DNA of 64,000 nucleotides from Amphiscolops sp. MND2022 (taxonomy: Eukaryota), in contig OZ076411.1 of the NCBI GenBank assembly GCA_964187785.1, forward strand, positions 93,124,001 through 93,188,000, in the 5' to 3' direction. A program made the position numbers and the translations under genes. Below, piece after piece: positions 1 through 64,000 of this stretch. The notes below the pieces were generated by a model. It was not told where the DNA came from, made no database searches, and saw only the letters and a program-made list of their open reading frames with translations. Numbering within the stretch: the first letter of the stretch is position 1; the number at the start of each line of letters is the position of its first letter.

Positions 1-194
1 TTCAATATCGGGTGAAAGCTCCCCGGTTAATTTTAGCAAGAACCAACAGATTTTTATCGACTTGAAATTTAGGCAACAATAGAGGTAAAATTGAAGAGTC
101 CCATTTGTTTATCACAGCACTGTACAAGTGGTCAGCCTTCAAACTGCTGCAGTAGTGAAAGTGAACAAGACGCCCGCTAAGCTAAAATGTAACG

Positions 195-266
195 CATCAG
201 CCAGGTTCGAACCCACGACCTCATGTCTGCCAGGCAGACGCACTATCAACTGCACCATGGTGACTA
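195..266 (-). repeat. tRNA-derived SINE head or tRNA pseudogene
   Basis: Minus strand reads GTCACCATGGTGCAGTTGATAGTGCGTCTGCCTGGCAGACATGAGGTCGTGGGTTCGAACCTGGCTGATG. It has an A-box-like TGGTGCAGTTG, a B-box GGTTCGAACC and a GTCTG/CAGAC stem. The anticodon loop is non-canonical and the acceptor stem is poor. Confidence 0.5.
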
Positions 267-441
267 GACGTTACTAAATGGAGTAATAAAGTAGAGCTCA
301 AGTAATCAAAATAGTCAAGTAGTGGATGGAGATCGTGGATATTTGGCAGAAATTGGAAAAAAAACGCAACACAAATTATGATTTTCCACTCCCATTATAT
401 GTAGGCGCAAAATAACAAAGCAAAGCGAAGCATCAACCAAC

Positions 442-708
442 CAATGAGCTCGCTCCAGGTGAGCCACTCGTCACAGTCGTCGAGAGAGTACGAGTCGCCC
501 TCGGAGGCCCAGCAACACTGCTCCCTGTTGAACCACAGCTGCGGGCCACCTCCACCCCCACCCCCGCCACTCCCGTTGGACACTCCAGCAGCAGAAGAGG
601 GGGAGTGAGTGGACGAGGACTGGCCTCCACACAGTCCGTACTTCAGGTCCGTCATCCACTGGGCGCCTATGTCGATGATGGAGGCCACGCTGCCAGCCAG
701 ACAACCCA
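442..708 (-). CDS. CLCN3/4/5: CLC-3/4/5-type Cl-/H+ exchanger, coding exon 4 of those visible (gene continues left of the window)
   Basis: Translates GCLAGSVASIIDIGAQWMTDLKYGLC...LWFNREQCCW...CDEWLTWSELI, matching the ClC-3/4/5 motif DWMTDLKEGIC...LWYNHEQCCW...W. Acceptor ggcag at 709-713 is in phase 1. The donor position (442/441) is approximate. Confidence 0.88.
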
Positions 709-1054
709 CTGCCAACACAACACAACACAACCTGTTGACATACCTGTTAAACATTTGTTTGTTGCTTCTAACCCGGGGCCACTCCGACACTGCAAGTTGA
801 CCACTTGCAATGACCCTCATGGCCAATAGAATTTGATCAAATTTTGAAAACATTCGTTAGCAGGGTCTTGAAAAACAACTATTATAGTCTGCTTTTTTCG
901 AATGCACCGAATCAAGTTTCCGACATAATAGTTATGCAATGATCCATGAAATAATTGTGGTGGAACGGAATGAACCCCTGTTTGCAAAGTTGCCGCCCCC
1001 AAGCGAGAGAGAGAGAGACAGAGAGGAGGGGGTGTTGGTGTGTTAGGTGCTCAC

Positions 1055-1255
1055 CCAAAAAGACGCAAATCCAGGCGTTGAGAGAGTCGTAGTATCTCAG
1101 CACGGTGCACTTCCACGTGTTGCCAGCGGCGTTGCACCGCTTGATGAGCTGCCGGTGTCTGGACCTGTCTCTCTGGATGTCGCGCACCCAGTCTATCGTG
1201 TGGAAGTCCCCGTAACTGTAGCCGCCCCCAAAAGCGCCACCCTGATCCGCTTCAT
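1055..1255 (-). CDS. CLCN3/4/5: CLC-3/4/5-type exchanger, exon 3
   Basis: Translates ...GGYSYGDFHTIDWVRDIQRDRSRHRQL...YYDSLNAWICVFL, the hallmark DFHTIDW motif. Acceptor cacag and donor gtgagc; 201 nt, phase 1 at both ends, in frame with the neighbouring exons. Confidence 0.9.
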
Positions 1256-2111
1256 CTGTGCAACAACAACAACAACTGATGTCACTACTTCGCCACTACT
1301 TAGCATCACATATTCGACATTTGGTTTTTTTTCGCTTAACTCATCAAATTTTTTGAACAGAGTAATTTGAACCTCGAAAAGAAAAAGGGTAACTATTTGG
1401 GCACTCATTTCGCTTGCTTCACTACTCGACTGTTAATAGTACAATGCCTGTACTTGGTCTATCAAAGTATGTGAATCGTGTGAATCTGTTTCACTCGTTT
1501 TCAGAGGCACTGCACAGAAACGACAGCACTAGATAAAAAAGATGAAGGATGGTTTCACGCTCGCCGAATCGACCAATACTTTTCCAACAGTTTGCTACGA
1601 TTGTCCGCGATGATGAGAGATGCTGTGTTTCAAAAACTAAAACACGCAGTACTTATGTGTTCAGAAGAAACTGGTGATTTTAGTATCCAAAAAATCTTTT
1701 CTTCTTTGTCCAGTTAAGAAAAGTCGCTTCCGGTAAAAACGATATGAATAAAGAACTGATACAGTGCTGATACACTGGAAAACTACGCTGAGCAAACTTA
1801 TATATCAATCTTTTCAACGCTTCTTGTTTTTAATCTTTTCTAATCCACTCAAACTCGGTTTGAAATGTTGCACAACTGTGGAATGACACTTTGGTTAGGG
1901 GGTTGATACACCTATCTGATATAATTGTCTATTGATCTATTCTTTCACATGTCCAGTCTACTGTGTAGACTTCCCTGCACTGTTGTTCTGAATGTAAATG
2001 TAAACTCTTTTGAATTGTAACTCCAACACGCCAGTAATATATAAGTCCTACCATCCAGTTGTTTCTATATCTAGCCCCAAAACTGCAGTTCTGTTAGCGT
2101 CTCTTGAAGTA

Positions 2112-2289
2112 CACTCAACTCCGTTTAAAACGATTACGTTTATAACGATATTCCGGTTATAGCGATAGAGTTTCACGGTCCCGGCCACGATGCTAGTATA
2201 TAACTATTTTCGCCTATAACGATATTCGAATATAACTATTCAAAAATACCGGTCAATCCCCGGGCAATCGTTATAAGCGGAGTTGAATG
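2112..2289. mobile_element. Tc1/mariner-type MITE in a CLC intron
   Basis: Imperfect ~22-bp TIRs (cactcaactccgtttaaaacga versus reverse complement cattcaactccgcttataacga), flanked by TA on both sides. Confidence 0.7.
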
Positions 2290-2363
2290 TACTAACTTCT
2301 AAGATTGAACATGAAACCAATAACAAAGCCAAGCACTATAGGTTAGTGCCAATACATACGCAC

Positions 2364-2525
2364 CTTCAGCAGAGCCCCCGTTGACGTCACAGTGAGCGGC
2401 AGTGCCCCCGACGCCCCCAGCAGCAGAGGCGGCACAAGAGTCCTCAGTGGCGAAGAGGCGACTGGTGCCGTGCGAGAAGTCAGACACCTTCTTGAAGTCG
2501 TACGCCGCCGCTTCACTCGACATGC
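2364..2525 (-). CDS. CLCN3/4/5: CLC-3/4/5-type exchanger, exon 2
   Basis: Acceptor ggcag at 2526-2530 and donor gtgcgt at 2363; 162 nt, phase 1/1. Encodes (G)MSSEAAAYDF...VNGGSAE(D); NGGS parallels TNGGS of the vertebrate ClC-3 N-terminus. Confidence 0.7.
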
Positions 2526-2705
2526 CTGCCGGGGGGGCACAAAAACAACACTCATCACATCAGGGCTTTAAAATATCGGATTGCAATAATATTGTGACTC
2601 ATATTACAATTATTGTTATTGTCAGTAGATCAAAAAACATTTTTTTGCTATTTTTAGTCGGCGCTTCATGAAGTGAAAGGCGACTATTATAGTGACTCTT
2701 TTTTT

Positions 2706-3270
2706 CTATCCACACGAACTGACCAAAATAGTTCTACAAATTATTGCATCAAAATGCACTATTTGGTCTAGCGAACTGAACCAAAAAGGTTTTTCCGCGT
2801 AACATACCATACCGGGCGAGACCAAATACTCCCCCCTTTCATTTTTTTTCGGCACTGCGAGACTTTTTTTTCGAAAAAAAATTTTTCCCCAAAGGGCCCC
2901 CCTGCATTTTTTTGATGTTTTGCGACCGAATGGATGTTGAAAAATCCCAAAGGGTCCCTCCCCCCCTTCAGTTTTTTTCGGCATTGTGAGATTTTTTCCC
3001 GAAAATGAAAATTTTTGTTTTCTTCAATTTTTTCATGTTTTGCGACAGAATGGATGTTGAAAAACCACAAAGGGTCCCCCCTTTCAGTTTTTCGGCATTG
3101 TGAGCCCCGGCGCGCCACTCTGTCCATTTTTTTGAGTAGGTAATTTTTTCGAAAATTTTTTTAAGAATTCGATTTTCGAGTACTGTAAAAGAGTACTTGA
3201 CACCTGGAAGTCTTTTTGCTATTTTTGAGCCTTGGATATGGCGCCGACTTGGGCCGGTCCCGGCTTGTTT
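2706..3270. repeat. Dispersed repeat built of ~120-bp imperfect tandem units
   Basis: Repeated units ...ttgcgac(c/a)gaatggatgttgaaaa...aaagggtccc...ttcagtttt...cggcattgtgag. The ORFs here are repetitive and K-rich, not real genes. Confidence 0.6.
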
Positions 3271-4627
3271 TTAATAAATAAGGGACCATGCGTAATAAAA
3301 CCCATTTTTTCATGCTGGGACAAATATGAAAGAAGGCCGTCGTTAAAAGGAGGGCGAGTAGGAAAAGGTTGAAGAGGGGGCCGTATTCGCTGCAAGCTGC
3401 AGAGCCTCCTTGCGGTGTCACTAACGGTCCTATATTCTGATAATATTCTGATAAAAACAATTATTGGAAGAATTATTAAATTATTGTCACAGGGAAAACA
3501 ATTATTGTCAAAATTGCAGCAAAAGCTCCGCAACGGTACGAGTGTCCCAGTATTTTTCATTGAACTTCAGAAAAACTTGCGCCTCGAGATTGACAGGTGA
3601 AATTCGTTTCCGATAATCAATATATACTGCACGGACTAGGCTGTTTTTTGAAGGAAGGCATATTCAATGTCATAATGTAAAGTTTATTAACTTTCCGATA
3701 GCAAAAATGGATTTTTTTATTCGAATGAACTTTCAATATTTGCTCATTAAACATATTGTTTTCATGTTTTGTTTGTTTGATAAATCATTTGTTTGAGAGC
3801 TTTCAATTTTGATATCCATGTCAGAAAGAAAACATTCGCCGGTTGATTGAAAGTTCTTGAGTCATTGTGAAAGTACTTCGAATGGTTTTTGGGGATATAT
3901 AGCCATTTTGTTGCGATGTGGGATTAGAAAATCAAAATGGACTGAGTAGCTACTTGAGCGAGATGAAAATAATTCCACAAGAGGGCCCCTGGAGTGCACC
4001 ACAACAAGTATTGGTGCATCATGCCGGTATTTCGAATGGTTTCGGATATTAATGGCCTTCTGGCTGGAAATGGTTTTATAAGATCAACCCACCAATGTTT
4101 TTCACAAAAAAAATATATGACGGAGCTTGCAGGTGTTCAATGCTTCAGCACCAGAACATGGGCCATCGCTTCGTGCACCTTCAGAGGAAGACGTTTTAAT
4201 GCATCACAAATTCTCACAAAAAGAAAATACTCTTAGAAAACCAAATAGGCAAAAGGTCGAATTTGATCAATGAACATTTTTGACACAAAATTACGAAGTA
4301 CCTGTGTAAGATAAAGAAAGGATCTTCCGGCACTTAAGATATCAGGCTATTTCAGGTGAAGAATTGGACAGAACGCTTCCGAAAAAAGTGCAGGAAAAAC
4401 TTTAAGGGGTATTTGGTACTCCTGCTTCCGAGGCAGAAGCTCGTGGTGACTACCGGGCCGCATTAAAAAAGCGTTCCGAGCTGGTCACTAGTTTCAGGCC
4501 GAAATAGCTGGAAACAAAAACCTATAAGATTTCGTTCATAAAGAAAACTGAGAATAAAGAATGTCTTTTACTACAGGAAAAAGGATTGCGATGATTAGCA
4601 AGGGTAGTGAAACGTTAAAATACCAAC

Positions 4628-4967
4628 CTTGCAAAAGCCGCTCGTCGTCTTCACTGGTGTTACTTGCTAAAGTTTTGTAGTGTCTGTTTGAGCCGTTGAT
4701 CATCCTGTCGACCTTGGGCAGCGCTGAAGCAGCCGCAGTAGATATTGATTTAAGAGGCGACTTAATTTTGCTAGAGTCTTTTGGGTTCGCTTCCTCCGAT
4801 TCAACTTTGGAAACTATAACTGTTTCAGGTAATTCGTTCAATTCAAATTTGGTAGGTGAAACTTCTTCCAAAGGATGGGAAACTGTAAGCTGGGAGTCTA
4901 TAAAAATTGGAGTGTCTGTTATAAAAGTATCGGCATGCAAATCTAAAGGATTGGTGTCAGAAGACAT
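4628..4967 (-). CDS. CLCN3/4/5: CLC-3/4/5-type exchanger, probable first coding exon
   Basis: ORF MSSDTNPL... ends ...SNTSEDDERLLQG at donor gttggt (4627), phase 1, compatible with exon 2. TSEDDERLLQG resembles TSEDDNLLDG of ClC-3. Confidence 0.65.
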
Positions 4968-5578
4968 GGGAGGCTGCCTTCCAACAGCGTGAAAGAAGCA
5001 TAGATTACATTCACCTAGAACAATAGGTTTTCATTGGTTTATAGTGTAACGTGCAGCAAGAGACGTACACATACTCGCGCTCGGAGTTTTTTCTCTTTTT
5101 TGTTTTTCCTCCATCAGATATCATGGATCTCTTCGCCATCAATCAAGTGCCATGTGTATCATCATGTTGGGGGGGGGAGAGAAGACATCCAAAGTTTGCA
5201 ACGAAAGTAGGGAACCCCGTACCAGCCACTATCCCAGTAGACCAACAAACTACTGATACCAGCCACTATCCCAGTCGACCGGTAGAAACATTTTTAGAAA
5301 AAGCTGCAATGATGAGACTTGAAAAAACTAGATGTAATAAATTTCTTCGAACTCATCTGTCGCTCACAGTTCCTAGAACACAGGCCGCATTGCGATCTGA
5401 AGAGCCATTGAAATCCGTTGCTTCAAAAAGGTGCCAGCTCGTTGATCGTCGTGAGAACGACAGAGCATTTTACAGAGACGCGTGATGAAAATTTCACCTC
5501 TCCCGCCTGTCAAGGTTTGCCATCCGCCTCGCAAGGCGAGAATGATCGAATGGTGAGCCACGATCCCTAAGGTTCAAG

Positions 5579-5924
5579 GGGTGGGCGGAAGTAGGTCGAA
5601 GGAACGGGATCGAAAATCAGAGTTAGTCCTCAGGTCGACATACCAAATTTTTGAATGGGATCGAAACAACTCGGATCGAAATTTTTATAACGTAACATAT
5701 GTTCACATACCCCTAGTGCCCTGAATGCAGGAGCGAAGCGAAGCGGAGCGACGAGTCATATGGCCATGCCTCAAAGTTGCTACTTGGCGAAGGGAGCGAA
5801 GCGACCGAGCCATACAACAAATACGATAAAATTCGACCGCATTCCATTCGATCCCTGCAATTCGATCAAAAGGTTCGACCTCTGTCATTTCGACCAGAAA
5901 AATTCGACCTATTTACAGCCACCC
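5579..5924. mobile_element. MITE-like element inserted in the Copia 5' region
   Basis: Terminal inverted repeats gggtgggcggaagtaggtcgaa and ttcgacctatttacagccaccc, with many internal (t)tcga motifs. Confidence 0.6.
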
Positions 5925-6427
5925 AGGGCTTCGGGCAATAAGTTCGATTTACTAAGTTCGAATTTGAACTAGTGCAATAAGTTCGAATGGAATAGTTTCG
6001 AGACACCAAGTTCGAATTTTCAAATCGGGCATATCCGGTGTAAACTGGACATCATTCACACAAGAACCTGAGAGCTCCACCGCCTAGGATCTAAAGGATT
6101 CTGAAAACTGAAATGTGGGGCATACCCGGTGTATGCACGCTCGCCCTCACCGTCGCAAAGACCAGCTCCCACTACGATCGCTTCGCGATCTCCGTTCCCG
6201 CTAGGTCTTTGCTCCTGTTCGACCTCGCTTAGCAAGATGGGAACATAAGCGGCCCCAAGGGGCCGCGGGGCACTAGATGAAAAGGGGAAATATCAGGGGC
6301 ACGTATTATACATAGTCCAAAGTTCGAACACAGTGATTCGCACTTGTTCCGGTTTTTGGAAAAATCGAACTTAGTCCGTTCGAAATTAAAATTCGAACTT
6401 ATGCGTTCGAACTTATTACCGTGCCCC
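5925..6427. mobile_element. Second MITE-like element (or two halves) stacked against the first
   Basis: gggcttcgggcaataagttcga is an imperfect inverted match to ttcgaacttattaccgtgccc; arrays of aagttcgaa occur at both ends. Confidence 0.45.
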
Positions 6428-9400
6428 CACCACTTTACTCTCGACAAGATAAGCAGCCGCTTAGAGGACAAGATAATGACTTCCCCACTTTTCTGGAGCA
6501 GTTCGAAGCAAGAGTCTATGCCCTGAAATTTTCTGATTGCCTTCTGAACAGAATCAAAACAACACCTCAAAAAGTTGTGGAGACGAACGACCAACGTGTC
6601 AAGCGAGAGGAGGAAGAAGCAGATCTAGCTAAACTCCAGTACATGGTGTGGTGTGAGCTGGTTCAGTGCCTTGACAAGGCAAGCATCAACTTCATCAGAG
6701 GGCCCAAGTCAAATGGGACCGCAGCCTCGACAGCTTTGACGAGCCTCCACTAATCAAGTGAACGGCCTCGTGTTCAATCACTGATGACACAGCTCACTGG
6801 TCGCAAGATGACATCAGAGGAGAAGGAGACTGACTACCTCACCAAACCAGAAAACCTCAAACTGGATCTGGCTGAAGCGGGAATTTGGTCTCAGGTGCTC
6901 TCTTCACTAAGATGATTCTCAAGGGTCTTCGAAGTTTTTTCGACAGTGTGGTGGCAGTCCTCAACTTCGGCACAACAAAGGGGTACTACGAGATGAAGCA
7001 GGACTTGGCCAACTTCGCAACAACCAGAGTCTCTGTGCTTCCAGCGAGAGATCGAGACAGCCTTGGGGAAGCCTCCAAAGTGCTTCAGCTGTGGGGCACC
7101 GAGCTAAAGACTGCCACAGTCGGGAGACGAGGGGTTGCTTCAACTGTAGTCAGAAGGGGCATTTGGCTTCATCTTGCAAAAAGGGACAGCAGAGGAGCTC
7201 AAGTGGAGGATGTGGCTCGGGTCAATCCAGTAACCATTCATCAGCGGACTTCTTCAGCTTCGACATGGGGAACTTTGACTCTGGGTGCAACTGCTTAATG
7301 ATCAAGAATAGACAGCTCTTCTCTGATCTGGACGAGGGTTTTCTGGCAGACGTATGCAACGCTTACAGCAGTCGTTCAGAGATCAAGGGACGCGGGACAG
7401 TGCAATGCTTTGTAAGGACAATACGGGCCGTTCTTGTCTACTGGGTACCATCCTACGCGAGGAATCTGGCGCCAGTCAAGCGATTGACGGACAAGAGGGC
7501 AGTGATCCAGTTCAATGACAACCCAACCATCAAGATGCCCAATAGAACTGTTGTGCCAATGATGACAAACGATGGGCTTTTAAGCGTGATGGCTCAACCT
7601 GTGGAGACGTGTTCACTGACAATGATGTCTCACTCTATCAAGCACTGGCGTCGAGTGATGGGGTACAACAAGTGGCACGATGTGGCAAAGTTGCAGCACG
7701 AGGTTGTGGGCATAAAAACTTTGGCTCCAAAAAGAACAAAAAGAAGACGAACTGCAACATCTGCTGTACCGAAAAGGCGAAGCCTGCATGCATTCCGAAG
7801 ACGTCGGGCACTCGAGCGAAAACGAAACTGGCTATCGTTCACACAGACGTACACGGACACATTCAACAGGATTCCACGAGGTTTTTCGCTATGCACTGGG
7901 CTTCATCGACAATTACAGCTGATTTGAGGCAGTATACTCAATGAAGTCAAAGGATGAGGTCACCGCAAAAGTACAACGATTCATCATCGATATTGGCAGC
8001 GCCGGTACCTTGTTCTCAGACGGGGCTCTCGAGTTCAAGTGAAAGCAGTTCAGTGACTTGTGCACATCCAATGGCATCAAACAAGAGTTCTCTGCTCCCT
8101 AAACACCCGAAGAAAACGGCAAAGTTGAGCGAGCATGGGACACTGTGACTGGCATGACACGATGCTGATGACAACTGCAGGGGTCGCAAAGCAGTTCTGG
8201 CCTTTTGCTCTTTCAACTGCCATCTACCTGTAGAATTGATCAATCCAGTCGGCGCATGGCAAGACCACTTTTGAGATGTTTCACGGAAGTAAGCCTGACC
8301 TTTCACATCTTCACGTGTTTGGACGCCAGTCGTTTGTGCTCAACGAAGTCAGGAAGAAGCTGGACAGCAAGGCACGAGAAGCTATTTTACTGGGATACTC
8401 GGGAACCTCCAAAGCATATGTCATGGCCTCCAAAAACGGGTCAGAAACAAGGGCACCAAAGGTCTGGCTGTCACTAAAAGTCTCAACGTGGATCTGCAGT
8501 CACTCAAGAGGAAAGCGAGGTTGATGAAGAATCTCAATCGGATGTTGATGATCTGAAATGGGGTTAGATGAACAATGCGAGGCCACATCTACGAAGTCCC
8601 ATGCAAACCAGGCCGAATCAGAGGAAAACACCAATCCAGATGAAGGGACACCTAATGTTACAGACAGTACAACAGCAGTGCGGCAGACGACAACCAGATG
8701 TTCGGGAAGGACTCAAAGGGCGCCTTAACACTTCGGCGATTATGTGACAGGGAAAGAATTGGAGAACCTGGCACCTCACTGTGATGCTTTGTTTTCAAGC
8801 GGCCTCCCAAGCAGTACAACAGACGCCGTGGCGGATCCCAACTGGAAAGCAGCGATGGACATGCTTCTCAAATCTTTCGAAAAAAATTTGTCTGGGAGCT
8901 GGTCAAGACACCATCAGAATAAGGCATCATCAGCGGAAAGTGGCCTTTTGCTCACAAACTAGATGACGAAGGAAACGTGGTAAAGTACAATGCACGATTT
9001 GTGGCACGGAGGTTTACTCAGACGCCGGGAATTGATTTTCACGACAGCTACTCACCAACGGCGAAGCTGTCTACACTCAGAACTGTCCTGGCATGTAAGG
9101 TGAAGCTGGGTATGCATTGCGATCAGATGGACATATGGACATAAAAAGAGCATACCTGAACGCACCAATTCAAGAAGAAATCTACATTGAGCAGCCAGAG
9201 GGGTACTGCAAAGGCAATCAAATGTTGTGCAAGCTTTAGCGGTCACTTTATGGACTGAAGCAATTAAGGCGCAATTGGTTTGAGTGTCTCCCCTCTCATC
9301 TTTTTGAGTTCAACTTCAAGGTACCCTTGCTTGCTGACTTTAACGATGAATGGTCACAAGTATTGGATAGTGGTTTGGGTGGATGATATTATCTACGGGT

Positions 9401-10562
9401 CAACTGACAGTCAGTTTACCACATGGTTCAATGACAAGATGAGTGAGCGGCTTAACATTGGCGAAAGCGGTCCTCCGACCTTCTTCTTGGAAATTTCCTT
9501 CGAGTGGGGAGACAGTTTGCTGACAATGAAGCATCGGAAATATGTGACCCACTTCGCAAACACGGTATGGGCGAGTGCAAGGCAGCTTCAACGCCACTCG
9601 CAGACAAGCTGGAGCTGACGAAGGATCAGATGCCAGAAGACGGATCAGACGAGCAACAAATGTTGAGACATGACTACAGAGGTCTAGTGGGTAGCATTGC
9701 TTTACTCTCACTGTCCACTCGACCTGACTTGGCATTCCCGGCGCACCTACTGTCTCGATTTCTTAGCAACCATGAGTTTGCTCACTGGCAATTCCTCAGA
9801 GGCACATCTGACGTGGGCATCACTTTCATGAAGTGCAATGTGACAGGCCTAAACAGGTACACGGACTCAGACTATGCCAGCTGCAAGGAGGATAGACGAA
9901 GCATCACTGTTTTCTGATTCAATGTAGGAAAAGGGGCAATATATGTAGGAAAAGGAGTAAAAAGTTCATGCCTCGAGCGAAGCCGTAAAGGAAGCGGTGC
10001 ATTCGCGGGGGATTCTGTATACCCTTGGAGAATCAGTAGAGACGACTTTGTTCAGGGACAGTCAATAGTGCTTAGCATTGGCAACCAGAGATGATAACAG
10101 TGCAAAGACGAAACACTTTGCAACTTTGCTGACCTATGTGCGGGAGACAGTAAAGAATCATTCGATTGATATGAGGTTCTCTGCAAGTGGTGACAATTGC
10201 GCTGACATTTTCACGAACGGACCGGGTAGGACGAAGACACAACAACACCTTGCTCAGCTGTCAGCAATGCTGGGGTGCGAAGGTTTGCCATCCACCTCGC
10301 AAGGCGGGAATGATCGAATGGTGAGCCACGACCACTAAGGTTCAAGTACCTGCCAGATGAGATCGCGCACCCAACTTTTGATGCCGCACATTCATGGACC
10401 TGTTTGTGCGATACAACAGTCGACTCTTGATACCGCACAATTTTTGGTTCACTGACGGGTACCTGTCGCGGTGCTATATATACCCGATGCTGAACCACCT
10501 CTACCATCAAATGCAATTGTAAATACATAAACCAAGTCTGATCATAACTAATCAATCTCAAT

Positions 10563-11030
10563 TCAGTTCTCCATGCATACCCAACCTGTTTTAAAATCAC
10601 CTAAAGGACCCTGTACTTCCAAGGCCACCGGTTGAAAAATGTATCCATTGTCTCTTAATTCGTGATTCTTCTCAAGTTTACGCGCTTCAGCCTCGGTGGC
10701 GTTGGTTCCCGGGTTGCAATGGGCGACTTGATTCAGACGAGTGGGTGCAAGAGTGTCCAGAACCGTTACATCCCACACCATTGTTTACCCATTTCTCAAG
10801 GAATCAAGGTAACACCGCGTGGGCGTTTGCCATGAGCTCCGCACAGTCCACGTGGTTCGAGAATTGAAGGCAAGTCGAGAGATCCTAACGTCTGCTTTAT
10901 GAGAGAATTGAGAGTTAGTATGACGTGAGAAGCGACTAGCACACTTGGTGCAAGAAAGACTGTGTAAACCGTCCCGTTCAACTCTTTTACCACAGTGGCA
11001 CGTATGCGCAACACAAATGATAGCTCCGAG
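10563..11030 (-). mobile_element. CRE-clade-like non-LTR retrotransposon fragment (restriction-like endonuclease domain)
   Basis: [38 protein letters not shown] then WDVTVLDTLA...AEARKLEK...FQPVALEVQGPLG, matching the RLE consensus (LEP.GL...GKRPDG.TL.PW...WD.T..D.LA...AE..K..KY...F.P.A.E..G..G). Confidence 0.75.
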
Positions 11031-11929
11031 ACGTGCTAATATGTACGAAACTTGTTTAATTTGAAAAGGTTAGCATATTCGATGTATGGCTTGGTCGCTT
11101 CGATCCCTTCGCCAAGTAATAACATTGAGGCATGGCCAAATGGCACGTCGCTCCGCGTTTGGATTCTAGGGGTAGGTGAACTTAGCTGACTACGTTTTAA
11201 TAACTCCGACAAAAACTGACATGCGTTTGCAGCCTAGTAAACCCAATTCGATTTCATTTTCCAATAAGATTGAAACAAACAATATTCCGCCCCTTGAGAC
11301 CAATTTTTAATTTTCTGCTGCCTAAACTTTCGACTGTTTGGTAATTCCCTCTTCCAACTGCAAAAACAACGAAAACTCTTCCACAACAAGAGAGCGAAAA
11401 AGGAGTACCTTGGTTTCCAAACTTGAGATAATCACAGCAAAAGTTCCATCCATGAGAAAATTGCATAACGTCGTAAAATCAAATTCCACGTATCGTGAAA
11501 TGTATAGTTGTGTTTTAAGGTATCATTTTGGTTCAGACGACATAAATGTATGAAATAAATGTTCTATATGACACTAATTCTATAAATAGAGGTTTCGTTT
11601 CCATAAAATCCTCAATTTACCGTAATCTGTCGAGCAACTTCTGCAACATGCAAAGAATCCGATAACCACAAGAAATCTCTCCTATCCTGTTAGTTCTTAC
11701 TTCCTAACATAAAGGTCTGCTTAGAAGATCCCATTTTTTTCGACACTAGAATAGTTTTGCAGATGAATACCCACTTGTATTTACGAGCATTTGCCCCAAG
11801 AGTTTTCATTCCATCTGTCCTTCAAGTATAGTTTGCTCCAAAATATCGTAAGGTTAAAAATTGAAACCCGTCCTGTTATCTTTTATTTAGCGTCACGAAT
11901 GGAATCAAGCCAAGAATCAACAAAAAAGG

Positions 11930-12590
11930 TTATCTTCTCACTATGGAGTGGAGTCCATCCGTCACATTTTACTCGGTTGCGACAATTTAGCGGTAGCTAT
12001 TGACGACAAGCCGCTACCCTCGGTTCCAACAATGGGCACCTCGGCAACATTAACAATGAAAGACTTCTCTCACTCAAAGAGAAGTCGCTGCCATACGGTT
12101 TCTTCATCATCCATATACCCAGTCAGAAACAAAAGCACCGGATGCAAACTTGCGGAAATCCATATGTTATGCCAAAAAACTTCCCCTGACTAGTGATTTC
12201 AAGAAGTCGGACTCCATCGCATGTATTGAACCGCGTCTCTGCCTTCCTGAGGCCAACTTGACGTTAGAACTCCACAGCAGCTGATCCGGAAAAAGAGCTC
12301 GCCACCGTGGCGGCCACCAATCTCGGTGACACCCTCGCTGTTACATAGACCCAGGTCCAGGAGCACACCTGCGGACCGATTACAATCTACAAAAGTTTAG
12401 TGAAGAGATCCAAGACGGTGCCCAGGGCGTTACCTCAAGATTTGATCTTGCCGCGGGTGTTCGGGAATTCTTCCAATCCAATTATGGACTCAGCAGAGTG
12501 GATGAGGTGGTTCTTTATAACAACAGGACTTGTATCCCATCACTGTTTAGGCATTATAGCAGCCCACTAAACTATCTGAACACTAAAGGA
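11930..12590 (+). mobile_element. Ty3/Gypsy pol fragment (RNase H to integrase linker)
   Basis: RHILLGCDNLAVAIDDKPL and HLGNINNERLLSLKEKSLPYGFFIIHIPSQKQK match the Gypsy RNase H C-terminus (DHKPL...I.NPRL..LKEK...F.I.H.PG). Confidence 0.7.
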
Positions 12591-12599
12591 ATGGTTTAG

Positions 12600-14340
12600 A
12601 CCTGAAAAAAGCGAACCTTTTCTTCCAAGTTGCGATAAATTGCAAAAAAGATAAGATCACCAAGAAAATCTGAAGTATAGCCATATCCAAAGCCATTTTG
12701 AAAGCCCATGGAAGCGATTAGCGAGATGTACGAGAGCAGGCTTGATGTCAAAATGTCACAACCAACAATGTGGTCAGATGTAGGGGTTGGAAAGTAGATG
12801 AAAACGAAGCATGTAAGCTTCTTATAAACAATAGCACATGCTGAAGGGACCCCGTAGATGGCTAGAGAATCATCCATGATTTTCAGGTTGTTATAGTTTG
12901 GAGCACCAATCGAAACTCCTACATGAAAAGCAGAAAAACAATCCGAGCAAGCAATGGCAAAAAAAGAATCGCTTGGAAAAATCTGTGAGTTTTTAACATG
13001 AACAGACAGCTCAGTTCCCGTTGAAAAAAGAAATGACACAGATTTGACAGTAAGTAATTTCTGCAATTCTTGCCTGTGTCCAATACTACAGGTTGACTGA
13101 CAGTTCGTTAGTAGACAGTTTAGTCACTCCGTTGGTATTTCAACTTGTTTCTTCTAGTATATAAGGCTCTTCCTTCAAGGATCTTGGTACGAGAGTCGTC
13201 CTTCTTTTTATCTTCTGACGTCATTGAATTACGTTTGCCTGTTAGAGGTTTCTCGATCTTGTGTTCATGGTTTTCAATAACTTTGTGATATACACTGGCG
13301 CCGAATATGTTTCTAGGTTGTGATTCTAGCAAGGAAGTTCTTTAGGAACAGATTCTTTGAGGTAGTTACCAATAAAAAACGACAATTCCTTGATAAGTTG
13401 TTTTCAGGATTCATCTTTTTGCCCAGCTTACAGCAGTCACATTCCCTCCAGGTCCCAAAACCAAGTGGCTAATGACATTTTCAACAGATTGCAAATCATT
13501 TACATGCTCCTTGAAGCAAATTGTTCCGCGTTCACTAACGTCATTTAAGACAAAATTGAATTCTGAGGATGGAGTCGATTTCGTATCTTTTTTGTCCCCT
13601 GGAACATCTTTGTACGATGGCAATGGATCAACAACATAAGATTTCACTTTTTATTCAATTCACCTAAAACTTTGGGAAGGGACTCGTCTAATGCCTTCAG
13701 AGTCATTTCTGTAAAAAAATGTTGACGATTTGATGAAAGGAATCAAATAAAGAAGTCAACTGAGCTTCAGAATTGGAGTGGAAGACTTTGTTTTTCTCAC
13801 AAGATTTTCACACCCTCAAACAGTTCGGTTTTGAACAAAGCCATTCAACATTATAAAATAAACACTCAGATTAACACATATGTCTGTCGTGTACCCAGCC
13901 CAGCCCTTGCAAGAGTGGCAACTAATTAGTCGTAGCCTTGACACCTTTGTTGCACGTTTTGCACAGAGCGGCTGAAGTTCTGGAATTGTTTCGGAGTTTG
14001 CTATCAAAATAAAATTTCTCAATGACATACTTGAACTTGTTCAGTAAAATGAACACTGGTCAAAAAGTATACTAAATGGTGCGTGCGACCAACATTGTTC
14101 CTCTTCTTCTTCAAAGCTTTTTCTTCATTTGTCCTTCGACATTTTCTTCACTATGCGAATACAACTTGGTTCGACAATTTCATTGTATAACTGCCAGGCA
14201 GACTTTCTGCAGAAAAAACTGCTGCATTCAGTGACAACAGCCTACAGGGAACCCTTTTCGACAGTTTTGCCCAGTTTTTGCGAGTTTTTCGGATCTTCAC
14301 AGGGAATGATTTGTTGAGAGTTCTAAGAAACAGTTGAAAG
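12600..14340 (-). pseudogene. Highly decayed ORF, possibly a hAT-type transposase remnant
   Basis: Long coding-like minus-strand tract with many stops. One frame gives TSAALCKTCNKGVKATTN...H (CKTC at 13952-13963), a BED-finger-like pattern. No other motif is convincing. Confidence 0.3.
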
Positions 14341-15119
14341 TTCTAAACCACGATTTTTGTTGAGAAATGGGTTTATAAGTTAATGGAAAAAAGTTGGTCC
14401 ATTTACATAAAATCATGCATTTTTATTTCTTCTCGCGACCTTTCAAAAATAAGTTTCTCGGAAGCTGTCCGTAGAATATTAATACAACTTTCCTACAATT
14501 TGAGGAGCTTCTGTGTGCGCAATTGCATTGAAATCGTAAGACTTTAATCTGAGAAACACGTTCAAAATTAACCGAAAAATGGCCAAAACTAGCCAGTGTT
14601 TTCTAAACTTTTTTCCGATTTAGTCAAAAACTGTCGATACAATTCGGACGACCTTTTCCTGAGTCGTTTTATATTGATAACGATCCTAACAGGCACTGGC
14701 ATCAGAATCTCGTGACTGAGACATGAGAAACATAGCCAAAAATTGTCCAAAACTGACCGAAAAAGGGTCATTATTGTACATGGTCGTTTTACGCCTTATA
14801 AGCCTCCTTAAATATTCAATGTCATCAAAATTGTTCCACTGGGATCTAAGAAACATGTTATTCTGTTTCCTACTTTTTGCCGCACTTGCGACTCTGATTT
14901 TGAAAGGAAAAATTGTAGCTCCAAAATTTCGACCTGAAAGAGTTGCCACAGCTGTTGGGGCTTCCTGTCTTTTTCAGTCTCTCAACATCTGACTTTTTCC
15001 TTAATTCCTGTTGTCCGATTCTCCGTAGTGCGAAGAGTCAGTTAGATCCTCAACAGGCTCACCGGGCAGTTACTATCATCTCCGGATCGCTCCACTTCCA
15101 TAAAATCTGAGCAGTATTG

Positions 15120-15430
15120 GGTTTTAGAAGAGAAACCTATTGAAATGGACTGAACGCCTGGTCGCTTTTATTCTTAACACCAGCTGTGTCGCAGGCTGCC
15201 GCCTGTGATGGGATCAAGTATACAACCTCCGCATACGACTAAGAGATCGCCCCGGGAACTCTTCCGATCTATTAAAATTGAAACTTTCACCTTGTTAATA
15301 CTATCTAGCTTGTTTTGATCGAACTCAGATTGTTGTCTTTGATAATTCTTTTCAATTTGGATTTAGTATTAGTCTGTTAAATATTACGATGTGAATTATT
15401 CAGATCAAGAATTGGATTTGTTGATTGTAG
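15120..15430 (+). mobile_element. Diverged remnant of the ORF3/3'-LTR junction of a relative of the 17-33 kb element
   Basis: Translates RRETY*NGLNAWSLLFLTPAVSQAAACDGIKYTTSA versus RREAYENGLNAGAFLFITPAVSQAAACDGTLITTSA in ORF 18756-19541. Downstream tattagtctgttaaatattacgat matches the LTR sequence tattagtctgttaaaattacgat. Confidence 0.8.
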
Positions 15431-16504
15431 TAACTTTTCAATGAATTGCAACCATAGCTGTAAAGTTGTGATGCTGAGAAACTCTATGAAGGATGGAACA
15501 TCCCGGCTGAGAGACCGGAATGTAGATCTGAACAAGCCTTCAATCGCAAGTTCAGGAATAGCTCTGGAGATGATTTCCCCCGAAACCTGATTAGAGATGA
15601 GGATTGAGAGGACACTCATTACATTGACGTTACCGCGTTTCCATTGCAATTAAACTTCAGTCACATTATAGGTTTCAAAGTAGCGTCATATTCAGTGCGC
15701 TATTTGGCTAACGGTGATTACATAAGTTACTCACTTGAGAAACGTAAGCGTGAAAACAAAAGCCATCGTGGTGGTGAAGAAATGGGAATAGTTTCAGTTT
15801 CAATTCCAATAGTGGAGGCTGCATTGTATCCCTCCAGAATGTTCCATGCATGCCTCCCAAATTTCCATGTTTTGTAAAAAATTAATCTGCACGTTTTCAT
15901 GCAGCATGTAAAAAATTCAAGCAGTCTCGACTAGGGTATTTTAATGGTTTCGTAACATCTACATTCAAGGAAACTTCAAAGACTTCCAATGGATCTTTTG
16001 TAAACAATGTGTACAATGTCATAAATGGAAAGCATTACTTTCATAGAAGAGCCTTACACTTTAATTTGAAACCATGCAATCCATACAATAATCATAAGTA
16101 TGGAAAACATTAAGGTTATTACATAAACATAAAATGGTGTTTTCAAAATGCCATCGAGATTCAAAATATTGTAACGTCAAGCAAGGGACGTTGCAGAAGT
16201 TTTTGAAAATTTCGATCAAAAATTCGAAATGTGCGGTATCAAACAAGCACATTCAAGATGGCCGACCCGGCAGGTACAAAAACCGTAGAAGAAGCAAAAT
16301 AAAGGCAAAACAACACCAGAAGACCCCACCGCGAGCTAGGAACGTGAAAGTCAGAGATGTCATCACCCAGAAGGCGAGAAAATCAGGAATTATGCCATCT
16401 GACAGCAAAAGGACAGGGTTTCGGCAGAAAAGTGCCAAATGAGACCATTGTGCCCCGAAGATGAGGAATGATGCCAGAGACCAGACTGACGACCGACCCT
16501 AAAC

Positions 16505-16916
16505 TGTAATGTTATTGGGGGGGCTTATCCCCGTACGTTATTTCCGTTTACGCAGTATTTGGATGATGTTTGATCTACAAGATCTGTATTTTAGAACTTA
16601 TTCCCCCAATACAATGTATTTCAGTTAGACACCTTTTTGGACCTCGGAGGTATGTAGGAGGTGGCAGGAATGTATGTTAGGAACCTAGGATTCGTTTTTA
16701 CAGGCTTGTGGGGCGTGTCCGGACTTTGAGAGTGCCGGCACGTTGCTTCGGAGCTCTAACTAGAGAAGGCTCCTTAGACGATAGAAAAGTCCCCCTTGGA
16801 GACCATTTTGGGATCAAAAACTAGTGTCTAAGTATGTAGTAAGACAACGGTCTCCTTTTTAAGCATCCTAGGCATTGTCCCTCTTCCTAGATGTGCGTCG
16901 CTAGCCGGTCGTTACA
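16505..16916. mobile_element. LTR-like segment of an unrelated family
   Basis: Bounded by TGTAA...TTACA, ~410 bp. No matching TSD and no second copy in the window. Confidence 0.4.
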
Positions 16917-17116
16917 TATGAAAATGTTTTATGAGTTGCATGCTAGGTGAATCCGAGTTAGCGTAGGTGTTCCATGTTTGAATTTTTGTTGAGCCTAGAA
17001 TGCACAAAGGCTTGGTTTTTCTCAATGCATTTTTGGTACACTTTGTGAATGCGAATTCCTAGGTAAAAATCTGCCAAAAATCAAATTAAAGCAAAAATAC
17101 AATCAGCATAACTGCT

Positions 17117-18844
17117 TGTCATGAACATTACGATGTGTTCTATCACCGTGTTCATTATTGAGGATAGTTCTAGTTTTCGCGTTATACTGGACTTCGGAAT
17201 GACTTTCCGGTCTCTCGTCGGATCTCTCCCATCCCCTTCTAGTCTTTTGTCCTGAACCGGCCATAATAACGTTTTGAATTTGTGGCAAAACTTGGTTATT
17301 GATGGCATCACTTATGGCTCTCTGGATTTGAGAACTAACACTGTTCATCATCTCATCCATCTCCCTAGATATTCTAGAGTTTAGTTCACACGATAACTTA
17401 TTGATCTCAGCTTGAGAAGCTATACTCGCTGTGATTCGGTCGTAACCGGCACTAGTCCCAGCTTCGGGATTCCTATGATCAGAATGGAGATTCATTTCCT
17501 CATTTTCTAAGTTATTGCTTGAAACACTTTCCTGCCTTCTAATGGAAGTTCCATCGAGACTTTCGTCTCTCCTCATGTCATTGAAAAGATTTTCACCTAA
17601 CATTATGTCAAGGTTTTCAATGTCAGAGAGAATCTCTAATCCTCTAGATTTCCTTGCTTTCTTTTGCTTTCTTGTAGTAGGCATTAAGACTGAACCGGAT
17701 TGAATACTTGAATTATCAATTCCGAAATGTTAACAGTGAAACCGTTTGTATTATGAACGTCTTTATCAAATGAAGAGAAATACAAAGTATGAGTATTCCT
17801 GCAGGGGTACGGGTATTTATACCCCTAAAGGGATGACACACACATTTTTTACATAGTTTGATCAAGACAAATCATAGGATTTTACAATCATCATAAGAAA
17901 ATCCCCGAGAACTACATATTTCCGGGGGACATTTAAGGAATGGAATCCAGATTCATCATCTTAAGTAGCAACTTCAAACAATTTATCGGTTAGGACCACT
18001 TAATGTGTGATGTAAACAAATACCACAACTTGCATATTTTATAGTAACATCAAACGAAGGCACGTGCCGGCATGAGTTTACTGCGAATTGAGTTGAAAAC
18101 GGAATGCATTACTATGTGTGGAATTCTAATACTGCATTGATATCCACGAGAATACACTCGCATATCAGGGCCGGAATAGGCCCAAATCCATAACATGTAT
18201 TGCACATATGAAGAACATGGTAAAAAGCCTCAGTCGTCCCTTTATCCAAATCAAAAGTATACAAACATCAAAACGTCACAACCGTATTCATTTAGTCTAA
18301 AACATGATTCTAATAGCTCCGCTTAGTACTGATCCAATTATGTAACAAAAGCACCATTAAGCTCGAACTGGCCGGAGCCGTCCATTTGACTGTGGGACTG
18401 ATTTAAATTAGCGCCGCTTAGTCAATTGACCATATCCGGCCATCATGAAAAAAGCACTCATAATTAGCAAAAGGAGAGCTCTGATTGGCTAATAACCGTA
18501 CTGAAAGTTACATCGCCGAGAAGGGACGTTTTCTTACTTGAACACGTTTCCTTCTCGCGATTAACTTGCTAATTGTACGTTACCGCTTTGATTAATTTCA
18601 ACAACTTCCTTTTACAATCTCAATCACAACTTGATTTGGATAGCTCCAAATCGTAATTTTAACAGACTAATATCACGAACAATTATATAAAAATGCACTT
18701 GAATAAATAGAATGAATGGGATTAACTAGTAAATATAAGTTCAGTAAGGGAAAGTTTAAAATGTGGGTAGGGTACCTGGGACGATTTCCTGATTTTCCGC
18801 TGACGTTGTTATTAATGTGCCGTCACAGGCGGCAGCCTGCGACA
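17117..18844 (-). repeat. 3' LTR
   Basis: Matches 31365-33092 at a constant offset of 14248, with roughly 15-17 differences counted by eye (~1%). Confidence 0.93.
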
Positions 18845-19541
18845 CTGCGGGTGTTATGAAGAGGAATGCCCCGGCGTTGAGACCGTTCTCATATGCCTCC
18901 CTTCTAATTTTCGTGATGTACTCGGGCTCTCCTCGCGGCTTGGACCTTGCAACATACCATTCTACTTTCTCTTTCTTTATTGCTTCTGAGGATCTGCCAC
19001 ACACCATACAACCAGAATACAGTTTATTGCTCACGTCTTCGTACGGCCTTGTGTTCTGTACATGAAACGACGCGTGGAAACCACCCAGTGTAGGCTGCAT
19101 TAGGGGGGTGTCCAAACTTGGCCCTCTCTCATGGTCAGGCGGTGACATGGGTGACTCTGGCACTGGTAATAGAGTCTTACAAATCTCTATCCTTGACTTT
19201 CCCAACTTCTTTGGGGGAGCATAACACATCTCCTGGTCAAAGTACCTGTGGTCAAATTTCGGAGTTACATCTGTTTGCGTCTGGGAAGAGCTAGGGCCAG
19301 CTTCTAGTTCGTCTCCTGAGGGTTCCTCCACAGTCATTATGCGGCCCCCGATTAGCATAGGGCTGGAGGTGACTTCCCTTTCGATCCTTGCAATAAGTTG
19401 CTCCGTGTCTGTGGAGCAGTCGGTTTCCCAGTCTGAAGACTCTCCTTCGGTGCTGGAAATGTATATTACTGATCTTTCAGACTCATCTGAGTCGTATTCC
19501 TCCAGATCGAACAATCTTCTAGCTAAGTTGTATTTGCTCAT
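18756..19541 (-). CDS. Sense accessory ORF3 (261 aa, intact): acidic N-terminus, CxxC motif, unknown function
   Basis: Intact ORF with ATG and stop, D/E/S-rich first half and GCMVCG motif. No signal peptide or TM segment, so it is not env. The C-terminus is conserved in the relative at ~15.1 kb. Confidence 0.75.
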   Translation of the reverse strand: MSKYNLARRLFDLEEYDSDESERSVIYISSTEGESSDWETDCSTDTEQLIARIEREVTSSPMLIGGRIMTVEEPSGDELEAGPSSSQTQTDVTPKFDHRYFDQEMCYAPPKKLGKSRIEICKTLLPVPESPMSPPDHERGPSLDTPLMQPTLGGFHASFHVQNTRPYEDVSNKLYSGCMVCGRSSEAIKKEKVEWYVARSKPRGEPEYITKIRREAYENGLNAGAFLFITPAVSQAAACDGTLITTSAENQEIVPGTLPTF

Positions 19542-20612
19542 GATTATCTTTTTTGCTATTTTTGAAGCTGCTCGCAGTGACTGTATTGAAGAGAAGTTTG
19601 TAGTAGAATGAATTTGTCAGTTTCAAGAATTTAGCCGAATCAGGCCTTTTCCCGAACTTTCCAGTTCGGCGGGAGAACCTTCGGCGGGTTGATCATCCCG
19701 ATCCGTCGTAAACTTTTCTGAATGGAATTCCTTAATTGGTCGGCTCCCTTTGATAACCTGATGTTTACCCCTCATCAGTGTCATCACTAGAAGAGGTGTG
19801 AATGACTCTCGACTTATGAATATCAACTACACCGTCTCAAGTGGGTAATTAACGGGTCGCTTGTAAGCAATTAGCGGCACGCGCCACCAAAATTTCTCGT
19901 AATGGTTTCATCCAATCAGCGTTAAGCTCCAATAAATTGTAAAATTAAATAATAAAAATGGCGAAAATAATAAATCTAAATAATCCAAGATGGCGAAAAT
20001 TCTAACTAAGGGTAATTAGGGTAACTGGATGTAACGACAAAACAAAACAGAAAAAACGGCCATAACCGGTCTCTAACTAAGTAAACTGTAAGCAACAAAG
20101 TTCTTTGTACACTTCACTGGCAGACTCCATGTACAGAATAAATATGTAAATAATCAAATAATATTAGTCTGGTAACTTCCTTCAGCCACGAACTCCAACT
20201 TTCCAACTTCTTCAATTCTTTTATTCAATTTTAATTCCATTTACTCCCGATCATCTTACATTTGTCTCTTCATCCATATCCTTTTAATTGTCATCAGTCT
20301 ATTTACATCACTGTCTCTCTTGTCCCTAACGACTCTCCGTCTCGCGTAATCTGTGGGTCTCCCCCGTCTGTCAGGATTGGCACAACTCCGCGGTTCCGAC
20401 CAGCTGGATCAAGACTCTTTACGTTGGGATAGCAGTATTGGAGAGGACATGTCATCAAATACAGGTTGGTCTGGTTTCAACATATTGAACTAGTTTAGCT
20501 TGATCAAGGCTAGACTTCATTCATACAGCGCTTCCTTTTTCCACTAATAGACTCGTGATAACACGTTTTGTTCAACTCTGAAACACTTCCGGAAGATTTC
20601 TAACGCGGTAAA

Positions 20613-23600
20613 ATGGATTCTTTTCGAGGAAGCATACCGCCAAGTTTTATCTCTTTTCGTTTAGAGAACCAAACAACCGAAGTTGCTAATGTACCAGCCG
20701 ACCTTCCTAACAATGCTCCAACAGTCAATTCCCCAACTGATCAGAGTGGGCAAGTCCAGAACCCGGCCTCATCCCAAGAAACGCTTCGTAGTCGGGCAGA
20801 TGACGTCACCTCCACACACAGTACTGAAAGTGACCCTGATGTCACTACATACGCGGAAAATATGGTGCGTCAGCTAGAAGGGGCACAAGAACTTGATCGA
20901 CCTAGGGAGAAACAAAACAAACGGAGCCACCTCGGGACATCGCTCCTGGTACACAATTAGATTCCCCTGCCTCACCTGCTACAGAGACCAGAAGAGCTAG
21001 CACGCCGCTCTCAGTCAATGAGGGAGAAACCCCGAATGCTGATCTGTCTGCTCTAGAGTCCGCTCTCCGAGTGGTAGAGACGTCGGATTCACAATTGGCT
21101 GAGCTAGTAAATGTTGATCTCCCAGACAAAAACACGAGCGGCGATCCGCCTGAACAACAGGACACTGAAGTAGCATCCTCTGTTGGAGATGCCCCCCTCT
21201 CCCTGGAGGAGAATTTAAGGTTCGGTACCTGACTGACCCTAGTGGAGACGAAGGCCTAACAGATCAATCTGGCATATTTGTCCCAGTAGCCTTATACGGT
21301 CGCCATCCCTTCTCTCACACCTCTGAACCTGAAGAAGGAGACGATACCAGATCTGAACCTCTTGTTCCCGGTACTAGTGGGCAGACACCCGGGCAATGCG
21401 CAATCCAGAAAGAGCCTCCACACCTTTCCGGAAGAAGTCGAGCGATCCTCAAAGAGTATTTCGACGAATCACCCTCCACTCGATTCCCAGTAGGACAAAC
21501 CACTGTTACCTTTACTGAACCGCAAATGTACCACCTTCTTAGAGTCCTTACTGATGAGACCCTCGGGAAATCCTTTTCGGCCATGGAGCGCATGGTCATT
21601 GATGCAGTCCGAGGTAAGCCAACTGTTGCCCCGTCCAGAACTGCGCACTTTTATTCAGGCAAGCGCGCTCTAACCCCAGGACCTGGTAGTGTTGGAGATT
21701 CTAGCGGAAGTGATACAGAAGAAGATACTACACTAAGGGGTAAAAACTCAGAGCCGTCCAGTTCTGGAGAGACAGGCGATTCTTCATACTGACTGCGGGG
21801 AGACTGACAGTGCTACCGAAATGGACTTGATTACCAAGTCCTTTAAAAAACCCACTAGTGCCCAAGATGTCCCGGATCCTCAGTTGTCGAGCCAGGAGGC
21901 CCAAAGAGACACTGATACTGACACGCCGAATTACAGTAGTCAAGATGCCACACTGCTTGAGGTCAGAGATCAAGTTCTGGGCGCTACCACTGCCAGCTCG
22001 TCCAAGCCCAGGAAGAAGAAAGGCAACAAAAGCCTTTCTAAACGAGGCGTCCCCATGCGAGAGGAATTCTTTTCCAAAATCGGATGGACGAGATCCTTCA
22101 TATCTGGCCCTGCTGACCCACTCCATAACCCTCATATGGTTTGGTGTCACATCTGCAAGAAAAACTTTTCAATCAAATCTAAAGGTCCCTACGAGATACT
22201 CAGACACCACCGGACGGAGCCAACTTGCGGCGGGACCAACGCTGGCGCTATGTACACTTGCGGAGTACCGACCCAATTACTGGAAAGACGCAGCACCGAG
22301 TCCGGGGTGGCAATGGGAAGCTTTTGACTAAAGTTGAACTAGCCAAAGAATTGCCCAAATTCAAGAACGTAGAGCTTGTAGATATAGGAGAGCGATTCCT
22401 TTTTTATAACGATTTCATCAAGGGATCCACAACGGCCTTGGTTACTCCGGAAGCCCGCATCAAGACCCAACTTTGTTTGGTCGGAGACTTCATCAGGACT
22501 CAAGGTGATTTGATGGTCCTACGCAATTTATGGTCCCGAATGGGGTCATTCACCAATCATCAAGCCACCTTCAACGACTTTGATTGGGGAGAAGAGAGGT
22601 TGTCGGTTAGTGCCATTTACTTTAGTTGTTTTAGCCCGAATCCAGTCAAAGGTTTAGGGAGAGTTTTGTTTCTAGACAATCTTCCAGCACTTCTTCATCT
22701 GTTGCCTTGACGACATATCAGAACAGGTCAACTCTCAACAGTGCTTTGCCCTTGAGTTTGAAGTAGTTGGAGTGTACAAGCACATGTCTGTCAAGTTCTG
22801 GAAAGGCTCCGAACTTTGTAGGGTGTTTATTTGCCGCAGCTCTCGAGTTACTACTGACGTGACCGGGGAACTGGGGTCCCTTTCCCGGTTCCTTTCCGCT
22901 GTGTCTACCAAACCCGGAATAGTTGCCTGTTCCGGATGTCACTCGGACCTACCCAGAGCCATCGACGAATCAGAGTATTATAACCAGGGCGTTCAAAGTT
23001 GTCTGCGTTTTGAGCACTTCTCACTACCACGACTCATGCACAAGACCAGCTACAGTGTCTTCGGGAAGATTGCTTTCTTCTCCGTCCTACAATCCTTGAT
23101 GGTTTCCTTGGGCGGATCTCTTATGGAAGACTGGGTGATTCGTAGCCCTGAACTCACTAAAGTAAGTAGTTTCTACATGGAATTTCTACTGGGGGAACAA
23201 GGTCTAGGTAGGACGTTTCATTTGTCCAGCGTGTTTATTTGGATCGATTGCTATTTCCAGGCTATAACCAGTTGTAAGCTTGATGTGACAACGCTACCTG
23301 TCCTCTGTCGTGAACTTATGGCCGAATGGAAGTCCGTGGTCCGGTACCTCACCACCCATGCTCCTCTACAAGAAGGATCAGGATCTAGAGGAAGGGTTAG
23401 ATTTTCCTCATTTCCCACTTGAACCCATAGGAATTCGAGTTGGCCTTTTCCACTAGGTTGATCCAAGGTCTACTTTCAATAGTTGGATTGATGTCGGTCT
23501 GTTCCAGGTGCAAAGTTTTGACTGGTCACTAATATGTGATGAGTTCTTCACCGTCAAGCTGGAGTTCTTCAGTAAGATTGTCAGTGATTGTTAGTATAGT

Positions 23601-24821
23601 TTGTTATAGACCCGGTGGTAGTAAGTTATCCTGAACCGGACATTAGTTCTGTTTTCAGTCGTGACCAGTTTCTCAGTGAGCCTGCAGTACCGCCGTGATT
23701 CGTCTTTCTATCTATGCGGGGAGGTCAGCCATTTCCTCAGCCTGCTTTGCTCTCGGATCTATACCCCGGACACTGCCCCTGTAGCTAATGCCTGGTTTAT
23801 CCTCCTCCGTTTTCAGACAAGTGAGGGCACTTTCCTACCCGGAGACGAGTACCTGGTCCGGCTGAAAATGACCAACAAGGTGTCGTCGGCCAGCAAGGCA
23901 AGGGCCGAAGGTATCCATTTCGGCCAGAAGACTGAACGGGCTGCCAACTTGGCTACCGCTGAGACAGTCAAAGCTGATTTCGTCAAAGACAGTCAACAGT
24001 ACATCCAGTTCTTGATTGATGGAGTTCTCCAGCGGACCGGGCTCAGCACCAATCTCGTGAAAGGACTAGCAGCTTTCGACCCCTACATCATGCTAAAGAG
24101 GCCAATGGATGTGGCTTTGCGGCACTTTGACGTGCTTTACAATACCTTCGCGCTACGATCCTGGGTCGATGATTCAAACGAATCTCTATGTCGGGACCAA
24201 TATATTCAGTTATTGGATCATCTCCGTACTGCTTATGGTTCCAGCTTTGATATTACTAGTGTGGCAGCTGATCTGATCGAGTTCCTGATGGGGCTCGAAT
24301 TTCTCCACGAGCGTTCTCATCTTTTGTACCTTTTTAAGTTAAGTTGTTTGTGTACAACTGTTACCAGTCCCAGTTATTCAGATGTCGTTTTTGGAGATGT
24401 CACTACTGCCGGAGGGCAAAATCGATTTACTGACTTGGTTTTACCTTGTCAGAGTTACATGGCTAATGTTGCTGGTTCCGTCATTCGAAGCAGTGAAGAT
24501 TCCAACCTCGCTAAGTTTACTGCTCTCGCTGCATCTTTTGGACGCGCTGCCTTCTCGCCAGAATACGACCCCTGGACTTACACAGACACTTTTGGCCGGT
24601 CAAAAATATATAAGTCCCTCTTAGCCACCCATCGTAAGGCCGATACAGCTCCGAAGAGGGTCTCAGTGCAAAGTGATTTGGCGGGAACTAGTACTGAGTG
24701 CGACCAATCCGCTGTGAGGTTCCCTAGCAGTAAAAGGCGAAAGAGGGGTGGGAGCAGTTCACGGTCATCCACGTCTTCTGTTGCTGGGAGTCCCAGTAAA
24801 GACTCCACCACTAAGTCTTGA
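20613..24821 (+). pseudogene. Antisense accessory gene: BED zinc finger plus hAT-transposase-like body, with introns; decayed in this copy
   Basis: ORF segments 20613-20960, ~20906-21200, ~21200-22215, 22225-22605, 22676-23395 and 23661-24821 join via three frameshifts, one stop (21790) and GT-AG introns (22606-22675 restores the frame exactly). Contains WCHICKKNFSIKSKGPYEILRHHRTE.H. Confidence 0.75.
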
Positions 24822-25033
24822 TTTTGTACATATGTATTTATGTACGTTCAAACTGTAAACTTTGTTGATTTTCTGTTTTGTTTCTTCAATTCCTTGATGT
24901 CTTGATCCCTTATTTATTCCCTTTTTGTATGAGATCCTTTGAAATGCCCCAGTATTTATTCAAAAGAAATTCTCAGAGGGGCTTAAAACAAAGATAAAAG
25001 AAAAGAATTCCCATTTCCGGGAAAATTCAATCC

Positions 25034-28000
25034 TTAGTATCTGAAGTCTTCTGAGTAGTTTGGGTTAGGGTTAGGCCTGAGGTTATATTTCCCTCCTCTA
25101 GGGCTCAGACTTTCATTTCTAGCATCGTTTTCAGATGTTTCGGGCACGATAATATCATCCCCCCTTTTCGGAGAATTTTGTGCATCGATTTCAGTTCTAA
25201 AATTTTCATCGGGTAAAATTTCTTTGTCTTTTAGGCTGTCTGCCGTATCCGGCAAAGATTTTTCATGGCTTTTTGGGGAAATGGCCGGATTCGGCCAATC
25301 AGGTTCTTCATTTCTAGACTGTTCACTAGCTTCATTTCTTGTAGTGACGTCATCAATTAACCGTTCATTCCGGCTATGCGACGCACGATCGGCAAGATTT
25401 GATTCATCACTCGTGATTACATAATCCACTTCATTCTCGTGTGCGTCACTTGTATTCGGTTGTGCCGCATTCGGTTGTTCGCCATTCGGCACGTTAGTCG
25501 GAATAGGCTCGTTGTCTCGTGTAACTAGCTGCTCGCCAAAATCTGTTTCCCACGCTATGACGTATAGGTCATCTTGCGGAAAGACAATTTCTTCGTCTGG
25601 CTGCAGACGTTGTTCTCGGAAATTATCCTCAAGCGGTTGATTGGGGACGAACTTCTTAAGGCGAATGCGATGCAAAATTTGAGTTTTGTTCGTATTGATC
25701 CGTCGTACTATATAGTTTTCATTTGGCAAAACTTTTTGGACTACAAATGGTCCAACCCAACGGTAATCGCGGAAGGGATTTTTTGATCCCTGATGATCCG
25801 CTTTCGGCTGTAAGACGAAACAGTAATCATTCTCCTTCAATGGAGCAGCTTTTGCTTTGCGGTCGTAATATTCTTTGTACTTGATATACGACTGCATAAT
25901 GTTCTGCTTCGTTTTGTCAATTAGGATTTTTGTCCGGTTTTGGATTTCTTCAGCAAATTCGGTTGTGGGGTTGATCTGCTCATTTGGATTATTTCCAAGT
26001 TTGTGATCCAAGATATTAAATGGAATTCTTCCATGGAATACTGTCGTCGGTTCACAACCGATGCTGGCGTGATAACTAGTATTATGATTCAGTACTGCTA
26101 ATGGCAAGTATTTGTGCCACTGTCGGCGATATTCCCCACATGCCATTTTGAGATTTGTTTTCAATGATGCATGAGTTCGCTCCAATTTCCCAATTGTCTG
26201 CGGGTGTTTTGTCGTTGCACATTTGAGTGTGATGCCCAAAATCTGCGTAACCTCCGCAATAATTGTAGAAGTAAATGCAGTACCTTTATCAGTGATAAGA
26301 GTCGTTGGTAGATATGAGTGTTTAGTCATGATGTCAATGAGCGCTTTTGCTACATTGATTGCTGATGTGTCCGTAAGTGGATAGGCGAACAAATATCTGG
26401 AGAATACATCAATTGCTGTTAAGACGTTTTCATACCCAGCACTTGGGGGAAGATTCGGCAATAGGTCTATTTGCATGGCGTCTTCAAGTCCGAGGTCCCA
26501 TTCAGGCAAGTTGAGCAGCTCAGGTGTGATCGTTGCGTTAGGGACTCTTTTGTCTCTGGCACATTGTTCGCACCCTTCTTCCCACTTTTTGACGTGATTA
26601 GCCATGCTAGGGTAGTAATACCTCTGTCGAATTTCCTGCAGCATTTTTGAAATCCCAGGATGTTTATGCGCTGTCCCGTGAAGGGATTGGAGCAATTCCT
26701 GGAGTAAATGTTGCGGGAGTAGAATTTGATGGTATTTAACATTCCCTGTTTCATCGAAATATTGCCTTGTCAGGATTTCGTCCTTTAGTACAATTCGTTC
26801 CAGATTGTTTGTGTAATGTCTATATCGGGCATCCTGGTGTAGTAGATTTTCTGAATACTCTTCATGAAGCAGTTTTGCTTTCAATTGTTGTAGTACCGCA
26901 TCCTTGGATTGCTCGATAATGATCTGGTTCGTTCTCCTCAATCGGACTTGTATATCGGGGTGTTGCTTGACCAGATTTGTTGACAGAGTTTGTATAGTAA
27001 CAATGGGCTCATCAGTTGATGGATTTTTCCTAATTGCTTCTTTTCTTGCCCAATACTGTTCCTCTGTCTCATCGTCGTCATTGGTGTAGAAGATTTGTTC
27101 TTCTTGCGACACACCTGCGGATTGGACGTTGATTTCGATTGGTAGTGTTTGTACATCTTCACGAATTTTCATCACCAATTTGTCCTTTGGATCTGCTTCC
27201 AATCGGGACAAATAGTCGGCGGCTGTATTTTGTGCCCCTGGGATGTGTGCTATGACAAAATTGAACTGAATGACATAATCACACGCGTTCCACAGGGCTG
27301 GGGGTATTATTTTCGTTTGGAAAAATCTCGTGACAGCTTTGTTGTCCGTAAGGATGATGACCGGTTTCGGCGCACCCCAGAAGATATGTCCGAATTCTTT
27401 AAATGCAAAATAAATTGCAAGGAATTCCTTGGCATAAATTGACATCTTGATCTGTGCTGGGGTGAAAGTTTTTGATCCATATGCGACCGGTGCATACGAT
27501 TTTCTGAGTGATGTAAATTTCTGACTTGGGTCGTCTTCAATTAGGACCGCGTACCCGGCTGCACCAAAACTTGCATCAGTCATTAGTGCTATTTGTTTGT
27601 TCGGAATGGGTTGTTGTAGGGCCAAGTCGCAACATTTGTCTAGTGCTCTATTGATTTCTTCGAATTTTTGGACTAATTCTTTCGATACTAGGACCTTTTC
27701 GTCACTTTTGAGCATCTTGTAGAATGGAGCAAGGCGTTCGGAGAGTCTTGGGACATAATTCCTGTAATAGTTTAGGAATCCCAAATAGCGCTGTAAAGCC
27801 TTTTTCGACTATGGGAATTTGGTCTTTTCCAGAAAGTTTTGCACGTTCTGTTTCTGGGGTTTGACGCCTTGTGGGGTAATAGTCCGTCCGAGAAAATCAA
27901 TTTCTTTTGCACCGAAGTGACATTTGTGCATTGTCAACTTAAGGCCTGCTTCCTGAATGCATTTGAACGTGGCTCTCAGGTTCGTCATGAGGTGGTCGAC

Positions 28001-30241
28001 ATCATTGGCTGCGATGCCGATATCGTCCACATACTGGGCACACTGATCCGCTTTAATGACTTTGTCAAGGTATTCTCTCATGAAACTTGAGAATGCGGAT
28101 TGTGACCGACTAAGGCCTTGTGCCAAGCGTCTGTAAGCGAATGTGCGACTGGCAAAATTGAAAGCCAACATTTCGATGGAGCGTTGGTCGGCCATTGGTA
28201 GGCAGTGGTATGCCTGCGAACAGTCTAATTTACAGAACAGTTTTTTGCCTGCCAAGTGTTGGGCGGCATCAACTAGTGTACTGACGGGATGATTGTTGTT
28301 GATATAATCATCCGAGATGAGGTTGTTGATTTTTCTCAAGTCAACCAAGAGTCGGAGTTTCCCGTTCGGTTTGTTCTGTGCAAATATTGGACTCGCATAT
28401 TTCGAGAACGGTAGGGTGGTGATGATGCCATGTTTGTGTAACATGGCTAATTCGACTAGGATGTCCTCCTTCAAATTGATAGGAGCTGGAAGGCTTTGAC
28501 TATAGGCTGGGGAATCGTCCTTAGGTGTCAGTTTCACTTTGAATTCCTCGTTCATGCCTATATCAAATCGGTGTCGTGCAAAGATGTCATGGAATTCCAC
28601 TAACAATTCCTCAATTTTCTCCTTCTGTTCAGGAGTAAGGGTGGAATCTTTCCAGTCGAAGTTTTCTAAGAATTTTGCACGTGATTCTGCATCTGTGGTG
28701 GGGTCGAGTGTCTCCAGGTCCTGTAAGGCCTGTAACTCGCATAGGATTCGTTTTTGTCTAGGTGTGTGTTCCTCAGGATTTCCAGGGTTTTCTGGTGTTG
28801 GGAACCAATAATTTTCGGAGTTTTGTGGATTTCTATTGGTTTTGATGAGACTGCTGACATAATGGGCTGCTTGCTCCTGGTCATTCTGCAAAAGGTGCCA
28901 GGTTGATGCCGGATCTACCGGTTTGACATACTTCATCTGTTCTGGCGTCATGACAAAGAAATTGGCAATATGTAGTCCCTTTTTGAGTCAATAAGGGTGG
29001 TCTGTGAAATTGCTCACTGGTATCAATATATTGCCGTCATTCAGAGTGACCAAGGCTGGGCAGAATGTGATGTCGCCTTCTTCATGTAGAAGGTCGCTCG
29101 GTTGCAAAATCCCAGTGACAGCATTTTCAGGGTATAGTAGGGAATTAGTCCGGATTAGGACTCTGTCATTTGGCGGAATGGTTATTTCAGCAGGGTTGAG
29201 GATTGGTTCAAGTACGTTTGAGTACTTATGGTCAGCTGTTTTGAGCTGCATTGAAAAGAACTGGAAATTCAAAATTCCTTGTCTCATGTCCAGTACTGTA
29301 TGATTTCGTTGAAGGAACATTAGTCCAATGATCGGTCCCGTTAGATTCTCCATTACTATGAAGATTTCATGAAACTCAATGTCACCAACCTCAAATTTGA
29401 GCTCTATGGTACTCTTGGGAGTTTCTAATTGGCCATTTGCGACCATTATTTGAAAATTCGGAGGCGGACCTTCCCGGATAACTGATTGTGGTGATAGAAG
29501 TCGGATTTTCCGGAGGTCCATTTCAGGGATTGCACTGGAAAGTGCTCCATTGTCAATTAGGCCGTCTATGGTTAATTCTCCGAAGTCCATCGGGAAATAC
29601 AGCATTCTCTTCTTGCATTTGAGGTTGATACTGGTCGAAAGTGGTATACAGTCTGGTTCACCCTCTTTGGTAATGAGGATATTTTGGAATTGTTTCTCGT
29701 CCAATAGTGATTGTGGAATTGGTTCTGTACTGGCTTCGTTAGTTTCGGTTCCCAAAGGGTTCGGGAATACTGGATGGTTAGTACCATCATTCATTTGCCA
29801 GTTTTCGATTAGTGCTCTGGTTTTCTTGTTATGGGTTATCGGAGGGTTTTCGTGGACTGTGGTTTGGTAATGGGCTATATCATTCAGGACGTATTGGAAT
29901 TGTAGGAGGTCCTGGTTGTAAATCTCAATGTCTCAATAGGGATCTCTGCCATAATCTGGATCGATGTATGTTGGATTGTAATCATCGATCAGTGGAATGG
30001 GCCTGAACCGGGTGGTGAAGGTAGTGGTGTGATCAGGGTCCCAAATAGGAATTGGTTTCTGGAACAAATGGGTGTTATTGTAAGTGATGATGGTGGCTTT
30101 TCCCATCTGCTGCTGCCAGACAACAGAGGGATAGCCCATCAATTGTTGATTGTATTGGTGGAAAGTTTTTGTTGGAGGGTCCGATCTGATGTATTGTCGG
30201 ACAGATATTAATTCGTTATATTGGAGTCGTGGCGAAGTTAG
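25034..30241 (-). pseudogene. pol: Pol polyprotein (PR-RT-RNase H-IN) with three in-frame stops
   Basis: One reading frame broken by stops at 29933, 28988 and 27809. Protease GLIDNGA (catalytic DTG changed to DNG); RT LRLLVDLR, YVDDIG; RNase H TDAS, KEFLA, LTDNKA, ADYLSR; integrase HHCC, IDLL, TDKG, LER. Confidence 0.95.
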
Positions 30242-31932
30242 TTTTTTGACTCATCATTAGAATATGAGGATTGGGAGCCCGATGATGTCGGTTTGGTCTG
30301 AGGTTTCTGAGCCTTGGGATTGGGCTTGTTGTCAGTTGAGTCCTCAGGTCTAGTGCGTTTGGGTTTAAGATGTGCACCAGCACCTTGCCAACATCTCTCC
30401 TCCGGGTGGTTCTTTTTCCCACAAGTGCCACATTCCGGATATGTTTTCTTCTGCGTCGACTTGCCTTGTTGGGCATCTTTTTCTTTTTTCTTTTTGAGTT
30501 TTTCGCAGTCCTTTACCATGTGACCCTTTTCCTTGCAATAATTGCAAGTGATATCGGACAGTTGCCCTGTGGACAGAGGGGTTTTAGTTTTCGTAGTCGA
30601 GGAGGTCATTGTTGCCATCGGTAGGTCATCTGACTCCTCGAGGGCGTTAAGCTCTAATTCTCTCTCCAAATGAGCAACTATCTCATCGTAGGAGCCATTT
30701 TCTAATCTGGCCATGTTGACGGACCGCTTCAGTTTTGGTGGCAGTTTTGCGTAAAGCAAGCTGTCAATCATTTTCTGCGCATGATCACCAAACGCCTTCT
30801 CGGCTTCTTGGTTTAATTCTTCGAGAAAGTCAGGCAGTTTCATCGTGTTGGGATCGAAGACCAGACGGTGCCATTTATGTTTGGCAGTCGCCTGTGACTC
30901 GGGCTTGACGTATTTCCGTCTAAAGATGACTAATACGTCCTCTAGAGTTTGTCGGTTGCTTGAGCTGATATTTCTGAACGTCTGGAGATCATTCTTCCTC
31001 AATAAAGAGTGGAAGTGATTGATCTTCATTTGCTCAGTCATTTCTGGCTGCATCTTGATCATAGTGTGAAATAGGTCTTCGAACAGTTCGAATTTCTCAC
31101 TTTTGCCATCGAATGTCATGGTATTTGAGTTGACTGGGCGTATGGTGAGTTTTTGGGCTGTCGGTCTATTTTGCATTGTAGTCAAGACGTCTGCCAGTCG
31201 GGTGATGGGGTCGGAGTCAGCAGCCGTAGCGATTCTCTCTTGTGCTGGGATCGTCGTGTCGAGGTTGATGTCCTCGAAGGACCTGTCGAGATGATTTCTG
31301 GATGAGAGTCGTCCTGTGAGAAACTCAGGAACTTGATTTGGAGATTCGTTGTCTCCTGTCACCATGTCATGAACATTACGATGTGTTCTATCACCGTGTT
31401 CATTATTGAGGATAGTTCTAGTTTTCGCGTTATACTGGACTTCGGAATGACTTTCCGGTCTCTCGTCGGATCTCTCCCATCCCCTTCTAGTCTCTTGTCC
31501 TGAACCGGCCATAATAACGTTTTGAATTTGTGGCAAAACTTGGTTATTGATGGCATCACTTATGGCTCTCTGGATTTGAGAACTAACACTGTTCATCATC
31601 TCATCCATCTCCCTAGATATTCTAGAGTTTAGTTCACACGATAACTTATTGATCTCAGCTTGAGAATCTATACTCGCTGTGATTCGGTCGTAACCGGCAC
31701 TAGTCCCAGTTTCGGGATTCCTATGATCAGAATGGAGATTCATTTCCTCATTTTCTAAGTTATTGCTTGTAACACTTTCCTGCCTTCTAATGGAAGTTCC
31801 ATCGAGACTTTCGTCTCTCCTCATGTCATTGAAGTGATTTTCACCTAACATTATGTCAAGGTTTTCAATGTCAGAGAGAATCTCTAATCCTCTAGATTTC
31901 CTTGCTTTCTTTTGCTTTCTTGTAGTAGGCAT
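30238..31932 (-). CDS. gag: Gag (564 aa, intact ORF)
   Basis: Retrotransposon gag core (FDGKSEKFELFEDLF...KINHFHSLL...FRRKY) and two CCHC knuckles (CNYCKEKGHMVKDC; CGTCGKKNHPEERC). Confidence 0.92.
   Translation of the reverse strand: MPTTRKQKKARKSRGLEILSDIENLDIMLGENHFNDMRRDESLDGTSIRRQESVTSNNLENEEMNLHSDHRNPETGTSAGYDRITASIDSQAEINKLSCELNSRISREMDEMMNSVSSQIQRAISDAINNQVLPQIQNVIMAGSGQETRRGWERSDERPESHSEVQYNAKTRTILNNEHGDRTHRNVHDMVTGDNESPNQVPEFLTGRLSSRNHLDRSFEDINLDTTIPAQERIATAADSDPITRLADVLTTMQNRPTAQKLTIRPVNSNTMTFDGKSEKFELFEDLFHTMIKMQPEMTEQMKINHFHSLLRKNDLQTFRNISSSNRQTLEDVLVIFRRKYVKPESQATAKHKWHRLVFDPNTMKLPDFLEELNQEAEKAFGDHAQKMIDSLLYAKLPPKLKRSVNMARLENGSYDEIVAHLERELELNALEESDDLPMATMTSSTTKTKTPLSTGQLSDITCNYCKEKGHMVKDCEKLKKKKEKDAQQGKSTQKKTYPECGTCGKKNHPEERCWQGAGAHLKPKRTRPEDSTDNKPNPKAQKPQTKPTSSGSQSSYSNDESKN
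30241..30247 (-). promoter_or_regulatory. -1 ribosomal frameshift slippery heptamer A AAA AAC
   Basis: TCA AAA AAC TAA at the gag stop. The -1 frame is open (KLTSPRLQYNEL...) and is the same frame as protease, RT and integrase. Confidence 0.75.
31353..31364 (-). promoter_or_regulatory. Primer-binding site (probably tRNA-Leu type)
   Basis: TGGTGACAGGAG abuts the LTR end. Its complement CTCCTGTCACCA is one mismatch from the 3' end of typical animal tRNA-Leu(CAG), CTCCTGACACCA. Confidence 0.75.
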
Positions 31933-33092
31933 TAAGACTGAACCGGATTGAATACTTGAATTATCAATTCCGAAATGTTAACAGTGAAACCGTTTGTATT
32001 ATGAACGTCTTTATCAAATGAAGAGAAATACAAAGTATGAGTATTCCTGCAGGGGTACGGGTATTTATACCCCTAAAGGGATGAAACACACATTTTTTAC
32101 ATAGTTTGATCAAGACAAATCATAGGATTTTACAATCATCATAAGAAAATCCCCGACAACTACATATTTCCGGGGACATTTAAGGAATGGAATCCAGATT
32201 CATCATCTTAAGTAGCAACTTCAAACAATTTATCGGTTAGGACCACTTAATGGGTGATGTAAACAAATACCACAACTTGCATATTTTATAGTAACATCAA
32301 ACGAAGGCACGTGCCGGCATGAGTTTACTGCGAATTGAGTTGAAAACGGAATGCATTACTATGTGTGGAATTCTAATACTGCATTGATATCCACGAGAAT
32401 ACACTCGCATATCAGGGCCGGAGTAGGCCCAAATCCATAACATGTATTGCACATATGAAGAACATGGTAAAAAGCCTCAGTCGTCCCTTTATCCAAATCA
32501 AAAGTATACAAACATCAAAACGTCACAACCGTATTCATTTAGTCTAAAACATGATTCTAATAGCTCCGCGTAAGTACTGATCCAATTATGTAACAAAAGC
32601 ACCATTAAGCTCGAACTGGCCGGAGCCGTCCATTTGACTGTGGGACTGATTTAAATTAGCGCCGCTTAGTCAATTGACCATATCCGGCCATCATGAATAA
32701 AGCACTCATAATTAGCAAAAGGAGAGCTCTGATTGGCTAATAACCGTACTGAAAGTTACATCGCCGAGAAGGGACGTTTTCTTACTTGAACACGTTTCCT
32801 TCTCGCGATTAACTTGCTTATTGTACGTTACCGCTTTGATTAATTTCAACAACTTCCTTTTACAATCTCAATCACAACTTGATTTGGATAGCGCCAAATC
32901 GTAATTTTAACAGACTAATATCACGAACAATTATATAAAAATGCACTTGAATAAATAGAATGAATGGGATTAACTAGTAAATATAAGTTCAGTAAGGGAA
33001 AGTTTAAAATGTGGGTAGGGTACCTGGGACGATTTCCTGATTTTCCGCTGACGTTGTTATTAATGTGCCGTCACAGGCGGCAGCCTGCGACA
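31365..33092 (-). repeat. 5' LTR
   Basis: Second copy of the 1728-bp repeat; on the minus strand it begins TGTCGCAGG and ends GTTCATGACA. Confidence 0.93.
32062..32069 (-). promoter_or_regulatory. Candidate LTR TATA box (TATAAATA)
   Basis: TATAAATA on the minus strand ~130 nt upstream of the gag ATG (31932), inside an AGGGGTA/TACCCCT inverted repeat. The same motif is present in the 3' LTR. Confidence 0.5.
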
Positions 33093-34540
33093 CTGCTCAC
33101 AGGGAAATCTGACATTTCTTCCTGAAAAATTATCCAAATTTTTCCATCCAAAAGAATCGAAACGTTAGAGTTTCCAATTTTTCATCTTTTTAGAAAAGTT
33201 TTGATCACGGTGAAAGTTCATGGAATTCGTCAACTAGATAGTTTGCTTCTTGACATATACTTTCTAAATGAAATGAAGTTGTTGTATAAAAAGAGGGCTT
33301 AGAAAGTGTGAAAAAATGATAAAAAAACTTATATATTAAAATAAATGCTAGTACTTCTTAGTTTCAAAGCTTCGTATTAACTTGTTGCAACGAATATCCA
33401 CAGAGTTTGAAGACAAAACATGTAGACTTTTTCCTGATGAAACAATGATGTTCTTCTGTAGAACTCAAGCTGAGCCAAAAATCGTGAGAGCTTTGAATGT
33501 TTTCATTGCAATAAGACCATTAGCCATGCCAAAAATCTCCAAAAAGGTTGTACTGGATGAACTGAGAGTCAGAAGATGTCCACTGCTCCGCTGGCTTGTC
33601 GCTGGTAGATGGAGCCAGTGATGAGAATGCCTTATGTTACTTCTCAGCATATCTGTTCAAACATTGGCTCTTTTCTGTTCAAACCCCCAGCATCAAAATT
33701 TTTCCAAAGTAAAATTCTTCAAAAAGTTCAGACTAGCCTAATTAAATAAAAAACCTTTTCTTAACCGGAAGTTAATGTCTGTGAGAATAGTTTTTCCTTT
33801 GAAGAAAACATTTTTCACACATTTAATTACGTTCCTTATTCACTGTTTTTGTCACACAAAACAGGAAGTTGTTGATTTCTTTATCAAGAATGCGTGACTT
33901 GATACGCAAAAATAGTGTGAAAAAAGTTTGTCTCAAATGTCAAAAGTGAAGGTTTCTGGTTTGTATTCAAGTCTTTTTTTAATAATATTTCCACTATATT
34001 TTCGTAAAAATTTGGTGGTGGGGGGAACAGAAAAGAGCCCAAACATCAATCTCATGTTAGTAATATAGGCACAGGTTGTAAAATCTTTTCTATTCTGTCC
34101 TTCTAGTGAGCTTCAAATGTGGAGAAAACGCTAAGCACAGAGACAAAAAGAGTCTCACGGCATTATTGAAGTGCGAGAAAAGAGACTAATTGTCAGTTTT
34201 GTACTTGTCACTGAGTGAGATAAAGAAATCATTTTATAAATTCAACTGCCATCGAGAGCCTCTCAACAATTCAGTCAAATTAACTCATTTACTTCTCAAT
34301 TCTTTGCAGTTTGCAAGTCAACCCAAAAAGTCTACAGTATTCAAGGTGAAGAATAGTTTTATTGAGGAAGCGAGCTTCATAACATTGAATCAATGGAGTG
34401 GACAAAAATCATGGAGGTCAAGTAAAATCGATATCAATTGAATTCTAGGTAAAGAATTGTGTTTATAATGAAGCGAGCTTTATAACATTTTTCCTATAAA
34501 ATTTTGCTTGTCGTATTTGAAGATTGTGACCAGGCGGCAG

Positions 34541-35394
34541 TCATTCTGTAGCTTTTCCGAACAAGCGTCGCAGGAAAGTTTTCAGAGACTGACGAGTTAC
34601 GGGAGACATGAGAAGAATGAGGCTATTGACAATGCCGTTGAACGATGTAGTGAGTTGACCCAACAGAACGACCACTTCAAACACTTTGTACCAGTACCAG
34701 TCTGGAACAGCACCAGATGCATTGAATTGAGAGAATGAGTAAAATTGCAAACCGTATTTCAAGCAATACCACGACCCCACAAACATCACGAAGGACAAGG
34801 ACAGTAGAAGCATCACCCCAGAGAGCTTGCGATCGTTTTTGGCTGCTGCTGCTGCTGCTGTGGACGTGCGAGTATCTTTGTTCTCTTGAGCCTCCCCAGC
34901 TGTTTTCTGACGTCCCATCACGTTTCCCTGAGACTGCAGCTTCTTCTTTTTCGCGAAATAGCGTCTCAGGAAAGCCACTGCTGATATGCTGTTGAGTACA
35001 ACAACTAGGATTACCGGACAAACACTGTACAAGAAAATGTTGACCAGAAACCCATAAACGTTCAAATAGGGAATTAAATCTGGATCTGACCAGTAGCACT
35101 TGTAGGCATTGTTCATGTCCTCTTCCAGACAATGAATATCGGGGTCTTTTTTTTGCCAAAATAACAACAAAGGCGAAGCAAGTATGAACACCAGTACAGT
35201 GAAAATAAATAAAGGTCTCTTCGCTCTATCTTTTCCTCCATTCACCCGATACCAGTTAGGTTTCATGATGGCCAAATAACGATCCAGCGATAACCAGACA
35301 TAAGCCCAGGAAGAACACGCTTCAAAAGATGTCAAAAGCCATTGTAGGCTTCCACACACCCATCCACTCGCAGGAAGTTTTATCAGATTAGCCA
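34541..35394 (-). CDS. Class A (rhodopsin-like) GPCR, exon covering TM3 to the C-terminus
   Basis: C...S...SSW..V.LSLDRYLAI..P (DRY motif), followed by TM4-TM7 hydrophobic segments and FNGIVNSLILLM. A polypyrimidine acceptor (ttttattttgttccag) precedes 35394; TM1-2 must be on an upstream exon not identified. Confidence 0.85.
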
Positions 35395-35585
35395 CTGGAA
35401 CAAAATAAAATTTTCTTCACCATGAATTCGTGTTTTGTTCTCAAAATACTAACTCTGATTCTTTTTCAAATTCAAAAATAGACTGGTTATGATCTCCCCA
35501 AACATCTCAGGTCTCAGTCTTTCAGCATAATTGATGTTCGAGTTAAAGCATGAACTTTAAATCCTTTCCAGGCATGTCATTATTA

Positions 35586-36377
35586 CAGTGGACTCCGCCT
35601 AATTGCACACCCTACGGTGCATCAAAATTGTGTGCAATTACGCGAAGTGTGCAATTATCCGAAGTGTGAAAAAACAACTTTGCAGGAAAATTGTACATTA
35701 TCAAAGAGAAAATTGTTAACACATATTATCAGTCACGCAGAAAAGAAGTCCGATATCTTCGCTTGCTTCCTCTTCCGCTTCGTCTCGACTGAATTTTCCA
35801 AATAATCCAGCTTTTCCTGGGAAATCACGTCGCCGGAAAAGTAAACTCGAAGCTTCTCCAGCATGTCCAAAGCTTCTGCGGTCGCGCTTTTTGGAGGTAT
35901 TTTCATTGTTCTCGATTGCAGCCAAGATTTTCTGTTCGTCTCTTTTAATCCTCGACACACTGCATCTGTCAATTCCAAACTCAACGGCAATTTCCGATTG
36001 AGTTCTGCCTTTGTGAATTTCGGTCAAAACCGAAAATTTTTGGCCGAGGTTAAGCTCAACCTTTCGTTTTCGACTGCCGCTGCTCATGGCTAACTGCTGA
36101 AGAATGGAATGGTAGCTATTTCTGAGAAATGTCAACACGCGCGATGCGATTTCTGAGAAATGTCAACACGCGCGATGCGATTTCTGAGAAATGTGCAAAT
36201 AGAAAGAGCAAAATGCGGTTTGGGAGAAAATATTTGCGTGCAATTAGCCGGAGTGTGCAAACAATTACGCGATGTGCAAATATCCGAAGCAAATAATAGC
36301 GTGGACGGGACGGCAAAATGGTGTGCATATATCCGGAGTGTGCAATTATCCGGTGTGCAATTAGGCGGAGTCCACTG
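35586..36377 (-). mobile_element. Internally deleted pogo/Tigger DNA transposon
   Basis: TIRs CAGTGGACTCCGCCTAATTGCACAC at both ends with TA duplication. Encodes a CENP-B/psq-like HTH (KRKVELNLGQKFSVL...SEIAVEFGI...SVSRIKR) fused out of frame to a Tigger-like tail (KRKQAKISDFF). Confidence 0.9.
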
Positions 36378-36379
36378 TA

Positions 36380-37145
36380 TTTGGCGAGTATTTCCGAGTC
36401 ATTTTCCGAGTAAACCTACCAATTACAGTTTAGCGAGTAAAACCGCCTAAAAAGCCTGTATTTCTGAGAAATAGCCTGTACAACCAAGCAATAACCCATA
36501 TTTCTGAGAAATTGCTTTAATATATTGCTGATTTCAGACGCGCGTATGGCAGTGCGTAAAAATGAGCGAAGAAAGTGACTTATCTCATAACTCAATTCTT
36601 GAGTCAGGTTTACACGAAAACCAAGTGACAACGGTACCTCCAGTTACACCGAAATGCGAGAGTCAGTTCAACGAAATGCGTCGAGAGGGGCCAAGAGACA
36701 GCATTTGTCGACCATGACAGCTGCAGAAACGGCCAGAATGCTGGGAAACGAGGACTTTTACGCAGAGGCAGCCAAATTATTCTGCAAATTTTGCAAGAAA
36801 GCAGTCGATCATCGCAGCCAAAGTGTTGTAAACAGACACCTGATCTCCGATAAACATACGAAAAATAAGAAGGATCCCAATCGGAATCCCGCAAAAACCA
36901 TAACCACGGCATCCAAAGTATCCAACGCAGCGCGGTTGCAAAATATTCGACTAGTATCAAAATGGGTCCCAAGTTGCGCTGCCTCTAACATACCACCTAA
37001 TGCCGCCTCGGACAACATCACAATGCGCAATGTTTCTGTATGTCAACGCCGAAATTTTTTTAAATTTTTGTTGTTAATTTCGTTTTTTTTCCGAGTCATT
37101 TACCGAGTAATCCACCCACATTCGAGCCTGTACCGAGTCGAGTAA
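36380..37145 (+). mobile_element. CGGBP1-like zinc-finger hAT remnant
   Basis: ORF 36654-37145 KLFCKFCKKAVDHRSQSVVNRHLISDKH...SNIP...DN matches the CGGBP/hAT N-terminal finger pattern. Clusters of ccgagt subterminal repeats occur at both ends. Confidence 0.65.
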
Positions 37146-40100
37146 TTTAGGGATTTTGCTCCCAGTAATTTTGACATGCCGGATCCTTTCTTTCGAAGGA
37201 TTAGTGCCTTGATTGCTTTCTTCCGGCTCAGAGAACTAGCGTTCACATTTTCGTTTGTGATGTCCATGATCATCCTTATGGCAGCCTGAATCAGAAATTA
37301 CAATTTGCTGTAAACCAAAACCTTCTGTGTCGCAGAGTAGTATGAGATATCTCAAATCCGACCAAATATATTTCAAATCATTTACATAATATCAACCACC
37401 AAAATCATTCTTCAGAGCCACACCATCTCCATCCAAGTAGTAGCACAAGTGGTGGAAAAACAACCGCCACGCAAATTTTCAAACCGTTTTAGAAAAGTGG
37501 AATATAAGCACCATATGCAAGTGTATTTTTATAGCAAAGGATGGAAGAGCAGAATTGAGCATAGTAAGTTCAATTCTGGCATATTTTCGGTCCCTTCATC
37601 CTAATACATATGCAAGCTGATTTTTTGGTACTTATTAGTACTTAGTAATATTGCTTGATATTTGATAACTGATGAAAGAAATGTTTATCATTCATTGAAA
37701 TTGTTGATAAATGTGGATTAAACGATGAAGCAACCAGTGGTTGATATACCTATAATCTAATATTCAATCATTATCACCCCACCGATTATATCAATGTCTA
37801 GACTTGATGTACGCATTTTGAATTTTAGTGTATCTAATTTTGTGTTCACTACCATATTTCATCCTGTAAAGCACTTCTCTCATTTGTAACCATTCACAAC
37901 TTTAAAAACGTCTTCTTCATCAAGTTGTCAGGGCTTGCAGAGCTAATATCTGCAGCTCTATTAGAGTCTCTTTGAAGTACTGAACATCTCCAATCTGAAA
38001 TAACCTAAAATACCAACAACAATAACAAGTACTGATGCGACCAAATCATCTCCCTTCTTTCCTTCCCCTTTCCAATACTACCTTCTGTACTAACCAATTT
38101 AATTCGATATCCTCAATTTTGGTACACAATTACTTATGTACTAATCACAAAAAAGTGATTCGACTAACTGTCGGTACAAACACTTCTCTTCTGTTCTAGC
38201 CATTCTTCAAAAGTGATTCGACCTCGTAGTCGGTACAAATACAACTCTTCTGTACGAACCACCACGAGTGATTCAGCAACCTTGATGGTACAAATCAAAA
38301 CTTTCTGCATATTCAAGTCGGTTCAACTCCTGTCGGTAAAATTCAAGTACCAACCATCTTTGATTCGACATCTTTGTCGGTACACCCTTTTCTGTTCTAA
38401 CCAAAAAGATCTTTTCGTTCAACATTTTTGTTGGTACAACTCATTCAAAAATCTTTTCTATAACTTTAGTGCCTGTATGATTCTGTGCTTGTATGCCTCT
38501 GTTTGTATTTTAATGATTTTTTTTGTATCTTTTTGGATTTCTTGCCGTCCTTCTTCTCGCCGTCGACAATTTCATGAGTGATATCATTCCCCGATAAATC
38601 GTTTGAACTCCTAATTATTGTTTTCATTTGAAACCCTTGCAACTATTTTTCTTTCATGAACTTTTGTAATGCTTGTTTTTCTCATGCTTCTCGCTGCGAA
38701 AATAGTAGCATCTCTTCCGCTAATTTTCAGCTTTCCAAAAAACTCTTTCTCCATACCCATCATCCCACAAACTCTATTTTTCTCATCACTCCACTCTCTT
38801 GTCAATAAACACTACCGTCATCACATACTCTGAGTCTGAACCTGTATACAAATTGACATGGGCTCATCCTAACGTAGAAAAACATGTTTCGAAAAAAATA
38901 GCCTGAAAGACGTCTGGTTGAAGTCCTCGTACTACTTTTGTTTTCGGTTTGTGAAAAAATTTTCCATTTTTTTAAATTATTTTCCACGCTACCCTCGTGT
39001 ATGTAAGTAACCGTTTTTGTTTTATTCATAACATGAGGAAGTTCAGCTTTTTTAATTGTGTATTAAGATTGATATGTATGTACTTTGATTCTGTGAAATT
39101 GATAATTCTGCGTTTTATTCACTATCGTTTTTCACCACAGCTCTTTTATTTTTCAAACACTCTGCTAAAATTCTCAATATCTCCCGTCATTCGTTTATCT
39201 TTCTCTTTCTTTTAAACCCAGACTTTTTCATGGCTCTTTCACAACTCCTGATAACCTCATTGCCAGTATATCTTCCTAAAAGTCCATCGGTATTTCTACT
39301 AACTCACCACTCAACATTCTATTCTCCGCAATACAAGTTTAGATCGCATCTTGCTGACGTATTACCCTCATCGTCAATCATGATGACTGACCAATCTCCT
39401 CGTCATTTACTGCCACTTCTTTTTCCTGTTGATGATACTCATCATCGTCGTTCACGCGACACCACTCAAGTTTCAACCAAACTCCTAAAAATCATATCCA
39501 TAACTCAACTGTTCTTCTTTCTTTTGAAACATGTCCTGAAGACATTTACACAACACCTCTCATCCGTGAACAAAACGACTCATACCTTTATTGCATAGAC
39601 ACACATTCCTTAGTAGAAACTCTATTGATGAACAGTCTTTTTCAATCCCTTTCACGTTTCCTCCTAATCCAAATGAAAGCTCTCGTAGAGACTTCTATCC
39701 CACCAACATTTAGATTCCTATCGCTAATGTTTTCACCACATTTCTCAAATATATCTCGGAAAAAAGAATTCCTTTACCTCAACAAGCGTTCACACCCCTC
39801 CGCTATACAAGCATTCCTTCAAGAAGAAACTCATTTCAACATTCTTAAAACTAAACAACTTCGCTCGATTGAAAAAAATCATCATCAGTGGCTTATCACT
39901 GATATTCTTCAACTTCACTGCTTCCAATACCAATTCGAATCTACTGTCTCTCTCTTCGACAATGTTTTAGACGTAAATACCAACTTATTTGGGATTCTAA
40001 ATTCCAAGACGCTTGTACTAACTTTCTATCACAATTCTCTAAAGATGATCTTCTACCTCTTCTCGCTACCTCTGACAATCGTCACCCTCATTTTAATGAC

Positions 40101-41923
40101 CTCCTTGATTGTCCTGTTGCCCATTTCACATTCCTCACCATCGATAATCATAGTATTGATAAGAGTCTTTAACTTCCTATTTCCGTAAGACCATACGCAA
40201 AGCGTACTACTCACATTCCTTCTTTTGGCACTACCTTCGATGTTTTTTTACAAAACATCCCTTCTTCCTCCAAAGTTGTAGTAACTACTCACAACATTGG
40301 TAACCTTTCGCCATATTTTGATTCTCCTCCTCCGCCTTCTTTGAAAAACCCATCACTACTCAACCTTCAACTTCTCACTCACCACACCAAAATAATACTC
40401 CTATCAACTCTCATTCACCACTAATTCCTATTACTACCCATCACTCTCTTTTTCAAATTCATCGAAAGTTTCTTCTAATTCATTTTTTCTTTTTATAATG
40501 TCATCACCATTCAAGCTCAAGCTCGTTCGTCTCAAACATACTTTCCAATAACTCTTTTTCTGATTCTAATCCTTCATTCTCCTTTCCTACGTCTCAAAAC
40601 CCTCTGTTAACTTTGCCACCTTCTTCTGTGCCACCTCCCTTTTATCTTGTGATTCATACGCATCACTACATCCAGGTTTTCAGAACTACCCTGCACCTTC
40701 TTTTCAACCCCTTACTTTACCTCTTAACACTCTCCCACCATTTACTTCTACTTTTCTTTTCAATTCACCTTCTTCTCAGCATCCTCCGTCAGCTTTCCAA
40801 ATATAGCCTTCTGTTAATTTTGCTGCTCTCTTTGATTCCATTAAACTTTTTGATGACTTAGATCAAACATACCCTCCTGAAACGTTTCAGCTCACCTAAG
40901 TGCACGTGTAAAATTCCAACTCAGACCTCAACCCCTTGATATTCAATCATATTTAATTTGGCACCCAAGACGTATGTCTCTTCTTTATTGTTCCCTCAGA
41001 GGAACTGCCTCTAATCGGTATGATCGTTTCCCTCAAGTTTATAAAATTGACTGGTCTTTCTGTCTCCAAATTTTCAAAAAAGCAATTCTTTTCTCAAAAA
41101 CTTGCATACCATGCTCATCTTGAAGTACTTTCTCTTGTTAAAAATATACTGAGAATGTTAGACATTATGCTTTATGGAACTCTTGTTAAACGAGGCTGGT
41201 ATAATGAACATCCGTCCACCATAAATCTTAAATGTAATGAAATATTCACTCGTGGTCTCCCAAAAAAGTCAAAGATTTTGCCAACAAATGCCTTTTCAAA
41301 CATATTTCAAGTTCACTTGAACCATCTATTCCTTTTCACTCCCTTTTTAACATGGTTGACTCTGAACATATTACGCTTGGAAAAACTAATTGCGACACTT
41401 ACTCTCGAAATTGTTACTCTATCCGATAATTTCAAACAAAACACCACTGGTAAAGACAATCCCCTGAACTTTCGCCATTACACGCCGTAGATCCTAGCAA
41501 TAAAACTACACCTCAAATTAAAAAATATTGCACCTTTTGCCATACAAGTAATCAACCCGTTTCTACGTGTCATAGCAGACTCAATATGCCTAAAGTATCT
41601 AACCTGAATCAAAATCACCCACTCCTTCTTTTATCATCATTTTAAAAGACCGTCCACTTAAAATAACAACCAAACTCCTCGTTATCGTAGGTAAGTGAAG
41701 TAATAGTAATCAATATCGAAAATTCTCGGGCGAATCTCAATATAAATCTCGTTCTCACTCGCGCTTAAACTCTCGTGCAAAATTTTATGACAAACACTGC
41801 TCTCATATTCATTCTCAACACTTTGATCGTAACCGGTCTCGCTATGATCAGTATTATAGAAAATCTCCTTCATGGACATATTATTCTCCTCGCCCATATT
41901 ACCATTCTACATTCTCTCGTAGC

Positions 41924-44900
41924 CTTTATAAATATCACCCTCGTTCCCGAGAACGCTCCTCTAGGTATAATAAATCCTCTTCCAGACGATAAAAACCACC
42001 ATATCATTCTCCCTCCAAACCAGGTACTGATCGTTATCCAATCCAAGTCGATGACACTCCATTTCAAATGTTTACCCTAACTATTAGTACAAACCCACTG
42101 TTAAAATCATTCAACAACACACATTGTAAATTCTTAATGCCCCTAAACAGACCCTAAGTCCGAATTTAATATGAACCAACCAAACATCTCTTTTTATTCA
42201 CACACCTCTACTCTTTCGAATAATCATGCTAACGCTATCACAACTTCTACATGGTTTGTCAATCTATACATTTTCAAACCACTTGAAATCACCTCTTTAC
42301 CGTCTAAACTGGAACTGTTTTCTGCTACACAGCGGTTCTTCCATTTGTTTAAAATCTACCCAGTGACACCAAATTAGCCGATCACTTTCCTAAATGTTCA
42401 AAATCTACTCCCGCAAATAATGTTTTCGTATACATTTAACTATTTAACAGTTGCCAATAAAGCTGAAGGTCCATATTATTTGATGATATTCTCATTTTGC
42501 ATACCTCTACTCACGAACGTATTCGCACTCTTGTAATTCTATTTGCGATAGCAAAGATTGATTATATTATCCTTGGAACTCCTTTCTTGAAAAATATGTA
42601 AAAAACTCTCATTATTGAACACATTTAATTCATAATACGAATCTCACGTCAATACTCTTCCTTTTACCACTCACAAAGAAAAAGACTACCCATATTTATT
42701 TTACATTTACACAATTAAAGTTATAAACAAAATATATTTTGAACCCAACGCTTCCCAAGTTATCCACACTAAAATTCGACCTTCCTTTAACTTTCAAAAC
42801 CTCTGAAATTGAAATCATTCTTCCTTCAACTCCACATCCATATTTCAATACTTGCTTCAACTCAACTATTACTTTTCTCCAATTTCCCCAAATTTTCAAA
42901 CTGAACACAACAGTTTCTTCGTTTTAAATCAAAATATTAACCATCACTCAGTCATCCTCTCACAAGGATGCATTGCCAAATATTGAGGTTCGTGCCACTA
43001 ATATTAAACCACCACACTATAAAGATATTGCTGTTAATTTTCTCATTCACACTATAATCCATTCATACAACCCAGATTTAACAGATCAAAAACCTCCTGT
43101 TCGTCGTTCCTATTCCGGAAAACTAATTTTGAAAATGATAATTTACAACTTTCTCGATATTTGAACCGCCCTCTTTCTTCATTACCATTTTGCCCAGATA
43201 TCCAGCATTTCCTCAAAAAATGAATTTCAAAACTTGGATGTCACTGATGACGAAAATATAAAACTTTGCTCCATTCTGGTTATACATCAAAATTGCTATG
43301 CTATTCATCATGTCACTAATATTAAACCACCACACTATAGAATTATTGCTGTTAACTCTCTCATTCACAATATAATTTTTTCATACAACCAGGATCTATC
43401 AGAACAAAAACCTCCTGTTCGTCGTTCCTAATCGGGAAAACTAATATTGAAATCGATAATTTACAACTTTCTCAATATTTAAACCGCCCTCTTCCTTCAT
43501 TACCATATTTCCCAGATATCCAGCATTTCCTCAAAAAGTTTGATTTTCAAAACTTGGATGTCACTGATGACGAAAATATAAAACTTTGCTCCATTCTGGT
43601 TGAACATCAACATTGCTATGCTATTCATCGTAACGATGTTGATAAAATAGACATCCGTTTAGAAATCGCCTCAAACCAAATGCTAAACTCCAAGCTCAAA
43701 GAGCCACGAAAGTACTCATTTACTAGAGAGACAACTTTTAAAAGCTATTCCATGAATAATAAAAACACAATATCTTCAGACAAAACGGGTCTGCACCCTG
43801 CGATAAATCCATCTATGGCACAACGTTTTTAAATCCACTCATTATTATCCCTGAAGGAGATACAATCAAATGCGTCCTAGACTTTCAAACTCTAACACTG
43901 ATCAATCGTTTGAATCTTCTCCTTTTGAACCTTTAACTCCTCAACTTACACGCACTAACAAAAGTATCAAATCTGCAATTGACTTTATGTACTCCTAATC
44001 ATCACTCTCACCAGTTTCTCATCTGGAAATTAACGTTACGCTTTCATTCGAGGTTTTTACAATCCTAAAGGACTGTCAAAGTTTTTCATCAAACAAATGT
44101 GTTCATTTTACCAAAAACTCCTTGACCAAGGTTTTGTACTTGTTTATTTTGACGATATCCTCCTTCTTGCGCATTCCAAAACTCATATGTTAGATTAAAT
44201 TGAACAGTTACACCAAATGTGTAGCTCCAACAATCTTAAAATTGCTCCAGAAAAATCACTTTTATTCCACTCATTTCCAGATATCCCATTTCCAGATATT
44301 CCACTCATTTCCAGATATCCAGCATTTCCTCAAAAAATGAATTTCAAAACTTGGATGTCACTGATGACGAAAATATAAAACTTTGCTCCACTCTGGTTAA
44401 ACATCAACATTGCTATGCTATTCATCATGTCACTAATATTAAACCACCACACTATGGAATTATTGCTGTTAATTCTCTCATTCACGATATAATTTTTTCA
44501 TACAACCAGGATCTATCAGAACAAAAACCTCCTGTTCGTCGTTCCTAATCCGGAAAACTAATATTGAAATCGATAATTTACAACTTTCTCAATATTTAAA
44601 CCGCCCTCTTCCTTCATTACCATATTTCCCAGATATCCAGCATTTCCTCAAAAAGTTTAATTTTCAAAACTTGGATGTCACTGATGACGAAAATATAAAA
44701 CTTTGCTCCATTCTGGTTAAACATCAACATTGCTATGCTATTCATCGTAACGATGTTGATAAAATAGACACCCGTTTAGAAATTGCCTCAAACCAAATGC
44801 TAAACTCCAAGCTCAAAGAGCCACGAAAGTACTCATTTACTAGAGAGACAACTTTAAAAAGCTATTCCATGAATAATAAAAATACAATATTTTCAGACAA

Positions 44901-47900
44901 AACGGGTCTGCACCCTGCGATAAATCCATCTATGGCACAACGTTTTTAAATCCACTCATTATTATCCCTGAAGGAGATACAATCAAAAGCGTCCTAGACT
45001 TTCAAACTCTAACACTGATCAATCGTTTGAATCTTCTCCTTTTGAACCTTTAACTCCTCAACTTACACGCACTAACAAAAGTATCAAATCTGCAATTGAC
45101 TTTATGTACTCCTAATCATCACTCTCACCAGTTTCTCATCTGGAAATTAACGTTACGCTTTCATTCGAGGTTTTTACAATCCTAAAGGACTGTCAAAGTT
45201 TTTCATCAAACAAATGTGTTCATTTTACCAAAAACTCCTTGACCAAGGTTTTGTACTTGTTTATTTTGACGATATCCTCCTTCTTGCGCATTCCAAAACT
45301 CATATGTTAGATTAAATTGAACAGTTACACCAAATGTGTAGCTCCAACAATCTTAAAATTGCTCCTGAAAAATCACTTTTATTCCACTCATTGTCAAATT
45401 TCTTGAACATGAAATTAACAGTAACACTATGAAACCCATCTCCTCTCAAATTGACAGCATACACAAATTGAAAACTCTAAATTCTTCTAAAATGTAAAAT
45501 TTGTTCAATAAACGTCTACTCCAAACTAATAAACAAACTCCACGTTTCACTCAACCTTTTTTATACTCTTCTACTTGATATTATTTCAGTTAAATGGACT
45601 CTTGAATTAGATAAACCCTTAAATGTATCAAAACCTCTCTCTCAAAAGATGCTGACCTCGCAATTTCTAACACCACTCATCCTTTCTATATTACTGATGA
45701 CGCCTCTCCTATTGGTCTAGGTGCAAGATTATTTCAACCGGACACCGATTACAAAATGCAAGTTATATCTTATAACTCTCGTGTTTTAACAACTCAAGAA
45801 CAAATCCTTCCTACCTATGATCGAGAACTGTGTGCTCTATCGTTCGCTCTTTCGCAATAAGAATTTATTATTATTGCTCCAAATTCCCAATAACTGTTTT
45901 TACAGATCACAATCCTATCCTTTTTGTCTTTACCGGCAAAGCAAACCTCACACCAAGACAATGAACAGCTCAAATGTTATCAACAAAATTCTCAAACCTT
46001 CAAATTATTCACAGGGCTGGTACTAATCCAACTGTTGCGGATATGCTCTGTCGAGATTTTTCCTTCAAATATTCAAACAAATTGTGTCAACCACAACACA
46101 AAACACTACCTATTACGCATTGAATGTATTCAACTCAAACCTAATAACTCTTTTAAACAAATCCACTGTTTTGTTGACATTGAAGATGTGTTGCACACAC
46201 AAAAAACGATTGAAACGAGTTTTTAGTTGCTTAAGCTGATGGTGAATTCACACTTCGTATCCAAGATAAAAGTAAGACAGTCCTCGTGATTCATTTGTTT
46301 TTCAACCCGTATTTTTTTTGAAACAAACATAAAAAGCCTGTAAAGAATAAAGGTAAACCATTGCTTCAACACAACCCTGTTTAAAATGAAACTAATTTGT
46401 AAGAAGACGATGATCTGTTACTAAGCGGATTCTTCAGTAACACTCACATCTCTCTCAACCGTCTCATACTATTCATACTCACCTCTCTGAAATCCAATAC
46501 CAGTATAATAAGGACTCTCATCTTTCTCAAGATATCTTAACCAATATGACAAACTCTTGAACTCTAGTTTCTGATGAGTCTCCTCGAACTAACGCCATAA
46601 CACAATTTCTTTTTAAACCTACCTCTAATCAGTCATTGTCATTTTAAATCCAGCCTTTTTTGCTCCTTGTAAAGCTTTCAAAAACTTTTTCCTTCATCCA
46701 ATACATTTTAACGATACCCATTCTTTTAAAAAATGATCCTGTTCTCTCCACTGGTTAAACATGGTTAAAACAAAAATGAAGACCTTACACTTTAACTCCA
46801 ATTATTAACGCCTATATACAAACCGAACTACAAACATTCCAACTTTTTTATATTCACCCAAACTCACATCTTATCCAATATTATACACCCAACTCCAGAA
46901 TCTCCGAAGAAGGTTTTATGAACGCTCAACACTTTATTAATCAAACCCGCATTTGTTAGCCATTTGAACGTTTATGCTGCTTTCGATAAAACCCGTTCAC
47001 CTTGTCGTTCCGGTGAAAATTCTCGATTAATTTTTTAAATCAATTTTATTATCAACCTCATTTACCTTCAAGGTTTTCTTGTTTCATTCATGATTGTATT
47101 GAATGCCAACCAAACAAACATTTTCCTATCAATTCTTATATTACTTCTCCTCCTTTACCAATTTATGAAAACGCAACTCATTTTAATAAAAGGGGTTCCA
47201 TGACACTAAAGGACCTATATCTCATTCCTCGTAAAGAAACTCCTATATTTTTCTAACCTTTGATGCTTTTAGCCACTTTGTTGTATCTACTCCTGCTACT
47301 TATATATCCTCTAAATATGCTATTCAAACACTCTTCCATCATTGGATCATTAAATTTGGCCCACCTCAAAATCTAGTAACTGATCGGGGTACTGAATGTA
47401 TTAATCAAGATAGGGTCCATCTTTGCTCTCTCTTTAAGACTAATCACTCTCCACGTACTCCATATTCTTCTTGGACAAATGGTTTAGTCGTAGTGCAAAA
47501 GCGTAATCCTGGAACTCACCATTGGTTATTTTTACAAAATTCTCCTACCAAGTGGTCATTTGAAACTCAAGTGTTTGCTTATGCTTATAACACTACTCCT
47601 TTTTCTCATTTTATATCTTCTCCGTATCAAATTATTTTCCATACTCACCCTCGTAATCCATCAACCAATTCTGTCAATCTAATACGTGATTCTTCTAAAT
47701 CACAGAATTGCAACATACTGTACCTCACTTCCACCTTATTTACATTAGAGTGACCAAGATCTCAATCCCTTTTCCACTCACTCCTCAAAATCTCTTTATG
47801 GTTTTTATCAGCTAAACATGCAATGTTAGAAATATACTTTACTGTTCAAGGTCACATAACCAATTAACTAAACTCACAAAACTCGTTCTTTGAAACCAAT

Positions 47901-50900
47901 CATTTGAAACAACTCTCTCTTAACACCTTAGTCATACATACTAACTTTAAACTAGTCAAATTCTCCAATAATCTTGAACCCTTCCGTCTCTACACATACA
48001 AAATTATTCAACATCTCTCCGATATCATGAATGAACTTATGGCTCAATATGGCTCTACTTTTCAAATTATGGGATTCATCTTTCGTCATACTATCCTAAA
48101 GAACATGTTGTGTTTCCATACCTCCGTCAATATCATTCTACTCCCTCATTTTCAAGAAGCCTGATACTGACTCCAGTAAGACAATATCTCTAATTCACCT
48201 CAAAATGAACCTGTCATCTTTTTCATATTTTTTGACCCACACACTTTTATTAAAACTATTGCACAACAGCTAACGAATTTACACTCCCTTTTATCTATCA
48301 AAATCTTCCTCCTTTCACTCCGCCCAACGACAATTTAGATCAACTTGAATTTTCGCTCCCACCTCATGAACCATTAACAATCCCTGCCCTTGAATCTCTT
48401 GACACCTTTTCTGAAAAACACACCATAAGTGAAGTTGACTCTATTGCAGTTTCTCTTATCTATCATCGTCTTCCTCCATCTAATTTGGCTTCTGAACATA
48501 CCACTTGCTCTTTAGATAATCTCTTAGAAACATCTTCAGAATCCTTTAATCGCAGGCATCTACGCCATAGATACAGTTTTCGATATAATCGTAACCCTAC
48601 ACCTTCTCTAGCGAGCACTAATTCTTCTTTAACAAGACACCACGCTCGTTCGGTTTCATCTGATTCTCTTTCGTTGCACAAAAAATTCCAAGCCTCCGAT
48701 GTTGACACTGCCTTTTCACAAAACTCCTCTTTTTCGTCTTTTCATCATACCGGACATCTTTTTTTCTCGACCCATCTCCCAAAATCCTAGTGTTCTTGTC
48801 ACTGATAGCCACCTCCTAAACCTTGACGTTGCCACTGATCAATATTCTACTCGACCTACATCTAATTGTGTTGATAATCCTGTATTTGTCAACAAAACTC
48901 TTGTTTCTAGTCCTCGTCAAGATCCCCGATTTTCAAAACTTGCTACTCATAACTTAAATTCTAGCACTCAAATTTCTGACGAACGTCTTCATAGTCTAAA
49001 GAATTTCATAGTCTAAAAACTTTAATCCTTGAAATTAAATTTGATATCACTTCTTATCCTTTCCCTTCTTCTCACACTTCTTATCCTTTCGCTCTAATGA
49101 TCCTCAAATTTCTGACATATTGGTTTCTCATTTGACTGCTCCAAACAACATATACGTCGTCATTTCAGTTTAACCCGAGTACAACCTTGTACTCAAGCCC
49201 TTTCCTTTTTAGAAAGCACTCGTGTTATTGCTAATGTTTTCGTTCGCGCTAAATGTAAACGCCTTGCCTCAAAGCATGGACCTGTGAAGCTTATGTCAAA
49301 CGTGTTTGTTCACAATCTGATTATAAATATCGTCGTCATTATCGTACTGATTATCATCAGAATACCATGGAAGGTCCTCGTACTTTATAAATATCACCCT
49401 CGTTCTCGAGAACGCTCCTCTAGGTATAATAAATCCTCTTCCAGACGATAAAAACCACCATATCATTCTCCCTCCAAACCAGGTACTGATCGTTATCCAA
49501 TCCAAGTCGATGACACTCCAATTCAAATGTTTACCCTAACTATTAGTACAAACCCACTGTTAACATCATTCAACAACACACATTGTAAATTCTTAATGCC
49601 CCTCAACAGACCCTAAGTCCGAATTTAATATGTACCAACCAAACATCTCTTTTTATTCACAAACCTCTATTCTTTCGAATAATCATGCTAACGCTATCAC
49701 AACTTCTACATGGTTTGTCAATCTATACATTTTCAAACCACTTGAAATCACCTCTTTACCGTCTAAACTTGAACTGTTTTCTGCTACACAGCGGTTCTTC
49801 CATTTGTTTAAAATCTACCCAGTGACACCAAATTAGCCGATCACTTTCCTAAATGTTCAAAATCTACTCCCGCAAAAAATGGTTTCGTATACATTTAACT
49901 ATTTAACAGTTGCCAATAAAGCTGAAGGTCCATATTATTTGATGATATTCTCATATTGCATACCTCTACTCACGAACGTATTCGCACTCTTGTAATTCCA
50001 TTTGCGATAGCAAAGATTGATTATATTATCCTTGGAATTCCTTTCTTGAAAAATATGTAAAAACCTCTCAATATTGAACACATTTATTTCATAATACGAA
50101 TCTCACGTCAATACTCTTCCTTTTACCACAAACAAAGAAAAAGACTACCCACATTTATTTTACATTTACACAATTAAAGGTATAAACAAAATATATTTTG
50201 AACCCAACGCTTCCCAAGTTATCCACACTAAAATTCGACCCACCTTTCCTTTAACTTTCAAAACCTCTGAAATTGAAATCATTCTTCCTTCAACTCCACA
50301 TCCATATTTCAATACTTGCTTCAACTCAACTATTACTTTTCTCCAATTTCCCCAAATTTTTAAACTAAACACAACAGTTTCTTCGTTTTAAATCAAAATA
50401 TTAACCATCACTCAGTCATCCTCTCACAAGGATGCATTGCCAAATATTGAGATTCGTGCAACTAATATTAAACCACCACACTATAAAGATATTGCTGTTA
50501 ATTCTCTCATTCACACTATAATCCATTCAAAAAACCCAGATTTAACAGATCAAAAACCTCCTGTTCGTCGTTCCTATTCCGGAAAACTAATTTTGAAATT
50601 GATAATTTACAACTTTCTCGATATTTGAACCGCCCTCTTCCTTCATTACCATTTTGCCCAGATATCCAGCATTTCCTGAAAAATGAATTTCAAAACTTGG
50701 ATGTCACTGATGACGAAAATATAAAACTTTGCTCCATTCTGGTTAAACATCAACATTGCTATGCTATTCATCATGTCACTAATATTAAACCACCACACTA
50801 TAGAATTATTGCTGTTAATTCTCTCATTCACAATATAATTTTTTCATACAACCAGGATCTATCAGAACAAAAACCTCCTGTTCGTCGTTCCTAATCCGGA

Positions 50901-53900
50901 AAACTAATTTTGAAATCGATAATTTACAACTTTCTCAATATTTAAACCGCCCTCTTTCTTCATTACCATATTTCCCAGATATCCAGCATTTCCTCAAAAA
51001 GTTTAATTTTTAAAACTTGGATGTCACTGATGACGAAAATATAAAACTTTGCTCCATTCTGGTTAAACATCAACATTGCTATGCTATTCATCGTAACGAT
51101 GTTGACAAAATAGTCACCCGTTTAGAAATCGCCTCAAACCAAATGCTAAACTCCAAGCTCAAAGAGCCACGAAAGTACTCATTTACTAGAGAGACAACTT
51201 TAAAAAGCTATTCCATGAATATTAAAAACACAATATCTTCAGACAAAACGGGTCTGCACCCTGCGATAAATCCATCTATGGCACAACGTTTTTAAATCCA
51301 CTCATTATTATCCCTGAAGGAGATACAATCAAAAGCGTCCTAGACTTTCAAACTCTAACACTGATCAATCGTTTGAATCTTCTCCTTTTGAACCTTTAAC
51401 TCCTCAATTTACACGCACTAACAAAAGTATCAAATCTGCAATTGACTTTATGTACTCCTAATCATCACTCTCAGCAGTTTCTCATCTGGAAATCAACGTT
51501 ACGCTTTCATTCGAGGTTTTTACAATCCTAAAGGACTGTCAAAGTTTTTCATCAAACAAATGTGTTCATTTTACCAAAAACTCCTTGACCAAGGTTTTGT
51601 ACTTGTTTATTTTGACGATATCCTCCTTCTTGCGCATTCCGAAACTCATATGTTAGATTAAATTGAACAGTTACACCAAATGTGTAGCTCCAACAATCTT
51701 AAAATTGCTCCTGAAAAATCACTTTTATTCCACTCATTGTCAAATTTCTTGAACATGAAATTAACAGTAACACTATGAAACCCATCTCCTCTCAAATTGA
51801 CAGCATACACAAATTGAAAACTCTAAATTCTTCTAAAATGTAAAATTTGTTCAATAAACGTCTACTCCAAACTAATAAACAAACTCCACGTTTCACTCAA
51901 CCTTTTTTATACTCTTCTACTTGATATTATTTCAGTTAAATGGACTCTTGAATTAGATAAACCCTTAAATGTATCAAAACCTCTCTCTCAAAAGATGCTG
52001 ACCTCGCAATTTCTAACACCACTCATCCTTTCTATATTACTGATGACGCCTCTCCTATTGGTCTAGGTGCAAGATTATTTCAACCGGACACCGATTACAA
52101 AATGCAAGTTATATCTTATAACTCTCGTGTTTTAACAACTCAAGAACAAATCCTTCCTACCTATGATCGAGAACTGTGTGCTCTATCGTTCGCTCTTTCG
52201 CAATAAGAATTTATTATTATTATGGCTCCAAATTCCCAATAACTGTTTTTACAGATCACAATCCTATCCTTTTTGTCTTTACCGGCAAAGCAAACCTCAC
52301 ACCAAGACAATGAACAGCTCAAATGTTATCAACAAAATTCTCAAACCTTCAAATTATTCACAGGGCTGGTACTAATCCAACTGTTGCGGATATGCTCTGT
52401 CGAGATTTTTCCTTCAAATATTCAAACAAATTGTGTCAACCACAACACAAAACACTACCTATCACGCATTGAATGTATTCAACTCAAACCTAATAACTCT
52501 TTTAAACAAATCCACTATTTTGTTGACATTGAAGATGTGTTGCACACACAAAAAACGATTGAAACGAGTTTTTAGTTGCTTACGCTGATGGTGAATTCAC
52601 ACTTCGTATCCAAGATAAAAGTAAGACACTCCTCGTGATTCATTTGTTTTTCAACCCGTACTTTTTTGAAACAAACATAAAAAGCCTGTAAAGAATAAAG
52701 GTAAACCATTGCTTCAACACAACCCTGTTTAAAATGAAACTAATTTGTAAGAAGACGATGATCTGTTACTAAGCGGATTCTTCAGTAACACTCACATCTC
52801 TCTCAACCGTCTCATACTATTCATACTCACCTCCCTGAAATCCAATACCAGTATAATAAGGACTCTCATCTTTCTCAAGATATCTTAACCAATATGACAA
52901 ACTCTTGAACTCTAGTTTCTGATGAGTCTCCTCGAACTAACGCCATAACACAGTTTCTTTTTAAACCTACCTCTAATCAGTCATTGTCATTTTGAATCCA
53001 GCCTTTTTTGCTCCTTGTAAAGCTTTCAAAAACTTTTTCCTTCATCCAATACATTTTAACGATACCCATTCTTTTAAAAAATGATCCTGTTCTCTCCACT
53101 GGTTATACATGGTTAAAACAAAAATGAAGACCTTACACTTTAACTCCAATTATTAACTCCTATATACAAACCGAACTACAAACATTCCAACTTTTATATA
53201 TTCACCCAAACTTACATCTTATCCAATATTATACACCCAAATCCAGAATCTCCGAAGAAGGTTTTATGAACGCTCAACACTTTATTAATCAAACCCGCAT
53301 TTGTTAGCCATTTGAACGTTTATGCTGCTTTCAATAAAACCCGTTCACCTTGTCGTTCCGGTGAAAATTCTCTATTAATTTTTTAAATCAATTTTATTAT
53401 CATCCTCATTTACCTTCAAGGTTTTCTTGTTTCATTCATGATTGTATTGAATGCCAACCAAACAAACATTTTCCTATCAATTCTTATATTTTTTCTCCTC
53501 CTTTACCATTTTATGAAAACGCAACTCATTTTAATAAAAGGGGTTCCATGACACTAAAGGACCTATATCTCATTCCTCGTAAAGAAACTCCTATATTTTT
53601 CTAACCTTTGATGCTTTTAGCCACTTTGTTGTATCTACTCCTGCTACTTATATATCCTCTAAATATGCTATTCAAACACTCCTCCATCATTGGATCATTA
53701 AATTTGGCCCACCTCAATATCTAGTAACTGATCGGGGTACTGAATGTATTAATCAAGATAGGGTCCATCTTTGCTCTCTCTTTAAGACTAATCACTCTCC
53801 ACGTACTCCATATTCTTCTTGGACAAATGGTTTAGTCGTAGTGCAAAAGCGTAATCCTGGAACTCACCATTGGTTATTTTTACAAAATTCTCCCACCAAG

Positions 53901-55724
53901 TGGTCATTTGAAACTCAAGTGTATGCTTATGCTTATAACACTACTCCTTTTTCTTATTTTATATCTTCTCCGTATCAAATTATTTTCCATACTCACCCTC
54001 GTAATCCATCAACCATTTCTGTCAATCTAATACGTGATTCTTCTAAATCACAGAATTGCAACATACTGTACCTCACTTCCACCTTATTTACATTAGAGTG
54101 ACCAAGATCTCAATCCCTTTTCCACTCACTCCTCAAAATCTCTTTATGGTTTTTATCAGCTAAACATGCAATGTTAGAAATATACTTTACTGTTCAAGGT
54201 CACATAACCAATTAACTAAACTCACAAAACTCGTTCTTTGAAACCAATCATTTGAAACAACTCTCTCTTAACACCTTAGTCATACATACTAACTTTAAAC
54301 TAGTCAAATTCTCCAATAAGCTTGAACCCTTCCGTCTCTACACATACAAAATTATTCAACATCTCTCCGATATCATGAATGAACTTATGGCTCAATATGG
54401 CTCTACTTTTCACATTATGGGATTCATCGTTCGTCATACTATCCTAAAGAACATGTTGTGTTTCCATACCTCCGTCAATATCATTCTACTCCCTCATTTC
54501 CAAGAAGCCTGATACTGACTCCAGTAAGACAATATCTCTAATTCACCTCAAAATGAACCTGTCATCTTTTTCATATTTTTTGACCCACACACTTTTATTA
54601 AAACTATTGCACAACAGCTAACGAATTCACACTCCCTTTTATTTATCAAAACCTTCCTCCTTTCACTCCGCCCAACGACAATTTAGATCAACTTGAATTT
54701 TCGCTCCCACCTCATGAACCATTAACAATCCCTGCCCTTGAATCTCTTGACACCCTTTCTGAAAAACACACCATAAGTGAAGTTGACTCTATTGCAGTTT
54801 CTCTTATCTATCATCGTCTTCCTCCATCTAATTTGGCTTCTGAACATACCACTTGCTCTTTAGATAATCTCTTAGAAACATCTTCAGAATCCTTTAGTCG
54901 CAGGCATCTACGCCATAGATACAGTTTTCGATATAATCGTAACCCTACACCTTCTCTAGCGAGCACTAATTCTTCTTTAAAAAGACACCACGCTCGTTCG
55001 GTTTCATCTGATTCTCTTTCGTCGCACAAAAAATTCTAAACCTCCGATGTTGACACTGCCTTTTCACAAAACTCCTCTTTTTCGTCTTTTCATCATACCG
55101 GACATCTTTTTTTCTCGACCCACCTCCCAAAATGTAAGTGTTCTTGTCACTGATAGCCACCTCCTAAACCTTGACGTTGCCACTGATCAATATTCTACTC
55201 GACCTACATCTAATTGTGTTGATAATCCTGTATTTGTCAACAAAACTCTTGTTTCTAGTCCTCGTCAAGATCCCCGATTTTCAAATCTTGCTACTCATAA
55301 CTTAAATTCTGGCACTCAAACTTCTGACGACCGTCTTTGTAAAGAATTTCATAGTCTAAAAACTTTAATCCTTGAAATTAAATTTGATATCACTTCTTAT
55401 CATTTCCCTTCTTCTCACACTTCTTATCCTTTCGCTCTAATGATCCTCAAATTTCTGACATATTGGTTTCTCATTTGACTGCTCCAAACAACACATACTT
55501 CGTCATTTCAGTTTAACCCGAGTACAACATTGTACTCAAGCCCTTTCCTTTTTAGAAAGACTCGTGTTATTGCTATTGTTTTCGTTCGCGCTAAATGTAA
55601 ACGCCTTGCCTCAAAGCATGGACCTGTGAAGCTTATGTCAAACGTGTTTGTTCACAATCTGATTATAAATATCGTCGTCATTATCGTACTGATTATCATC
55701 AGAACACCATGGAAGGTCCTCGTA
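41924..55724 (+). repeat. Tandem duplication of the gag-end to env-start segment (41924-49382 and 49383-55724)
   Basis: Near-identical copies. The junction joins env-start to gag-end through the CTTTA microhomology. The length difference (7459 versus 6342) equals a 1117-bp internal duplication present only in copy 1. Confidence 0.9.
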
Positions 55725-57480
55725 CTTTAGACTCTACGGAAAGCAAATCGGCTATTCGTCACCTAAATGGAACTGACAAAAATCAACTTAATTCTTTTGA
55801 ATAATGGAAGTATACTTTGATTATATTCAAAAACAACGCCTTCTTGAAACTAAACAACCTCCTTTCCGTATAACTAAATTCTAACGCTTTTCAATATGGT
55901 GCTTTTGCATGGATAGCAAACTCTCCAATTGTTTGAAACGCAACTGGTAAAGAAAAGCTGTTTGTTGGGACAGCTTTGTATAAATAATTGAAAGAGATCG
56001 TTGGTCTCTAACTGCTCCAGAAATTTGAATAATTAAATGATGGTGAAGATAATAACTTATTCTACCTTGCCTCCACGACGATGGTTTTTGCAAACCTACT
56101 CTTTTATTTATTCACCATTGCTTGGTTCCCTGAAGAACTTGTGTAATTTTTTCAATTCACTCCTTTATTGGACGTATGTCCTAACTTAATAACGGTAATT
56201 GGCTTGAAACTGAACACTCCTTTAGTAACAATAATTCTAATCATCCTCATGAAACTCCCTACCTTGCTTCCAAATCTCAAACCTGCCTCTCTCATTTTGA
56301 AATCGTCCGCGAGGAGTAAAAAGTTTTGCATCTTTATGTATAACTCAAAACCCTAATCTCTTCATGACATATAAAGAAGGTTTTAGCATGCACACTGGTA
56401 AACGTAACACTCGTAAACTACCTGAAGATGAACAATATGATAGACTCTCCTCACAACATATTTCTAGTAAATAAATCCACACTCAGAATAAACGTCGTTT
56501 CCTGCATTAAACTCCTCAAACACTTTTTCCATTATTGACTTTGAAGCACATATTAATACTAAAATAGATTACATTAGTAATCATGTTTTCGAAACGACGT
56601 CAGTTGCTGAAATTAGCACTCTCCATACTATTTGTTAGGTTAAAAGGACCCAAGTTTCAACTATTCTCGCAAAGTCTGTTGAAAATCCACAACTTGCTGG
56701 TTTTCTCCTATTTCAAAATTGTAGTATTTTTTGAAAAAACGAAGGCTCAACTGACTTGTTTCATGATTATTCTCATCAACTCTCTCCTCTATATATAGCT
56801 GAGCAACGATACGATAAAAATAATGTAAGGTATACTGACACTGTTAAGTATGTTGATCCTATCACGCGCCAAACCTTTGAAGATGCTAATCAAACCCCTT
56901 TCGAAAACAACCCACAAATTAGTAATGCTTTTGACCCTGACACCTTTTAATGATATTTCCTAACCCCACAACCTAACAAAAAGACCCTCCTGTACTTTTT
57001 GAACCTACTCAAGTGCAAACTGTTATTAGCCCAAATACATTTTATGCCCAAGATGCAGGTATTAATTCTCAAAAAAACTCAAACAATTTTGGAATCGTGT
57101 TATGTTTACCAAACATTCGGATAACACATTACAACTCCTTGACAAAACTATTAGTTATGAATTTATGGGTTAACAATCTTCTGAACTCCTCTGAAAGAAT
57201 CCATACAAATCTCGTAGAACAGATCTCCGTGACTACATGTTAAACTTAACTCCTTTTTGTACACCAGAATGGTTCACCAATGCTTACAATAAACACTTTG
57301 GTTATCCATGTTTTTTAAAATCCATTTTGAATTTGTTTCTCCACTGCTCTTTTTCTTCAATTTGCTTTCAAAACACTCCTCAGTTTTTACGGCTCTTTCA
57401 CGGTTTCCTAAAAAGCAGTTCTCCGTCGTTTCTGCTTTTGGCTAGGGGTTTTTTGAACCACATCTGAAACAATGATGACC
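55440..57480 (+). pseudogene. env-like glycoprotein (chuvirus-G/gB-like, class III fusion type), decayed
   Basis: Reconstructed across frameshifts: FDCSKQHILRHFSLTRVQHC...AWTCEAYVKRVCSQS...TMEGPRTLDSTE...IRHLNGTD; later YDK...YTDTVKYVDPITRQTF; hydrophobic segment near 57300-57450. Located after integrase. Confidence 0.6.
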
Positions 57481-60400
57481 GATATAATCAAGTCTCCCGA
57501 TCCTGAAGCTAATCGTGATGACTCTGATACACCTTCACCTCCTAATTCTAAATCTACTATTAACACATGTTTAAAACGCTCTAAATGCATGCAAAAAATA
57601 TAATCTAATTATAAAATGTAAATTATTTATTCTCAAAAGTAAAAATGCCATGCAAACGTCTCCTTCTATTACTAACTTTTCCCCCTTTTACCCTCTTATT
57701 AGCACTTCTCAATTAACTAGAATTACTTCACCCCTCTTCCAAAGTACAGTTTACATAACAATCCTCTTACTAATCTTTCTCCTCGTCACTCCCAATTACA
57801 TCCATTGTCTTCTCCTCCATATTTACATAATTCTACTTCACTGAAGATATCATGTTCGACTACTCGTCCAATACTTTTCCCATACACAATGTATGGCAAT
57901 CAACTAAAATTTATCCCCCATTTCCACCATCTGTAAAATTTGATGACATCCCCTTAACGTCTGTCAATAGTATTTCAATCAACCCGAAGACACAGCTAAA
58001 TTGTACCCGTCTTGTCGCTTCCCACCTGAATAAAACTATTCCCTCTTTTTTTGAGTTTCATCATTTCTCTTTCTCTTTGCTCAACGTTCAGTTGCTGTTT
58101 TATAACCACTAAATCCACTTTCAACTTCGAAAATATTTCGCTAAAAAATCAATCATCTTTCTACTATTTCTCATTTTCCAATTGTCTTGTTATCAACCGT
58201 ATATTATCTTTTGTTCAACTATAATCTTCATCACTATAATCCTATTTACTCACCATACCATATAATTTCACCTACTAAAGTGTCACGTCATCATAAAAAC
58301 TCTATAGAATCTATAGAAAATTTGTTTAAACTATAATTTCTTTGTCTCTCTTCTATTAAAACACCATCTGGCTTACAATCAAAATGACTTCATCTCATTG
58401 CGACGAAGAACTTCTCTTTAGTATCGCATCTTTGTGACCACCTCTTTCCCGCAAATTGTGTAACACCGAACTGCCCAATGCTTCTGATTGGAATAGTCTT
58501 GAGATAGTTCCTACTCCTGAACCTATTTCAGTTGAAATTCAATCTTCCTCTTCAAATCAAACCTCCACTGTATAAACTTAACCTGACTCCTCGATTATTA
58601 TAATTCACTATTTGCCCACTCCTCCACCTACTGGTCTCCAAGTTAATTGTTAATTTTGATAATCTTACCTATACCGATCCTTCTATGAAAAAACGTAATC
58701 TCCACGAAGATTCCGTTTTCATTGACTCTGGTAATCTGCCTCCTACATTGCACCCTGTAACAATCCTTCTCAAACCAATACTATGAAAGAAGAATTTCTT
58801 GGCACCCATCCAAATTTCGAAGCTAATCTCTCTTTTTTAAATATGATTCCTATCACATATAAATTTCGTTTTCTACGAGATTGTAACTTTGATCATCATG
58901 TTGTCTACGCATCCAAAAACTTCGAACAAATCTCCTTTTGAAAACTAAACTTCTTCCAATCAATTTCAATTCCACTTTTTAAAACCAACTCAACATGATC
59001 TTAGTACTTACCCCAATGATATTACTACTGCTCCTTCTGTTAAAACACTTCATCATCAAATATATCAACTCCGTCTAGAACAACGACATCCAAAAAACTT
59101 TAATTTATTAAAATCACAAATTCATTTTACTTTTCTTCTATCACTCTCACTCCTTAAATCAATTATATGCCTTTGACCTACTTCATAGTTATGACCCGGT
59201 TGAACAGTATTCCAACCTCGCTCCATACTATGATCCTACGCGTCCTCGTTTTGTTCCTCAAGGAGCCCTCTTGAATTCTTTTCTTCTACACACACTTGTC
59301 CCTATTAGCGTTGTTAATTTGTTCTCAAAATGAAAAAAATCGTCGAAACTCAACTTGCTGACCACTCTCGCTCTCTTCATACCCCACTTGTACATAAACA
59401 TTATTCCATCGCACATTTAAATTTCATAATCCAAATGTACTTCTTTCATTTTGTAAAAACAAAACAAATATTTTGAAATAAATAAAACTGCTTCTTTTGC
59501 CCAACTGCCAATACTGTTACTGAAATTTTAAATGACCTCCGCCCACATGTTGAACACATGCTAAACGTGCTCCTACTACTGATCTTTTTGTCATTTTAGA
59601 TAACATTTTCGACACCTACAGTAGTCTTCAAAATCATTTCCAACTCAATAACAATGCTACTCAAGCTCTCATTTCATCTACAATACACGTTAACCCTCAG
59701 TCCTCTTTAACTTTCATTCAAAAAGTTCCAATCTTGTTTCCAAATTTCTTTTTTCAAAACACTGCAAAAATTTCTTTTCAAAGGAAAACTCTTCAAAGTT
59801 TCCTCTCTCTTCGACCGCTTCTATGTTATCGTTCAGTACGCTTTCATCCACCTCGTCATATCTGAAAAAGCAAACTTTCTCACCTCTCCTTTTGTCTGAA
59901 TGACAAGTTTTAACTGAATTGACTCTCAAAATTACTACGCTCACTTTCACATTTTGACACATTTGATCTAAAGTATTTTGTCCAACCACTCCACATTTTA
60001 ATTGTATCGCTTTTTTACCAACAGATTCCGATTGTTACCTTTACAAAGTTTGACAAAATCTTATTAAATTAATGTTTTCCTGTCAAACAAAACTTTTCTC
60101 TTTTCATCAAAAAAGCTAATTTCCATTTGTTTCCCAAACTTGTTTCATTTTCATGCGCAACTTCCTCTAGTTCAGTCGCTAAGGACATCACAGAATTTAT
60201 TTTTGATCAATCGGGTTGTTTGGAAACGGTAGAATCTTCCTTAGAGAACTACAATGTAAAAATCTTCGAAGCTTCACAAGAAACTCAATTTGAAAAATTC
60301 GCAGAAGTTTTTCAACGTCTCTTGTGACTCAAAATCTCGGAGCCACTTAACTAAAACATCTTTTTACAACCTTCACTTCTCCACCTCCTTTTATCAATAA

Positions 60401-63400
60401 ATTCAATCGCAACAATGCATAAACACAAGATTTTAAACTAACACTCAACAAAATTTATCACGCCCACTTCTACAAAAACACTCATCAAAAGTTTTTTCAA
60501 CATTTCACTATTGAACTTCATCTTCTCATAACGACATCTCTTTCTTCCTCCACTCCTTATCCTTGCTCCACGTTGGCGTTCTCTCACCTCAACCAAATGT
60601 TGGACTCTCTCCCGTCAGCGCCTGTTTCTGCAACTTTATCCACATTCATACTGCCCACGTCCTCTGTCATTTTGACTTCTTTTTCTTCAAATACGATGTC
60701 ATCCTCTTCGTCACTGCCTGTCATTTTGTCATTGCGTCCCAGTACGACACGATCTTCAACTTCTTTGCATCTTCCACTTCTGCCACATGATGCTGTTGCT
60801 ACTTCATCTCATCTCCAACAACTTTCAGCAGTTCGTCAGTTGACCCGCAATTTGCAAAAATGCAAGCACCCCAAACGTCAGCAGTTGCCCCCAGGTGAGG
60901 CTGGCCCGCGGACCAACCGAATAGTTCACACTGCTGTGCATAAAAAGAAACTCACTCAGTAAAATAATGATTTCAATATTTGTAAACAATATATAGATCA
61001 ACTCCTTTTTGAACACGCTACTGAACCTAATGAAAGTATTGCAAATGTAGATACCAATGGAAATCTTTTACATCCCCACAAAAATGAAATAACGCAAATC
61101 CCCTTCTTACGCTACCCCTCAATTTTTGCCTCTTCACATACAAATGCCCCATTGATTGTCGTTATTGCCACTATCGTTATTAGTGCTAACCCCATTACGA
61201 TACTTATACCGGTACGAACTAGCAGGATCCTGCTAGTTCGATTTTTGTCCAATCAGAGCGCGAATATTTTTTTGGAAGTTTTACACTTGTCACACATTAC
61301 GCGCATTGATAGGACATTACACTAGTTGACACAGCTTCGTACGTTGACTAGTTTACACCATTGGACAGTACAGTAATTGACTAGTTTACACCATATGACT
61401 AGTTTAAGCAATTTGACTAACTACACTGTGCATCTCATATTTACACATAGTTCGGGTAATTACGGGTTGTTACTGGTGAGCTACACACGCCGACTCATAA
61501 CTACACTGCTTGATTCGCATACACAGTATCAAATCGCATAAACAGTAAATCTGACTACAGGAAGTGCTCACGACAGGCACCAAAATTACCAAGCTCCCCT
61601 TCATTTTGAGACCTACTTTCATTTGTTTGGGATTCTTTCATTTGGATTCTCCATGATAAACACGCGATATGCAATCAGTGCCGTCAAGCCTGGATCAAAG
61701 TGCTTGAGAGGTAAGTTTCACAAAACTTTGCTTTGAAAAATTGTTATTGAAGCTGTTTTCACTTTTCCTTTCTGATAATTTTCACTGATCAATTTTTTGA
61801 GGCGTGTCCTTTACATTTTTGTATTCCTGAAATTTTTGGTACACACGTGGTTACAAAACAAACTCATTCTAGATATCGTTCGAAAATTTTGATCACTGTG
61901 ATTCACAGGGAAAGCACTGATCGTGCCTTTTGGGTGAAGTGCCCACTCTGCAGGAAACAAGGATGCCTGCTCAGCCTAAAATAATGTCTGACCTGGGGGA
62001 CCTGAACCTCATAATGTCTGAACCTGAACTTCGAGGGACTCAAAGTTTCGTTGAAATGATTTCAACGACTTTTCCACTATTTTTGAAACTTTAAAGTTTC
62101 AAAACTCATTATTTATTTGCTCTACAAGAGATAAATTTTTTATTTTCAATTATTTTTTTGTGATTTTATAATGTTCATAAATTCCATTATAAAACTGGTG
62201 CTATTTTTGTATTCAAAATACAATATTCAATGAAAGTTGTTTTCTTTCTGAAAACACATCGCAGGAAAAGAAGGATACTGTAGTTGACAACAGGGACTGA
62301 TTCTCAGAGCTGGTACTTAACTTAAAATATGGTTTAGCAACTCTGTTTTATATTTGCTCACGACGGGGATCAAAAAGTACCTGTATTTATGTTGCTTCTC
62401 CGAGCTGCTGAGTCAAGAATAATTGAAAGAACTTAAGTCTTGGTCTATAGCAAACATAACAAACTTGAGTCAACTTGAAGTACTTTTATCAACTTTTGAA
62501 AAACAGCAGCCGCCGGCGGAACGAACGAATAGATATCATTGGCTAATTGAGGCCTACATGTTATTTTCATTGGTTGAGAGTTCTTGTACTGTGATTAGGA
62601 AAACATCCCCCGAGCATTTTCTGGCTCGATTTTTTCGGAATCCATTGAAAATTTGTAAAATTGTCAGAAGGAAACTATTCTTAAATTTTCTTCTAGTTTA
62701 CATTAGTTTAACTTTGAAATTTTTCAGACGAAAATTGAAAAAGTTACAGACAACTGAATCTGAATTGGGACTTTCGGCCGTTTTTCTATTCCTAAACAAC
62801 CTTAAACACTGTTTTTCTCCTTAACAAAGAGGCTTTTGCTTCTGTTATTCATACTCGGCTTGTACTGAAAGAGAAAACATACGATGCAAGGGAGCACAAA
62901 GGCGAAGTTAATTGGAAACTCCCTTCCGATGACCCGATGATTTCCGGCGGCCATCAATGATTGATTGTGACAGTATTTGATAATTTTTTTTGGAAATAAC
63001 CACCCGATATTTCCGACTGTAGATGTCCTTCTTTTTTTGGGAACAACTACTCGACATTTCCGACAGTAATTGTCCAAAACACAGTTGATACAATTCAGAA
63101 CGTTACAAACTTACAAACGATCAAGGCTGTACAAACTTTGAATGCACTATAAATCGAAGGTAAATTGTACACATTAACTTATTGAATGAATAGTTCCTAA
63201 TAATTGAATATTGGTCAACAACACCTTTTTTACCGTGAAAATATTAGTTAAAATAAAAATTTCAACTAGACTATGAGATAATTGGACTTTGCCGTAATAA
63301 TTTGCTGAATGTTTTGCTGAATTTGCTATGAACAAAAAATACCGGTTGTTGACGGCAGGGGTGTTGAAAAATAATTCTAGGTCACAATAATTGCAATAAA

Positions 63401-64000
63401 ATTGTATACAATAATTATTTTCACAACGTTATCAAATACAATACATTGTTGATTTTTCACAATAAGGAAAGAATTCGGAGACATGAGTTGGGTACCAACT
63501 ACTTCCAATTTGGCGGACTTTTCAGTCAAACTAATAAATACTTTGTATATCAAAATCGCAAAAAAATGCTGCCCATGCATCTCGAATGACAATCATTTCT
63601 AATGATCAACGAACAATTTTCGGATGTTAATTTGATCAACAAATTGATTTGATTGGTTTTTCAAACAACCTTTTTCATAGACACAAAATTTGCAATTATT
63701 GTTTCAACAAAATTCAGAATAACAAAAGATTGTTTTATTAGTATTGCAATAGTATTGCAATGCAATCTTTACCACCCCTGGTTGACGGTCATTCGAAAAA
63801 TCCAGAGCAGTTTCTCAAGCTACAAGTTAATACCGAGCCACAGTGTACAATTTACTGAGCACAACAAATAACTCGGAGACAAGAAAGTTCAACATGTTAA
63901 GTTAACAAAGATCAAGAACTTCTTAAGCACAACTCAGTCTGTACGCAATTACAAGCTGTATGCAGGGACATGGTGGCTCAAGATCGAAGCAACGTAACGA

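Follow-up and report, generated by a model that had tools for sequence, protein, structure and literature searches.

Structure of the integrated element

The window, i.e., the whole stretch of 64,000 nt analysed here, derives from Amphiscolops sp. MND2022 (assembly GCA_964187785.1, contig OZ076411.1, positions 93,124,001-93,188,000) and contains at 17117-33092 a single Gypsy-type insertion whose sense strand is the minus strand. It is enclosed by a 5' LTR (31365..33092) and a 3' LTR (17117..18844), both of 1728 nt and in minus orientation, and comparison of the flanks revealed the target site duplication CTGCT on the left (17112..17116) and on the right (33093..33097). The LTRs have TG...CA termini and differ by 14 substitutions and two one-base gaps over 1729 columns, corresponding to a K2P distance of 0.8%. 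A preliminary description of this DNA had regarded the region as one integrated unit on the basis of LTR pair, target duplication and primer site, with LTRs about 1% apart, and both statements agree with these boundaries. Duplications of 5 bp also flank eight of ten additional family copies. The direct TG...CA LTRs, the 5-bp duplication, the order of gag and pol with PR-RT-RH-IN and a tRNA primer site are the features of Ty3/Gypsy elements. Wnt genes in the genome and an ORF for a rhodopsin-family receptor 1.4 kb from the element point to an animal host, as had been proposed. A skewed region at 38-61 kb was considered as mitochondrial and ruled out.

The primer binding site TGGTGACAGGAG (12 nt, minus strand, 31364-31353) exactly complements the 3' end of the host tRNA-Leu(CAA) plus CCA and was found in 22 of 22 copies. 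It lies inside gag (30238..31932, minus strand, 564 aa with CCHC knuckles), since the gag ATG is placed 568 nt within the 5' LTR. Consequently the last 568 nt of the 3' LTR are a copy of the gag start, its first 89 nt form the coding end of the accessory gene B, and both inner LTR edges fall within reading frames. The pol gene (25034..30250, minus strand) overlaps the gag end in the -1 frame at AAAAAAC and encodes protease, a degenerate dUTPase-like stretch (about 29200-28990), RT, RNase H and integrase; a chromodomain was not found in pol. The window copy is broken: its pol has in-frame stops at 29933, 28988 and 27809, and the frame of the accessory gene A changes four times within exon 1. 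A search with RT yielded near-copies of the window element throughout. The expected site of the polypurine tract (18845..18864, minus strand) is pyrimidine-rich and codes for gene B, and in 22 copies the 20 nt preceding the 3' LTR edge hold 25-40% purine and no such tract. In sister families bearing gene A, a G run of 6-8 nt is located at the LTR edge in three of four copies.

Genes A and B and their spacers

For the 6.2 kb between the pol stop at 25034 and the 3' LTR, an antisense gene of about 4.2 kb and a divergent sense ORF, neither of them env-like, had been described previously. Both genes are present as stated and both lack a membrane segment and a signal peptide, the highest 19-residue hydropathy values being 1.7 (gene A) and 1.5 (gene B), with none at the N-terminal ends. 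Gene A is encoded antisense to the element at 20613-24821 (plus strand, 4.2 kb) and comprises five exons and four introns for about 1290 aa. Exon 1 (20613..22605) covers an acidic, weakly conserved N-terminal region, a BED-like finger of the form CxxC...HxxxxH near 22143-22230 and an adjoining helical domain; the frame changes of the window copy are situated near 20905, 21195, 21790 and 22220. Exon 2 (22676..23161, 162 aa) encodes a predicted RNase H-like core with a fold match to Hermes transposase. It is followed by exon 3 (23261..23395, 45 aa), intron 3 (23396..23507), exon 4 (23508..23589, 82 nt) and exon 5 (23659..24821, 387 aa), which is helical, resembles the hAT C-terminal part and carries a basic cluster near its end (11/11).

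The exon-intron structure is consistent across the family. In 31 copies the introns begin with GT and end with AG at columns that align, splice sites are kept even between copies that are 40% apart, and conservation amounts to 0.70-0.81 in the exons versus 0.47-0.61 in the introns. The acceptor of intron 1 has an identical position in sister clades. Intron 3 is missing in 6 of 30 modelled copies, in which it is cleanly gone, to the base. Gene A is broken in the window copy and in all of its ten nearest relatives; among the copies picked by RT its frames are open in 11 of 19.

Several observations bear on the origin of gene A. The C and H ligands of the finger are nearly invariant in 108 homologs, and zf-BED was matched, below the cut-off, with E-values of 0.002-0.035 in all three far-clade fingers and of 0.11-0.16 in single family members. 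In the model of exon 2 (pLDDT 65) the order of strands and helices corresponds to the RNase H layout. Foldseek ranks 1-6 are all occupied by Hermes, a hAT transposase (E 0.010-0.030, none significant alone), and structure comparison with Hermes gave Z 5.7 and rmsd 4.0 over 135 aligned residues, a score that ties with UvrC, integrases and actin-like folds. In the Atlas, exon 5 falls close to clusters for hAT dimerisation and for FAM200 (0.92), with a recognition of 1931 and 142-147 shared features, both below the tool's own marks; the exon 5 model is poor (pLDDT 54.5) and fold searches on it were uninformative. Finger, core and helical tail is the domain order of hAT transposases.

A catalytic DDE triad was not detected in gene A, as no conserved acid stands at the ends of strand 1 and strand 4 in 31 rows. 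However, E65 of exon 2 is nearly invariant, so that some activity of A is still conceivable. The ERxFS-type motif of hAT transposases was absent from the exon 5 rows when these were checked by eye. Searches of Pfam, NCBIfam and PDB sequences returned nothing significant for gene A, and a host transposase used as control likewise had no hAT match in Pfam. Profile and pairwise comparisons of gene A with host hAT loci were mostly blank or no better than reversed controls, the best profile comparisons with host hAT transposases reaching E 0.012 and 0.019. DUF4371 was not matched anywhere, no longer homologs of exon 5 scored, and from 133 pattern matches in a scan of JGI metagenomes none was confirmed. 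Taken together, gene A most likely represents a captured, disarmed hAT transposase which is predicted to serve as a nuclear regulator of the element; the nearly invariant finger, the basic cluster and the lack of a membrane segment speak for a nuclear location.

Gene B is encoded in sense orientation at 18756..19541 (minus strand) and comprises 261 aa from Met, though translation may in fact begin slightly upstream, by a few codons. The protein has an acidic N-terminal half and a CxxC motif, and its 3' end is located inside the 3' LTR. No significant match was obtained in Pfam, NCBIfam and PDB-sequence searches; the Atlas pointed to piggyBac clusters at 0.86, a lead at most. The divergent starts of B and A are separated by a spacer of 1.07 kb (19542..20612) containing a conserved CCAAT, AAAATGGCG repeats and palindromes, which is likely a bidirectional promoter. 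A third gene is not apparent in this spacer, in which no frame is maintained across copies. One hairpin window stood out in the search for conserved RNA structure, and Rfam gave no match. The convergent stops of A and pol are separated by a second spacer (24822..25033) with TGTACATATGTA at 24825-24836 and sense-strand AATAAA at 24960-24955 and 24918-24913. All 31 copies compared have such a sense-strand AATAAA at most 260 nt past the end of pol, and none is present in the LTR of the window copy.

Carriage, selection and reassortment within the family

The 6.2-kb module with both genes was found at the same place in every sampled copy of intact length, 10 of 10 picked by A and 20 of 20 picked by RT. 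This bears out the earlier proposal that the module was retrotransposed along with the element. Two findings had been named there as speaking against it. Copies lacking the region were not seen in these samples, and neither was a private nested insertion: terminal inverted repeats, which together with an 8-bp target duplication mark a hAT transposon, are absent from the module itself, and its position is fixed across copies. The finger motif gave 1,197 matches, and among the matches listed 22 of 24 face a PBS junction in antisense geometry. Within 20 further PBS units an integrase was seen in 15, all of which carry an A-type antisense gene. A-type antisense genes also occur in sister clades with an integrase identity of 43-71%, and homologs of 20-40% identity exist in other assemblies; in the far clade, no gene B was seen.

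Comparison of eight copies (28 pairs) yielded pS 0.81 and pN 0.31 for the gene A core, 0.79 and 0.21 for gene B and 0.41 and 0.019 for pol. Genes A and B are both under purifying selection. In 19 copies 14 A types and 10 B types can be distinguished, with saturated synonymous sites, while the pol genes are 1-15% apart. Some pairs of copies differ by 40% in A, by 2-3% in B and by 0.7-1.4% in pol; A and B types thus reassort among copies on a near-uniform pol. The A types are not tied to particular LTR or B types, the linkage of A and B types being weak (Mantel r 0.22, p 0.01); this speaks against each A being matched to its own LTR in the manner of VANC. The insertions are distributed over all large contigs and their 5-bp target duplications are unrelated in sequence. 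The introns of gene A, its likely hAT origin, the reassorting types and the clade-wide depth go beyond the preliminary description.

Known parallels and possible roles of the module

In plant Gypsy elements of the Retand, Grande and RIRE2 type the region between pol and the 3' LTR measures 2.9-6.6 kb and contains a family-wide antisense ORF; for gene23 of Grande an own internal promoter and a nuclear protein were reported and a regulatory role was proposed, not shown, and a source of the antisense ORFs was not found by the authors (PMC11963269, PMC7264820). The word "intron" does not occur in the Retand paper. The long post-pol region with a family-wide antisense gene is common to these elements and the one described here, which differs in its animal host, the four introns and likely hAT source of A, the divergent sense gene, the missing polypurine tract and a gag starting in the LTR. 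The TRP28 domain (PF04195), which like a flowering-plant host is a mark of Retand, had no Pfam match in our element.

Hermes, the domesticated FAM200/GTF2IRD2-like proteins and DAYSLEEPER appear to share with A the BED-like finger, the RNase H-like core and the helical C-terminal part in the same order, whereas A lacks the DDE triad and terminal inverted repeats and has an acidic extension of 500 aa. For FAM200/GTF2IRD2-like proteins and DAYSLEEPER the domesticating party is the host; here it would be a retrotransposon. VANC of the Arabidopsis VANDAL transposons is an element-encoded, fast-diversifying anti-silencing regulator (PMC13547354). Its carriers are DNA transposons and it follows its target motif, while A has a nearly invariant finger and its types are freely exchanged. 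A further non-env accessory protein of an animal Gypsy element is CERV of C. elegans Cer1, which is nuclear, has a cysteine motif and is made from a spliced message; it is encoded in sense and shares exons with gag, whereas A is antisense and stands alone, and the comparison does not extend to homology (PMC10309623). LTR elements of bdelloid rotifers are also Gypsy-like, have their dUTPase placed between protease and RT and carry captured non-env genes past pol, but unlike A the ORF3 products there are GDSL esterases, DEDDy nucleases or env-like, and the words "transposase" and "intron" are absent from that paper (PMC5408684). In the openly accessible literature that was searched, no LTR element of an animal emerged whose antisense gene is spliced or which carries a hAT-derived gene, and the earlier remark that the arrangement is not known in animals was not contradicted.

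Accessory genes on the sense strand have been described for Gypsy elements of animals. HBZ of HTLV-1 is a small protein driven from the 3' LTR, and as a spliced antisense regulator it parallels what is predicted for A. The HBZ protein is antisense and nuclear (PMC11963269).

The reading we prefer, with a probability of roughly 0.5, is that of a high-copy animal Gypsy family which carries in antisense a captured, hAT-derived and predicted DNA-binding regulator A together with the divergent B. Transcription of gene A would start at a promoter within the 1.07-kb spacer, and because the gene faces backwards its introns would remain unspliced in genomic RNA and hence survive retrotransposition, which would give the backward orientation a visible reason. 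On rare occasions a single intron would be lost when the element recombines with DNA copied from the spliced message. The finger of A would bind a conserved site in the element, its acidic N-terminal half would keep the element transcribed or unsilenced, and B would be its nuclear partner. LTR plus B, A and pol would be shuffled through template switching between co-packaged RNAs, and many old A and B types may be kept alive by selection for rare types. More tentatively, and short of an even chance, a whole animal Gypsy clade may have domesticated a hAT transposase long ago and kept it as an antisense gene whose introns resist removal by RNA copying, with interchangeable regulator types being shuffled onto a common pol so as to keep ahead of host silencing. 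If true, one transposon would have domesticated the transposase of another, and the regulator types would amount to an allele system under balancing selection.

A role of A as a chromatin tether, which steers the integration complex to chosen sites or into the nucleus instead of regulating transcription, appears unlikely. Finger and transposase scaffold suit the tethering of DNA, A has basic clusters and pol no detectable chromodomain, but insertions are spread over all large contigs at unrelated target duplications, and 14 diverged A types are not obviously needed for such a task. We likewise consider it improbable that the module mainly determines the fate of RNA, with A or B allowing full-length RNA to pass the poly(A) signal behind pol and to exit the nucleus like CERV or Rev. 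The AATAAA past the pol stop in all 31 copies and its absence from the LTR of the window copy fit this idea, as do the CxxC motif and acidic region of B and the precedent of CERV, which in an animal Gypsy element is a nuclear accessory protein made by splicing (PMC10309623). However, the copies are related, AATAAA could arise by chance in an A/T-rich spacer, and A looks made for DNA. Such a role for B could exist alongside the regulator reading.

That A and B constitute an addiction or exclusion system, either of the poison-antidote kind or conferring immunity among element types, is a rather poor prospect. It would account for the many old types that are kept and reshuffled on pol genes of limited divergence, and A and B form a divergent pair, but matched pairs would be expected to stay together, whereas the A-B linkage is weak and the far clade yielded no B. 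Still less credit is given to A as a nuclease aiding replication, e.g., by making a plus-strand primer in place of the polypurine tract: its RNase H-like fold, the nearly invariant E65 and the purine-poor LTR edge are opposed by metal-holding strand ends without conserved acids, by the short G run in sister families which do possess A, and by the RNase H of pol itself. A passenger region, i.e., an old DNA transposon inserted into the element and copied along without function, is suggested by the likely hAT origin and by the broken A of the window copy and its ten nearest relatives, but is largely refuted by the strong purifying selection seen in the contrast of pS and pN as well as by the open frames elsewhere, the retained exon lengths and splice sites, the lack of terminal repeats and the presence across clades.

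Antisense ORFs of plant Gypsy elements have long been without a known source or job; the captured regulator proposed here adds an animal example, and its likely source, a hAT transposase, can be traced. It suggests that retrotransposons, as hosts do, convert transposases into regulators. Since more than a thousand copies and many natural types exist, the binding site, the partner and the cause of the diversity are directly testable. A separate question, namely how plus-strand synthesis is primed, arises from the lack of a polypurine tract and from LTR edges that fall within reading frames.

An integrated element and its family-wide cargo

The element (17117-33092, reading on the minus strand of the window) had been proposed in a preliminary description to be a single, recently inserted unit, and its termini bear this out. 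The LTRs (17117-18844 and 31365-33092, minus-strand element) are 1728 nt each with TG...CA ends and differ by 14 substitutions and two one-base gaps (K2P 0.8%, about 1% having been estimated before), CTGCT is present at both flanks, and the 12 nt next to the 5' LTR, the primer binding site (PBS), pair without mismatch with the 3' end plus CCA of a host tRNA-Leu(CAA). By the order of its Pfam domains (CCHC, protease, RT, RNase H, integrase) it is a Gypsy element. A dUTPase match was obtained in a relative in the stretch past the protease, across which the frame of the window copy also aligns. The window copy is dead, with three stops in pol and four frame changes in exon 1 of accessory gene A; elsewhere in the genome many of the RT matches listed fall within uninterrupted frames of 1735-1738 aa. 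The host genome (1.07 Gb) contains Wnt genes, which together with a rhodopsin-family receptor open frame (34541-35416, minus strand, 1.4 kb beyond the 5' LTR) identify the host as an animal. Large tandem clusters of a tRNA-Leu 5' motif were observed on host contigs C11 (6004211-6078791), C8 and C9, and the loci checked on C8 are intron-bearing genes of tRNA-Leu(CAA), the element's primer.

The module between the pol stop (25034) and the 3' LTR comprises the antisense five-exon gene A (20613-24821, plus strand) and the divergent sense ORF, gene B (19541-18756, minus strand). Gag-pol, A and B occupied the same positions in all ten copies chosen by A similarity, eight of which have their own 5-bp target site duplication, while one is truncated at an LTR and one belongs to a tandem. 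Copies chosen by RT alone (each seventh row, rows 2 to 135, of 150 RT matches listed) carried A and B in 20 of 20 cases, and the LTR identity of 98.4-100% over 640-800 nt in 11 of them, fetched with their 5' half, indicates that the family moved recently. The module therefore moves with the element, as had been suggested; a search for terminal inverted repeats of the module found none, which speaks against a private nested insertion with its own repeats.

The genome as a whole holds 3,430 LTR/PBS junctions that match exactly, and the finger motif of A matches at 1,197 places. Both lists were paired by hand for the first 29.6 Mb of contig C1, where 22 of 24 finger matches face a junction in the antisense arrangement, 20 of them at a distance of 9.15-9.4 kb, and 78 junctions out of 100 are without an exact finger match. 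Of these 78, 20 were fetched (every fourth, one swapped to avoid a tandem partner): two belong to the window's family and four to a sister family (integrase 54-71%), in each case with A and B, nine form a far clade (integrase 43-51%), two are internally deleted and three show no integrase in the fetched stretch. All nine far-clade units (L125, L134-L136, L139-L143) have the same PBS and carry antisense frames homologous to A, with matches in the finger region (probability 86, E 5e-6) and the last exon (E 1e-4 and 0.005; next best E in the 56 comparisons 0.01) and an A-type exon 2 at just 12-15% identity; no B homologue was detected in this clade. An A-type gene is thus present in 15 of 15 sampled units showing an integrase, from all three groups. 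Family copies lying 14.2-14.6 kb apart (L096-L099 in the host assembly, C12:14843866-14873610, C6:27809554-27824708, C5:67769929-67785086 and C1:34581046-34595794) fit tandem units that have one LTR in common. A variant PBS sequence also occurs in many same-strand pairs 13-15 kb apart, perhaps tandems of a related family.

Kept exon structure, selection and reassortment of the accessory genes

As judged from its aligned sequences, A is a spliced gene. GT and AG of its four introns fall into shared columns of a simple nucleotide alignment covering 31 copies, an independent check because the gene models (30 of the 31 copies) demanded GT/AG. Exon lengths are largely kept among the models (exon 2 486 nt in 24/30, exon 3 135 nt in 28/30, exon 4 82 nt in 27/30), the introns measure 66-156 nt, and columns are conserved at 0.70-0.81 across exons 2-5 versus 0.47-0.61 in introns. 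Intron 3 is absent to the base in six of 30 copies on two branches of the A tree, which identifies it as a real intron lost via a spliced copy, and the acceptor of intron 1 holds the same aligned position in all eight sister- and far-clade copies examined. Since opposite-strand introns are not removed from the genomic RNA during the replication cycle, a gene with introns can travel in the element only in reverse orientation. Of the 30 models 11 have an open A frame (1270-1308 aa), all of them among the 19 RT-picked copies; the window copy and the ten relatives chosen by A have none. Gene B has an open frame of 256-263 aa in 23 of 31 copies. Ahead of the putative Met start of B, the codons for KIAKKxI (19542-19583, minus strand) are kept with synonymous changes, and in some copies stops lie a few codons above.

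The 3' part of pol had a median pS/pN of 0.41/0.019 (8 copies, 28 pairs), against 0.81/0.31 in the core of A, 0.71/0.45 in its N-terminal region and 0.79/0.21 in B. A and B are saturated at synonymous sites, dN/dS of the few pairs below saturation being near 0.08-0.11; both genes are under purifying selection. At a 15% cut, 19 copies fall into 14 types of A and 10 of B; their pol diverges by 0.7-15.5% and A by up to 43%, and A can be 40% apart in pairs with pol 0.7-1.4% and B 2-3% apart. Together with the Mantel correlations (pol-A r 0.11, p 0.09; pol-B 0.13, p 0.10; A-B 0.22, p 0.01) this indicates that the accessory types are much older than the pol carrying them and are being shuffled.

Derivation of the accessory proteins

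The first 500 residues of A are acidic and weakly conserved, and past them lies a CxxC...HxxxxH finger that is near-invariant across 108 homologues; the zf-BED matches of far-clade fingers (E 0.002, 0.028 and 0.035) are all below the cut-off. The structure model of exon 2 (31 sequences, pLDDT 64.7, pTM 0.57) has the order of an RNase H fold (helix, three strands, helix, strand, helix, strand). Among 350,542 chains compared by Foldseek, the hAT transposase Hermes took ranks 1-6 (E 0.010-0.030, none at 0.001). The VIA-align matches are RNase H folds; Hermes (Z 5.7, rmsd 4.0) ties with UvrC (6.5 and 6.2) and with integrases and actin-like folds, and its 135 aligned residues are, with UvrC's 134, the longest of the top rows. 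In the Atlas, exon 5 adjoins at 0.92 hAT dimerisation (24/30 matches) and FAM200-like clusters with low recognition. Against a hAT origin, neither exon 5 nor any of the 44 homologues scanned matched a Pfam family, and the exon 5 structure model was unusable. Likewise, comparisons with host loci which we assign to hAT by their motifs were blank save two weak matches at the expected landmarks (finger E 0.019, exon 2 E 0.012; reversed controls 0.10 and 0.58). As three separate parts of A indicate hAT in the right order, A probably derives from a hAT transposase. A host DNA transposase family with apparently intact catalytic motifs (L100-L123) gave no hAT Pfam match.

Among 1.84 billion representatives 626 homologues were found at E 0.001, reaching 20-25% identity and without names. 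A basic cluster lies close to the C-terminal end of A in 11 of 11 sequences. No family was found for B and no membrane segment in A or B, in line with the earlier view that neither protein is env-like.

Layout, possible functions and neighbourhood

Reading frames cross both inner LTR edges, with the gag start 568 nt within the 5' LTR (568-592 nt in 9 of 11 further copies) and the end of B 89 nt within the 3' LTR. The 20 nt ahead of the 3' LTR contain 25-40% purine in 22 copies (one further copy is without the edge motif) and hence no polypurine tract; three of four sister-family copies have a short G run at this edge. All 31 copies have a sense-strand AATAAA after the pol stop, and 25 of the 31 a TGT(A/G)CATATGTA-type motif after the A stop; both are raw counts from an A/T-rich region. 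The 1.07-kb spacer between B and A (19542-20612) holds conserved CCAAT and AAAATGGCG motifs, from which we infer an internal promoter that would fire both ways. Candidate binding sites are conserved palindromes and hairpin-like motifs directly before the start of A (20460-20620).

A, as a probable and apparently disarmed hAT derivative, is predicted to bind element DNA in the nucleus, where it would keep the element transcribed or unsilenced; we assign this reading a probability of about 0.5. Two further roles, a tether for integration and a control of RNA read-through and export, the latter with B as the more likely agent, are each considerably less likely. Addiction or exclusion between the accessory types is somewhat less probable again. 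A residual nuclease is unlikely: the metal-holding acids at the strand ends of exon 2 are not kept and an ERxFS-type motif past the helical region is absent, so that catalysis has probably been lost, though one glutamate is nearly invariant. That the module is a passenger is highly improbable.

The element is a variant of an already known theme of antisense accessory genes. Published work describes plant antisense ORFs without known origin and with a proposed regulatory role, occurring also in two fungi (PMC11963269, PMC7264820), the spliced sense export factor CERV of a nematode Gypsy element (PMC10309623), enzyme cargo and dUTPase of rotifer elements (PMC5408684) and accessory domains of host origin in Arabidopsis transposons (PMC13547354). 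Among animal LTR elements, neither a spliced antisense gene nor a hAT-derived one was found in the literature searched, which agrees with the initial impression that the arrangement is not known in animals; supplements or repeat databases could hold an earlier case.

Around the element, an 88-nt remnant of a B/3' LTR junction (15124-15211, opposite strand, 76% identical) lies 1.9 kb away. Pieces of a decayed Copia-type element (Pol beta-barrel, CCHC, RVT_2) extend over about 5500-11200; close by are a direct repeat of 67 nt and inverted arms of 87 nt. The region of about 38000-61000 is not mitochondrial; it is a decayed retroelement with strong C skew that retains integrase fragments and contains a tandem duplication of 6.3-7.5 kb as well as repeats of 318 nt. 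A small element (35584-36379) is bounded by terminal inverted repeats of 28 nt without mismatch and holds part of a CENP-B-type helix-turn-helix, and a frame with a U1-like zinc finger (36603-37145, plus strand) is perhaps the start of a transposase.

Follow-up and report, generated by a model that had tools for sequence, protein, structure and literature searches.

How far can a gag gene reach into the long terminal repeat (LTR) of the retrotransposon that carries it, and is the part inside the LTR real coding sequence? The question is raised by an element on the minus strand of a 64,000-nt stretch of DNA from Amphiscolops sp. MND2022 (GenBank assembly GCA_964187785.1, contig OZ076411.1, positions 93,124,001 to 93,188,000; hereafter the window, whose first letter is position 1), in which the gag open reading frame (ORF) begins in the 5' LTR and continues through the LTR end and the primer-binding site (PBS). 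From the comparison of sequences and predicted structures we are confident that this is a Ty3/gypsy-type element in which the 5' third of gag, lying in R/U5, is a real, conserved and very probably translated part of the gene.

Anatomy of the element

The element measures 15,976 bp between its outer LTR ends (Table 1). Self-comparison of the window returned a single long direct repeat (17117-18844 and 31365-33092), corresponding to the two LTRs; 14 substitutions and two one-base indels, 16 differences in all, distinguish these copies. Five codons differ between the LTR copies, all non-synonymously; these differences fit decay after insertion. On the minus strand GCAG precedes both LTRs (18845-18848 and 33093-33096), as part of the target-site duplication (TSD) at one and as internal sequence at the other, and this is probably chance. 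There is also an 88-nt inverted match (76%) between 15124-15211, 2 kb outside the element, and 18820-18907, the junction of ORF3 and the 3' LTR, which is possibly a fragment of an older relative. Rfam gave no match within the window.

Table 1. Features of the element (window coordinates; residue numbers refer to Gag)
Feature	Position	Strand	Remarks
5' LTR	31365..33092	-	1,728 bp, TGTC...GACA ends
3' LTR	17117..18844	-	1,728 bp, TGTC...GACA ends, 99% identical to 5' LTR
TSD AGCAG, 5' side	33093..33097	-	
TSD AGCAG, 3' side	17112..17116	-	
TATA box candidate TATAAAT	32063..32069	-	motif match
Initiator candidate TCATACT	32034..32040	-	predicted start at A 32038, 31 nt after TATA
Variant poly(A)-signal candidates	31995..32015	-	GATAAA (32015), AATACA (32000)
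gag ORF, 564 aa	30238..31932	-	ATG at 31932
LTR-coded part of gag, codons 1-189 plus one base	31365..31932	-	conserved block 1-35, variable linker, amphipathic helix about 82-142, variable linker
PBS TGGTGACAGGAG	31353..31364	-	read as M190-V-T-G
Capsid-like helices of Gag			residues about 282-432
CCHC knuckle of Gag			residues 462-476
Slippery-type heptamer A AAA AAC	30241..30247	-	gag end; pol in -1 frame
pol (PR, RT, RNase H, IN with GPF motif)	25034..30250	-	one frame
ORF3, 261 aa	18756..19541	-	no Pfam match; last 28 codons inside 3' LTR
gag N-terminal ORF copy in 3' LTR, 193 aa	17103..17684	-	stops 4 codons into flank

The 564-aa protein is Gag: the zf-CCHC Pfam match (E = 0.003), the Atlas matches with Retrotrans_gag/Ty3_capsid (0.93) and the Foldseek matches of its model (mean pLDDT 45.6) to retroviral capsid C-terminal domains (probability up to 0.99, E = 0.27 or worse) are weak but concordant. 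The heptamer at the end of gag is presumably a -1 frameshift site. Pfam matches in pol follow the order aspartyl protease (below the cut-off), RVT_1, RT_RNaseH, Integrase_H2C2 and rve, and this copy has three in-frame stops, near 29934, 28989 and 27810. The integrase carries the GPF motif (WVGPFVV at residue 686 of the last pol segment), and a GPF/Y motif is called a Ty3/gypsy hallmark in an excerpt of PMC12440569. When the reverse transcriptase (RT) was compared by phmmer with proteins of solved structure, foamy-virus RT ranked best (E = 2e-19) and Ty3 RT lower (E = 9e-11); the RT region (27809-28987, minus strand) has a YVDD motif.

The PBS begins with TGG directly after the LTR. Its primer may be tRNA-Leu, and the window contains no tRNA gene. 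Self-priming of the Tf1 type was ruled out, since no complement to the PBS of at least 7 nt is present within the LTR. A polypurine tract beside the 3' LTR is a common trait of LTR elements, and not a marker of any clade; none adjoins the 3' LTR here, where the preceding bases are ...CATAACACCCGCAG and the nearest purine run of at least 7 starts at 18905, about 50 nt off.

ORF3 has 192 relatives at E <= 0.001. The residues PAV/SQAAACDG across the 3' LTR start (18844; marked by the slash) are almost invariant in 45 ORF3 variants (out of 73 near-full-length ones), and most of these 45 end about 28 codons inside the 3' LTR. Because these 28 codons are conserved, the proposal of the initial annotation that both LTR ends are protein-coding, one through gag and the other through ORF3, holds at the sequence level.

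About 4 kb within the element (20604-24821) are filled by antisense ORFs on the plus strand (up to 398 aa), one of which has a CxxC...HH zinc-finger-like motif; no Pfam match was found at E 0.1 in the five of these ORFs that were scanned. This run could be cargo of the family or a nested insertion.

The gag frame crosses the LTR end and the PBS

The gag ATG is at LTR position 1161, that is, 568 nt (189 codons plus one base) inside the 5' LTR, an overlap that makes up one third of Gag and of the LTR. The LTR and ORF coordinates thus agree exactly with the initial annotation, which had gag starting 568 nt inside the 5' LTR and reading through the LTR end and the PBS, and so does the junction sequence: GAC ATG GTG ACA GGA covers the LTR-terminal GACA and the following TGGTGACAGGAG, and is read as D189-M190-V-T-G. 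An open frame of this length is not expected by chance: the 567-nt LTR-coded stretch was open in the gag frame in 0 out of 5,000 dinucleotide shuffles, and its remaining five frames hold 6-30 stops each. The copy of the gag frame in the 3' LTR is likewise stop-free up to the LTR end.

The layout in two Gag lineages

A protein search yielded 2,173 relatives out of 8,000 scored candidates. Among the best 120, which were listed, 105 share the N-terminus of this lineage (lineage A): 93 start with exactly MPTTRKQKK and 12 are one-residue variants of it. A second lineage (B), reached via a distant match, shares about 55% identity with lineage A across Gag as a whole and 89% within the capsid region; of the 120 members listed for it, 97 start with exactly MPSTRRQKAK. 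M1 is invariant in 49 out of 49 aligned Gags, and gag clusters have up to 168 members.

The junction is shared as well. Among 361 Gags of at least 500 aa, 318 have the junction motif as DMVTG (182), YMVTG (117) or HMVTG (19); the rest comprise 32 proteins without the anchor motif and 11 variants. The alternation of D, Y and H follows from the ACA end of the LTR, which requires NAC codons, and MVTG from the shared TGGTGACAGG-type PBS. The LTR-coded part varies in length and always stays in frame: among the 315 Gags starting with MP, 301 have the junction motif, and their LTR-coded lengths are 181 codons (29 Gags), 182 (1), 183 (105), 189 (39), 195 (117) and 197 (10).

We mapped LTR ends from protein data alone, using the fact that an ORF in a 3' or solo LTR matches Gag to the LTR end and then runs into unrelated flank. 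The last base of the LTR is an A in the first position of a codon, so the first foreign residue must have an A-starting codon. The test covered the listed members of ten lineage-A clusters (140 members) and nine lineage-B clusters (126 members). In lineage A, 103 members continue past the junction, 28 diverge there, five end before it and four start after it; in lineage B, 82 continue, 26 start after the junction and 18 were scored as diverging, one of which (P0570) was dropped as misclassified since it keeps MVTG, leaving 17. All 45 diverging ORFs (two of which may represent one insertion) split right after D, H or Y, and the next residue (T, I, N, S, R, K or M) fits an A-starting codon in every case, for which the expectation is 0.44 for each random sense codon. 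These 45 short ORFs we read, from their sequences, as 3' or solo LTRs. Four shorter and more distant matches (P0386, P0408, P0278 and P0340) likewise reach a Y close to residue 190, and the residue after it is N, N, R or K. Two sequences outside the counted set break the phase rule with residues not encoded by A-starting codons: P0424 (H then Y) and P0294 (D then H). P0424 is a predicted ORF in which the LTR-coded part of Gag is fused in frame to RNase H-integrase.

As judged from these predicted proteins, the gag-in-LTR layout is a family trait across two lineages. Families with a broken LTR frame would be under-sampled, because all relatives are predicted ORFs. A metagenome scan for DNA of the relatives gave one unrelated zinc-knuckle locus among 90 pattern matches, and no such DNA was found in the viral and genome collections searched.

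Protein-level constraint on the LTR-coded part

Conservation within the LTR-coded part is concentrated in two blocks. Between lineages A and B, identity is 61% at residues 1-35 and 46% at residues 93-142, and drops to 14% and 13% in the two linkers (compared to 49% and 51% in the non-capsid parts of Gag outside the LTR). In the structural model, residues 82-142 form one long helix that is among the best-predicted parts of the protein, and residues 143-242, including the junction, are unstructured. Within 93-142, the hydrophobic or polar class is kept at 24 out of 28 differing positions (Fisher p = 5e-4); the linkers show no association of this kind (p about 0.7). When each of seven sequences was compared with 1,000 shuffles, its helical hydrophobic moment was the greater in 984-1,000 of the comparisons. 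The hydrophobic pattern of the helix thus survives substitution and points to selection on the protein, so far as sequences can tell. The share of conservative substitutions at residues 1-35 is 0.62, compared to 0.35-0.38 under single-step neutral change.

We considered whether the conserved blocks might act in the LTR as DNA or RNA signals (for promoter function, packaging or strand transfer), with the open frame as a by-product. The share of conservative substitutions at residues 93-142 (0.42), which is not above the single-step neutral range (0.39-0.44), would agree with such a reading; however, it does not account for the retained hydrophobic class at the changed positions, for the helical periodicity in both lineages, or for length changes that keep a frame that none of the shuffles kept open, and the PBS junction region has no unusual RNA structure (z = -0.46). 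We therefore hold signals of this kind to be a highly improbable explanation compared with selection on the protein. The RNA fold at the start of the 3' LTR is not significant either (z = -1.38).

The initial annotation had asked whether the LTR-coded frame is frequently disrupted. Frame breaks were counted in 210 members of 15 clusters, a crude and biased count with overlapping categories: 95 are full length and 39 end within 12 residues of the junction; inside the LTR part 30 start and five end, and beyond the junction 13 start and 47 end. Some of the internal starts may be choices of the gene caller, and a protein database favours open frames. Read with these limits, breaks per codon (about 0.18 in the LTR part and 0.13-0.16 elsewhere in gag) occur at roughly the same rate throughout, so that the LTR frame does not show the frequent disruption named in the initial annotation; the rates are compatible with post-insertion decay along the whole gene.

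Transcription start and start codon

Three TATA-type motifs occur in the LTR, each of them upstream of the gag ATG, and two are followed by an initiator (Inr) match 30-31 nt on. One of these two, at 32290, is followed by nine ATGs; the other predicts a start at 32038, from which the gag ATG, 106 nt on, is the first ATG. A TATA/Inr pair is found in 118 out of 2,000 shuffles, and a pair with a clean leader in nine out of 2,000 (the latter criterion was set after seeing the sequence). By its motifs, 32038 is the candidate transcription start. A start site downstream of 31932, which the initial annotation had raised as a possibility, is unsupported, as no TATA-type motif is present downstream of the ATG in the LTR. 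Neither AATAAA nor ATTAAA occurs on the LTR sense strand; the variant signals at 32015 and 32000 would give a short R and a U5 of about 600 nt, and a variant at 31404 would give a long R.

Could Gag instead start at M190, whose codon joins the LTR-terminal A to the TG of the PBS, or at some internal methionine, with the upstream frame as an untranslated leftover? M190 is invariant in 49 out of 49 aligned Gags, its context is strong (GAC ATG G, compared to the weak TTA ATG C of M1, by the vertebrate-type consensus), and a few cluster members (P0620, P0628 and P0635) are called from MVTG. Its invariance, however, follows from the ACA end and the TGG of the PBS. Moreover, 16 ATGs (M1 included) are present in the LTR from the candidate start site to M190, and an untranslated frame would not preserve M1, block 1-35 and the helix pattern across lineages whose linkers are 13-14% identical. 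Taken together, we regard a start at M190 or an internal methionine as improbable, and translation from M1 as the preferred reading. The claim of the initial annotation, that Gag is truly encoded by the 189 LTR codons, by the attachment end and by the PBS, is accordingly supported by the start and junction shared in two lineages, and also by the protein-type conservation of the helix and the TATA/Inr pair upstream of the ATG.

Proposed mechanism and origin

With Gag starting at M1, RNA would start in the 5' LTR near 32038 and its first AUG, 106 nt on, would be that of M1; ribosomes would then read on across the rest of the LTR with its terminal ACA, and across the PBS, and so produce the 564-aa Gag, and pol would be reached by a -1 shift. 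A tRNA would prime at the PBS, which is about 674 nt downstream of where the RNA begins, and minus-strand strong-stop DNA would copy the whole Gag N-terminal coding region and carry it to the 3' end. An open frame in both LTRs and in solo LTRs would be expected because strong-stop DNA copies this region. In LTR replication U5 is always templated from the 5' copy, and here the 5' copy would be the translated one, so the 3' copy could be open without selection of its own. The cis-signals would fix few codons: NAC A/TG GTN ACN GGN (the slash marks the LTR end) gives D/H/Y-M-V-T-G, and the model places these codons between the helix and the capsid region, in a linker that is modelled with low confidence and is probably disordered; Gag may tolerate them there.

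As for the origin of the layout, the likeliest course is that the LTR end and the PBS shifted downstream into the Gag linker. The other course we considered is that gag grew an N-terminal extension via an upstream ATG in a formerly non-coding LTR. This would agree with residues 1-189 having no Pfam match (and residues 1-200 no Atlas look-alike above 0.76), and with their faster evolution: in lineage A, divergence is 0.37 in the LTR-coded part, compared to 0.08 in the rest of Gag. However, the ordered amphipathic helix before the capsid and the basic M-x-x-T-R start found here seem similar to the N-termini of ordinary gypsy Gags. No relative with the N-terminal domain outside the LTR, or with an LTR lacking the domain, was found among the relatives obtained. 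An N-terminal extension seems to us the less likely origin, though a credible one, and a shift of the LTR end and PBS is the origin we favour.

A further idea, which we consider unlikely, is that 3' and solo LTRs are complete minigenes, each with a promoter, a first AUG and 189 stop-free codons, that make a capsid-less Gag helix domain. If true, the fragment could limit copy number as a built-in brake on the assembly of particles, and through the open end the Gag N-terminal domain could become fused to sequence downstream of an insertion. P0419 is one such predicted ORF, in which the LTR-coded part of Gag is fused in frame to the Gag of another element (Retrotrans_gag at 807-879). A two-copy fold of residues 78-150 scored 0.02.

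Relation to known elements

Ty3/gypsy elements (Metaviridae) have in common with this one TG...CA LTRs, a short TSD (4-6 bp in the family, 5 bp here), a putative tRNA-type PBS, a Gag with capsid-like and CCHC regions, the order PR-RT-RH-IN and the GPF motif. Their gag usually begins after the PBS, whereas here it begins before the PBS, inside the LTR. In foamy viruses and HIV, accessory ORFs overlap the U3 of the 3' LTR (bet and nef, respectively, end inside it), as ORF3 does here; but those overlaps are at the U3 end, and the gag overlap described here lies at the R/U5 end and extends over the PBS.

The closest known layout is that of Ty1 from Saccharomyces cerevisiae, whose GAG start codon is 40 bp upstream of the LTR end (excerpt of PMC10512236), in line with the overlap of about a dozen codons given in the initial annotation, and whose 5' UTR has 53 nt before GAG (excerpt of PMC7969010). 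The LTR end and the PBS of Ty1 are therefore translated too, and the kind of layout is already known; the 568-nt overlap is an extreme form of it. Ty1/copia elements (Pseudoviridae) are similar in having the GAG start inside the 5' LTR; the element described here differs from Ty1 in its 568-nt overlap containing a predicted helix, its gypsy domain order, its 1.7-kb LTRs, its conserved ORF3 entering the 3' LTR and the lack of a polypurine run next to the 3' LTR. Membership in Ty1/copia was rejected, as the integrase is not before the RT; the gag-in-LTR layout is all that is common to Ty1.

Two other groups were also rejected. Troyka elements have CG...CG termini and a 3-bp TSD (excerpt of PMC12440569), and are ruled out by the TGTC...GACA ends and the 5-bp TSD. 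The Odin/lokiretrovirus group has a dual RNase H, made of a tether and a new RH (excerpt of PMC9040795); here there is one RNase H region (46-167), with no second Pfam match before IN at E 0.1, at the sensitivity that Pfam has.

A phrase search of open-access full texts, whose reach does not include older element descriptions, returned no published gag/LTR overlap near 568 nt. A large gag-in-LTR overlap is not described in the excerpts of PMC6844567, PMC8634392, PMC8504770, PMC12440569 and PMC10512236, nor a gag-in-LTR overlap in those of PMC4402516 (Tor elements) and PMC2774666.

The layout suggests that the LTR/gag border can move: R/U5 has room for a whole Gag domain, and the integrase end and the PBS take up five codons of a linker. 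From this layout one would also expect the strong-stop DNA to be unusually long (about 670 nt) and each LTR copy of a high-copy clade to carry a promoter together with an open frame. For annotation, restricting gag to the region between the LTRs would lose one third of these proteins, and ORFs in the LTRs would be miscalled as orphan host genes; the junction-residue test locates LTR ends using protein data alone.

Other features in the window

Outside the element, region 38000-61000 has a C-over-G skew of -0.27 to -0.57 over 23 kb and holds long duplications spaced 6.3 kb and 7.5 kb, with a unit of about 318 nt. In region 5512-11156, the ORF at 7265-7927 matches a copia-type Pol beta-barrel (PF22936, E = 1e-8), and is flanked by 67-nt direct repeats (5512 and 10280) and 87-nt inverted repeats (5743 and 11070). 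Two weak Pfam matches below the cut-off that would suggest an animal host, 7tm_1 (E = 8e-5; 34541-35266, minus strand) and zf-U1/AKAP95 (E = 7e-4; 36654-37145, plus strand), are possibly exons of host genes.
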